A DNA stretch of 60,948 bases, filler included, from Jimgerdemannia flammicorona (taxonomy: Eukaryota), in NCBI GenBank assembly GCA_003990765.1. It is 3 parts of 3 records of this genome, joined end to end, with 100 filler letters (N's around TTAATTAATTAA, not from the genome) between each part and the next. Parts side by side here need not be neighbours in the genome. Positions count along the whole stretch, not along the records: positions 40,702 to 60,948 come from RBNJ01001725.1; 2 more parts are not named here. The stretch is one strand, 5' to 3'. Each line of letters starts with the position of its first letter. Within the stretch, counting starts at the first letter, position 1. Position numbers and translations under genes: made by a program. This document shows positions 1 to 60,948 of the stretch, piece after piece. The notes below the pieces were generated by a model. The model had not been told where the DNA came from, did not search any database, and saw only the letters and a program-made list of their open reading frames with translations.

Positions 1-459
1 TTTTCCTCAACCCAGCTTACCGCAAATGATGACGTGCTCAACTTTGAGAACCTCGATGGAAAGGCAGTTGAGGTCGCTGTGAACGACGACGTTGCAATGT
101 TGCGATGCACGAAGGGTCCAGCGGGATGATGTGTTTCGGGGGAACGCGAGAGTCGGGCAGCCTACGTTTTTTTTGAAAGAAGGTTGATTGGTTATTGCGA
201 TTACGTTTTTGGGAAGCGTAACTTCGAACACGGTCGGGGTAAAAATTCACGGCGATATGAAATCTCATTCATAAACCTTTGTTAGAGGGAAGGAAGCCTG
301 AAAATAAAATAAACAAAATTCGAACCTATCCACTGGATCTTTGGCTCCTGCTTGATCTCCTGGAAGAAGTTCGGCCTTTCGCGTTGTATGGTGTCCGCCC
401 GCCGTTTGTAATATTTCAAAGTTGTTTTATCGAACTTATTGGGCACGATGCTGAGTAGG
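1..459 (-). pseudogene. Beta-carbonic anhydrase pseudogene (tandem paralog; 3' part runs off the window start)
   Basis: Exon 326-459 reads ...NFFQEIKQEPKIQWIG. GT-AG intron 162-325 sits at the same position as in the intact gene. Exon 21-161 has GC.DSRVP, FVHRNI, NVVVHSDLNCLS, EVLKVEHVIICG, but with a 1-bp loss after the Zn-ligand Cys, loss of GEV, another 1-bp loss and loss of VxQYA. Confidence 0.88.
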
Positions 460-1203
460 CTGCAGCAAGGTTATGCGAGCAGAAGTTAGACAGATGGACT
501 GTCTACAATCAATCAAGCCCAGATACAGCGGATCAAAAGCCTACCATCGTTGACGTCAGTCGCCGCGCGCGTTAACGTCCTGATTTCCGTTGGGCGTGTT
601 CTCGGACCTCTTGGGCATGGAAAGGGCATTAGGAAGGGGTTTGGCATTTGCAAGCGGGCTCCCAAGGGGAGGGGAGACGGAGCACCGACGAAGGCTGCGG
701 AGGCAGTGACGGCGGCGGCCCTGAGCGAGTCCCTGCCGTTGGAAGATCACGGAAGAGACTCCAGAAGGGGGGTAGGGCCTCCTTTCTGGGCGTGGGAGCG
801 GGTGGAGCCATTGCTTGTGACCTTTGTGGCAGTAGAGATCTCTTGGAGTTGAGCCTTGGCGTGGCGTGTGCTCTTCTCTTGGGAACCGGGGTTGCAGAAA
901 TGGAGGGTCTTTCGTTTCAATGATGGGTTGGTCCAGCAGAAGAGATGTTTTCTCTGTTGTTTATGTGGACGCGCTGGTTGCACAGGTCCAAAAAAACAAT
1001 TGCTCAAGCCAAGGGAGATATATAATCCACGTGGTGCAAACCATATAATTATGTATAATTAATTATGTCCCTTACAGGTGCCTCAGCACTAAAATTTCGG
1101 GCGGAAATCAATAGAACAATTACAAGCTGAGCAGCGTACGAAATGGATGCCGCAGAAATTCAATTCGAGACATAGTATTGGGGAAACGACGTTGGTGATA
1201 CGA

Positions 1204-1229
1204 ATATATATATATATATATATATATAT
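1204..1229. repeat. (TA)n microsatellite
   Basis: Perfect TA run seen directly. Confidence 0.95.
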
Positions 1230-1419
1230 GGATCAAGAGGATAGGGCATCACAACATCCTGGTACAGTACATTGAGTACCATTAAGTACTGCGCCATACA
1301 TTTGAGTTTACACCAGGTATGCCATGTATGTGACGTGATTTATGATGTTTATGATGAACAACGCGCCCTGCAGGTCTTATGCGTCTTTGATTCAGAGGCT
1401 GACCCAAATGCTACGAAAT

Positions 1420-2483
1420 CTAGAAGCGGAACATTTGGTCCATCTTCTCGGTGTCACGAACGCAGATATCTAATTGGTTGATCAACCTAGAAAAAGACAA
1501 AAAAAAAAAAATCAATTATATATTTTTCGAGAAGAGGACTGAAAACCTGAACTTCAACACATACCCTGTTTCCAGGTCGTAAGCCCAACCATGAACAGCC
1601 AGCCTCTGCCCCCTCTTCCACGCATTCTGCACGATGGTGGTATGGCACACGTTGTTGACAGAGTTGTGTACGTTCAGCTCGACTAGCTTACGCTGGCTCT
1701 CGTGAACGTCAGTGATGGCCTCGAACTCGTCCTTGTGTCCTGATTGATTACGAAAGCCCGGAGCGTGAGTTGCAAGTTATTTTGGACCCGGAAAGTTTCA
1801 AGCAAGGAACAGACGGAACGCAAAATAAGGAGCTGGACAACGAATGAACATGCTTACGCCTATAAACCTCCTTAATGTTCATCAGCCAGCTGTCGATCAA
1901 ACCGAATTGATGTTTGCCCATGGAGGCGTTGATACCGCCGCAATTGTAGTGTCCTGATATGAGATGCAACAGTGTGGCGTGTTTAACATTCCGAAAAATA
2001 AGGTTCGGCCTCCAGTCCTGAGCTACCTACCGCAGACGATGATGTGTTCGACCTTGAGGACCTCGACGGCATACTGGACGACGGACAGGCAGTTGAGGTC
2101 GGTGTGGGAGACAACATTCGCGATGTTGCGATGGACAAAAACTTCGCCCGGGCCGAGCTGCATGAGCTGGTTGGCTGGCACGCGGGAGTCGGAGCAACCT
2201 GTTTCGGATGGTGGAGGGTTGCACAGACGATTGGTATTTCTTTTTCGTGCACGCTAAACATGAGCAATGGTGGCGTTCTTCAGTGTGATGAGGTGATGTA
2301 CATACCAATCCATAAAATCTTCGGCTCCTGCTTCTTGGAAAGCTCTTGGAAGAAATGATTGTTCTCAGCTTGAATGGCACTGGCCCATTTGCGGTTGTTC
2401 TCGAGGACGGTTTCAAGGTGGATGTCGTTGACATCAAACCGGTTGAGCTTGAGGGAGTTGCCGATAGGCGAGCCGGAGGTCAT
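1420..2483 (-). CDS. Beta-class carbonic anhydrase (Nce103/Can-type), 5 exons, 227 aa
   Basis: Exons 2306-2483, 2031-2198, 1858-1953, 1565-1739, 1420-1486 splice in frame through GT-AG introns. Motifs [51 protein letters not shown]; Zn ligands Cys/His/Cys intact; TAG at 1420-1422. Confidence 0.96.
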
Positions 2484-2636
2484 GTCTTAGTCAGGTTGGG
2501 GTCATTATTGTTGAATGGAATAGGAAATGGGTAACAAAGAGAGGTGAGGATGACATGCCGTGTAGGGAAACCGGATTTATTGCATATCAGAAATCGAATC
2601 CTCCCTTGGTTTAGTTTCCATGTGAGGGACATATAC

Positions 2637-2883
2637 CGTCGTATTCGCTGCTACCCCCCTCGCCCTTACCGCCATTATTACGCTTTTTGGGGATATCTAC
2701 ATGTACTGTCTGGGGCGCGATGATGCCCGCCGGCTCAATGAACACAGGCTCCGGGTTATGGTTCTCGGTGTCGCAAACGGTGGCGTTAGTGGACTTGACG
2801 ACGGTCGCGTACGAAATTCCGCTTGACCCCTGCGCGGAAACACTTGCGCGGTGTGGGACAGCGTTCTCTGGCTGGGTTGGCAT
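2637..2883 (-). CDS. Possible upstream coding exon giving the carbonic anhydrase an ~83-aa N-terminal extension
   Basis: ATG at 2883 opens MPTQPENAVPHR...SSEYD. Donor G|GTATAT at 2636 and acceptor CTAAG|AC-ATG at 2486 join it in frame to the ATG at 2483. CpG-rich like the host exons. No transcript evidence. Confidence 0.4.
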
Positions 2884-3299
2884 GTTCACGTTCGTTCGGC
2901 GTTGTTGGGAAGGCTTGGTGGTGATGGGGGAAGATACGTGGTTGGTGGTTGAAAATTCTGCCTTTAATTCGATCATCCGGCGAGCTCTCAGGACGTAGCC
3001 TATGTGGGATGTGGGTCTAAGTAAATACGTCATGTTAGGTGGTCCCACAAGATGCTTCTTATAGTTCCGATAGTGGAACGTGGACGGGACTGGCCAACTA
3101 TTTAATATATCAATATATCTGAAATCTGGAAGGTGACTGCTAATCCTCGATTTAAGAATATAATACAGATGATTTAATATTTTCACTAAATGAATAGTAA
3201 TTATATTAAAATTTATTTATTTTATTATCTATCATATCAAATATTAAGAGCTTTCAAATTATTTAAAATATATAAGATGGGACAAGCTTTTATTGAGTG

Positions 3300-4065
3300 A
3301 TTCACTACTAATAGACTTTGATATTAGTACTGGTGTGAAGTGTTAATAGAGAGTGGGATAAGATCTATGGCTAATAAGTTAGTAATTGATAAATATAAAA
3401 CTAGGCTAAAGTCTAGTTATGGAGTATTGAGATATAGTGGTAACTTTCTGAGTGGTGTGGTGACATATCTTGTCATGTTAAACTTTAGATTAGAATACTT
3501 GGTAGAAGGAGGGGTTTTTGAGTATAAGAATTATTATAATATAGAGTAGAAGAAAGAAATTATATAAATATTAGAATATTAGTTAGAAAAATATAAAGTA
3601 CTTAGTGACTTTTGAGTGATGGTTGGGGGTCACCTGGAGATGTGACAGTAGGATGGTGAAGAGAGAGAGAGATGGGATAACTTAGAAAGTAGTTAGTAAG
3701 ATATATCAGTAATGAGTGTCTTACTAATAGATAGATATTAGCAATATAGGTAGAGTTGACTAGATACTAATAGTATATATTTGAGAATAAGAGATTGATA
3801 ATAGATATTCTTTAGATTGATAAAGGGGATAAGTCTCTTAAGGAAGTTACTATAGATATCTAGTAAAAAAATATATATAAAAAGAATAGTAAGTAGGTTG
3901 AGATAGTTAACAATCTGATAGTTTTTAAGAGAGTAAAGATAGAGAGAAAAGAGTATATTAGGATAGAGTAGAGTGAAATTAGATTGAAGCTACTGATATA
4001 ATATGAGAACCATGTGTTTGTTATAGATTAGTTAATAAAAAGACCTAGTGCTCATAGGAAAAAAA
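3300..4065 (+). mobile_element. Heavily decayed 3' end of an L1/Tx1-type LINE
   Basis: MLNFRLEYLVEGGVFEYKNYYNIE matches MLNFRLGHLVVGGCFDCEECYNVG of the LINE ORF2 near 40360; AATAAA near 4034 followed by an A run. Boundaries approximate. Confidence 0.65.
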
Positions 4066-4074
4066 TATATATAT

Positions 4075-5660
4075 TGTTATATAGTGGTCACTGAGTCCTT
4101 CAAATATGTCAGATTCTCTTCAAGATATATCTCTTAGACTAACTCAAGTTTATTATAAGTAAGTTCTTATTGAAGTGCCTTCCTAAGGTCTTATAGTCCT
4201 CAAACTTCTTATATTTAAACTGTCTTATTATCTCTTTAGATTGCTTGTAAGGAATTATATATATTACACTAAGAGGAATTGAGTTTATTTCAGAGAAAAT
4301 AAGAAGGATATTTATACAAAATATAATTTAATAGTTACTAAGATATAAAGTTAAATATAAATTCCAATAACTAATAAAATACTAGAACACAGAAAACTAC
4401 TAAGTTCCAGAGTTGGCACAGATGGTTGCATAGATTCAAGATGCTGATATAATTTCAGTGATATAGGAAAATGATACTGGAATAATTCTGAGTCATAAGG
4501 TCAAAATACTGGTAGAGAAATAGCTATTATACAGAAAAAAGATACTGGCATAATTCAGTATAACTAAGGAACTTAGAGTAGAATATTCAAAACCATGAGG
4601 GCTTCATCCTCATCATTACTATCCTTAAAGAAGATGAGATCTACAAATATTTCAGTCTCATCATATAGGTCATATATTTCATATACTTTGCATATATCAT
4701 ACAAGATGATATTTTTGTCAATGATGTTATCATATTCAGCTATAGCAAGAATAAGGAGGTCTGGGGCTCTCCAGTCTATGAGGTTCTCTTCCACAAAATA
4801 GAGAACAAATGTGGAGTCTTGGAGAGACCTAATCTAGATGCTTGGATCTTGGACTACTGAGATCAATTCTTACAAGAATTGATCTGAGTTGTTCTGGAGG
4901 ATGGAATGCCAGAAGTCTTCTACTTCATCACTATTGAGAGTGATGGTAGACTAGGCTTCTGTAGCCACTCTGGCTTCTAGTACATTAATATGGCAGGCTG
5001 ATAGATCTCTGAAATCTAAGACTCTAACATACTCCAAGTTGGAGATCAACTATAGTATACATATGCCTGAAGATCTGATGAATCTTCTTAGCTATCCTTA
5101 CTTCTCATATATCTATGGAAGTGGTATCTTGTAACTTTTAGGGGCTGATCTGTGAAAACTTCTGGTAGAGAAGGTTTTATATTTTATACTCCTGCCATAT
5201 TTGGAGACATTTGATAGCAATGGTGATCCTTGTTTCCATTTCACAGCAGTAGAGGATAAAGTAATAAGGATCTACAATACACAGGTTAAGGCTATAAATC
5301 CTTCTTGTATGGATCCTCATGGCTCTTCTGATGTCTTGGAACATTCTTTCTTTGACTGAGATATCTTGGTGGTTTCTTGACCTTGAGGTTTGGTAAGTAG
5401 CAGACATTTCATTTATGGTAAGTCTTTGAGCTATTTTGGGATTAGTGAGTCTTATTGAGTTACTACTACTGTGGTTCCTTGATCCTTCTTTTATATTCTT
5501 CAAGATACCTGAACTGTGATCACAATAACTCACAGTTAGTCATCATTACTTATCTCATAACCTGAGTTATACTATATGATCTTCTTGTGTTCCAATCTGG
5601 TGGCTTATAAGGAAAGACTGTCTCTTATACTGATGTCATCATTCTGAGGTCACCATTACA
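4075..5660 (-). mobile_element. G2-family LTR, first copy of a tandem pair
   Basis: TG...CA termini; colinear with the LTRs at 51808-53357 and 59052-60604; left flank ATAT. Confidence 0.9.
4573..5407 (-). pseudogene. LTR-encoded ORF, decayed copy (unknown protein)
   Basis: MSATYQTSRSRNHQDISVKERMFQDIRRA...MVLNILL*; homologous to 52309-53115, with stops and a frameshift. Confidence 0.7.
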
Positions 5661-5665
5661 TCAGT

Positions 5666-7191
5666 TGTCATGTAGTGGTCACTGAGTTCTTCAAATATGT
5701 CAGATTCTCTTCAAGATATATCTCTTAGACTAACTCAAGTTTATTATAAGCAAGTTCTTATTGAAGTACCTTCTCAAGGTCTTATAGTCCTCAAACTTCT
5801 TATCTTTAAACTGTCTTATTATCTCTTTAGATTGCTTGCAAGAAATTATATGTATTGTATTGAGAGGAACTGAGTTTATTTCAGAGGAAATAAGAAGGGT
5901 ATTTATACAAAATATAATTCAATGGTTGCTAAGATATAAAGCTAAATATAAATTCCAATAATCAATAAAATGCTAGAATACAGAAAACTACCAAGTTTCA
6001 GAGTTGGCACAGATGGTTGCATAGGTTCAGGATGCTGGTATAATTTCAGTAATACAGGAAAATAGTGCTGGAATAATTCTGAGTCACAAGGTCAGAATGC
6101 CAGTAGAGGAATAGCTATTATACAGGAAAAGGATACTGGTATAATTCAGTATAACTAAGGGACTTAGAGCAGAATGTTCAGGACCATGGAGGCTTCATCC
6201 TCATCATTGCTATCCTCAAAGGAGATGAGGTCTACAAATATTTCAGTCTCATCATATAGGTCATATATTTTGCATACTTCATATATATTGCATGAGATGA
6301 TATCATCACCAATGACATTATCACATTTGGTGGTGGTGGGAACAAGGAGGTCTGGGGCTCTCCAGTTTATAAGGTTCTCTTCTATAAAATAGGAAACAAA
6401 TGTGGAGTCTTGGGGAGGTCTAACCTGGATGCTTGGGCCTTAGAATATTGAAGTCTTCTACTTCATCACTATTGAGGATAATGGTAGACTGGGCTTCTGT
6501 AGCCACCCTAGCTTCTAGTATATTGATACAGTGGGCTGACAGATCTCTGAAATCTGAGACTCTAATATACTCCAAGTTGGGGATCAACCATAATGCATGC
6601 CTGAAGATCTGACGAATCTTCTTAGCTATTCTTGCTTCTTGTATATTCATAAGAGTAGTATCTTATAACTCTTAAGGGCTGGTCTGTGAGAACTCCCAGT
6701 AGAGAAGGTTTTCTATTTTATACTTCTACCACATTTAGAGATATTTAGTAGCAATGGTGATCCTTATTTCTATTTTATGATAATAGAGGATAAAGTGATA
6801 AGGATCTGCAGTACCCAGGTTGAGGCTAGGAGTCCTTCTTATATAGATCCTTATGGCTCTTCTGATGTCTTAGAACATTCTTTCTTCAACTGAGGTATCT
6901 TGGTGATTTCTTGATCTTGAGGTTTAGTAAGCAGCAGGCATTTCATTTGTGATAAGTCTTTGAGCTATTTTGGGATTGGTGGGTCTTATTGAGTTGCTGC
7001 TACTGCAGTTCCTTGATCCTTCTTTTATATTTCTCAAGATACCTGAACTGTGATCATAATGACTCATAGTTAGTCATCATTACTCATCTCATAGCCTGAG
7101 TTATGCCATATGATCTTCTTGTATTCTGATCTAGTAACTTGCAAGAAAAGACTGTCTCTTGTACTGATATCATCATTCTGAGATTACTATT

Positions 7192-7194
<3 letters not shown>
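5666..7194 (-). mobile_element. G2-family LTR, second copy of a tandem pair
   Basis: Direct repeat of 4075-5660, separated by TCAGT; internal deletion near 6448; right flank ATAT inside a (TA)n run. Confidence 0.9.
6164..6941 (-). pseudogene. LTR-encoded ORF, decayed copy (unknown protein)
   Basis: ATG at 6941 (MPAA...), QIFRHALWLIPNLEYIRVSDFRDLS, same terminal LNILL*; internal deletion. Confidence 0.7.
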
Positions 7195-7229
<35 letters not shown>

Positions 7230-7489
7230 GTATATATCTCAATATTTTTATTCTATTAAGTTTTATCTCTTTGTCTATATGATAATATCCCTATATTTGG
7301 AGGATAATGTTTTGAATGTAATATCTGGATAGATAATGTAAGAATTTGATGATATCTCCTATCTCTATCCTTTGATGACATCTCCTATTTCTGTTCTCTG
7401 ATGATATAAGGAAATTGATGCATCATTATCAAATACCTCTGAAATCCTTTGGGCTCCAATATCCTTATTTCACTCATACCTACAATTAA

Positions 7490-7730
7490 GCAAATGCACC
7501 TATACTCAAACCTACTCAAATTCACTCAAATGCACTCAAACGTACTCAAATTTACTTGTGCTTAAATGAACAGCTACTCAAATGTACTTACACTCAAACA
7601 AATAGACTCACACTCATGCTCAAATATACTCAAACATGCTCAAACTTAGTCAAACATACTCAAACTCGCTCAAATGTACTCAAATACACTCATGCTCAAA
7701 TGAATAACCTCACACTCACACTCAAACAAA
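7490..7730. repeat. Degenerate tandem array of ACTCAAA-type units (resembles a DNA-transposon subterminal array)
   Basis: Many CTCAAA cores at roughly 10-20 bp spacing, ending just before ...CATGCTCTG at 7745. Confidence 0.7.
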
Positions 7731-7875
7731 TAGGCTCATGCTCTGTAGATTTATGTATGTATGTATTTTATATATGTGTGAGGTATCTTTTTATGCTAAA
7801 AGCAGTGAATTTGCTGGAATACAGTGACAATCGATTTAATGCCTTAATTTTTTTTTTTTTTTTTTTTTTTTAAGC

Positions 7876-8800
7876 ATGTTTTCCAATAATTTCTGCCCAG
7901 TTTGTGACATCCTATGTTGCGCTAATGACTGCCATGTCTGTCCACATTTCAGCAGAATTGAAGACCTCAATTCTGCTCTTGCAACCATGAATAACTACCC
8001 TGATGTTTACAGTATTTTGGACTACCGCAAAATATGCAGCCTTGCCGAGTGCACCACTTTACAAAATAACACTAATGAACTCACCAACCTCCGGACTTCG
8101 GCCCTCCAACTATCTCATTTGGCCTCTAGGATCTTGCAATCTCTTGATTGCCTTCTTACTGATACGCGTCAGTGTAGATCCCCCCATATGCCCTGCAATG
8201 ACCTGTCCCCATTCCTGTTTGTTGTTCTAAGTTCACCTCTTGGGGAACCTTCAATAACCCTTCAACATCCAACTACTCCAACACCCCAAGCTATTCCAAC
8301 ACACCAACCTACGCCAAGCTAACCTATGCCAAGCCAACCTACACCAAGCCAACCTACGACGCCAAGCCAACCTATGCCAAGCCAACCTACTCCAGCCACA
8401 TTGAGACCCACAATAAAGATAGATGAACCATCCTTCATTCCTAAAACACAGTTATCTTCCAGAGCAGCAGTATCCGAATTCGAACAATTGACAATATCTC
8501 TTCATGCCGAATCTCACTCAGGGCTTGTTTCTACCACATTTCAAATATGTCAGCGCTACAACAAACATGGCAGAGATTTTAAATTTTCACTGTATAAGCA
8601 TTCCTGTGAAGGACCATACCCTTACATCCATATTTGTATCTTATACTACTCCTGAGAGCATTCATATGCCGAATGCCACCAATAACTGAATCAGAATCGT
8701 AATGACTCAGATGAGAGCCATGACCATCGATCTCCCAAAGGCTGAGCGGTGTCAGAAGTATTGCCAGAAGCAGCACCAGACATACAATGCAATGTCAGAC
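7876..8800 (+). pseudogene. Decayed Cys-rich ORF with PSQPT repeats and a degenerate CCHC knuckle, convergent to the piggyBac transposase
   Basis: ORFs 7876-8322 and 8326-8655 share one frame, broken by TAA/TGA codons that one C>T change explains. CILYYS*EHSYAEC has CX2CX4HX4C spacing if TAC came from TGC. Confidence 0.5.
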
Positions 8801-8849
8801 GGAGGTGTGGTGTCAGATGGAGTATGGTGCTGGACAGAGTTGTCGCTTC

Positions 8850-9205
8850 TACCTTGCATATTCATATATATGGACAGTTTATCCTCCTCGTGTGTACCCA
8901 GACAGTTTGATCTCCTCATGTATATCTGGATGGTTTGATCTCCTCATGTGTGCCTAGATGGTTTAACCTCCTCGTGTGTACCCAGATGGTTTATCCTCCT
9001 CGCATATCCTTGGGTATACCCGGATGGCTATTCCTTCTCACATATACCTAGACAGTTATTCGTCTTATGTATACTCGGACAGCTATTCCTCCTCACATAT
9101 ATCTGGACAGCTATTCCTCCTTGCATATACCCGGACGGTTATTCACCTCGTGTATACTCGAACAGTTATTCGTATTCATGTCGATGGTTATTCCTACCTG
9201 AATAT
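8850..9205. repeat. ~27-bp degenerate tandem repeat (TCCTCCTCGTGTGTACCCGGACGGTTA-like)
   Basis: About a dozen diverged units visible. Confidence 0.8.
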
Positions 9206-9349
9206 GCCTGAGGTGATTATGCATTGTCATCACTTTTGCTTTATTCATAATACCAACATATATTAACTCATTGTATGATATTCTGTGAAACAACTATGCT
9301 GATTATTTACACAGAGTGTCACATTGCACGATCAACAAATAATATTGCT

Positions 9350-10996
9350 TTATGGTGGGTGCCACTTATTTATTTCAATTCGGCTGATCTTTGCTTGATA
9401 ACAGCACCAGATATATGCCTCATGGTGTTTTTGATACTCCAGCAGATAGTCACCAGGGGTAAGTTGGGCAGGATCCAAACTGTATGATTTCTCCATAATA
9501 TGCTTCTTACGTGATGTTTCCAGAATATCTTCATATTGATGTTTTTGTGTCTTTTGCTCATTTTCTTTATTGCTCACTAGCCTTATGAGTTCCCAAGTCA
9601 AGTCAAGCCAGAAATCACCATGCTGCATCTTGGACCCTATCGCTAACTTATACACCAAGTACAAGTTGATGATGGCAGTGTCTAATAGCCAGAAGAATAT
9701 CGACATCCAATTATGACAGGCCATAATCTGCATATCGTAGTATGAATGGTGTTGATCAGCAATGTCAACCCCTCCCATATAATGATTGTAATCATCAATG
9801 ATCTTTGGAATCAGAATCTTTTTTTTCAGTTTATTTCCCCAGGCTTCAGGTACTTGTTTGGCGTTCTTATTGGTAATTCTTGGATGGCATCATTCACGGA
9901 TGATGTTCCACTTAACTCCAAGTCCAAGTTCGTGGATTGTTGTTAACATAGTGACTTTGCCATTATCCATCTATAGCAATGCCAGAATATCGTTATTAAT
10001 TACTACATCAGACCTGGTATTCCAAGCTGGCTGTAAATCTTTTGCAACCTTGAGTTGTTGTAGAAACCTCTTCGAATTCGGTTTAACTGTCCTGTATGTG
10101 CTGATTCCCTTTGATCACAGATATTTGAATAACGAAATGGAGGAGAAGTAGTTATCCATATATATATTGAATGCCTGAATCCTGTACAGCAATTCTTCAA
10201 TAAGGAGCGCAACTATGCATCCAGTTTGACTGAGACCTTTAATCTTCTTGACCTCTCTGTTGGGTGTAATATGAGAGGTTGGGAGGAACGACCATATATA
10301 GCCAGAATTGCATAGCACAAGAACCTTGAAGCCTTCCGGAATTGGTTTACTTTTCAAATGAACGGTATGTAGACTTCTTCCTGAGAATCATATCATCATT
10401 TCATCAAAAGACATATTGGAACTTGGGTGATAGATTGCTTGCAACGTTGTTCGGATATACAACATTAACGGCTCAAGCTTTGCATAATAGTTATGTGATA
10501 TATTGTTGTCAACCAGTAGAGAGATATGTAAGTATCATTTGATTTGTTGGAAGCGAAGTAGAGTCATATGCTCAAGGATTCGATGTGATGGCATTCTGAT
10601 ATCCTTATTCCAATACCACTCGACATCTCTTCCAGCATGGAATAGTCTGAAGTATATGCAAATCGCTATGAAGATTAGGAGCTCAGGTACTGTCAACTGC
10701 TTCCACTCTCTATCCCTCACTCCAGTATCTTTTAATTCGGCATAGTAATTAGTGTTCATGACAATCTTCTTCAGTATATTATCGAGGAAGAAGAGATGAA
10801 ATATTCCAATACTGGTTGGATCCAGATCTTTGGGAAGGACTATGCAACTTGCAAGAATAGGAGCTGTATGTATTAGGCAGGAGAAGGCAGGAGCAGCAGG
10901 AATGCCCGGAATGGTAGGAACATCTGGAATGGCAGGTACGGTCTTTTTAGGAGGTCGGAATGGTGGAATCTCGATTATAATATTCATCACCTGCAT
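9350..10996 (-). mobile_element. piggyBac (DDE_Tnp_1_7 / PGBD-like) transposase pseudogene
   Basis: IFHLFF..IVMNTNYYA, MTLLRFQQIK, KPIPEGFKV, IYMDNYFSS, YNHYMGGVDIADQ, W..IFFWLLDTAIIN are typical piggyBac blocks; stops and frameshifts present. TIRs/TTAA not resolved. Confidence 0.9.
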
Positions 10997-11059
10997 CTTG
11001 ATAAATGATTAATCTTTTTTTTTTTTCCTCCTATTTAGAACATTTGGGTGAGTTAGAAA

Positions 11060-11320
11060 TGGCAACAGCAATGATAAGTTAGATGGCAATAGCGATGTCA
11101 ATGATGGCGAAATGACAACGGCGATGATGGTGAAACGGTGATGGCAATAATGGCGAAATGGTGATGGCGATGATGGCGAAATGGTGATGGCAATGATGGT
11201 GAAACGGCGATGGCAATGATGGCGAAACAGTGATGGCAATGATGGCAAAACAGTGACAGTGATGATGGTGACAGCGATGATGAGTTAGATGGCAATAGTG
11301 ACAAGTTAGATAGCAATGAT
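11060..11320. repeat. Low-complexity GATGGCAAT/GATGGCGAAAT tandem repeat upstream of the piggyBac ORF
   Basis: Seen directly; it produces the spurious His/Ser-rich ORFs in the track. Confidence 0.85.
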
Positions 11321-11580
11321 ACTAGATTGGCATATCATGTAATGTTTTGGTAATGATTTATATGTATGTAATGTTTTAGACACATTTGCTGAATAAAGTT
11401 CTGTCTGGTGATCTGGCAAGTGATGGGACAGAAAGGTGTGGTACTAGCTCAACACAATTAATAGTGAAATCCCTAAGAAAAGTGTCGTGGAGCGACTAAT
11501 GGAGTCTGAAAAATGTCTTATAGGTTCAAGATAGATGACCTTTTACATCAAAAAGTTATGCACTTAAATTTGGGTGCATT

Positions 11581-12140
11581 ACAGATAAAGAGATATGAAT
11601 AACAAGAGATGCTCTCATAGAAGTACAGAACTATCAGACTAAGTATGCTAACTTGAAATAAAGAAAAGTCTCCTACAACATTGGTGACATAGTTATACTT
11701 AGAATAGACCATCTTCATCCAGACACTCTAGTATAGCAACCATCCAAGAAACTCCATACTAGAAGAATTGGACTATACAAGATTGTGAAAAAAATCAGTA
11801 AAGTCAACTACAAGTTACAACTTTCCCATAATATTTGAGTATATTTAGTATTCTATATCAGCTAACTAGTAGACTACTATGTGAATCTATTCCTTAAGCA
11901 TACAGTTCCACCATCACTCTCAATTAGGATTAATAGTTATAAGAAATTCAAAATTGAGGTAGTACTTGACCACAAGGTCTGCAAATATGCCAAAACAGTC
12001 AAGTAGTTTTTCCTCATTAAGTAGAAGGTTACCCTACCCATGACACCATCTGGGAAAAAGAAAAAGTACTAGAGAATACATGTGAAGCCCTCTAGGACTA
12101 TATGGAAACACTTACTCTACAGCAGAGAAAGAAACTGTAG
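11581..12140 (+). mobile_element. Chromovirus (Ty3/Gypsy) fragment: integrase C-terminus plus chromodomain
   Basis: Manual translation: QTKYAN..YNIGDIVIL..KKL..IGLYKIVKKISKVNYKLQL..VFYIS.L, then FKIEVVLDHK..FLIK*K(G)YP.HDTIWE (chromodomain); many stops. Confidence 0.8.
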
Positions 12141-12409
12141 CTTTAAACTGAGAGTACATAGTAAATGAAAAAGATAATATATATTTATCTGAGATATATA
12201 ATACTAAATATTACAAAAAGAAGAAATATTATAATTAACCAACAAAAGGATATTCAGGCAAAGAACAATCTAGTGAGATATAGCAAAATATATTTGAATA
12301 ACTCCATTCACACTATCTGTGATATCTCTATTGAAAAATTATGGATGCTTTATATGAAACTCAAAAAAGCGAAATCAGTCTCTAATGCTCTGAATGAGTC
12401 AATTTAAAT

Positions 12410-12650
12410 CAAATCTGGATTTGATTTGTCACATAATGGTTTGATCTGAATCTCAAATCTGAAGCAATCTGAATCAACTCAGATTAATCTGAATTACTCT
12501 ATCTGAATCACCTTATCTAAATCACTCAATCTAAATCACTCAATCTGAATTACTCAATCTGAATCATCCAATTCAAATCCTCCAATTTGAATCCTTCAAT
12601 CTGAATCCTCATCTGAATCCTCTAATCCAAATTCTCCAATCTGAATCCTC
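12410..12650. repeat. hAT left subterminal array (AATCTGAATC-like units)
   Basis: Dense ~15-bp degenerate repeats right inside the left TIR. Confidence 0.85.
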
Positions 12651-12829
12651 TACATAACTCATATGTCAGATGTGTCTATATATATATATATAATATACAT
12701 ACATGCAAATATATATATATATACAAATATACAAATACATATGTTAACAGATTAGTCTTCAATAGTTCACAGTATCAATGATGCTTCAAGTCAAATATCT
12801 CTGATAGTTCTACACCTTCTATACAATTC

Positions 12830-14247
12830 TCACTCCAAAATCTGATAACATTATACTAAGACAGGAGATGATATTGTTTGTAACTATTATAGATAATTTT
12901 TTTTTTAAAAAAAAAAATGCATCTATGATATGACTGATACTTTATTTGATATATATATAATACTATTTCATCTACTCCCATAAACTACATAGTCAGAAGT
13001 TCAAAATGCTTAGTGGTTTGACTTCAAATATATATTGATACATAAAAGACAAGTACTCTAACAAAATCAAAAAGAACACAAAGACAAATAAAATTGATAT
13101 CTAAGCTGTGGTGAGTATGTTTATCCAATTGCCTGACTATTTCTGTACCAATAACCCTATTTAATTAAAAATATTTAGCTATATTCTTCAGCAGAATTTC
13201 AAAATTGGCTCATTTGTTAGATTATATATACAGATCAGCTATTCACAACTACATATTGAGAGTGATTAATTACATAGTATCTTTGGTCTCCTCAAGCATG
13301 ATTTATATTTGCCAAGTACTGATACTATTTGCAAAGATATCCTGGAGACCTATAGGAAGGAGCATGATAATCTTTACCAGATACTTCAGATAAAATAAAT
13401 AAATAAAGGCAGTACCATGACCTTTTGCAAGCTGATTTATATATATATATTTATAAAGAGCTCATCAATTTAATCTCACATTCAATAAATAGAATTTGGT
13501 AAGCAAAATTTTATTTATAATTGATATATGGACATCCCCAAATGTAATTTTATTTCTAGGCATTACCAGTCATTAGATTGATCTTGATTGGTAGCTAAAA
13601 TATCTCATTCTTGACTTCATCAAACTTGCTAGCCCTCATTCTGGAGAAAACATCATAGATGCTTTTATTAGTTATATCTAGGAGCTTGAGATCACAACTA
13701 AGATAAAAAAGGAGGACTTGCTATTAGGTCAGCATTTTGAGAGAGGTATTAAAACAAATCAGATTTTATTGGTTATTTATTTTTATATAAATTTGCTGAC
13801 TGAATATTTCAAGTATAGATTTTGGCCATTATGATAGATAATACTACAAATAACTTAATATTTTTCTAAGTTTTAGTAGCCAGCCTCAAATAGGAAAATG
13901 TGGCCTTCAGTGCAGAAAGCTACTGTGTACAATACTAGGTCCATATACTAAATCTTGCTATTTAGAACTATCTTACATATATAGACAAAATATCCAAAAG
14001 AGGAGGGACCCTGAGTATAGTTTTCAAGCTATATAAACTAATTGTATCAGTCTGATCATCCCTACAATGATGAGACAAATTTACTATATAGTATAGGGCA
14101 ATCAGTTTAGCTCTGAAAGAGCTGATATTAGATATTTGTATATATTAGAACTTGAAATTTGCAATGATCCAGTATATGCTGGAGTTTGCTATAGTATATA
14201 TTCTTTTTTCAATCAGCTGAAGCAACTTGTTTCAGATGATTGAGAAT

Positions 14248-14279
<32 letters not shown>

Positions 14280-15281
14280 CAAAACAAAAAAAGCTGATAG
14301 ATTCAATGGTTGCTATTAATAGAAAAATACAGGGTGAGACTATAGGTAAAAGTGAGTGAGATGTACTTAGGAATGTTATCAGAGTTTTGAAAGTAAGTAG
14401 TGATTGCTCTGGTCCTATACTTGTTTTATCTGCTTCACAATACTGATATATAATCTTTTGATTGACTGGCTAGAGGATAAGCTCAAGGATAGGCTGAAGG
14501 ATTGTGGTGATTTATAGTTAAGCCTGGATTAGAGAGATATTATAGAGGTTGTTCTAAGTAAGCTCAGAAAATACTACTCCAAAACAGATGCCATTATATA
14601 CTCAATTAGTATAGATATATTGATATGTGGCCATTATCTCTTTCAAAATAAAGAAATCCCCACAAAACTCACTCTCTTTCTTCAAATAATACTGGATCTA
14701 TGCTTAAAGCTACAATATCATAAAGATCAGAGCTGAGAGCAGCACTATATTGAGAGAACCAAGTAGGCCATAATCAAAATATACTAAAAAAACTATATAC
14801 TACTACAAGGCTCTAGCCAAAGTCTAGATAAATATACTGAGAGATCTCTCCTATCCCACATTTACTTTAGCAGAAAGAGAAAAAGAGAGCCATCAGTGAA
14901 AGAGCTGCCATCAATAGATGAACTTATCATTTATCTTACCAGCAACTGCATAATCCTACTAGAGGGTGTAGAGATGCTCAACTGATAGAAAGTGGGTTAT
15001 CAGACAATTGGTTGCATTGCGCCAATTTAATCTACCAATCTAACTACCATTCTCACCACTACTCTATCCACTGGGGTGTATAGCTGCAGCTGTATTAAAT
15101 GGACTTCTCCAGTCTATATGGTATATCTCAGAACTATTTGGTAATTTCTGCCACCAGTACTCTCATTGAGCAGGTGTTCTCAGGTGGGGTGGATCTCATT
15201 GCTCCTAAGAGATATATGCTAAATGCTGAGATAATCTGGGTATGTATGTGTCTGAAATCTTGTGGGGGCATGGGTTGCTAA
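12830..15281 (+). pseudogene. hAT transposase pseudogene (intron-containing)
   Basis: BED-like SKI*.HY..IVCNY; WTSPN..FLGITSH*ID; HSGENI; HILNLAI; C-terminal dimerisation block YLVISATSTLIEQVFSGG...LNAEII. Confidence 0.85.
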
Positions 15282-15399
15282 AATTCAGTAGGTCCTGTAG
15301 TTCACAGATAAGTTAATTAGTCTTATAGAGTATTTAATTATTTAAAATAAAAAGGAAAAAAAAAACAGAGGGGCTCAGCCTGAGTGGGGTAGTGGTCAG

Positions 15400-15950
15400 T
15401 AGGATTGGTAGTAGTAGAGAGAGTATGCAAAATTTGTGGTCCTCCACCAGTAGCAAGGGGTAGCCCTGTGCTGTCAGTATCAGTTAGTAGGATTAGTAGA
15501 GAGAGTATGTAAAATTTGTAGCTCTCCATCAGCAGCAAGAGATAGCTTTAAGCCACAAGTATCTGAGATGGAGAGAGTTGGTAGAGGGAGCAGAATAGGC
15601 AGAGAGAGTATGTAAAATTTGTGACCCTCTGCTAGTAGCAAGGGGCAATCCCAAACAGCCCATATCCAGGCCAGGGGATTGACAAAGAAAGTATACAAAA
15701 GTTTGTAGCCCTCCACTGACCATAAGGAGTGACCTCAAGCCCTGGTGTCTGAGATAAGGGTATCAGCAGGACTGATGGGGGGGGGGTGGAATTGGCAGAG
15801 AGAGCATACAAAATTTGTAGCCCTCTGCCAGCAGTATGGGGTAACCCCAAGTAGCCTGTGTCTGGGCCAGGGAGTTGGTGGGATTGGTGGAGAGAGTATG
15901 CAAAATTTGCAGCCCTTTGCCAGCAGTAAAGGGGCAGTCCCAAGTTGCCA
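15400..15950 (-). repeat. Six-copy ~80-110 bp repeat encoding LPLxxGxGLQILHTLS-like peptides inside the hAT element
   Basis: GAGAGAGTATGCAAAATTTG-like core near 15420, 15500, 15603, 15687, 15800, 15892. Confidence 0.75.
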
Positions 15951-18404
15951 AGGAGTTTGAGTCTGGGTCAGGAGGTGTATCTGATGGTCAAAGGGTACTT
16001 CTAGCAGTCAGAGGGCATTTCTGGCAATCAGAGGGTACTTCTAGCAGTTAAAGTCTACTACAGATTTGGGCTCCATCACCAGTTTGGGTCCCACAGATAC
16101 CCTGGTCCTATGCTGCAGCACCACACCAGTGGCACTATAGAGCAGAGTCAAGGGGCCAGTAGGGTCTGGTATAATGGCTAAACTAGTACTATAGAAAGAG
16201 GCACCCAGCTGCCAGTCCAATCCCTTACAACAGACTGCCCAATCTACTCAAAATAACTGCTGAACCCTTATAAAAGATTGTCTAACCCTTACAAAAACTG
16301 CTCCACTTGCTAGTCTTAGGCCTTGATGAACCTGTTATTTATTGTAACTATGACAACTATTGTATCTGAGCTCTCCTCAAAGGTGACAGTGCTGTGGTAG
16401 TTATGTGGTTAGAATAGGATGGTCATGTTAGCTATAAACAGGACTCCAAAATTGTAGGTAAGATCATATCAGACTCTGCTACTGTCCTTCCAAGTTGGGC
16501 CCTTCCTTTCCAGAACATAAAATATTATTGGAGTGATATTGTTATCTGTATGTGTGGACAGAGAAGCATTATACCCAATATATCCTGATATAACCTGAGT
16601 ATAAGATTGGGTGAACCATTGGCCTAGGACTTCATACTGCCAGATGGTGCTTGAGGATGCCTGCTCTTTATTAAGCCCCAGGAGCTCCAGCTTAGAAATC
16701 TGCCAAAAATAGATAGTATCTAGTCAGTCCTTTTGTATGTGGGGGGTAGAAACCCCCAGACTATCTCAAAAAAGCAGAGCACCTCACCTCATATAGTATG
16801 CTAAATTGTACTAAGAATATACATATAGCTGTACTGAGATCACCACTAAGCTAATATACCATATACTCTATCAATCTGCTCAAAGAACCCTAGATTATAG
16901 CCACTATTGTCACATAGACTATATCATACTTATATATAGTTTATTCTTTAACATTACTTCTAAAGTTCCAATAGAGATACAGAATCTTGTACATCTCTGG
17001 AGTTATAATAAAAAAAAAATATATCAGTAAGAGAATATCTCAGAAAAAAAAAAAAAAAAAAGAGACAAGTGTGGGGGATTTTGGATCTCTGGGAACCCAC
17101 TCTTTGCCAGTGTTGTAATATATCTAATTCCCATCCAAACCCCCCCTTCTTGCTTTTTTCACCCCCTCTTTTCTACTATCCAATATTTAATGCATTTCTT
17201 ACAAATCTTATTGATGTAGTGGCAAAATTTATCATGGTAGAGATTTCTTACCACTATTGCAACCACCTCTCTATGATCATCAATAATAATATAGTTCTTT
17301 TCATTATTGAATACTTCTGCTGGCCAATAGATCTCTTGGTTGAGAATGATTGGCTTCAATTTGAATATAGACCCCCAAGCCTTGATAGTGATGCTGATAC
17401 TACTCATACTAAATATCTTCCCCTCAAACTTCTCTATTTGATCAGACATCAGATATGGTCAAACTTAGGTAACTTTGAATTCTCTCTTTCAATAGAACTG
17501 AGTTCTGATCTGAGGGGCTGAGTTGCATGCAGATGGGTTATATACAGGTATCATGTGGGAGTTTTAGAAGAGACTATATAAAAATGAAGTTAAATAAAAC
17601 ACAGAGATAGGTATTTTAGAAAATAGTATATGTGAGTGAGTTGTATGCTAATAAGTTATATAAGATTGCTTATAAAGGCTTGCTTCTGTTCCTTTTAAGA
17701 CCTCTACTATATGATATATTGACTCAATAGCTCAGCTATCAAAGGTATACCCCACAACATTCTCCAGCCTTTCTTTATCTTGACCAGATATTGTGAATAA
17801 ATTTGGCAGATCTCACCATAGAGTTGTGGACTCTAAGAATAGCATGAGGTGAATTGGGTTATGCTGGGCGAATTTAAACAAGTAGCAGTAGAAAAGAGCA
17901 ATCTATATCTACTATCAACTGCTTCAAAAAGGCTACTGCATACATAGTTGTGAGGTCTATGAATTCTGAGATTCAAAGGGCTGCCATGAGTTGTTACTGA
18001 AATTCTCTCTCATCTCTGTTATTACCATTACTATTTCCATTACCATCACTACTGTCATTGCCTCTTTGGCTCTTGATGAGTAGCTTGTGTGCTGCCCTTA
18101 TAAGAAAGAATCTAATATTGTTAGCAGAGAGTATATTTCCACCTCAAATACTCCCTCTTTTAATGATTATTGCAGGATAAAAAAAATGAGTAGACTAACT
18201 AATATATAATTAAGGACTGCTGTTTTGTTTGCTTATAATGCAGTAAGAAAGAAAAAGAACAAAGAAAAAGAATAAAGAAAGAATAAAAGAAGAGAAGAAA
18301 CAAAAGAAAGAGTGATATCACTAAAGTGTGGCAGGAAAAAAAAACAGAGCAAAAAATAAACAAAAGAAAGAGTGATGTCACTAAAGATTTTATATAATCA
18401 GTCT

Positions 18405-18615
18405 GGATAGATCAATCTAGATAGATCAATCTAGATAGATCAATCTGAATCAATCTAGATGGATCAATCCAAATAGATCAATCTAGATAGATTAATCTAG
18501 ATAAATCAATCTGGATCAATCTGGATCAATCTGCATTAATCTGGATCAGATTATGAGACCAATCTGAGTTGATTCAAATTCATTACATGATAAATCTGAA
18601 TCAAATCTCATCTGG
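18405..18615. repeat. hAT right subterminal array (GATCAATCTA/G units)
   Basis: Tandem 10-14 bp units next to the right TIR. Confidence 0.85.
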
Positions 18616-19899
18616 ATAAATTGCATCCATTCAGAGCACTATCAATCTCAAGCCTATCTACATAATAGATGTTATTACTAGAAATTATCTCAGGTTACAA
18701 GAAATATTATTTCTGAGAGGTTCAAATCTCCAGCTATAATAATGAGAGCCCTTGCCCTAGACAAAGATGGTCAGTCTTTATAAATGTACCAATAAGATAA
18801 AAAAAAAAAAAAGACCAAGATCTGTTAACTCTGTATAATTATAACTACAATGTGATAGTATTTTTGAAATTAGTATTTTCTTATATGACCAGCATATATC
18901 CTGCTTATAGTAATAAGTTATATATTTCTCTAGAAATATGATTAAAATGGAGTTATACAAGACAGATAAATAAGCATAAATATCTAGAGCAGAAATATAC
19001 TACAACTCTTATCTCTCTCTTCTCTCCTCAAAGAAAAGACAATGTAAGAATATCTGCTACCTACTACTAAACAGCCTGCTATAGCCAATCTCTCCCAAGT
19101 CAGATTGACTGTCTCTTTAGACATATCTAGATTACTATCTAAGGAAGAAACCACTACTTTGAGGCCCTTAACCTCACTAGTCAGAACTTAGAACATTATA
19201 TCCTCAACTGCTATAAAGTTATCAAAAGGGCCTATCTTACTATCAGCTACCTAGAAATCTAGTATAAATATGAAATTGACTATCAACTTCTTTAATATGC
19301 AAAAGGCCTACCCACTGACCTAGTCTCAGACTAGACTAACCTAAATAGATATGAGCAAAGACTAGCTAAGAAGGTCTATCAAATCATATACCATGTATCT
19401 TTTATAATCTCCAATCTCAACTATATATAACTGAAAGGACTTTCAGAATCTCTCTTTTTCTGAGATTGATGAACTAGAGATCAAGATTGCCCAAGAAGTC
19501 AACTTCTAGATTACTCTCAAGTTTACTAACTACAAACTCCACTAGAGCTTCCTTCTGAATAATAATCCAGACCAATGACTCCAAGGTCTCTCTGATCTCT
19601 TTAAAAGACTGTCCATCTGAATGGATATCCCTAAATATAAAGAGCAAGAACTCTATTTGGATGGCCCCAACTATATTAGATGAAGAACCTCTACCCCACC
19701 ATCTATACTAGTTCAAGAACTATTTGTAGACCTCATTGACTTCTCTATTCTTAACATTGAGCCATCAGCAACTACCCCTTCCAACCACTAGAGAAGATGG
19801 CAATATTATCAATAAGAATTCTCTACCTTTCTCTTTCCTAGTTCTCAATTTTTAAATCAACAAGAACATTGACTTTTAAGAGAAGAAAGATATAATAGA

Positions 19900-20251
19900 A
19901 TGAAGGTGTGGAGCAGAGGCCGGCGGGTGTGGGAGGCTGCTGGGAGGACTTGAGATCTCGGCTTGTGGGGGGGGTGGGCGATAGTTGGATCACTGTAGGG
20001 TGGGTGTTGGCAATGTGGGTGGGGATGGTGGGTCATTGGCTTTTTGTATTTGAGGAGGGGCAGCGGGTGGGGTGCCGGGAGAAGGTATTGAGGTGGGAGG
20101 AGCTGTTGGGAGATCTTTTGACTGGATGGTGGGTGGGCTGGGGTCCTCAGGGGGGATGCCGTCACAATCTGGTGGCGAGGATTTGTGAGCAGAGTGGAGG
20201 GAGAGTGGAAATGGTATTGGACAAGGTGGTCTTTCATAAGGAAGGAGTAGG
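19900..20251 (+). mobile_element. L1/Tx1 LINE ORF2 3' fragment, cut by an assembly gap
   Basis: WEDLRSRLVGGVGDSWITVGWVLAMWVG..HWLFVFEEGQ nearly matches ORF 40774-41130. Confidence 0.85.
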
Positions 20252-20351
20252 NNNNNNNNNNNNNNNNNNNNNNNNNNNNNNNNNNNNNNNNNNNNTTAAT
20301 TAATTAANNNNNNNNNNNNNNNNNNNNNNNNNNNNNNNNNNNNNNNNNNNN
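20252..20351. other. Assembly gap with artificial linker (N44-TTAATTAATTAA-N44)
   Basis: 100-nt spacer, identical to that at 40602-40701; the 12-mer has stops in all six frames. Confidence 0.95.
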
Positions 20352-21379
20352 TTAACGGACTCATGTCCCGCGGATTTTTATTGGAAGGGAACCTAGACTA
20401 TATAGGCCAAAACCCTCCCCCACCACCCACCAAGCACTGCCCCCCCATTATCCTAGGCTAGCTATTGTCCAGCAGCTTGACCATGCCAGGTGCAACAGGG
20501 CAAATAAGCCCACACCTCATTCTGTGCACCATGGTCTCCCTACCACCAGGGGAAACCCAACATATGCCAATAACCAAAAGCACACGCCTGAGAACCCAAC
20601 ATATGTACAAGGCCATACCCAAGCTGATTAGAATAGCCCCTGTCACCCCAAAGAGAATGACAGGCAAATAAAAAACCCTCATCAAAGTACAACACAGTGG
20701 ATAGGGCCTGGTTCTCCCAGTTGAGGTGAGTAAAGGACTTACATGTGAGGTGGGAGGAAACCCCCAATACCCCACTACTCAAGCTTGCAGGCCTCAATCA
20801 CATTGCCATATCAGCTCCCAGTTCCAGTTGAGTGCAGCCAAGATGCCTGAAATGGGTAGCCTCGGGCCTCCTGACCCCCCCTGATGACTGGGGCCCAACC
20901 CCGCTGACTGCCAAAAGAAGCTGATAGTGACACCTACTACCTAACTGCACCACACCAATCAAAAGGCCCCACTGAAGCAGCACCTGCCCCAGCCCTGATG
21001 ACCGCCCCCAGCCTGGCACCCTACTGGTTCACCATAATCGCCCTTCTGCCTATCTGTGACGGCCATCTCCCCTCCCATCCTGACAACACCCAAAAAGCAG
21101 TCACCTACACCAGAACCATGCTCGCCGGGAAGCTTGCCAAAGCCAGAGGGCCCCACCACAGGTACTGAAGACCTGCAGGTAACCTACACTGAGCACTTGA
21201 CGCCCAAGGTTGGCTGACTCCCTATGTAGCCCAAGACACACTGAGACAACTCCTTGTTTGGCAATGGCAAAAGGAAGAAGGTGCCGCACCAAAATGGGTA
21301 TACCCCAGATGCAGCTAAAGGCACCAGAATCTGCGAAAAAGTGGAGGAAGCACCGATCTGACACCGATAAAGGGGCAAC

Positions 21380-21570
21380 TCATCACCATTGCCCTCCTCC
21401 CATCATGCCTCATCTCTATATCTGTGGTCCTCATTCCTCTTCCCCCTCATCCTCCCTCCACTGTAGACCAATACAGTGGGTACCATCCACTACTCTCCAC
21501 CAAAATTCTTGATAGTATATCTTCTGACTTTCTTCCAAAGCCACTAGAGATAGCAGGTCACTAGTCATGT
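21380..21570 (-). mobile_element. Short decayed LINE ORF2 fragment
   Basis: Similar by eye to 41320-41470 (CCAATACAGTG...CCACCAAAA). Confidence 0.6.
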
Positions 21571-21713
21571 CTTGAGAGCCTTTCTTCTGTTCTTCCTTTT
21601 CTCTCTTGCTACATATGGCATTTGTTTCTTTATTTGGGACATTTTATTTGGGCTAAACTTTATAGTTCTTTTTTCTTTTTATACCTTTTTTTTTTTTCAG
21701 ACTTTCCAAATAA

Positions 21714-21748
<35 letters not shown>

Positions 21749-22201
21749 TTTGGGTTTAAATATCAGTTTTTTAGAAATATTGAATATATAATATCAACTG
21801 AGATTATGAGTCAATAGATATGTAATAATTAGTTTACTTATAATTATAGGTTAGAAGTAGAGCATAGAGATCTTATATTACATTTGTATACTGGTTCTAA
21901 ACATTTAGTGCCAGAGATATTCAGCATCAAAATAAAGTACAATTTGATGCAAATGATGTACTCTAGCTAGTATTTGCTAAGATAGATATATGCTACTTAG
22001 ATACATACATTGGTCACTCAGTAGAATAGCAGTTATATATTCTATTGTTCATTCTATTTCCCCATCCTCTCTTCCCTCTTTATTTCTCTTACTATTTTCA
22101 TACTTACCTCTGTGCCAGACTGGACTTTATTGCTCTTTCTTTTTTTATACTCTTTCCTTTTTTGAACTTCTCAAATAAGATATATATATATATATATATA
22201 T

Positions 22202-23711
22202 TGTAATATGCCGGCTCAATAGAGGCAAATTACAAGGTTGGGGGTTGATGTAGTTTGGCTTGAGCCCCCAGTTACTTTGTCAAAAGCAACAAAATGTTCT
22301 TAGATTCCTGAGGTCCTTGGTGTTTAGTGGTATAATAGTCAAAGCTGGATATCTGCGAGCAATTTCCTTATTGAGACTGTTTTCTGGGTGTAGCGGTGAT
22401 TTGCATGAATGGGTTTTCTTCTTGGGTCAACTGGGAATGGCAGAATTTTGTGTAGCAAGGCAATCTCCAAAAGTATATGATTTCTGGCATAATGATCTCT
22501 TGTGTAGCATGATGATCTCCTTGTGCATGATGGTCTGGCAATTTAACAGTTTCCTTCTTTGGTGGCAGCAATCTCAAAAGTATACGATTTCTGGGTGATG
22601 GCAGATAACTCAATTTGGGTGCAGGTTTACTGGGAATTGTACTAGCAGCAGAGAACTTGATAACTCGGGCTCACTGGGAACAATGAATAATTCAGAGGTC
22701 ATGGATTCTTCCTGAATCGGTAGGCTTCTGGGAATAATAACTCAGATGGTGCAGATCAGGTTCTTCTGAGAATGCAGATAACCTGAAAATGGCGGCTTCA
22801 ACTGAGAATATGGTGGATAACTTGAAAACGGCAGATGATGCAGATTCTCCTGAATCAGCAGACTTCTTGAAAAAGGTGGCTTCAACTGAGAATAACTCAG
22901 ATGGCATGAGTTCTTCCAGATCGGGCTCTTCTGGGAATACAAACAACTGGCAGCATTCTTTAGGAAAGGGTCTTTTGGCAAAGTTACATCAAAGACTGGC
23001 TTCATTTGCATGGGGTTACATCGTAGACTGACTCTACTGTAAAGTTGCATCAGAAACTGGCTTGAGCAAGGTGGCTTTCTTGGAAAGGCAGAGGATAACT
23101 TGGAAATGGTGGTCTTCTTAGAAATGGTGTGAAGTTCTACCTTGAACTTGGGCGGCAAATCTTCAGGCTTATCTGGCAAGCAAACCAAAAATGTAGCAGC
23201 TTATTCCTTAAGTGGCAGATTTCTCTTCAAAAGGTGGTGAAGTTCTCCTTGAACTTAGGTGGCAAATCTTCAGGCTTATCTGGCAAGCAAACTAAAAATG
23301 AACTTGTTCTTTGTATTGGAAAGTGGACTGGAGTGGAAAGGGGATCAATGCTCAATCTTTAGAGGCTTCTTTGGTGTTTGTATTTCAGACTGAGGTTTAT
23401 TCACTCTTGTCTCTGGGGTAATTTATACAAGTTGGTTACTATCTGATTACTATGTGGCTAACTATAGATCTGCTACTTATGGCAGGTGTACAGAGTCTGT
23501 ACAGTGTACAGAACCTATACAGTATACAGAGTCTGTATGGTGTACAGAGTCTGTACAGATAAACAGACTCTTTCTGGTATGTCTGGCTATTTATACAGTT
23601 TTCTGCAGCAATCATTACTGGTTACTATACTGTGTATTTACGTCATCTTGCCTAATTATTCATATCATCTGGTTAAGATATAATTCAGATGGTACATTTT
23701 GGTTTACCACA
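22202..23711 (-). repeat. G1 3' LTR (1510 bp)
   Basis: TGTAATATGCC...GGTTTACCACA; direct repeat of 31315-32806. Confidence 0.93.
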
Positions 23712-24289
23712 TCAGCCCCCACTGAAGGGTAGTCTGTCCCAGACTATTCTTCAGTCATCATCCCGATAAGCATAGGCTGCTTTTGCATCTATACCTGTTC
23801 CATCATTTTCATTATCTGTACTGGGGTCACTCCATTCTATGGGCTCTTCTTCTTCTTCAGGAAATAGGATTTCAACAGAGTTGATGATGCTCAAATAGAT
23901 AACAGGGTTCATTCCTTAAATATCATTTAGTGAGAATTGTGTCTATGTCAGGGCTGTGACATTTCATTTGTAAATGGTATATAGTCTGTCTGCAGGAGTA
24001 GTGTCTCTTCTGGTCAGACCTGTGGTATTCCTAATGTAGGTCTGTTCTGGGGCTGGGAGGTTCTGCAATTGTTCACCAATTGCATAATAGGCCTGCAGTT
24101 GGTGGACTTATAGTAGATGTCTGGCCAGGGTAAGATTTTCTTGATGAGCTTGGATCCTTTGAAGGGGGCTTCCATTGGCTTGGCCAAATTGGGGTCGAGG
24201 GACTGGTAGAGCTTGGAAGGAGCTGAGGACCAATGTCTAGAGGTGCTGATCAATCCTTTGGCTCATGGTGTAGAGGGGAAATATAGTTT

Positions 24290-25330
24290 GAGGTGATTGA
24301 TATATACTGGTATTCTCAGGATTTGTTCATCCATGCTTCTTAAATAGATACTGGTTCCTCTGATGTTGTGTACAAGATAAGGTCCTTCCCATTTCAGTTC
24401 TAGTTTGGCAGCAAAGTTTGTCTCAATCATGCTTCTCCAAACTAGGACTTGATCTCCAATCTTGATCTCCTGATCCTTCAGTTTTTGGTTATAGTACTTC
24501 TTTTGTCTTTCCTGGGCTTTGATAATCTATTCTTAGGCTTGATTACATAGCTGTTCTGCCTTCTTGAGAAGGTCTCCAAGATTCTCATGGTCAGCAGTTC
24601 TGGTTCTCTTGGCAAACATCATTTCGAATGGCTTTTATTTAGTGGAGGCAGCAGGGGTGTTTTGAATTTCCCATAGGATCTCAGGTAAGCAGAGGTCTCA
24701 ATTAGTAGAATTGTCTCGGGCAAGTCTTTTCTTGATGGTCTGGTTCATTCTCTCTGTCATGCCATTGGTCTGGGGGTAGTATGATGTGGTCCTTTTGAGG
24801 TGGATCTTGTGAATTCGGGCATAACTTGTGATTATGTTGTTGATGAATTCTATGCCTCAGTCAGAGATAAGTTCTTCTGGGGGTCCATATCTGAGTGTGA
24901 GTCCATGGAGGAGGCCTACAATAGTTAAGGCATCTGCAATTTCCATTGGAAAAACCTCGGGCCACTTGGTCAGATGTTCCACAAATATAAGAATGTATTT
25001 GGTTCTTCTTGGTGTAACTGGTAGAGGTCCAATTACATCTACTCCCCATCTTTGAAAGATGTGAGTGGGTGGGGGAATTGGTTGCAGAGGGGCTTGATAG
25101 TTCTTCTTTCCTTGGTACTTCTGACAAGTGTCACATTTCTGAATAATGTCTCGGACTTGAATTCTGAGGTAAGGCCAGTGTTGATATAGTTTTTGAATCT
25201 TATCTTCTGTACTTGTCTGTCCTTGATGGGCTTTCTGATATTCTTTACGGATGAGATCTTCTTGTGCTTTGATGGTCTGTGGAGCTTCCTTTAGGGTGTA
25301 GTTCCTTGGGACACCCTTCTTCTGGTTCAT
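24290..25330 (-). pseudogene. G1 integrase
   Basis: H..H/CDTCQ zinc finger, FQRWGVDVIGPLP, YGPPEELISD, YYPQTNGMTERMN, GPY/F motif KWEGPY; no chromodomain recognised. Confidence 0.9.
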
Positions 25331-25359
25331 TGGGGCTGGCAGGAAAGTACATCGATATT

Positions 25360-26742
25360 GTTGTGAGCTTTCCCTGCTTTGTGAATGATGGTGATTTTGT
25401 AATCCTGAAGGATGAGGATCCAGCAGGCTAGAATTCTGGTGGGTTCCTTACAGTTGAATAGCTATTTGAGGGCTGCATGGTCTCTGATCAGGGTGAACCT
25501 TTTTCTGATGAGGTAATGCTTAAACAGGGTGACCGCCCATATGACTGCAAGACATTCCAGTTTGGTGCTACCATAGTTCATCTGCTGCTGATTGGTAGCT
25601 CTGCTTGTATAAGCTATCACATGGTGCTATTGGTCAGGTCCTTCTTGGGCTAGAACTGCTCCTAGGCCATCTTTGGAAGCATCTGTATACAAGATGAATG
25701 GCTTCTGTAGATTGGGGCACACAAGGATTAGTGCTGTAGTCATGTGGTTCTTGAGTTCTCTGAAGGCTTTTTCCTGTGATTCTGTCCATTTGAATGGTAT
25801 TTCTTTCTTGAGAAGGATTCAGATTGGGGCAGCAATTTGGGCAAAATCCTTGATAAATCTTCTGTAGTAGGATACTAGCATCAGGAATGATAGTGTTTCT
25901 TTCAGAGTCTTGGGTACTGGCCAGTTGTTGATCTTTTCGGTTTTCTTTGGGTCTGCATGAGTTCCTTCTTTTGAAACTATGAATCCCAGGAATTCGAGTT
26001 TCTGTTTCCCAAAATAGCATTTCTTTGCATTCAATCTCAAGTGATTCCTGTGGGTGAGCTTGAAGAATTCTTCTAGGTGGTGCAGGTGTTCTTGGAAATT
26101 TGCTGAATAGATGTTGGAATTGTCCATATATACAATCAGACAGTGGTGGATCAAGGGGGTATAGACTGAATTCATCATCCTCTGAAAGGTGGTGGGTGCA
26201 TTGTAGAGTCCAAAGAGCATTTGGAGATATTCAAACAGTTTTCCTAGAGCAAGGAAGGCTGTCTTTTGAATGTCCTTGGGGTCCATGGGGATCTCATGGA
26301 ATCCTGCGAAGAGGTCCATATTGCTGAAGTATCTGGCATCCTGTAACTGGTCCAAAAGGTCATCAATCCTGGGCAAAGGATAAGCATCCTTCTTGGTGAC
26401 TGAATTGAGTTTCCTGTAATCTACACAGAGTCTCCATCCTCCTTTCTTTGGTACAATAAGTATAGGGCTGGCCCAGGGGCTAGTGGAGGGTCGGATGACT
26501 CCATTGTCTAAGAGTTCTTGAATGTGCTCTTTTTCGAATGTTTTCAAATGATGGGGTATTCTATAGGGTTTCTGCCAGATGGGTGTTGCACTTCCTATAT
26601 TTATGCTGTGGTGATATGGTGGGTTGTATGGCAGGTTGCCATAATCAGTAGTGAAGATATCTTGATATTTGTTAAGAAGTTCTACTAATTGTTGCTGTTG
26701 CTGAGGTGTCAATTCTTCTCCAATGTTGGTGGAAGGCTTCAC
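25360..26742 (-). pseudogene. G1 reverse transcriptase and RNase H
   Basis: SPWASPILIVPKK, RLCVDYRKLN, YPLPRIDDLL, YMDN (decayed YMDD), YYRRFIKDFA, LYTDASKDGLGAVL, LECLAVIWAV. Confidence 0.95.
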
Positions 26743-27149
26743 TGTCTCCTGGGTCGCAGAGGGGCCTTTCCTTTCTTCTGGGACCTTTTGCCATTTCCTG
26801 ATAGGTTTAGTTCATAAACTTCCCTATGAGTTCGGTTGAGAAAAGGCACTAGATGTCCTATGATCATTCCTTTCAGCAAGATGATGGTCTCCCAACTTTG
26901 GTTGGTTGCTCGAGAGTGTACTGGGTTCATTTTGTCAGAGAATGTGTGTCCCTCTATGTCCAGGTGTGGGATATCTTCCTTGGGTTCGAAGAAAAGGTTT
27001 CTGGGGTCAGGTGGTGCAAAGATTTTGAAGGTAGTCTGTTCCTAGGCTCCAGGATGAGATTCTTGTGCAGTCTGACTGGTTGCCAGTACACTTGCTGGGG
27101 AACATTCCTCTTGAGGTGGTTGACTTGAAGGAGATGTACCTCCTTCCTG

Positions 27150-27550
27150 TCTGAACTTCCAAATTCCTTGGCTTATCTTGTTCCTTCAGTTAGTTCAGAG
27201 ACTTTCTGTAACTGTGGGGTCTTGACCTTCATGAAGACTGCTTGGGCAATCTTCTGTCCTCTAATGATTCAGTGCCATTCTGCACTGCTATTGTGTAGGA
27301 TAACCTTGATTTCGCCTATATATCCAGGGTCAATGATTCCTCCTTCTACAGTTATCCCTTGTCTGACAAGTCCAGACCTTGAGGTCAGTTGAATATAAGC
27401 TCCTCAGGGTGGCTGCATGGCTAATCTGATTCTGATCATGAAGGTTTTTCCAGGCTTGATAGATTCATCCTCCAGGCTGTGAAGATCATATCCTACATCC
27501 GCTGGGTGGGCTTTGGTCGGGGGTTTGGCCTTGGGGTGCAGCAGGGCATA
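27150..27550 (-). pseudogene. Trimeric dUTPase domain in G1 pol, between PR and RT
   Basis: Manual translation DVGYDL..LTSRSGL..GGIIDPGYIGEI..GQKIAQ..TR*AKEFGSSD shows all five dUTPase motifs in one frame with three premature stops. Confidence 0.9.
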
Positions 27551-28879
27551 CTGGGAATATTCTTGCTGAGTTCATGCTTTCCTAAGGCTGAAGCTCTACT
27601 AGCAGAGAGCCTCCAGGCTCTGAGGTTGAGGTGTGGCCATCTGGCTCCAGTAGAGGGGTCTTGGAGATAGTTGATTCCTCTTCTTCCTGTAGGGTCTAGG
27701 GCTTCCATGAAGTTGGCAGCATCTTCTGCCCATCCTTGGCAGGTTGCATGTCTGATGAGAGCTAGGATGTCTTCTCTCAAATCATAGATCTTGAGGATTC
27801 TTCTTCCTGGCTTCTTGGTCTGGCTTTTTCGAATCTGGCTTTTTCAGATCTGGCTTCGGTTATCTCCTTTCTTCAAAGTGTGCACTACAACATCATAACT
27901 GAGGTGAATCTTCTGATGTCTGCAGTCTCGGTAGTCAGAGTGTCTCCTATGGTTATAATATCCCATTGCCTGAAAATGATGTTTCTGGCTATTTATCTCT
28001 TGTTGTCTTGGGAATCGGTACCCATCTTGATTATAGGTTGGGGGAAGGGTAGACAAGAGATATATTTCTGTTCAGATGAAGAAGCCTTGTCCTCTAAATC
28101 GACTTTGTAATCTTGTGGTGACTTCTTGAAAGGTGGTGGACTGTGCAAGGGTAGTTGGGGGTTCTGGTCTCTGGGGTCTCTGTCTTTCTTGTTGGTCCAA
28201 CAGATGACACTGATAGCAGTAGTCTCAGGGAGAGTGGAAGATCATTTGGTGTGGACATCTTCCTAGCTGAAAAGCTTTCTCTTGGTGAGTTTCTTTCTTG
28301 GAAATAATGGCGATTGTACTGGGTCCTTCTTCTGTATTCCAAGGGTCATTGTCTTCAGGTGGTGTCTAACAAGGATCATCCTAAGGAATGAGTTCAGGGA
28401 CTTCCTTTTCTTCTCCATGTGCTTCTTGTTCAGGGACTTCTTGATCAGAAGTTTCTTCTTCCTTAGATGATTCTTGACCCCAAATTGCTTGTACTTCTGC
28501 AGCTTCAGTTGCAGGTGTTTTTGGAACATATCTGCATTTCTTCTTCTTCCTTCTGCACTCTGGGCAGGCTGTGCCAGGTGATTTCCTTGTTCCCATGATC
28601 TTGGAGGAGTACTCGGGACACTTGTGTCTCTTGAGGCATGTAGGGCATCCTTTGGCTTCTCCTGCAATGGCTCCAATGGTGATAGGGATAGTGTTCTTGG
28701 CCCACACATTGTCTTCTGGTCTGTCATCCACCAGATTGATTCAGGGATTGAGTCTGGGATCATTTCCATCTTCAGATTCTTCCTCTTCTTCTGTAGTGGA
28801 TTCTTCACTACTGGCATACTCTTCCAGAATAGTGATCTTCTTTTTCTTCTTCGATTGCTCATAGCTGGTCACCTTAACC

Positions 28880-29230
28880 CTATACTTCTTGCCTCAGTAA
28901 TCAAACTTGAGTACTTGTTGGCCAATATCAACAACTGCATTCATTTTCTTCATTCAGTTGGTACCAAGAATCATGTCATAGGTGACAGTTTCAGTGACAA
29001 CAGCTTTGGGGATGGAGAACTGAATGTGTCCAAGAGAGATAGTGATATTTCATACTTCTCCAAGGAGTTGAGTTCAGGCTCTATCTGCTACTATGATGCT
29101 GAGGTTAGATGGTCCATCAATGGGCCATTGCAGGGTGTCCAAGAATCATTTGGCAATGACACAGACAGCTGCTCCTGTGTCTATGAGGATTTTCACTTTT
29201 TGTCCTCCAATATCTCTATATAAGTAGGTG
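28880..29230 (-). pseudogene. G1 aspartic protease
   Basis: KILIDTGAAVCVI catalytic motif (Asp codon 29179-29181) and downstream ILGTN. Confidence 0.85.
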
Positions 29231-29699
29231 CTGACATGTCTTTTGGCTGCTTGGACAGGGATGGAGGCCAGTTCTTGCTGTGGGATTGGAACTCGGCCAG
29301 TGCTAGATCTGGTGGTTCTCAGCAATTTGTTTTGAACTCCAGCTGGTGTCAGTTACAAGAACTGCAGGAGAGGGACTTCCATCTTGGCCTCTTGAATCTT
29401 TTGCCAGGCTTCATTGTAAATGTCTCTAGGCATGGTCTTCAGAGTATACTTCTTCTTAGGCTTTGGAGCAGCAGGTTCCTGTTCTTCTTGTTCCATTTCT
29501 TCATCTTCTGGTGGCAACTCATTTGTCTCAGAGACAAAAGGTGAGGGGGTTCGGGGAGGTGTTTCTACTTGTTCCTCCTCATGTTCTTCATCCTCTTCTT
29601 GGATAATTCTTCTGCTGATGTTTCTGGATGGTCTTCCTATAGGTCTCTTTCTTTTTTCTGCTGGATAGACTGTTTTCCGGTTGTAACCTTAGTGGGGTA

Positions 29700-31250
29700 C
29701 AAGTCTAGGTCACTGTAGTCTTTGCTGTTGCTTGTTTCTTCGAAGTCTTCAACAGGATGGGCTTCAGTCTTCTTGTACTGAGTGTCATTCCATTGGTTTG
29801 CTGGTTCTGAGTCCCTTTGGTCACTTCTTTTGTTATCACATTCAGTGGCATAGTGTCCGAATTGTCCACAGTAGAAGCATTGAACTTGGGCTCTGTCTCA
29901 GACAGGGTACCTTCTTTATTCTTGCTGGTAATTCCTGTTATCTCTTGTAGATAACCTTGGCTCCTCTGTGGTGGGTACCCTCTGTTGTTTTGGTAGTCCC
30001 AATTTTCATGTGTGGTGAGTTTTTCAATCTGTCCAACCAATCAGTCTAACTTGGAGCTAAGGTCTTAGATTTCACTTCTGTCTTTCTTTCCTTCCTTGGC
30101 TGGCCTTCTTTCTTTGGACCTTTCTTGTTCTTGAAGGAGTCCTTGCAGGGCTTTGACCAGGATATCTTCTTTATCTTCCTTCTTGTCATAATCACTCCAG
30201 GTAGTTCCTTGCCTGATATCAAAGAATCCTTGGGCTGTATCTACTTGCTCTTCAGACCTTCTGATGCCTAGGGTGTAGATATGCTGGGCAATATTCAGAG
30301 GAATTCCATTCATGAAGGTCATTGGACTTATGATGTCTTGGTTGGTGGCATTGAATCCAGCAGAATGCATTCTCTTCTGGATTCTTGTGAAGAAGGCTCT
30401 GGGTGATTCTCCAAGATTTATCTTCATTCTCATGATGGATTCCTGAGCCTTGTGGTGGGTTTTGTTTCCTGCATATTTTTCAATGAGCCAGTGGACCATG
30501 GCTTCATATTCTAGCTTATCAGACATTACTGCTTGTATCTGTCTTGCTAGTTCTGAGTCTCAGTTGTTTGCTGTTCAATGGAAAATTCCTCTGACTGGTT
30601 CTCTGAGCTGAGCTTTGTAGATGGCGATTTTTCTTTCATCTGAGAGATTTCTCAAGGCTGCAATTCCTTCAATTCGATCAAGGAATTCTCTGGGGTCTTC
30701 CTCTGGATATCCTGCAAAGGTTGGCAATGAGGTGACCATTTCATCATCACTTTCTTCTGATTCTGGTTCAAGTTCGGATTCTGATTCTGATTCACTTTCT
30801 GAACTATCACTAGAGACAGGGGTGCTTGGGTATCTTGAAGATAGTGTTCTGGTCCTTGGGCGGAGTGAATAGGCCTCAGTATTCTTGTAGGAGCTACTTC
30901 CGGTTCTGCAAGGGGTTGTGGTAGGGGTTCTATTGGTGAGATTGGTGGGACTGGTATGGGGTATCTGGCTGTAATGTATTGGGTCCATGTGATAAGGTCT
31001 TCTAGTTCTTGTGTGAGTTCTCCAAAATCTCTAGCAGGGCTGCCTGTATTGTCTGGTTGATCTGGTTGATCTAGTTGATCTGGTTGGAGATTTCGGGCTA
31101 TACTGCCTCCTGCTTCTGGTTGGGATCCTTCTGATGCTGGGTAGTTGGCAAGTCTTGAGGTGATTACTTCTCTTCCTGTCCAAATGCTAGTGATGACTGG
31201 TTCTCCTGTAGTGGCAGAGGTTGGTGTTGTATCAAATGTATCCAGTTTGA
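29700..31250 (-). pseudogene. G1 gag
   Basis: LPTFAGYPEEDPREFL, GESPRAFFTR, FMNGIP and a CCHC knuckle CFYCGQFGHYATEC (~29835-29880). Start uncertain. Confidence 0.85.
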
Positions 31251-31294
31251 CTGTGGGTTCTTGTGAGCTGAAAAGTCATGTTGATTTTGAAATC

Positions 31295-31312
31295 TTCCCA
31301 GTTGAGCCCCCA
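31295..31312 (-). promoter_or_regulatory. G1 primer-binding site, tRNA-Pro-like
   Basis: TGGGGGCTCAACTGGGAA begins 2 nt after the 5' LTR; resembles the retroviral tRNA-Pro PBS TGGGGGCTCGTCCGGGAT. Confidence 0.75.
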
Positions 31313-31314
31313 AA

Positions 31315-32806
31315 TGTAACGTGCCAGCTCAATTGAGGCAAATTACAAGGTTGGGGGTTGATGTAGTTTGGCTTGAGCCCCCAGTTACTTTGTCAAAAGC
31401 AACATAATGTTCTTAGATTCCTGAGGTCCTTGGTGTTTAGTGGTATAATAGTCAAAGCTGGATATCTGTGAGCGATTTCCTTATTGGGACTGTTCTCTGG
31501 GTATAGTAGTGATTTGCATGAATGGGTTTCCTTCTTTGGTCAACTGGGAATGGCAGAATTTAATGTAGCAAGGCAATCTCCAAAAGTATATGATTTCTGG
31601 TGTGACGATCTCTTGTGTAGTGCAATAATCTCCTTGTGCATGATGGTCTGGCAATTTAATGGTTTCCTTCTTTGGTGGCAGTGATCTCAAAAGTATGTGA
31701 TTTCTGGGTGATGGCAGATAACTTGATTTGGATGTGGGTTTACTGGAAATTGTACTAGCAGTGGAGAACTTGATAACTCAGGCTCACTGGGAACAATGAA
31801 TAATTTGGAGGTCACTGATTCTTCCAGAATCAGCAGGCTTCTGGGAATAATAACTCAGATGGTGTGGATCAGGTTCTTCTGGGAATGTGGATAATCTGAA
31901 AATGGTGGCTTCAACTGGGAATATGGTGAATAACTTGAAACAGCAGATGGCGCAGATTCTCCTGAATTGGCAGACTTCTTGAAAAAGGCAGCTTCAACTG
32001 GGAATAACTCGGATGGCATGAGTTCTTCCAGATTGGGCTCTTCTGGGAATACGAACAACTGGTGACATTTTTTGGGAAAGGGTCTCTTGGCAAAGTTACA
32101 TCAAAGACTGGCTTCGTTTGCATGGGGTTACATCGTAGACTGGCTCCACTGCGAAGTTGCATCAGAAACTGGCTTGAGCAAGGCGGCTTTCTTGAGAAGG
32201 TGGAGGATAACTTGAAAACAGTGGTCTTCTTGGAAATGGTGGTGAAGTTCTTCCTTGAACTTGGGTGGCAAATCTTCAGGCTTATCTGGCAAGTGAATCA
32301 AAAATGTAGTGGCTTATTCCTTAAGTGGCAGATTTCTCTTCAAACAGTGGTGAAGTTCTCATTGAATTTAGGTGGCAAATCTTCAGGCTTATCTGGCAAG
32401 CAAACCAAAAATAAACTCATTCTTTATATTGGAAAGTGGACTAGAGTGGAAAGGGGACCAATGCTCAATCTTTAGAGGCTTCTTTGGTGTTTGTATTTCG
32501 GACTGAGGTTTATTCACTCTTATCTCTAGGGTAATTTATACAAGTTGGTTGCTATCTGGTTACTATGTGGCTAACTATAGATCTGCTACTTATGGCAGGT
32601 ATACAGAGTCTGTATGGTGTACAGGACCTATACAGTGTACAGAGTCTGTGCAGGTAAACAGACCCTTTCTAGTATGTCTGACTATTTATACAGTTTTCTG
32701 CAGCAATGATTGCTGGTTACTATGCTGTGTGTTCATGTCATCTTGCCTAATTATTCGTGTCATCTGGTTAAGATATAATTCAGGTGGTATATTTTGGTTT
32801 GTCACA
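31315..32806 (-). repeat. G1 5' LTR (1492 bp)
   Basis: TGTAACGTGCC...GGTTTGTCACA. Confidence 0.93.
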
Positions 32807-33464
32807 ATATATATATCAATTTGGATTTGGGTATCAGTTGTATAGAAATATTAATATGTGATATAATTAATTGACTATTGGTCTCATGATCAGTTATGTA
32901 GCTTATTACATCATACAGCTATGGTGTAGTATAGGTCTATATAATTATTCCATTATATAGAGCAATAATATTTTTAGTAATATGGACAACTCTTGATAGT
33001 AGAATTTTAAAAGAAGTTATAATGACTATAAAACAGTAATTACTAGGAATATTTCCATTCTAATTGATATTATACTAAGTATACTAGATACTAGTTTAGC
33101 TTCTCAATACCATTGTGAGGATTATTAGACAAAATGCAAAATAATAAAAAAAGTAATTTCAAGTTTATCATTACTCTTAGTGGACTGCAAATCAGAATTG
33201 GGAAGTATGTGTACATGCTCTTTTTAGAAGACTAGCTCATTTTCAGTCATGATGATATAATGATTTTATGAATAGAATGAACAACTATATAAGTAAACAT
33301 AGTCTGGATTCAGTTTCCATTCTCATATTATCTACTTATAGTCATTTTAGAACCACTTATATCAATATGTAATAGTCTTGTTTGATATACTATTAATCTA
33401 TTTTGGTATATAATTATAACCTCTCAATAAAAATATTAAAGTTTTGAAGTATAAAATATAATGA

Positions 33465-33467
<3 letters not shown>

Positions 33468-33513
<46 letters not shown>
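33468..33513 (+). repeat. Poly(A) run of 46 nt, about 40 bp after an AATAAA
   Basis: Seen directly; may be a retroposon tail. Confidence 0.8.
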
Positions 33514-33516
<3 letters not shown>

Positions 33517-34479
33517 TTTACTTTTCTAATATCTCACTATAGCTTTAATTTAATTATGAAAATTTATAATTATATATTTAAATCTATAATTTAATAATAT
33601 GTTACTATATTTTTAATATATAATTTATAATATTTAATATAACCTAGTTTTTATATATATCTAATTCTATATTATAGAAAATAAATTATTATTATTCTTT
33701 ATTTTAATTTATTTTTTAATAGCTAATATAATAAAACTATATGCTGATAGAATTAATATGTTGCAGTTAACCAAGATTGACCATTAGCCCTAGGTTCTGA
33801 GTTCTTCTAAAAAAGTACTAAGTTCCAATTGTCTGTTGTAGCATTATAGTTCTAGTATTGCAGAGATCCTATACTTGTATCCTAAGTTAATCAGACTCAG
33901 AAATATTAACTAGTTGGATCTGAGAGTTCTTTAATAAGAATACTGCTTTATTCATATAGTCAGAGAAAGCAGAGCTGAGGTTGTAATATACTTAGTATAG
34001 AGGATATTTATATAGATTCAAAGCTATAACTATATATAGTATGCTGAATATATCTATATATAGTTTTTCTATATTCAGTATCTATGACTGCTAGTTGGAA
34101 ATTCTATAGAAAATTCTATCAGAATTTCTGTCAAAAATTCTATTGAAATTTCTGGTAACTTATAAGTATATATATAATAATATATTATATTCTTCTCTTC
34201 TTTATCTGAACCTACTCATTGAATTTGATACTAAACTTGAGATATTTATCAAACTGAAGAGCAGTATACTGAACTATTTGAAAGATGATATCACTCTATT
34301 ATTTATCACTCAAATTAATAATATTCTCAGAGAATACTCTATAGAGATAGGTGAGAACTTAGGATCAGATGTAGAAAAGAATATAAAGTCTTTTGGCAAT
34401 AATATAGGTATAGTTGTTAATGAAAAGGCAGATATATTACTTGGTACTACTGAGAGTAGCTTATTGATGAATAAGATAT

Positions 34480-35101
34480 CTGAGGGGGGATGTATGGCCT
34501 GAAGCATAGCAAAGAGTAGAGATTGTTGAGGAATGGGACTGGAATAGTGTCTGGCTTTGGAGCAAGTGGGTGTTGCAGTGGCTTTCCCCCAAGTTCTGGG
34601 TAGTATGGTGGAGGTTCTTAAGGCAGAATGTGATGTTGAACTATTGATCAGAGCACTTGGTGGCAGATGGCACATTTGAGTGTGAGGAATGCTTGAATAT
34701 TAGCCAGGAGGGGGGAGTGGTACAAATGCCTGAACATTGGCTAGGGGAGTGTGAGGTTGTAGGAGAATTTTGGTACAGTATTACTAGCAGACTGAGATTG
34801 CAGCCCCTGGTGGGGGGGGAAGGAGGGAGATGGGGAGACCTCTAACATAGATTGGTGGGTGGGGTTAGGAATGAATGGTTGACCTTAGAATGGACCCTGG
34901 CAATTTGGGTAGAGCTGGCTGATCATTGGCTTCATGTCTTTAAGGAGGGCCAGTGGGTTACAGTTGGAGCTAGAGTGGTGTATTGAGAATGGTTAATACT
35001 TGACATTTTGAATGGTTGGTGGAGAGGGTGGGGACTGGGTGGGGGAGGGCATTGGAATCTGGTGAATTGTATTTGCAAGAAGAGTGGAGAGAGGATTAAG
35101 G
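34480..35101 (+). mobile_element. Older LINE ORF2 3' fragment directly upstream of LINE A
   Basis: FECEECLNISQEGGVVQMPEHWLGECEV zinc-finger block as in the other copies. Confidence 0.85.
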
Positions 35102-35183
35102 CATCTCTTTCCAGTACCATTCAGGTTACACAACCTTTGGAAGGCACTTTCGACATCGTTTTCGGCAAAAAGAGACTAACAAC

Positions 35184-37208
35184 ATGGCAACCGACAGACA
35201 ACCTGAGGTGCATACTGGGCAGGGTGGCCCTAGCGCTTTCAACTGGCAGCAGGTGGGGAGGGGGCCAGGCCTGGGGGGAGGTATGAGGGGCCTGCTGGCG
35301 GGTTGACGTAGAAGAGGTGGAGGTGGTGGTAGAGGATCGGGATCTGGGAGGGCAAGCTTCACGGAGATGGTGAAGGGGAGACAGCAGATGTCGGGGCTGG
35401 AGGGCTGGCTGAAGAAGGGCAAGGAGACCGAGAAGGTGATGGTGCTGGGGGGTGCGGCCCTTGGAAGGTGGGGCAGTGGAGCTGCAGGAGTAGTGGCTGG
35501 GGGGGGTGTGACTGCTGATGGTGTGGGGACTGTCGATCTGGAAAAAAATCCAGATGTGATGGCTGATGGCAAGGCTGAGCAGCTGAGGCTTAGATGACAA
35601 GGGGACTTGGCAGATGGTGTAATGGGTCTGGCAGTGGCCCTGTTACTCAAGAAATCGATTTCGGCATTCATGGTCACACTATGCTTCCGGGGCCTGGTGG
35701 TGATGGCAAAAATGGTGCTGGGGCTCATCACTAAGCAGGTGGCAGATGCAGCCTCTGTGAAGTTTTTGAAGGGACTGGAAGGAGTAGAGGTGGGTTTTGA
35801 GGAGGCGGCACCACTGAAGGAGGCGCTGAAGGTTGGATTGGTGGTTGGAGAGGTATGTGTTCTAATGGTGCGGTGCCTGAAGTGGGACCCCAGGGTGGTC
35901 CAACTGCTGGTGAAGGGAGTGCCGATGGTGACAGCAATGGAGACGAGGAAGAGAGTTGAGGATTTTATGGCAGAATATGGTGAGGTGGTGGATATTGGGT
36001 TCAGGGTCTGGGAAGGGACCTCGCTCAGGACTGGTGATGTGGATGTGAGGATTCAGCTGGCTGGGAAGGAAGCCACTGGGAAGGCAAGGGATTGGCCTTC
36101 GGTAATGGTCTGGGGAGTGATCCTGTGTAAGGTGACAAGGGTGAAGGGGAGTGAGGAGGAGGAGGAGGATTTACTGGAGGCACTCAAAGAGCTGGGGGGT
36201 GCTGTGGAGAGGCGAGCGAAGGCTTGGGAGGCTTTTGAAGAGGCGACACACTTGGAGGTGGTGGATGGAAAGCAGATTCGAGTGACCAAGGAGCAGTGGG
36301 AAAGAGCTCAGGGGTGTAAGAGGCAGAAGGAGTTGCTGGCTAAACTGGATAGCGGACCACTGGGGGAGGTGAGAAAGGTGAAGGGTATAGGGGGAGCTGG
36401 AGCGAGTGTCTGGGCCAGCGAGGGGGAGGGGAAGGACAAGAAGGAGGCGGGGGAGGACAAGAAGAAGGATGAGGAGGACCTGTATGCGGATGGTATACTG
36501 GAGGTGTGGGAGGAGGACTGGGTGGGCTCCCCTACCCCTACCCCTCTCATCAGGCGTGGCCCAGCTTCCCGGAATAGGGTGGTGGAAGATGTGCCAATGC
36601 GAGGGGCCCAGAGGGTGCAATTCGGAGTTCCGGAGGTGGTGTATGGGGGACAGGTGGAGGCGGATGGCGAGGAGGAACTGGTGGATATCCCAGAAGTATG
36701 GGATGAGTCTGCAAGTGCTGGAGCTGATACCACAATGTTGGATGGAGGGAGGCCAGCAACTCTGGGGGGGAAAGAGGTGGGGAACTTGCTTTGGATGTGC
36801 CGGATGATGAATAACCTGGCGGCAGAGGAGTTGGGGGAAGTGGACTTGCGAGTGATGAGTGATGAGCATTGGGCAGGAATACTGCAGGGGGATAGCATGA
36901 TGAAGGCATTGAAGGTGGAAATTCTTGCGGTGTACCTGGAGGAGGAAGGATATGAGGTGGATAAGGAGAGGGAAGAGGAGATGGCAGTTGTTGCTGGAGA
37001 AAGGGCTGAATACTGCTGGAACAAGCGACATGGACTACAACTCTGACAGGAAGCGTGCATCAAATACCAAGAGGAGTTTGAGGAGAAGGCCGATGGTGAG
37101 ATGAATGAACTGCTGGCTGGATTGGAGGCTCAGAGGGCTGAAGAGGAGGAGGTGGCTGCAGAACATAATTTGGATAGGGTGCAGGAGGAGATGAGCATGG
37201 AACAGTAG
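35184..37208 (+). pseudogene. LINE A ORF1 (675 codons including internal stops)
   Basis: Track ORFs 35367-35597 and 35607-37046 share the frame of the ATG at 35184. Gly-rich N-terminus, RRM-like core (QLLVKGVP..EYGEVVDI..TGD..WPSVMVW), acidic C-terminus. Confidence 0.85.
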
Positions 37209-37241
37209 AGGCAGATTGACAACATCACATATATCATTAAT

Positions 37242-40200
37242 ATGAACAGTACAACCAACATTTTCTCTTTGAATGTGAATGGGTTACAGGGCGCTTCTCA
37301 ACATAGGAACATTTTTACTTGGATGAAGGGATTGGAGGCCGATCACTTCCTCTTGTAGGATGTCCAGTGTGAAGATGACTCTGATAGGTTAGAATGGACG
37401 ATGGAATGGGGAGGTGCAGCGATTTGGAAGGGCAAGGTTGGGATTTTAGTTAGGAAAGGCAGAGGGGAGATACAGAATGTACAGTGCTGGGGGGAGAGAC
37501 TGGTCTGGGGTGAGTGGATTCGGGCAGGCTGGGAGCCAGTTACAGTTGGTTCCTGCTACTGCCCTGCAGTACAGGGTGATAGGGTAGATTGGGTGAAAGG
37601 CTTACAGGAGAGTGGATTACTTGTGGAGGCAGGGGTGGATGTGCTAGGGGGAGATTTCAATATGGTTAGGGATATACTACTGGATAGATCAGATGGAGGC
37701 CGAGGTGCTGAGAGCAGGAGTGGAGGGCTGGTGGCATGGGAGGAAGTGGAGAGGCTGAGTGCACTATTGGATGCTGGAAGGGAGTGCTGGGGGAGTAGGA
37801 GGGTCTATACCCATTGGGCAGGGGGTCTGGGGACTAGAATCGATTGGATTTTGACAGCATGCTGCTGGGGACTAGATGTTTGGAAATCATTGGAGGTGGA
37901 ATGGTGTCCATGGTTGAATCACTGGGGGCTTTTGGGACAGGGGTGCTTTGGGGGAAGTGGGGATGGGCCTGGACATTGGCACCTCAATTCCTCTTTGTTA
38001 GATGACAAGACCCAGTGGGATGAGTGGGCTAAAGACATTCAGCTGAGGGTGGAGAACTGGAGGCAGGAAGGGGCCGCAGTTGGGACTTGGTAGATGAGGA
38101 TGAAGGAAATGGCCAGGATTTACTGGAAGGAGGCTGGCAAGGAGGCAGGGAAGCAGCGAAAATGAAGAGTGTGCTGGGCCTCTGCTAGATTGACAAGGCT
38201 CCTGGAGGAGTGGGCAAGGCTGACGATGTTGGAGGGCAAAGGAGATTGGAGATTAATAAGGGTGAAAATGGAGGTTGGGGAACTTCAACAGGTGCTGCGG
38301 GAGGAGAAAGAGGCAAGGGTACAGAGCTTAGCAGTATGGCTTCATTGGCAGGATCTGGAGGAAGGAGAGAGGCCTTCCAAGCTTCTTACAAGAGCCCTTC
38401 GGGCGAGGCGGGTCCAGCAACGGTGGGAAGGGGTATTGGACTCGGACGGTGTACTGGTGCATGGTGTACAGGACATTTTTGGATTGCTGAAGGAGAGATG
38501 GAGTGGATTGTGGAGTGAGGAGGAAGGTGGGGCAGATGCCGCTACAATTGAATGAACATTGGAGGATTGGCACCCACTACAAGTTGAAGGGCTAGGGGAC
38601 CTGGTGATGCCTGTAAAGGAGGATGAGATCCACCAGGTTCTTGCCACAACAATGTCCAGTATGGCACCTGGGGAGGATGGGCTGCCCTGGGACTTTTGGA
38701 AGTGAATGGTTGAAGTCCCAGGGGTGATGGGAGAGATGACAGCGATGTGTGACCTTATTCTATGGACAGGTAGATGGGTGGGGGAACAGGACCTTGGGCT
38801 GGTGATGCTGCTCTACAAAAACAAAGGAAGGTGGGAGGATTGGAGGAACTGGCGGCCGATAATGCTGCTAGATATGGACAGAAAGTTGGTAACTAAGGTA
38901 GTGGTAGCGAGACTACAGAAGGTGGCCCAGCAAGTTGTGGGTGTTGAGCAGAGGGGATTTGTGGGTGGTTGGCTCATCAGGGATGGCACTGCCTGGGTGC
39001 ATGGCATCATCGAAGGGGTGAGGGCATGTGGACTGGATGGGCATCTAGTTTTCTTGGACCAGGAGAAGGCTTACGACCGGGTGCGGAGAGTCTGGCTGGA
39101 GAAAGTTTTGGATAGAATGGGGGTACTGCATCAATTCCGGTCAACAATGGTCAGCCTACTGGAAGGGAGCAGGGCTGCACTCATGTGTAATGGACATAGA
39201 GGGGTAGCATTCCCCTTGGGAAGGGGAGTGCCCCAGGGGGATCCATTGTCCCCCATTTTGTATGCTCTTTCCCTAGAACCACTTATGGACTGGATTAGGC
39301 AGAGGATAGTGGGGCTCTCTGTCTTTGGCATAGGATGGAAGGTTGGGGCCTTTGCTGATGACATGGTGGTGGGCTTGGGTTCGATTGCTGATGTTGAGGA
39401 GCTCAAGAGGACTGTGGAGTAGTATGAGGAACATTCTGGAGCTAAGCTGAATTGGCATAAGTGTGAGACAATGGTGCTAGGTAACGGCCTGGTGGGAGGG
39501 GAGGTTATAGGAACAATTGTCCCCACAGGTGAAGCAGTGCAGTACTTAGGTATCTACTTGTCAGTCTATGGGTCAGTTTTGCCCAAGCTTTGGTGAGAGC
39601 AGAGGATTGGAATCTGGGAGGAGGCTCTGCAGAGTTGGGGGGGAAGATATTTCTCTCTGGCAGGGCAGGTCTCAATTTTGAATGTCTACTAGCTGCCAAA
39701 GTTGTGGTACCTGGTGTATCATCTAGACTTCCCAGCCTGGGTAGTGAAGAGACTGTTGAAGTCAGCAAAGGGATGGATTTGGGCTGGCAGGCGGAGTCAG
39801 ATTAGTTGGGAGACCTTGTCCCTACCAGTGGCAAGAGGTGGTCTTGGGCTGGTTGAATTCCCAAAATGGTTACACTGCTTGAGAGCATGGTGGCTGAAGA
39901 GGGCGGTGGAGCTGAGAGGAGGTGGATGGATTCCTCTGTTACAGAAGATATGGGAGAGGCAGGCATCGCCAAGGGGCTCAACTGGTGATCTCCTCTCCTT
40001 GGTTGGGCTTCTGAACACTGCCCAACTACGATATAAAGGATTTTGGTGGGGAATTGCCGAAGGAGCACACTGCATTGGCATTCATTGGCAGAGGAATGAA
40101 GGTGAGGAGGATTGGGACCCAGCGATGTGGAGATGGGACTGTATACTGCTGGGGGGTGCTCCCTTAGTTGAGTTCGACATTGGTGATGGAATGGAATGCC

Positions 40201-40601
40201 AAAGGGGACCAGGCCAGGATCTGTGGCCTAGCGGTTGGCAAGGAGTTGGGATTGGCGAGGAGTGGAACTGGCATAGTGTTTGGACCTGGAGCACTGCAGT
40301 GAGAGCATGGCTGCCACCAAAGTACTGGGTGGTCTGGTGGCGCATGCTGCGGAGGAATGTTATGCTCAATTTTCGCTTGGGGCACCTGGTTGTAGGGGGT
40401 TGCTTCGACTGTGAGGAGTGCTATAATGTAGGGCAGGAGGGGGGTTATGTACAGATGCCGGAACATTGGCTAGGAGAGTGTGAGGTGTTGGGGGATTTTT
40501 GGCAGGCAATTGGGGATCGCTTAGGGGTATGGGGTAGGAGTGATGAAGTACAGGGACGATGGGAGGACTTGAGGGTTAGATTGGTAGGGGGGATAGGGAA
40601 G
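37242..40601 (+). pseudogene. LINE A ORF2: APE endonuclease, RT, C-terminal zinc finger
   Basis: SLNVNGL, GGDFN, TRIDWI; NWRPIMLL, LDQEKAYDRV, GVPQGDPLSP, AFADD; CEEC...EHWLGEC. Confidence 0.93.
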
Positions 40602-40701
40602 NNNNNNNNNNNNNNNNNNNNNNNNNNNNNNNNNNNNNNNNNNNNTTAATTAATTAANNNNNNNNNNNNNNNNNNNNNNNNNNNNNNNNNNNNNNNNNNN
40701 N
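40602..40701. other. Assembly gap with artificial linker (N44-TTAATTAATTAA-N44)
   Basis: Same structure as 20252-20351. Confidence 0.95.
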
Positions 40702-43700
40702 ACCCACCCACCATCCGGTCAGCAGATCCCCCACCAGCTCCTCCCACCTTAACACCTTCTCACGTAACCCCAACTACTGCCCCTCCTCAAATACGAAAAG
40801 CCAATGTCCTGCCAGTCCCACCCATACTGCTAACACCCATCCTACAGTGAGCCAACTGTCCCCAACCCCACCCACCAGCCGAGATTTGAAGTCCTCCCAG
40901 TGACCCCCCTCCCCCACCCACCTATGCCCAACACCCAATCTATCCCCTATCACAGCCCAAAATTCCCCCAAGACCTCACACTCCCCCAGCCAATGTTCCG
41001 GCATCTGTACATAACCCCCAGCTTGCCCAACATCATAACACTCCTCACAGTCAAATTGTCCACCCTCTACTAGATGCCCTGAGCAGAAATTCAGCATGAC
41101 ATTCCTCTGCAACATTCTCCACCATACCACTCAGTACTTGGGAGGGAGCCACCTCCGGACCTCAGCACTCCAAGACCAGATACCTACCCAGTCCCACTCC
41201 TCTCCGATTCCAACCGCCTGCCAGCTACTCGGCCAAAGGTCCTGACCAAGCCCCTGCTGACACTCCACCCCCTCCCCAATATCGAACGTAGCCAGGGGAG
41301 TACCCCCCAGGAGCAGACTATCCCAACGCCACATATTAGGCCCCCACGCCACCTCTCCCTCGTCACCCTGCCAGCGCAGGCCAATACAGTGTGCTCCCTC
41401 TGCCACTCCCCACCAAAACCCCTTGAACCACAGTCTCCAAACTCCATTCAGCCTCACCAAAGAGAGCAGATCCCCGGAGGACCCTCGAGGGGATGTTCGC
41501 ATCTCCCATACCTTCTGCAGCAGAGGCACCCAACCCCCGCCCTGCAATTCCACAGCTCTCCTCAACCACCAGGCTCTCAAGCAGTGCAGCCTCTTAGGGA
41601 AATCCACCAGGCCCAGACCTCCCCTGACTACCGGTCTCACCAGCATATCCCAACTGACCTGGGACCTCCTCCCCACCCAAATCCATTTCCTAGCCACCTT
41701 CATTAGCTTCTTCACCACCCATGCTGGGAAGTCTAGGTGATATGCCACATACCACAGCTTTGGGAACCAATATATATTCAGGATTGACACCCACCCTGCT
41801 AGAGAGATATGGCAGCCTCCCCATCCTCGAAGGGCCTCCCCCCAACTGTTCACCCTACCCTCCCACCACACTCATGGTAAGACAGAACCATATACAGAGA
41901 GGAAGATGCCCAGATACCGCACCACCTCACCAGTAGGGACAATTGTTCCAATGACGTCCCCACCCATTAACCCATTCCCTAGCACCATTGTCTCACACTT
42001 ATGCCAGTTGAGTTTTGCCCCTAAATGAGCCTCATACCATTCCACAGTCCCCTGAAGTGCCTCCACATCCGCCACAGACCCAAGTTCAACCACCATATCA
42101 TCAGCAAAGGCTCCCACCTTCCACACTATATCATATATAGAGAGCCCTGCTATCTTCCGGCGAATCCTATCCATCAATGGTTCCAGTGAAAGGGCATAGA
42201 GAATCAGGGATAGAGGGTCCCCCTGAGGTACTCCCCTTCCCAAAGAAAAAGCCCTCCTGCGATGACCATTACACGTCAGAGCTGCCCGACTACTTTCCAG
42301 CAGACTCAACATAGAGGCCCTAAACATTGGGGGAACACCAATGCGGTCCAACACCTTTCCCAGCCACACCCGCCATACATGGTCATAGGCCTTCTCCTGG
42401 TCCAGAAAGACTAACCTTCCATCCAGCCCACAGGCCCGGGCCCCCTCAATGACCCCATGAATCCATGCAGTTCCATCTCGGATTAGCCTACCTCCAACAA
42501 AGCCCCTCTGCTCTTCTCCCAGCACCTGTTGGGCAACCTTCTGCAGCCTCGCGACAATCACCTTAGTCACCATCTTTCTGTCCATATCCAGAAGCATGAT
42601 CGGCCTCCAGTTCTTCCAATCTTCCCTTCTTCCCTTATCTTTGTACAGTAGGGCCACCAGCCCCAAATCCTGCTCTCCAACCCACATATCACTCTGAAGG
42701 ACATGGTCACAAAGACCAGCCATCTCACCCAACACTCCGGGGACATTCACTATCTTCTTCCAGAAGTCCCACGGCAGTCCATCCTCTCCTGGCACTGTCC
42801 CAAGCTTAGTTGCTGCCAGGACACCCTGGATCTCCTCTCCCTGGACTGGCAAGATCAAGTCCCCCAGTCCATCAACCTGCGGTGGTTTCCACTCCTCTAG
42901 TGTATCCGCACTCTCTGCCCCATCCACACCCCCTTCTCCCTCACTCCACAAACCCTGCCATCTCTCCTTCAAGACCCCCAGGATTTGTTGCATGCCATGA
43001 ACCATGTCCCCATCAGCATCCAGGACCCCATCCCACCGATGGCACACCCTTCTAGCTTTGAGAAGTCTCGATAAGTACCTAGTAGGCTGCTCACCCTCCT
43101 CAAGCCCCTGCCACCACAGCCTAGCAGCCATGCACCGCATATATATCTCCTCCTCTTCCCTCAGCACCTGTTGTAGTTCCACTACCTCCAATTTTGCCCT
43201 CTCTATCCTCCAATCCTCCACCCCCCCAACAGTGAGCAAGTCCGCCCAATCTACTTGTAGTCTCCTCAGCCTGCTGGAAGCACACCTCATGCACCTCCTT
43301 CTCAGCCTCCCAGCCTCCCTACCGGCCTCTCCCCAATAAACCCTTGCAGCCTCTTTCAATCGCATCCAACGGACAGCCACAGGCAAACCCTCCTACTTCC
43401 AAGTACAAACTTTTGCCTGAATATCCTCTGCCCAAAGTTCCTACAGTCCCTTCTCAGCCAGCAGGGAGGAGTTAAGGCGCCAATGTCCGGGTCCATCTCC
43501 ACTCCCCCCAAACTGCCCCTGCCTCAACAGTCCCCAGTGATCAGACCATGGGCACCACTCCACTTCCAATGCCTTCCAAACATCTGAACCCCAGCACTCT
43601 GCCATCAGAATCCAGTCAATCCTTGTGCCCAGGCCATTCACCCAATGCGTGTAGACCCTGGTGTTACCCCACCTCGTTCTGCCCATATCCCCCAAGGAGC

Positions 43701-44217
43701 TCAACGTCTCCACCTCCTCCCATGCATCCAGACCTCCACTTCTACCCCCGGCACTCCTCTCTCCATCAGTTCTGTCCAGATGCTGATCCCGAACCATATT
43801 AAAGTCCCCACTAAGAACATCTACCCCTTCCTCCAAGAGAGTACCCTCCTCTAGCAATCCCCTAATCCAAGCAATCCGCTCACCCCTAGCCGCAGGGCAG
43901 TAGCAAGAGCCCACCTTCACCGATTCCCACTCTGGCCAATTCCAATCTCCCCAGACCAAGCAATCACCCCAGCTCCTGATTCTCCCCAAGTCTCCTCTGC
44001 CTTTCCTCACCAGAATTGCTACCTTTCCAAACCACTTAGCAGCCCCCCCCCACTCCTTAGTCCACTCTGCCCGATCGTCCTCATCCTCACAATGAACATC
44101 CTGTAATAAAAAGAGATCAGCCTCCAATCCCTTGAGCCAAGTAAAAATGTTCCTATGTCGCCCAGATCCCCTTAGCCCATTCACATTCAAGGAAAAAATG
44201 TTGGTTGTACTGTTCAT
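40702..44217 (-). pseudogene. LINE B ORF2: APE endonuclease, RT, zinc finger
   Basis: MNSTTNIFSLNVNGLRG, LLQDVH, GDFN, RIDWI, SDH; GVPQGDPLS, AFADD, RYLG; a few in-frame stops. Confidence 0.93.
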
Positions 44218-44249
44218 AAAGAATAATGATATATGTCCAAGCCCATTCT

Positions 44250-46283
44250 CTATAAGTCGGCATCCTGCCTCTCCTGTGCCAGGTCCAAGTTAAGTTCAGC
44301 AGCCAGTTCCCTCTCCCCAGCTTTCCGTGCCTCCAACTCCCCCAGAAGTTTGACCATCGCCCCATCCTCATGCTCCTCAAAATCCTCGCGATACTCCAGA
44401 CATGCCTCCTGCCAGAGCTGTAGACCCCGACGCTCTGCCCAACAGTAAGCTGCCCGCTCAGCAGCAACCACCCCCAGTTCTGCCTTCCTCACCTTGTCCA
44501 CCTCATATCCCTCCTCCTCTAGCAAAATCGCCAGAATCTCCACCTTCAGTGCCTCCACCATTCCATCCCCATGCAGGATCCTTGCCCAATGCTCCTCAGG
44601 CATCGCCCACAGGTCTACCTCCCCCAATGCTTCTGCTGTGAGGTTATCCATCACCTTGCATACCCACAACAAGTTCCCCACCTTTTTCCCTCCCGGAGTC
44701 CCCGGCCGCCCTGCATCCAACATCGTAGTATTAGCTCCTACACTAGCAGCCTCATCCCACTCCTCCTCAGGGACATCCACCAGCTCATCCTCGCCAACTG
44801 CCACCACCTGACCCCCATGAGCCACATCAGGGACCCCAAATCGCACCTGCTGGGCCCCCTGCATCTGTGTATCCTCCGGCCTCCCTCGCATCCCCACTGG
44901 GCCCCTCCTGATAAGTGGGGGGGGGGTGGCATCTAACTCCGGCTCCCATACTTCAAAGGTACCATCAGCAAATGGGTCCTTGACCAGCCCCTTCCCAGCC
45001 CCTGCCTCCTTTGCTTCCACCTCCTCTCCTCCTTTACCAGCCCAGACACTGGCCTCAGCACCTCCAGACTCCCCAGCTTCACCCGACTGCTTCTTCCCCC
45101 CACCTGCCATACCCGCCAACAGCTCCTTCTGCCTCTTGCGTCCCTGGATCCACTCTCACTGCTTCTTATCCATATGGATACGCCTCCCGCCCACAACCTC
45201 CAGATGTGTTGATTCCTCAAACAGTTTCCAGGCCTTCGCCCTCCTCTCCACAGCACCACCCAACTCCTCCAGCGCCTCCAACAAGTCCTCCTCCTCCTCT
45301 TCACTCCCCTTCACCCTCGACACCTTGCAGATGACAGCCCCCCACATCAGCACTGAGGGCCAGTCACTTGGCTTCCCTGTGGCCTCTTTCCCTGCCAACC
45401 GAATCCTGACATTGATGTCGCCCATCCTGATAGTCATCCCCTCCCACAATTGAAATCCAATGTCCACCACGTCGCCATACTCAATCATCACCTCCTCCAC
45501 CCTCCTCCTAGTCTCCTCCTTAGTCACCGTGGGCACCCCCCTCACCAGAAGCTGCACGACCCTGGGGTCCCACCTCAAGCACCTAACCATGGGGACCACT
45601 ACCTCCCCAACCATCACTCCTGTCTTCATGGCCTCGTCCAGTAGGCCTGCCTCCTCAAAGCCCACCTCAACCCCCTCCATGCCCTTCAAGAACTTCACCA
45701 AGGCCGCACCAGCCACCTGCTTTGAGATAAGCCCCAGGACCATCCTCACCATCACCGCCAAGCCCCAGAAGTACAAGGTAGCTGCGAACTCCGAGATTGA
45801 CTTCTTGAGCAACGGGGCCACCACCAGTCCCGTTACACCATCAGCCAGGTCCCCCTTCCACATCGGGAGCCCCTGCCCCCCCTGGCCATCAACCGTCACA
45901 TCTCTTTTTTTTTCCAGATTCGCTGTCACGCCACCATCAGCAGTCCTGCCACTACCCCCAGCCATCCCTCCACTTCCCCCACCTCCCCCCCGTGAAGGTC
46001 CAGCTCTCCCAGCGGTTCCATCCTTCTGCTTCCCCTTCCCTCCTGCCGGTCCACCATGAGTGCCCATTGGCCAGCCTCCATCCCTCAGTGTGTCCACAAA
46101 GCTCCTCCCCTGCTTCCCTCCAGCCCCCCCACCAGTGCCACCTCCACTACCCGAGCCACCCTGCCCACTCGAGCCACCGAAAGACCCCATCCCCAATCTA
46201 TACCCTCTCCCGACATTCTGCCAGTCGAAGGCCCCAGGTCCACCTAACCTAGTACGTGCGTCGGCTTGCTTGCTGGTTGACAT
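44250..46283 (-). pseudogene. LINE B ORF1
   Basis: MSTSKQADAR...; track ORFs 45156-46343 and 44250-45119 are one frame split by a TGG>TGA stop. Confidence 0.87.
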
Positions 46284-46904
46284 CGCCTTAGTATCTTTCT
46301 CCAATAAACACTTTGAAAGTGTGTTGAAAAGTGTGTGTAACATGAATTGTAGTGGAGAGAGATGGTAGAAAGCATTGTATACTGTTTACCTTTCATGCTT
46401 TTGCTTGAAAACCTCTGATCCCAAGCACATCACAGTTGAGACGTACAATGATAATTTGGACAATGTAGCCAGTATGTGCAATTTACTATTCATCGAGTAT
46501 ATCCATTTTTTTTTTCTTCACATTAAACTCCCGCAACTACATTCCCCCTCTAACAGCCATGTCCTGTCTCGAGGCTATGATTCACATTCTCATCAATCTC
46601 ACTCACGAGAACCTGGACAGATACCATGAGGTGGGCTGGCCGCCCAGTATGGCCACTTTGTTGCATGTTACTAATGCAGAGTATCTCTGCAACTGGATAA
46701 AGAAAAGGAACAGAGGGATGGTGGTGTGGAGATGCAAGGAAGATGAGGTGGGAGGGGTCAAGTTTGATGCACTGTTGCTTATGGATCAATCTCGTGAAGA
46801 AGGATGCAGGAAATAGGGATGAATTCAGATGAACAGGATCATCACCATTATCTGGAGTTATCTCATCACTATCATCTGATATGTGTGTTGTCTTTACCTA
46901 CCTA

Positions 46905-47545
46905 GAACTCATCAACTACCCAAGCTCATTGACTACCCAAACTCATTGACTACCCAAACTCATTGACTACCCGAACTCATCAACTATCCAAACCCATTGA
47001 CATGCCCATTTCTCTCACATCAAATTGGCCTATGCCTATTTCCTTTTAATTTGTCCAGTGTCAAACTCATTCCAAACTCATTGAACTCATTGATGTGTCC
47101 ATCTGCCCTGAACTCATCAAAGTTATCTGCCTCAAACTTATCAACACCATCTGCCCCAAACTCATCGATACCATCTACCCCAAACTCATCAATGTCATCT
47201 GCCCAAACTCATCAACGCCATCTGCCCCAAACTCATCGATGCCATCTTCCATGAACTCATCAATGCCATCTGCCCCAAACTCATTGACATGCCCATTTCT
47301 CTCACATCAAATTGGTCTGTTTCCAGATATGCCTATTTTCTTTTAATTTGTTGGGGGTCTTATCATTGTCTGGTCTATCTATTGACATTTCTTCTGGTGT
47401 CCCTGTTGTCATCATTATTATCATCGCCATGCCTATCTGCCCAAACTCATTGAACTCATCGACATGTCCATCTACCCTGAACTCATCAACACCATCTGCC
47501 CCGAACTCATTGACTCTCTGAACTCATCGACATGCCCATTTCTCT
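46905..47545. repeat. Tandem array of CCCAAACTCATCAAC/CCATCTG units (16-24 bp)
   Basis: Seen directly; probably inside an unclassified element at ~46380-48300. Confidence 0.85.
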
Positions 47546-47959
47546 CACCTGTGATATCTTATTGCTGGTCATGGTATGTTTTTGACAAAAAAAATAGGAG
47601 TCTGTTGTTGATCATTATCTATTCTATTATTGCTGAGCAATTTCATTCATTGTCAATTTCATCACCATTGTTGCTCATTGTCCATTCTTCATCTATTGTT
47701 ACTCATTAGTATATCATCTGGCCACTCAGCAGTTTATATTTCATTGCCACACTTTGTCCCATCTATTGTTCATTTTACATATTCATTGTCACCATATGGA
47801 TTATTCTTCATTGTTGCTATTCTGCAGATATTTGTTTTGGATGATGAATTGTAATTTATTTTGGTTGGCATTCAATAAAAAATATACTACAAAATTATTT
47901 GTCAATAAAAGCATCTTTATATATCTCAATGCTCTGAGAGATATCCATGATGAAAATGC

Positions 47960-48165
47960 CATCTCTGGATATATGAGTAAATTGTGCTGGAGATATCAGG
48001 AGATTCTTTGGAGATTTTGCATCAAATCTCTGGAGATTTTATATCAAATCTCTGGATATATGAGTAAATTGTGCTGAAGATTCGTGAAGACATCAGGAGA
48101 TTCTCTGGAGACATCAGGAGATTCTCTGGAGATTTTGCATCAAATCTCTGAAGATTTTGTATCAA
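47960..48165. repeat. Short nested repeats (TCTCTGGAGAT / ATCAAATCTCTG)
   Basis: Seen directly. Confidence 0.7.
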
Positions 48166-48436
48166 ATTGCCAGTTATGTTTGGGTACTCCTGGAGCCCAG
48201 GTTATGAAAAATACTGGAGATTTTCGGGTACTTCTGGGTATAGTTGGAGACCACATCTCAATTTCGTGATGTTGCTGCAAAAGTTTACTGAAACCTACAC
48301 ACATTCGCAAGTCAATACAATTGACATATTTGTATATATCATGCTTCTCTTCTATTTTATAATAATTCTCTATTCAACTTACTAGTCCATAAATAATCTT
48401 GTTATAATACTGCATATTTCACTATATTCTAATTAA

Positions 48437-50715
48437 TTTTTTTTTTTTTATCAGTCACTTGGACTCCTTTATTACTAAGCAATCTATAGAGAGAAATACA
48501 ATATCATATATTATCCAACCCTGCCGACTATCCAATCCCCCTAGGAGAGACCCCCCCAACTTCTACTTGTTTGAACACCACTTGTCCTACAATTACCTCT
48601 ATCTGACCCCCACTCTGCCAGTAGATCCTATCAATGAGCAGATAATAGTGACTACCCTGAGGCCCCCAGCCCACCTACTAGCCAGTCAAGAGATCCTCCA
48701 TCAACCTATCCCACCTTGATAACCTCTCAACAAGGCTCAACTACTGCCCTTCCTCAAATGTAAAGAGCCAATGCCTAGCTAGCCCCACCCAAATTGCCAA
48801 GGTCTAGCCATATATAAGCCACTTATTCCCCATTTCCCCTACAAGCCATGCCTTCAAGTCCTCCCAATAGCCCCCCACCACATCTCTCCTCCTCTGAATT
48901 CCCAGATGCTCTCCTATAGTAATCCAAAAATCACTAAGTATCTCACACTCCCTCAGCTAATATTCTGGCATCTGTACAAAACTCCCTTCCTGCTCTACAT
49001 TAAGACAAACCTTACACTCAAACTCCCCACTCTCAATTAAATATCCAGAGCAGAATTTCAGCATGACATTCCTCCTCACTATACTACCCAGAACTTAGGG
49101 AGAAGCTACCACTTGACTGCAGTACTCTAGGACCAAACTCCAGCCCAGTCCCACTCCTTACTTATACTAATACCCTGCTAACTCTCTGACCACACATCCA
49201 GCCCCATCTCCTGCTGATACTCAACTCCATCCTTAATGTCAAATTCAATAAGCAGAGAGCTCCCAAGTAGGAGTCTATCTCAATACCACATCATCAGTTC
49301 CCAAAGTACCTCTCTCTCATTACCTCACTACTGTAGTCTAATGCAATATGCCTCCATAGTAATCTCTCACCAAAATTCCCTAAAGTACAATCTCTTACTG
49401 CCCTGCAGGTCCACCAATAACAGAAGATCCCCTATAGAGCTCTTCAGAAAAACCCTCATCTCTCACACCTTCTGTATCAAAGAGACCCAGCTACCTCTTT
49501 GCAGTTCTACAGCTCTTCTCAATCACCAGGCCCTCAGATAATAAAGCTTTTTCAGGAAATCCACTAGACTAAGCCCCTCTCAATTCACTAGGAGTACCAA
49601 GGTGCTCCAGCTAATCTGACTTTAATGTTCTATCTAGATCTAATTCTTAGCTATCTTTAATAGCCACTGCACTATCTAAGGAGAATAGACACTCTGCTAG
49701 CCAGGGAGATGTGGTGCCCTCTCCAGTCCTGAAGTACCTCATCCCAACTTGAGACCTTGCTCTTCCACCAAGCCCTGACCAGAACAGACCCATATATAGA
49801 CAGATATACCCCAAGGTACCATACAGCCTCATCTGCTAGAACAATTGTTCCAATGATATCCCCCCCCACTACTTCATTCTCCAGCACCATTGTCTTATAT
49901 TTATACCAATTTAACTATGTCCTAAAACATGCCCTATACTACTTCACTATCTCCTTTAATGTCTCCACATCTACTACAGAGCTAAGTTCCACTACCATAT
50001 TATCTGCAAAGGCTCCCACCTTCTAAATGACTCCAAACACTAACAACCCTACCACCTTCTGCCATATCCTATCAATAAGGGGCTCTAAAGAGAGAGTATA
50101 AAGAATAGGTGATAGTGGATCCCCTTGAGGAACTTCTTTTCCTAGAGTGAAGATTGCTCTTCTATATCTATTATACAAAATTACTGCCTTGCTACCTTTC
50201 AGTAGGCTAACTATTGAAATCTAGAATTGTTGCAGAATCTCAATTCTGTCCAACACTCTACCCAGCCAGATATGCCTCATCTGATTATAGGCTTTTTTCT
50301 GATCCAAAAAGACTAGTCTTCTATTCAGTCTGCTTGTCCTTATCTCCTCAATGACACCATGTATCTATGTAGTACTATCATAAATGAGTCAGCCTCCAAC
50401 AAAGCCATGCTGCTCTTTACTCAGTATTTATTGGGTCACATACTGTAGTTATGTTATGATCACCTTGGTAACCAACTTCCTATCTATATCCAGGAGCATG
50501 ATTAGCTGCCAATTCTTCCAATCTTCTCTATCACCCTTATTCTTATAGAGTAAGATCATCAAGCCAAGATCCTGCTTACCAACTCACCTCCTTGTTAAGA
50601 GAACATAATCACATAATGCTACTATTTCACCAAGTATGTCAGATATCCCCACCATTCATTTCCAGAAATTCCAAGAGAGTTTATTCTTACCAGAGACTGT
50701 ACCAGACTTTATAGT
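48437..50715 (-). mobile_element. LINE C: 5'-truncated, decayed ORF2 with poly(A) tail
   Basis: T run at ~48437-48448 with AATAAA upstream on the minus strand; colinear with 40770-42800 (PQGDPLSP near 50110-50135). Confidence 0.88.
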
Positions 50716-50719
50716 AGAG

Positions 50720-51580
50720 ATGGGGTGTATTTGGACTAAGCCATATGAAAGAGAGCTAAGAAGAGATAGCAGTAGAAGGACTTATTAGTGAGACTGGAGA
50801 GAGAGCCAATAGCTATGAAGAGTACTGGGGTAGTGGATGTAAAGGCCAGTATTTGGGCTGGTAAAAAGGAGAGAGTATAGAATAGAGGTCTAGCAGAGAA
50901 GGAAACTTAGGAGAGAAGTACTGTGATTGATGATATATATATGATAGTTGAGGACCCAGTCTGATATAGAGTTCTAAATATAGATTAGAGAGTTATACTA
51001 TAAAATATATCTGAGAAGAACTGAGATAAGTTGGTGGATACAGGAGTAAGAGGGGGGCAGGGGTTTGAAGAGCAGCTGGTAGACTCTGGAGAGGAGGGGG
51101 TTGATAGTGAGTAATAGCTCTGGAAGATACTGACCAATATGGTGACTGATGAGTTGGGAGGAGTTGACTTCTAGGTGATCAGTGAAGTGTACTGGGAGAC
51201 TGTTCTGAGAAAAAAAGAGATAGTATACAAGTTGTAAGATAAGCTGATAGTAGTTTTGCTGGAGGCAGAGAAGTATGAGATTACTGTAAGTGGGAAGACC
51301 ACTTTGTTAAAATTGTGAATAAGTATATAGTATATCTGTAGGAGCTGAGAAAGGGGCTGGCAAAATGGCAGATAGTATATAAGGAGTATTAGATATTGAT
51401 AGAAGAGTTAGATGGGAAGGACTATCTTGAGGTACTGATAGCTTTAGATACTCAATAGGAGACAGAGGATGAACTGGAGGCTAAGAGGAACTTAGATGTA
51501 ACTAAAGATATAGTGAGCATAGAACTATTGAGTGATCAGTACTTTATATATATTTATTTCTCATAAATAGTAGATCTTTT
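50720..51580 (+). mobile_element. Heavily decayed LINE ORF1 3' half, opposite orientation to LINE C
   Basis: Similar by eye to 36350-37250 (..GTATTTGGGCTGG.., ..GACTGATGAGTTGGGAGGAGTTGACTT..). Confidence 0.6.
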
Positions 51581-51621
51581 CTGATACATAACTATCTAGA
51601 GATAGTATTAAAGAAGTATAC

Positions 51622-51807
51622 TTTTTTTTTTTATTTTTTTTTTATGGTTACTGAGACTTTACTATTTATTACTAATTTATATATAAATTTACATTATCTT
51701 CTCCCACTATCCAATCCCTATAGAGGAACCCCCCCTCCTCCCTACTCTTTCATGCTTGAAAATTACTCTGTCTACCATGACCCTAACTCTTCTCTTACTC
51801 TATTCAC
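51622..51807 (-). mobile_element. LINE 3' end with poly(A), interrupted by G2; continues at 60605-60948
   Basis: T run then C-rich sequence resembling 48450-48620; C-rich LINE-like sequence resumes after the G2 right LTR. Confidence 0.65.
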
Positions 51808-52308
51808 TGTCACATAGTGGTTGCTGAGTTCTTCAAATATGCCAGATTCTCTTCAAGGTATATCTCTTAGACTAACTCAAGTTTGTTATAAGCAAGTTCT
51901 TATTGGAGTACCTTCTCAAGGTCTTATAGTCCTCAAACTTCTTATCTTTAAACTGTCTTGTTATCTCTTAGATTGCTTGCAAGGAAGTGTATATATTGTA
52001 CTGAGAAGACTGACTTTATTTCAGAGGAAATAAGAGGAGTATTTATACAAAATATAATTCAATAGTTGCTAAGATATAAAGCTAAATATAAATTCCAATA
52101 ACTAAAATAAAATGCCAGGACAGGAAAAACTGCTATATTCCAGGGTTGGTACTGATAGTTGTATAGGTTCAGGATACTGGTATAATTTGATATCACATCA
52201 GAATACTGGTGCTGGCATTATTCAGTATTACATCAGAATACTGATGCTGGCATTATTCAGTATTACATCAGAATGCTGATGCTGGCATTATTCAGTATAA
52301 CCAAGAGT

Positions 52309-53115
52309 TTAGAGCAGAATGTTCAGGACTATGAGGGCTTCATCATCAGAGGTCAGGATGTCTTCGAAGGAGATCAGGTCTGCAAATTCATTGTCATCAC
52401 ATATTTTGCATACTTCATGTGGAATAACATCATTACCAATGATGTCATTACATTTGGTGGTGGGAAGGAGGTCTGGAGCTCTCTAGTCTATGAGGTTCTC
52501 TTCCACAAAATAGGAGACAAATGTGGGGTCTTGGGGAGATCTAACCTGGATGCTTGGGCCTTGGAATACTGAGATCAATCCTTGTAGGAATTGGTCTGGA
52601 TTGTCCTGGAGGATTGGATGCCAGAAGTCTTCTACTTCATCACTATTGAGGGTGATAGTGGACTGGACTTCTGTAGCCACTCTGGCTTCTAGTGCATTGA
52701 TATGGCGGAATGACAGGTCTCTGAAATCTGAGACTCTAACATACTCTAAGTTGGAGATTGACCATGGTGCATGCCTGAAGATCTGATAGATCTTCGTAGC
52801 TGTCCTCATTTCGTATATATCCATAGAAGTGGCATCTTGTAGCTCTTGAATGCTGGCCTGTGGGAACTCCTGGCAGAGGAGGTTTCCTATTTTATACTCC
52901 TGCCATATTTGGAGGCATTCAGTAGCAATAGTGATCCTTGTTTCCATTTCACAGCAGTAGAGGATATAATGATAAGGGTTATTGGTACCCAGGTTGACAC
53001 TAAGAGTCCTTCTTGAGCAGGTCCTTATGGCTCTTCTGATGTCTTGGAACATCCTTTCTTTGACTGAGATGCCTTGGTGGTTCCTTGATCTTGAGGTTTG
53101 GCAGGCAGCAGGTAT
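52309..53115 (-). pseudogene. LTR-encoded ORF, best-preserved copy (268 aa, unknown function)
   Basis: 807 nt in one frame; start codon reads ATA (ATG in two other copies); one internal TAG at 52483-52485 (Trp in other copies). Confidence 0.78.
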
Positions 53116-53194
53116 TTCATTTGTAGTGAGTCTTTGAGCTATTTTGGGATTGGTGGGTCTTATTGGTTGCTGTTACTGCAGTTTCTTGATCCTT

Positions 53195-53202
53195 CTTTTA
53201 TA
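53195..53202 (-). promoter_or_regulatory. TATA box (TATAAAAG) of the G2 LTR, ~80 nt upstream of the LTR ORF
   Basis: Present at the equivalent position in all four LTR copies. Confidence 0.65.
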
Positions 53203-53799
53203 TTCCCCAGGATGCTTGTACTATAGTTACAATGACTCACAGTTGATAATTATTGCTCATCTCATATGCTATATGATCTTCTTATACTCTGATCTGGTCG
53301 CTTATAAGGAAAGACTGTCTTCTGTACTGATGTCATCATTCTGGGGTCACTATTACATCTTCCTCCTGAATAAGGATCTTCTTGAGTGTCCTTATTCATT
53401 GGTCTAGTCCTGAAAAATTTACTGATCCCATAACCTCTGGCAAGGGGTTGAAAAGTGGTGTTTATGGGCTGGCATCTTCTCTTTGTATTTTGGCATGATG
53501 GTGAAGAGTCACTCCCTTCATATAGAGCAAGGGCCTGATTCTGATCTTGACTAATCAGTTGATGGTTTGAACTCCTCTGGCTTCAAAAGTCTCATAGATG
53601 AGTAGTTGCTGGTGCTGTATCCCTTAGAGAATGGTCCAGACAGATAGCCTACTAGTCACAGAACATACTGTTATGATTCATGGACTAGAACCTCATGGGT
53701 GGTCATTATGTTTTGCTTCTCTTATATAGGTTCGTGGTACTTCTTGAGTCTATTTCTATATACTGTGATAGGCAGTATGGTCTCTGAGATTTTCTAAGC

Positions 53800-56330
53800 C
53801 AGAAGGTAGTTCTCTTGATATTGTACATGTAGAAGAGTTCTTCCCATTTGGGCTCCAGTTTTTGCAACCATGAGGCTTCTACCATATTTCAATACAGTAG
53901 GACCTTTTCTCTGATTCGGATGGGTTCTAGGGTCTTGTGATTCTTTTCCACATTCTTTCTTATCAGTGCTTGTAACTTGATAATGTAATTTTCAGCCTTC
54001 TTCCTGATTTGGTGTAGCCTCTGGATTTCTGTATCAATCTATCTCCAAGTTAGGTCTAGATTTGTGGCTGAGGTTCCATCAGAATCTTCTTCTCTGAAGA
54101 GCAGTTCTCTTGGGGTAAAGTGTGTACTCTGTGATCATATATCTCATAGGACAGAGAGGGCAGGTGGGAGATAATTATCACAACTCTCATATGTCTCTGA
54201 GATCTTTACCAAGATGTTCTTGAGAGTCTTGTTGGTTCTCTCTGTCTGTCCATTTCCTTGAGAGTGGTATGTGGTGGTCTTGATGTGCTGGATCTTGTAT
54301 TTCTGATATATTATCTCATGGAATCTATTGACAAATTCTGTACCATAGTCTGTTGTAATTTGCTTTAGTGTCTTGTAGTGGCAGATGATTTCTCAGTGCA
54401 GGAAGTCAGCTATAGAGAGAGTATTGGCTTCTTGTAATGCTCCTGCTTCTATCCATTTTGTGAAGAGGTCTACAATAACTATAATATAGTGGTTTCCTAA
54501 TAGTGTTACTGGTAGTGGCCCAATGATATCCATTGCAATGTGGTGAAAGGGGATAGGCTCAATTTTGATGACCCAGGTGTCTGGTCTTGCTGATCTTGTT
54601 TCTGTTTTTGATACTTGTCACACCCTTTTGACAAATTAACACAGGTCATCTTCTATCTTGGGCCACCACATGGTTCTTCTTGTCTTGTCATATGTATTGG
54701 TTCCTCCTAGGTGTCCTTGCTCATATACTTCCTTCATTACTTGATACTTCTTGTGTTCAGATATTACTAGCTTTCCTCCTTTTCTGAGTATAGTGTTGTC
54801 TAGTTCAAACTGTTTCCAAGTCTGATTGATGATAGTGATTGTCCAGGGTTTGAGGTGGTTGGGCATCTTCTGCTGTCCAAGATAGCTGATTAATCCATAG
54901 TATAGCTCCTTATTCATGTTGAATAGTCTTGATGGAGGTATTTCGGGGTATCCTTGAGAGTGCATTAGCATTGGTGTTAGTTCTTCTTGAGCAGTGCTTG
55001 ACAGTACAGTCATACTCTTGCAGCCTGTAGATCCATCTGACATATATTCCTTTGGGGTTCAGAGTGTGGAATAGCCAGACAAGAGCAGAATGGTCTGTTT
55101 GAATAGTGAAGTGTTTCCCAACTAAGTAGTAGTGGAACTTGTCTACTGCCCAAACTACTGCTAAGTATTCAAGCTTGCATGACTCATAATTCTGTTCTGC
55201 TCTGCAGGTACCTTGGCTTACATAGGAGATGATATATTTATGTCCATCTTTCTTCTGAGCTAGGACTGCTCCAAGTCCTATAGCACTTGCATCTGTCTAC
55301 AGGATGTATTCTAGGTTCCAATCTGGTCTTCTGAGGATAGGTGCTTGGATCAATCTGGTCTTGAGTTCATTGAAGGTTTCTTGGCACCCCTTGGTCCATT
55401 CAAATTTGGTTTTCTTCTTCAGTAGCTCATAGATAGGTACTATAATGTTGGAGTATCCTTTGATGAATCTTTTGTAGTAGCTGGCCAGTCCAAGGAAGGC
55501 ATGGACTTCTGTGGTTGTTCTGGGTCTTGGGTAGGCTGCAATAGTCTCAATCTTCATAGAGTCTATGTGAATTCTGGTCTGGTTGATGAGGTGTCCTAGA
55601 TAGGTGATTTCTTGAGCTGCAAACTTACATTTCTTGGGCTTGATGTAGAGGCCATGCTCCTTGAGCTTCTTGAGGACTAGCTGTATGTGATTAATATATT
55701 TCTGTGCAGTGTTACTGAAGATGATTACATCATCAATATAGACAAAGAGCCATTTTCCAATCTCATTGCTGAAGACTCTATTTATCATTCACTGGAAACT
55801 TACTGGGGCATTGCATATTCCAAATGGCATTCACAGATAGATATAGGTGGCATCAGGTGTGATAAAGGCTGATTTCTCACTGGCATCTTAAGTGAGACCA
55901 ATCTGATGGAAGCCTGAGAACAGATCCAGGGTAGTATAGTATTTGGCTTCACTTCTAAGAGTGGTAAGGATTTCTTGAATATTTGGCAAGAGCTGCCTAT
56001 CCTTCTTGGTGATGCTATTGAGCTTTCTGTAGTCAATGCAAAGTCTTGACACAAACTCTCCAGGCTTGCTTTCTTTCTTCAGGGCAAGGACAATGGGTGA
56101 GGCCTAGGGGCTGATAGCTTACTTGATGATTCTGGCTTCTTCCATTTCCTTGAGTTCTGCTTGCAGCCATTCTCTGAAGGCAGGTGGTATGGGTCTGGCT
56201 TTCTGGTAGATGGGCTTGGTATCACCAGTGTCAACTTTATGATAGTACTTGGGTTCTTGATTGTGGATATCCCTGAAGTCTGTAGTAAGTACTCCTTCAT
56301 TCTGATGTAGGATCTTGAGAAGTTGTTCTT
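53800..56330 (-). pseudogene. G2 pol: RT, RNase H, integrase
   Basis: RLCIDYRKLN, FVYIDDVIIFS, FLGLASYYKRFIKG, TDASAIGLGAVL, HIAMDIIGPLP, YHSQGNGQTERTN. Confidence 0.92.
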
Positions 56331-57189
56331 CCAGGGGAAAGTTTTCTCCAATAGTGTATGTGTGCTTGTTCTGGTCCTTGTCTTTCTTGTGCTCAAGTTC
56401 AGTAATCTTGATGGCAGTATAGGCTTCTCTTCCAGTAGATCCAAAGTCTTGTTCTTCTCTCTTGGTCTTGATGAGTTCAATGGCTTCTATGATCTTGGGC
56501 TTCTTGATTTCATAGATCAGTATCTGGCCAATTCTGTCATGCTTCTTGACTTCGAATGGGGTAGTGGGGTTGTGATTCCTGACTATGAGGAAGATTTCGC
56601 CAGTGTAATCAGAGTCAATTACTCCTCCTTAAACTGAGATTTTGCTTTTGGCCAGACTGCTCCTGGTCTTGATAATTCCAACATGGTTTTCTGGCAGCTT
56701 GACTCCAATTCCAGTGCCAAGTAGGGTGGTGGTCTGTGGTTCGAGGGTAGCATCTTGAATGCTGGCAAGGTTCATTCCTATGGTTCCTTCAGTCTTGTAT
56801 TCTGGGATCTTGGCTTCGGGTGAAACTTCTTGACCTTGAGGGTGATGTCTGATTCTTATTCCTCCTTGTTGTCATATCAGCCTGAAGCTCTGGGGGCTGG
56901 TCATCTTCTTCAGCTTTCCTTTTTGCTTCAGTGACTTCTTGCTTGTGTTTCTGTTGGTGGATTTTCCTGACTTCACTGATATAAGACTAGCAGTCATTCA
57001 GGTGTTCAGAGCAGTACATCCTAGTACTATGGGGGCATCTCCCTTGAGGGGCATAGCCATTGATGATCTTATTATACCACTGCTCATTTGTGAGCTTGGG
57101 TGTCTTGTTCTTGTTCTTATTCATCAAGTACATGAAAACCTCTGTGTCCTCTTCATCTCCTTCCTCCATGTCTGGTAGGACTCCTTTGT

Positions 57190-58930
57190 GGACATTGATA
57201 GAGACTCATACCTTTCTTCCTCTATAGTTGATCTGCATCTTCTGGGCATTGAGGTCAATGATGGCCTTGGCCTTATAAAGCCATTGGTTGCCAATGAGAA
57301 TGTCATAGTTGGTGGTGCTTATAATAATCACATCTACTGGAATGGTAGCTCCTCCTATCTTGATGGGGACTTCTTGGATTTTGCCAAGAAGGGTAGCTCA
57401 TATACTATTAACTGTAATATAGACCATCTTGGTGGACTCTTCAATATCCCAACTTAGGAAGTCAATTGCCTTCTTACTCATGAGGCATCCTCCAGCACCA
57501 GTATCAATGATAGTATCAAAGATACAGTCTTCAATCTGACATAAGATAGGCTGATGTCTTGTGCTGGTCTTCAGATTCTTCACCTGAGTTTTCAGATTCT
57601 TCCTGTGCATTGTGAGCTTCTATAATCTTGTACTCTTGATTCTTAGCAGTAGTTGTAAGTCCTACTCTCAACTGTTGTCTGAAGGCAGAGACTTCAGCTA
57701 GTTGTCCAAAAGTAGCATTGACCTTCTGTTTCTTGAGGTCCTTGTAGATATCATACTGGTGGATCTTGGTCTTGCACAGCTTCTGTTCCTTCTTGCTCTC
57801 GCTTTCTCCTAAGACTGAAGTAGTGCCTTCAATAATTTGGTGAGCAGCTTCATTTAACTCCATATTTTGATCAATCTCCTCAGGTTGAGTCTTGCTTTGA
57901 ATAGTGACAGCTGGGGTCTTCTTTGGTCTTCCAACTGGCTTGCTGTTGCTCTTCCTGTCATAGGGCTTGGACTGGGTTCTGGTACCTTCAGTAGCAGGGT
58001 AGAATTTGAGCTCCTCATAGTATTCTTCATCATCAGTATTACCAATCTCCTCAATGACTACTGCATTGGTTTGTTCTCTGGTTCTGCTAGCATTGCTTGG
58101 TTGGGCTTTGCATCTTGTTTTGGTCATACAATTCTTTGCATAGTAGCCTTCTTCTTTATATCTGAAGCATATGATATTGCATTCTTCTATAGCAGCTGCA
58201 AATCTCTGCACTGGTCTCCTGTTAGTACTTCAGACTTCTCTAACAACATCACCAAGATATGCAGTCATCTTGGCAAACTGCTTAGCAAGTTCTTCCACTG
58301 AGTCAGCTTTGGCTGCCTTGGGGATAGGTGGGATTGGTTGTCTGTTTACAACTATGGCAGATATGATACTAGTTGGCTTTGATGGCTCCATCTTGATGCT
58401 AGTTATTTTCTCCATTGAGTGTTCAGCAGGGTGTCTGATAGTCCAATATCTCTGTACAAAGACCACTTTCTGATCAAGGGTCAGTGCAGCTGGGGTAGAC
58501 CAGATTGCTAGGGCAATTTTGGGGTGAACTCCTTTGAGGAAGGTTGAATCTGCTATTTGTTCCTTGAGACAGTCATCATAGCTAGCCAGTATAATCTGGT
58601 GGCAGATTTGGGTATAGAATGAGTTGGGATCTTCACTAAGTTCCTGGCAGATAGTATTGAGTTGATCTTTGAGAGCTTGCTTGATCTCTTCAGTATAGTA
58701 TATTGTTCTGAGGAAAGCTTTCATGTTGGCAAGTTTGGCTACACCAGTATCAGAAATAGTGGCTGTATTGAACTTATCTCTGGCAGGTCCTCTGAGGCTA
58801 ACTAGTAGAAGGGCCAATTGTGCATCCACACCAAGGGCTCATATGGTGGTGAATTTTTCAAAGTCTTCAATGAAGGTCAGAATTGACTCTTCAGTAGTAT
58901 ATCTATAGAATGTGAGGAGATGCATTTCTA
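57190..58930 (-). pseudogene. G2 gag and protease
   Basis: SLRGPARD, EDPNSFY, FLKGVHP; decayed knuckle CFRYKEEGYYAKNC; IIDTGAGGCLMS. Confidence 0.87.
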
Positions 58931-59051
58931 TCTTGTCTTGAATTCTTGCAGGGGTGACTCTTGTAGTCAGGGTAGTTGTTGTGGGGGTTGTTTATTTTTC
59001 AGCTTGAAAGTGAGGGATTTGTCTTGAATCACCAGCCAATAGGCACTAAGT

Positions 59052-60604
59052 TGTCACATAGTAGTTGCTGAGTTCTTCAAATATGACATATTCTCTTCAA
59101 GATATATCTCTTAGACTAACTCAAGTTTGTTATAAGTAAGTTCTTATTGGAGTATACCTTCCCAAGATCTTATAGTCCTCAAACTTCTTATCTTTAAACT
59201 ATCTTGTTATCTCTTAGATTGCTTGCAAGGAAGTGTGTATATTGTACTGAGAAGACTGACTTTATTTCAGAAGAAATAAGAGGAGTATTTATACAAAATA
59301 TAATTCAATGGTTGCTAAGATATAAAGCTAAATAAAAATTCCAATAACTAAAATCAAATACCAGGATAGGAAAAACTGCTAAGTTCTAGGGTTGGTACTG
59401 ATAGTTGTACAGATTCAGAATGCTGGTATAATTTGGTGTCACATCAGAATACCAGTACTGGCATTATTAAGTGTTACATCAGAATGTCAGTACTGGCATT
59501 ATTCAGTGTTACATCAGAATGCCAGTGCTGGCATTATTCAGTGTAACCAAGAGACTTAGAGCAGAATGTTCAGGACTATGGGGGCTTCATCATTAGAGGT
59601 CAGGATGTCTTCAAAGGAGATGAGGTCCATGAATTCGTCATCATCGCATGTTTCACATACTTCACATAGGATGACATCATCGCTGATGACATCATCATAT
59701 TCAGTAGCAGGAAGGAGGTCTGGAGCTCTCCAGTCTATGAGGTTCTCTTCCACAAAATAGGGGACAAATGTGGAGTCTTGGAGAGATCTAACCTGGATAC
59801 TTGGGCCTTGGAATACTGAAATCAATCCTTGCAGGAATTGGTCTGGGTTGTTCTGGAGGATAGGATGTCAGAAGTCTTTTACTTTATCACTATTGAGAGT
59901 GATAGTGGACTGGGCTTCTGTAGCCACCCTGGCTTCTAGTGCATTGATATGGCAGGATGACAGGTCTCTGAAATCTGAGACTCTAACATACTCTAAGTTG
60001 GAGATTGACCATAGTGCATGCCTGAAGATCTGATGGATCTTCTTAGCTGTCCTTGTTTCACATATATCTATGGGAGTGGTATCTTGTAGCTCTTGAGTGC
60101 TGGCCTGTGAGAACTCCTGGTAGAGAAGGTTTACTATTTTATACTCCTGTCACATTTGGAGGTATTCAGTAGCAATGGTGATTCTTGTTTCCATTTTATA
60201 GTAATAGAGAATATAATGATAAGGGTCACCAGTACCCAGGTCAACACTAGGAGTCCTTCTTGAGCAGGTCCTCATGGCTCTTCTGATGTTTTGGAACATC
60301 CTTTCTTCGACTGAGATGCCTTGATAGTTCCTTGATCTTGAGGTTTGGTGGACAGCAGGTATTTTATTTGTAGTAAGTCTTTGAGCTATTTTGGAATTGG
60401 TGGGTCTTGTTGATTGCTATTACTATGGTTCCTTAATCCTTCTTTTATATTTCTCAGGATGCTTGTACTGTGGTCACAATGACTCACAGTTGGTAATTAT
60501 TGCTCATCTCATATATTGTATGATCTTCTTGTGCTCTGATCTGGTAGCTTGCAAGAAAAGACTGTCTCCTATACTGATGTCATCATTCTGGGGTCACTGT
60601 TACA
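59052..60604 (-). repeat. G2 5' LTR (1553 bp)
   Basis: Followed on the minus strand by ACT and TAGTGCC... (putative decayed TGG-start PBS). Confidence 0.93.
59556..60362 (-). pseudogene. LTR-encoded ORF, copy in the G2 5' LTR
   Basis: Same 807-nt length and same terminal LNILL* as 52309-53115. Confidence 0.72.
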
Positions 60605-60948
60605 CTACATATCTTCTCTACCAAATGATGCTATCAACTACCCTGCAGTCTCCACCCATACCACTAACCCATCAGAGTATCCTCCATCAGTCCTTCCCAT
60701 CACAACAGTCATACTCCTAAGCCCAGATATCTTCTATCCTCAAATACAAACAGCTAGTGTCCTGCCAACCCTACTTATATAGCCAGCACCCACCCTAAAG
60801 TAAGCCACTCCCTCTCAATCCCTCTCACCAATCTATCCTGCAAATTCTCCCACTGATCCCTCATACCATCCTCCCACTGCATAATACCCAACCTCTTTTC
60901 AACATCTATCTAAAAGTCACCAAGCACCTCACACTCTCCTAGCTAATG

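Follow-up and report, generated by a model that had tools for sequence, protein, structure and literature searches.

Long terminal repeats (LTRs) are normally non-coding, and to our knowledge accessory genes in U3 have so far been seen only in complex retroviruses (MMTV sag and, in part, nef and bet). The 3' accessory genes Tas/Bet of foamy viruses and nef of HIV/SIV begin in internal sequence and extend into U3. Tas is a transactivator with an acidic activation domain. It is made from a separate weak promoter and switches on the LTR promoter. For MMTV, an ORF in the 3' LTR has been linked to the superantigen (PMC2118998). LTR retrotransposons have accessory ORFs (aORFs) of their own, including Ogre ORF1, ORF0 of Retrosat2, RIRE3 and RIRE8, the env-like ORFs of Athila and Bagy2, the antisense ORFs of Grande and RIRE2, and CERV of Cer1, which is reported to export genomic RNA. 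In BARE-1, two TATA boxes occur in one LTR and are used differently (PMC3485330).

The locus described here lies in a 60,948-nt stretch of Jimgerdemannia flammicorona DNA (the window), in which each LTR of a Ty3/gypsy element carries an ORF of about 268 codons. We conclude that this LTR ORF is a retroelement accessory gene, unusual in lying inside the LTR. It resembles MMTV sag in being a complete sense ORF that is wholly contained in the LTR and duplicated at both ends of the provirus, and in our preferred model it would lie in U3 as well. However, there is no sequence relationship between the two (Pfam gave 0 families at E<=10). Moreover, Sag, from a vertebrate retrovirus, is a membrane glycoprotein, whereas the LTR ORF predicts an acidic helical protein with no obvious membrane segment, belongs to a gypsy-type retrotransposon and has its own conserved TATA box and leader. 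The likeness to Tas is one of proposed circuit logic, by analogy. The difference from Tas, Bet and nef is that the LTR ORF and both of its candidate promoters are inside the LTR, with no match in sequence or fold. Like the aORFs, it is a lineage-specific orphan ORF kept in most copies of its family, with the unknown or regulatory role that is typical of them. However, aORFs are internal, whereas all four ORF copies of this kind in the window are in LTRs, hence two per element. BARE-1 differs in that both promoters make element RNA, and the passages of PMC3485330 on this element describe no ORF between them. PosPlaTy3-5 and elements of Phanerochaete and Tuber share the same pol layout, with dUTPase between PR and RT, but the sections of their descriptions dealing with this layout mention no LTR ORF. 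Phrase searches of a literature set with few subscription journals returned only MMTV work and internal aORFs, and no paper in it brought together 'ORF within the LTR' and 'LTR retrotransposon'.

The element and its LTRs

A repeat search and alignment delimit four direct copies of a 1.53-1.59-kb unit in the window, every one of which starts with TGTAA and ends with ACA. Two of them bound what we call the G2 element, on the minus strand. The 3' LTR occupies 51808..53357 (1550 nt; it begins TGTAATAG and finishes GTGACA) and the 5' LTR 59052..60604 (1553 nt), 4 nt beyond the end implied by the first-pass annotation. The other two copies, of a second subfamily and likewise on the minus strand, stand in tandem at 4075..5660 and 5666..7194, joined by ACTGA at 5661-5665. 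The four LTRs represent only two independent insertions.

The internal region of G2 (53358..59051, minus strand) encodes gag (CCHC-like), aspartic protease, dUTPase, RT, RNase H and integrase. Over these 5.7 kb the domain matches run RVP_2, dUTPase, RVT_1, RT_RNaseH, Integrase_H2C2 and rve, interrupted by numerous stops and frameshifts. A purine tract, AGGAGGAAGA (53358-53367, minus strand), adjoins the 3' LTR. Because the repeats flank a minus-strand PR-dUTPase-RT-RH-INT series, have TG..CA ends and include a 3' copy that abuts a purine tract, they are the LTRs of a Ty3/gypsy element and the ORF is on the sense strand. A chromodomain was not detected in G2 at E<=0.001, the match score for a self-priming PBS was within those of shuffles, and Rfam and tRNA scans of the window were empty. 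The flanks of the element, which is about 11% decayed, do not match as a target-site duplication. The element copies in the window are dead relics.

Two further observations concern the rest of the window. The LTRs of a second element (22202-23711 and 31315-32806) contain frames of 100-150 codons that overlap on both strands; these have no family match and were judged compositional. There is also a beta-carbonic anhydrase gene nearby, Can-like and closest to bacterial chains, with 74% identity to a Porphyridium chain over 57 aa.

The ORF, at LTR positions 243-1049 of 1550, is wholly within the LTR. The presence of the same sense ORF of about 268 codons in all four LTRs had been proposed before, and alignment confirms it. 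The copy in the G2 3' LTR (P0001; 52309..53115, minus strand) has 268 codons and a stop, with one internal TAG. Its counterpart in the 5' LTR (P0002; 59556..60362, minus strand) has 268 codons and two internal TGA. Both have ATA at the start position. An initial ATG, and with it the initial M, is found only in the two second-subfamily copies. One of these (4573-5407, minus strand) carries a 4-nt insertion and stops, the other (6164-6941, minus strand) a 53-nt deletion and stops. All four copies are thus broken, and two of the four are without a start codon. Differences within LTR pairs are almost all transitions, in line with what had been suggested for the lesions (transitions to other changes in the ORF are 88:4 and 124:6). 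The CEVC noticed earlier in one copy is that at 59052, and the acidic C-terminus is also borne out. A heavily decayed copy from a distant branch of the same ORF family lies at 19050..19764 on the plus strand. It is about 49% identical to P0009 and is cut off near 19890.

A selected coding sequence of an orphan family

Several sequence comparisons indicate that the LTR ORF is a genuine selected coding sequence, wholly inside the LTR. The frame stays free of stops for up to 229 codons, whereas 1000 dinucleotide shuffles gave a mean of 83 and a maximum of 180. When the window copies are compared with L001, an environmental contig of 1.5 kb with an intact 291-aa ORF whose protein is only 42% identical, identity at codon positions 1/2/3 is 0.52/0.67/0.38, with pN 0.40 and pS 0.76. 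Indels that are specific to a subfamily keep the frame in 3/3 cases inside the ORF versus 1/9 outside (Fisher p=0.018), and the copy-specific indels (4 and 53 nt) shift it. Fixed differences between the subfamilies amount to 1-5% in four 100-nt bins of the ORF (LTR 401-500 and 601-900), about as low as in LTR 1401-1500, and peak at 21% just past the ORF. A selection check between the subfamilies by dN/dS had been called for. Within the window the ratio of nonsynonymous to synonymous changes is 32:23 on the internal branch versus 97:39 on the terminal branches, which is a trend only (p=0.09). The idea of a real gene is upheld by the shuffle test, the codon-position pattern, the in-frame indels and the existence of intact relatives. 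For as long as the element lineages were active, selection would have maintained its open frame.

Intact relatives of 247-342 aa are present in public protein sets, the clearest being P0004 (271 aa, 70% identity, full coverage); P0003 is another (247 aa). P0009-P0013 are distant members of 175-342 aa, with 27-47% identity and open frames. L001 was the sole match of one metagenome scan. Another such scan found no relatives, and neither did searches of viral and prokaryote genome collections. The family is tiny, with about 14 proteins among 5.8 billion clusters, and its database members are all unnamed or 'hypothetical', of similar size and on small contigs. Among the nine rows of alignment A7 that reach the N-terminus, seven begin MP, whereas P0001 and P0002 read IP, and the R of MPxxR is retained in five. 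The motifs DLIxF and VLNF recur in the distant members. A search for longer or fused forms of the protein found none, which is weak evidence.

The LTR-borne location of the ORF is established for two insertions of one family only. In L001, a purine run and TGTAATA directly follow the stop, so an internal position could apply there. However, this arrangement does not stand out against shuffles. As for LTR duplication within L001, only short, non-collinear repeats were seen.

The first reading of the sequence had recognised no family, and the Pfam, PDB profile, protein-set and fold searches agree that the protein, as far as its sequence can be matched, belongs to no described one. Pfam-A hmmscan of P0001 and P0002 gave 0 families at E<=10, and across 14 members the only Pfam match was to ATG5_HBR, at chance level (2 members, E 0.088). 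The PDB profile search returned 0 at E<=10, and Foldseek against PDB no match at E<=0.001. The best VIA wide fold match (Z 4.7) consists of a single long helix alone and is uninformative; Atlas scores of 0.83 and 0.88 came with low shared counts and were treated as noise. A first AF2 model reached pLDDT 35. A second, built from 14 sequences, reached pLDDT 54 and pTM 0.46, with a helical core and pLDDT 60-89 in parts. Residues 1-45 have a net charge of +4 to +8 in 5/6 proteins examined (+1 in P0010), and the C-terminal tails one of -8 to -26, with F/W/L residues. The N-terminus is thus basic in most members. It is followed by a helical core and by an acidic tail with scattered hydrophobic residues, and it is this tail that resembles activation domains. 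Perhaps the product is a transactivator that acts on the repeats upstream of the second TATA box, as in the circuit of foamy-virus Tas and its internal promoter. That the product is a nuclear regulator of the element is a guess hinted at by composition only, and the weakest step of the model.

One promoter or two?

A conserved box about 80 nt upstream of the ORF start had been reported, and it is indeed there. TATA1, TATAAAAG, lies at 53195..53202 (minus strand), 87 nt before the start in the G2 3' LTR and 87-88 nt before it in 4/4 copies, the others being at 60442-60449, 5488-5495 and 7022-7029. The string TATAAAAGAA is found 80-88 nt before the start in L001 and all four LTRs. Immediately before the start codon is the leader (53116..53136, minus strand), where 12 consecutive bases, AAAGACTTACCA, are common to L001 and the 4075 copy and 10 to L001 and the 59052 copy. 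Since synonymous sites are saturated in comparisons with L001, conservation of TATAAAAGAA and of these leader bases is hard to explain without function. The pattern fits a promoter specific to the ORF.

Downstream, the ORF stop is directly followed by a 35-nt tandem repeat (52191..52298, minus strand; 3.1 copies), each unit of which holds ACTGAATAAT. No other part of the LTR differs as much between subfamilies, and the repeat units are candidate response elements. Beyond it is AATAAA (52015..52020, minus strand), present in all four LTRs; its distance from the stop, put at about 290 nt before, measures 288 nt. A box absent from the first-pass annotation, TATA2 (TATAAATA; 52040..52047, minus strand), lies 27 nt before AATAAA in all four LTRs, with the variable tandem repeats just upstream, and is a candidate genomic promoter. 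AATAAA is followed after 3-4 nt by the A (52011) of GTCAGTC (52008..52014, minus strand), which is initiator-like and may serve as one; the TCA is kept in 4/4 copies. A second promoter at TATA2 is plausible. However, TATA2 could be a chance occurrence because there are 3-4 TATAAA strings per LTR, one of which, inside the ORF, is also kept in all four copies.

The model we tentatively prefer, at somewhat short of an even chance, is that the LTR is a complete accessory gene with two promoters whose product is probably a nuclear regulator. The 1.55-kb LTR of a dUTPase-bearing Ty3/gypsy element would hold an accessory gene for a protein of about 270 aa from an orphan family. TATA1 (LTR position 156) would direct a transcript start near position 186, giving a leader of about 55 nt and then the ORF. 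Transcription would end at the AATAAA at position 1338, so that either LTR, and a solo LTR too, could yield an mRNA of about 1.2 kb. From TATA2 (LTR position 1311), the genomic RNA would begin at the TCA just past AATAAA. With respect to that RNA, U3 would include the ORF and the 35-nt repeats, and a very short R and a U5 of about 190 nt would follow. This bears on an earlier contrast with retroviral ORFs, which lie in U3 upstream of the promoter. TATA1 does precede the ORF, as that contrast had it, but if TATA2 is the genomic promoter the ORF is in U3, as in MMTV sag.

What if transcription starts at TATA1 alone and ends only at the AATAAA at 1338, as in the model of the first-pass annotation? 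R would then measure about 1.17 kb and take in the entire ORF. Genomic RNA would have the ORF at both ends, including a leader cistron before gag, and the ORF mRNA would consist of transcripts that end in the 5' LTR. L001 shares TATA1, which sits at a suitable place upstream of the ORF, and plant elements are reported to have extra ORFs upstream of gag. An in silico proposal for rice Retrosat2 puts a TATA near the start of the LTR, with an R of 2023 bp after it (PMC3485330). However, gag translation would be expected to suffer from a preceding cistron of 268 codons with many AUGs, and most genomic RNA to be cut short by a strong poly(A) signal in the 5' LTR, 1.2 kb from the cap. TATA2, AATAAA and TCA with variable repeats upstream also resemble an ordinary U3/R junction, and we consider the single-promoter scheme unlikely. 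A passive U3 ORF in the manner of sag or nef would also be compatible with TATA2, the placement of which fits U3. Here the ORF would have no promoter of its own. A spliced or subgenomic RNA initiated at the genomic promoter would carry it in its 3' portion for translation, and TATA1 would be an incidental AT-rich string. This arrangement is the known one for retroviral LTR ORFs, and accessory ORFs can be expressed by splicing, Cer1 CERV and the env-like ORF of Bagy2 being reported examples. What makes it improbable is again the TATAAAAGAA spacing and the shared leader bases in a family with saturated synonymous sites.

Two other explanations dispense with a role for the ORF in the element. It might be a transduced or exapted piece of a host gene, captured in the LTR and without a part in the life cycle. 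Gene capture by LTR retrotransposons is documented in a review, and the ORF family has no recognisable retroelement domain. On the other hand, no longer or fused cellular homologue turned up, the relatives being all short, of the same size and on small contigs. The same review places transduced genes in one or few copies, whereas this ORF has been retained in both subfamilies as well as in a distant branch within the window, which leaves capture very unlikely. Alternatively, the open frame might have arisen by chance in repeat DNA rich in AT, with the 'proteins' of the databases being automatic calls on other copies of this repeat. Members that are all unnamed or 'hypothetical' and on short contigs would suit this, as would the low AF2 confidence. 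However, a chance frame is strongly disfavoured, to the point of being extremely unlikely, by the shuffle test, the codon-position pattern, the in-frame indels and frames that stay open at 27-47% identity.

What a gene in the LTR would mean

When TEs are annotated or dated, and when their conflict with hosts is modelled, LTRs count as non-coding control regions, and a gene in the LTR alters that view. One aspect is dosage. There are two copies of the gene per element, and the gene would persist in solo LTRs, which usually outnumber full elements. Another is that the LTR would be a mobile promoter-gene-terminator cassette, with a product that could work in trans on every member of the family, including non-autonomous ones. 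The accessory-gene strategy of U3 would extend to Ty3/gypsy retrotransposons. The ORF also defines a new family of orphan proteins, and the short motifs conserved in it are open to direct tests with natural intact members.

A bolder version of the two-promoter model, possible but doubtful, is that each LTR, solo ones included, is an autonomous gene for a trans-acting nuclear factor that activates the second promoter or protects it from silencing. This would amount to a two-promoter circuit like that of foamy viruses inside one LTR. If true, the element scatters copies of its own activator genome-wide, a 'public good' that outlives its makers.

The LTRs and their element

Positions 51808-53357 make up the 3' LTR of a minus-strand, decayed LTR retrotransposon. 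A repeat search and four-way alignment revealed a 1.53-1.59-kb unit in four direct copies, named here by first position: 4075-5660, 5666-7194, 51808-53357 (minus strand, 3' LTR) and 59052-60604 (minus strand, 5' LTR). All four begin with TGTAA and end with ACA. The 5.7 kb between the 51808 and 59052 LTRs encodes aspartic protease, dUTPase, RVT_1, RT_RNaseH, Integrase_H2C2 and rve, in that order (matched on a translation with X at stops). Ahead of these pol domains is a gag-like frame that has a CCHC-like knuckle, and the purine tract AGGAGGAAGA adjoins the 3' LTR. In this element, neither a primer-binding site nor a target duplication was recognisable. A dUTPase between PR and RT is already known from fungal gypsy elements, which have the same PR-dUTPase-RT order (the part of PMC2864245 consulted).

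The 4075 and 5666 copies form a tandem LTR-LTR unit, with a 5-nt join and (AT)n on both flanks. Since these two make one unit and the 51808 and 59052 copies belong to one element, the four LTRs represent two independent insertions. The LTR location of the ORF is established for this one family and these two insertions only. In the full element, the join sequence (ACTGA, 5661-5665) corresponds to the 3 nt immediately following the 5' LTR plus the final 2 nt of the purine tract. The tandem unit (4075-7194) is either an element with its entire interior deleted or an integrated LTR-LTR form.

A second LTR element lies at 22202-32806. Its LTRs (22202-23711 and 31315-32806, 86-93% identity) hold overlapping 100-150-codon frames on both strands that look compositional. 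A GC-rich repeat of ~240 nt (19895-20137, 40703-40943, 48655-48878 and 60737-60807; 71-81% identity) adjoins both N-joins and the outer side of the 59052 LTR. The joins themselves (20252-20351 and 40602-40701) are two pairs of 44-N runs, each around TTAATTAATTAA; they resemble contig joins or masked stretches, and the window may thus consist of three pieces. A large inverted repeat (35467-45988, 70-78% identity, 53-57% GC) is centred near 40.7 kb, with strong opposite GC skew in its two arms and long frames on both. A Can-like beta-carbonic anhydrase gene at 1-2500 (minus strand) has short introns and contains two Pro_CA stretches; it is nearest to bacterial chains and the duplicated Porphyridium enzyme. 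Its CpG observed/expected is 0.99 versus 0.01-0.05 in the transposons.

Evidence that the ORF is a gene

Several independent lines of evidence identify the LTR ORF as a gene. The same sense-strand frame is found in all four LTRs, in various states of decay. The 51808 copy (52309-53115) has 268 codons with one TAG, and ATA in place of the other subfamily's ATG; the 59052 copy (59556-60362) has two TGA and likewise starts at ATA. The 4075 copy (4573-5407) carries stops and a 4-nt insertion, and the 5666 copy (6164-6941) stops and a 53-nt deletion. The ORF could in principle be a chance frame, or a transduced host fragment. Arguing against chance, the 51808 copy has a 229-codon stop-free run, whereas 1000 dinucleotide-shuffled versions of the LTR reached at most 180 (mean 83). 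Differences within the two LTR pairs are overwhelmingly transitions in the ORF (88:4 and 124:6 against transversions). The first-pass annotation was therefore accurate in describing an ORF in all four LTRs, with mostly transitional lesions.

Over the full LTR pairs, post-insertion decay runs at ~20:1 transitions to transversions, with C>T in all contexts (next base A in 83/160) and zero CpG remaining. It is broader and heavier than plain CpG deamination. CpG observed/expected is 0.01-0.05 in the elements versus 0.99 in the gene-bearing first 4 kb.

The next line of evidence comes from relatives. Five turned up in a word-indexed search of 5.8 billion protein clusters, and 11 proteins when the same database was searched with a profile. 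HMMER, run exhaustively against 1.84 billion representatives with a family profile, gave five, the new ones being distant members (P0009-P0011). These database relatives are 87-342 aa long, come from contigs of 0.6-4.8 kb and are all unnamed or 'hypothetical'. Two intact ones come from the word-indexed search: P0004 (271 aa) has no stop and is 70% identical over its full length, and P0003 has 247 aa. Among the nine family-alignment rows that reach the N-terminus, seven start with MP (IP in P0001 and P0002, the 51808 and 59052 proteins) and five retain the R of MPxxR. One environmental contig (L001, 1535 nt) encodes an intact 291-aa member, whose homology to the window ORFs is not in doubt, since the proteins are 42% identical and the E-values lie near 1e-49. 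Against the two better window copies, its identity at codon positions 1/2/3 is 0.52/0.67/0.38, on a protein-guided alignment that biases towards positions 1 and 2; pN is 0.40 and pS 0.76 (saturated).

The window LTRs also carry signs of constraint. Subfamily-specific indels are in frame in 3/3 cases inside the ORF (6, 21 and 3 nt) versus 1/9 outside (Fisher p=0.018), and the two copy-specific, post-insertion ORF indels are out of frame. Fixed subfamily differences are 1-5% in four 100-nt ORF bins (LTR 401-500 and 601-900), about as low as at LTR 1401-1500, and rise to 14-21% in the tail, which is acidic, and immediately past the stop. Nonsynonymous:synonymous counts, 32:23 on the branch separating the subfamilies versus 97:39 on terminal, post-insertion branches, show only a trend (odds ratio 0.56, p=0.09).

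Two further loci deserve mention. A heavily decayed distant-branch copy lies at 19050-19764 (plus strand), closest to P0009 (~49%). TGTGATAG ~190 nt upstream of it could be an LTR start, and the copy is truncated near 19890 by GC-rich DNA. In L001, a purine run then TGTAATA (1249-1270) directly follows the stop of the intact ORF and resembles the purine tract and LTR start of the window element. In that family the ORF may lie immediately ahead of the 3' LTR instead of within it.

One promoter or two

TATAAAAG lies 87-88 nt upstream of the ORF start in all four LTRs. L001 has TATAAAAGAA 80 nt upstream of its start, even though synonymous sites are saturated between it and the window copies. Its leader matches that of the 4075 copy over 12 consecutive bases and that of the 59052 copy over 10; where the other G2 copies (this element's family) differ, the changes are transitions. 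The conserved box and leader fit a putative promoter and leader serving the ORF. A second box, TATAAATA, missed by the first-pass annotation, occurs 27 nt upstream of AATAAA in all four copies, with an initiator-like TCA 3-4 nt past AATAAA. Just upstream, where the LTR varies most, 35-nt repeats stand in tandem (3.1 copies in the 51808 LTR). The repeat core ACTGAATAAT is also found once downstream of the ORF in L001. This region resembles an ordinary U3 enhancer/TATA/R junction, in which R would be very short and U5 ~190 nt long. A caveat on a two-promoter reading is that each LTR has 3-4 TATAAA strings, one of them within the ORF.

Under the single-promoter model of the first-pass annotation, R would span ~1.17 kb and the ORF would be a leader cistron. 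For rice Retrosat2, whose ORF0 is upstream of gag-pol, an R of comparable length has been put forward on in silico grounds (the part of PMC3485330 consulted). Alternatively, this could be a passive U3 ORF expressed by splicing, as in MMTV sag, Cer1 CERV (PMC10309623, in part) or Bagy2 (PMC7264820, in part). Given the conserved box and leader, and a second box in a U3-like setting, we prefer an LTR with two candidate promoters. The upstream promoter would produce a self-contained ORF mRNA of ~1.2 kb ending at the LTR's own AATAAA, and the downstream one genomic RNA, which would place the ORF within U3.

The protein and its place among LTR genes

Pfam gave zero matches at E<=10 for P0001 and P0002, and 14 family members scanned one by one yielded no more than a chance-level match. 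The family profile had no match among PDB sequences at E<=10, longer or fused forms of the family were searched for and none found, and two Atlas searches returned sub-threshold rows only. AlphaFold2 pLDDT was 35 with 6 sequences and 54 (pTM 0.46) with 14. The model has an all-helical core (pLDDT 60-89 in parts) and disordered last ~55 residues; Foldseek and VIA-align matched it to single long helices, nothing more. In these searches the family matched nothing known in sequence or fold.

The family has a distinctive composition. Its proteins are acidic overall, at a net charge of -17 to -28, but the first 45 residues are at +4 to +8 in five of six proteins examined (+1 in P0010), with an arginine cluster there in the window's branch. 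The C-terminal tail is strongly acidic and variable, with F/W/L interspersed, and its motifs DLIxF and VLNF recur in distant members of the family alignment. With this composition, the protein would resemble a nuclear regulator whose tail serves as an acidic activation domain or docks in some other way through short motifs.

A phrase search of the accessible part of PMC7264820 found no ORFs located in an LTR, and the portions consulted of the literature on fungal dUTPase-bearing gypsy elements do not mention an LTR ORF. Among the ORFs that phrase searches of the literature returned, that of the MMTV LTR was the sole one wholly within an LTR. The LTR ORF can also be compared with nef, bet and Tas. 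An ORF under selection that has a promoter module of its own within the LTR of a Ty3/gypsy retrotransposon appears to be undescribed in the literature covered. We rate the LTR ORF as a retroelement accessory gene that encodes a member of a new orphan protein family.
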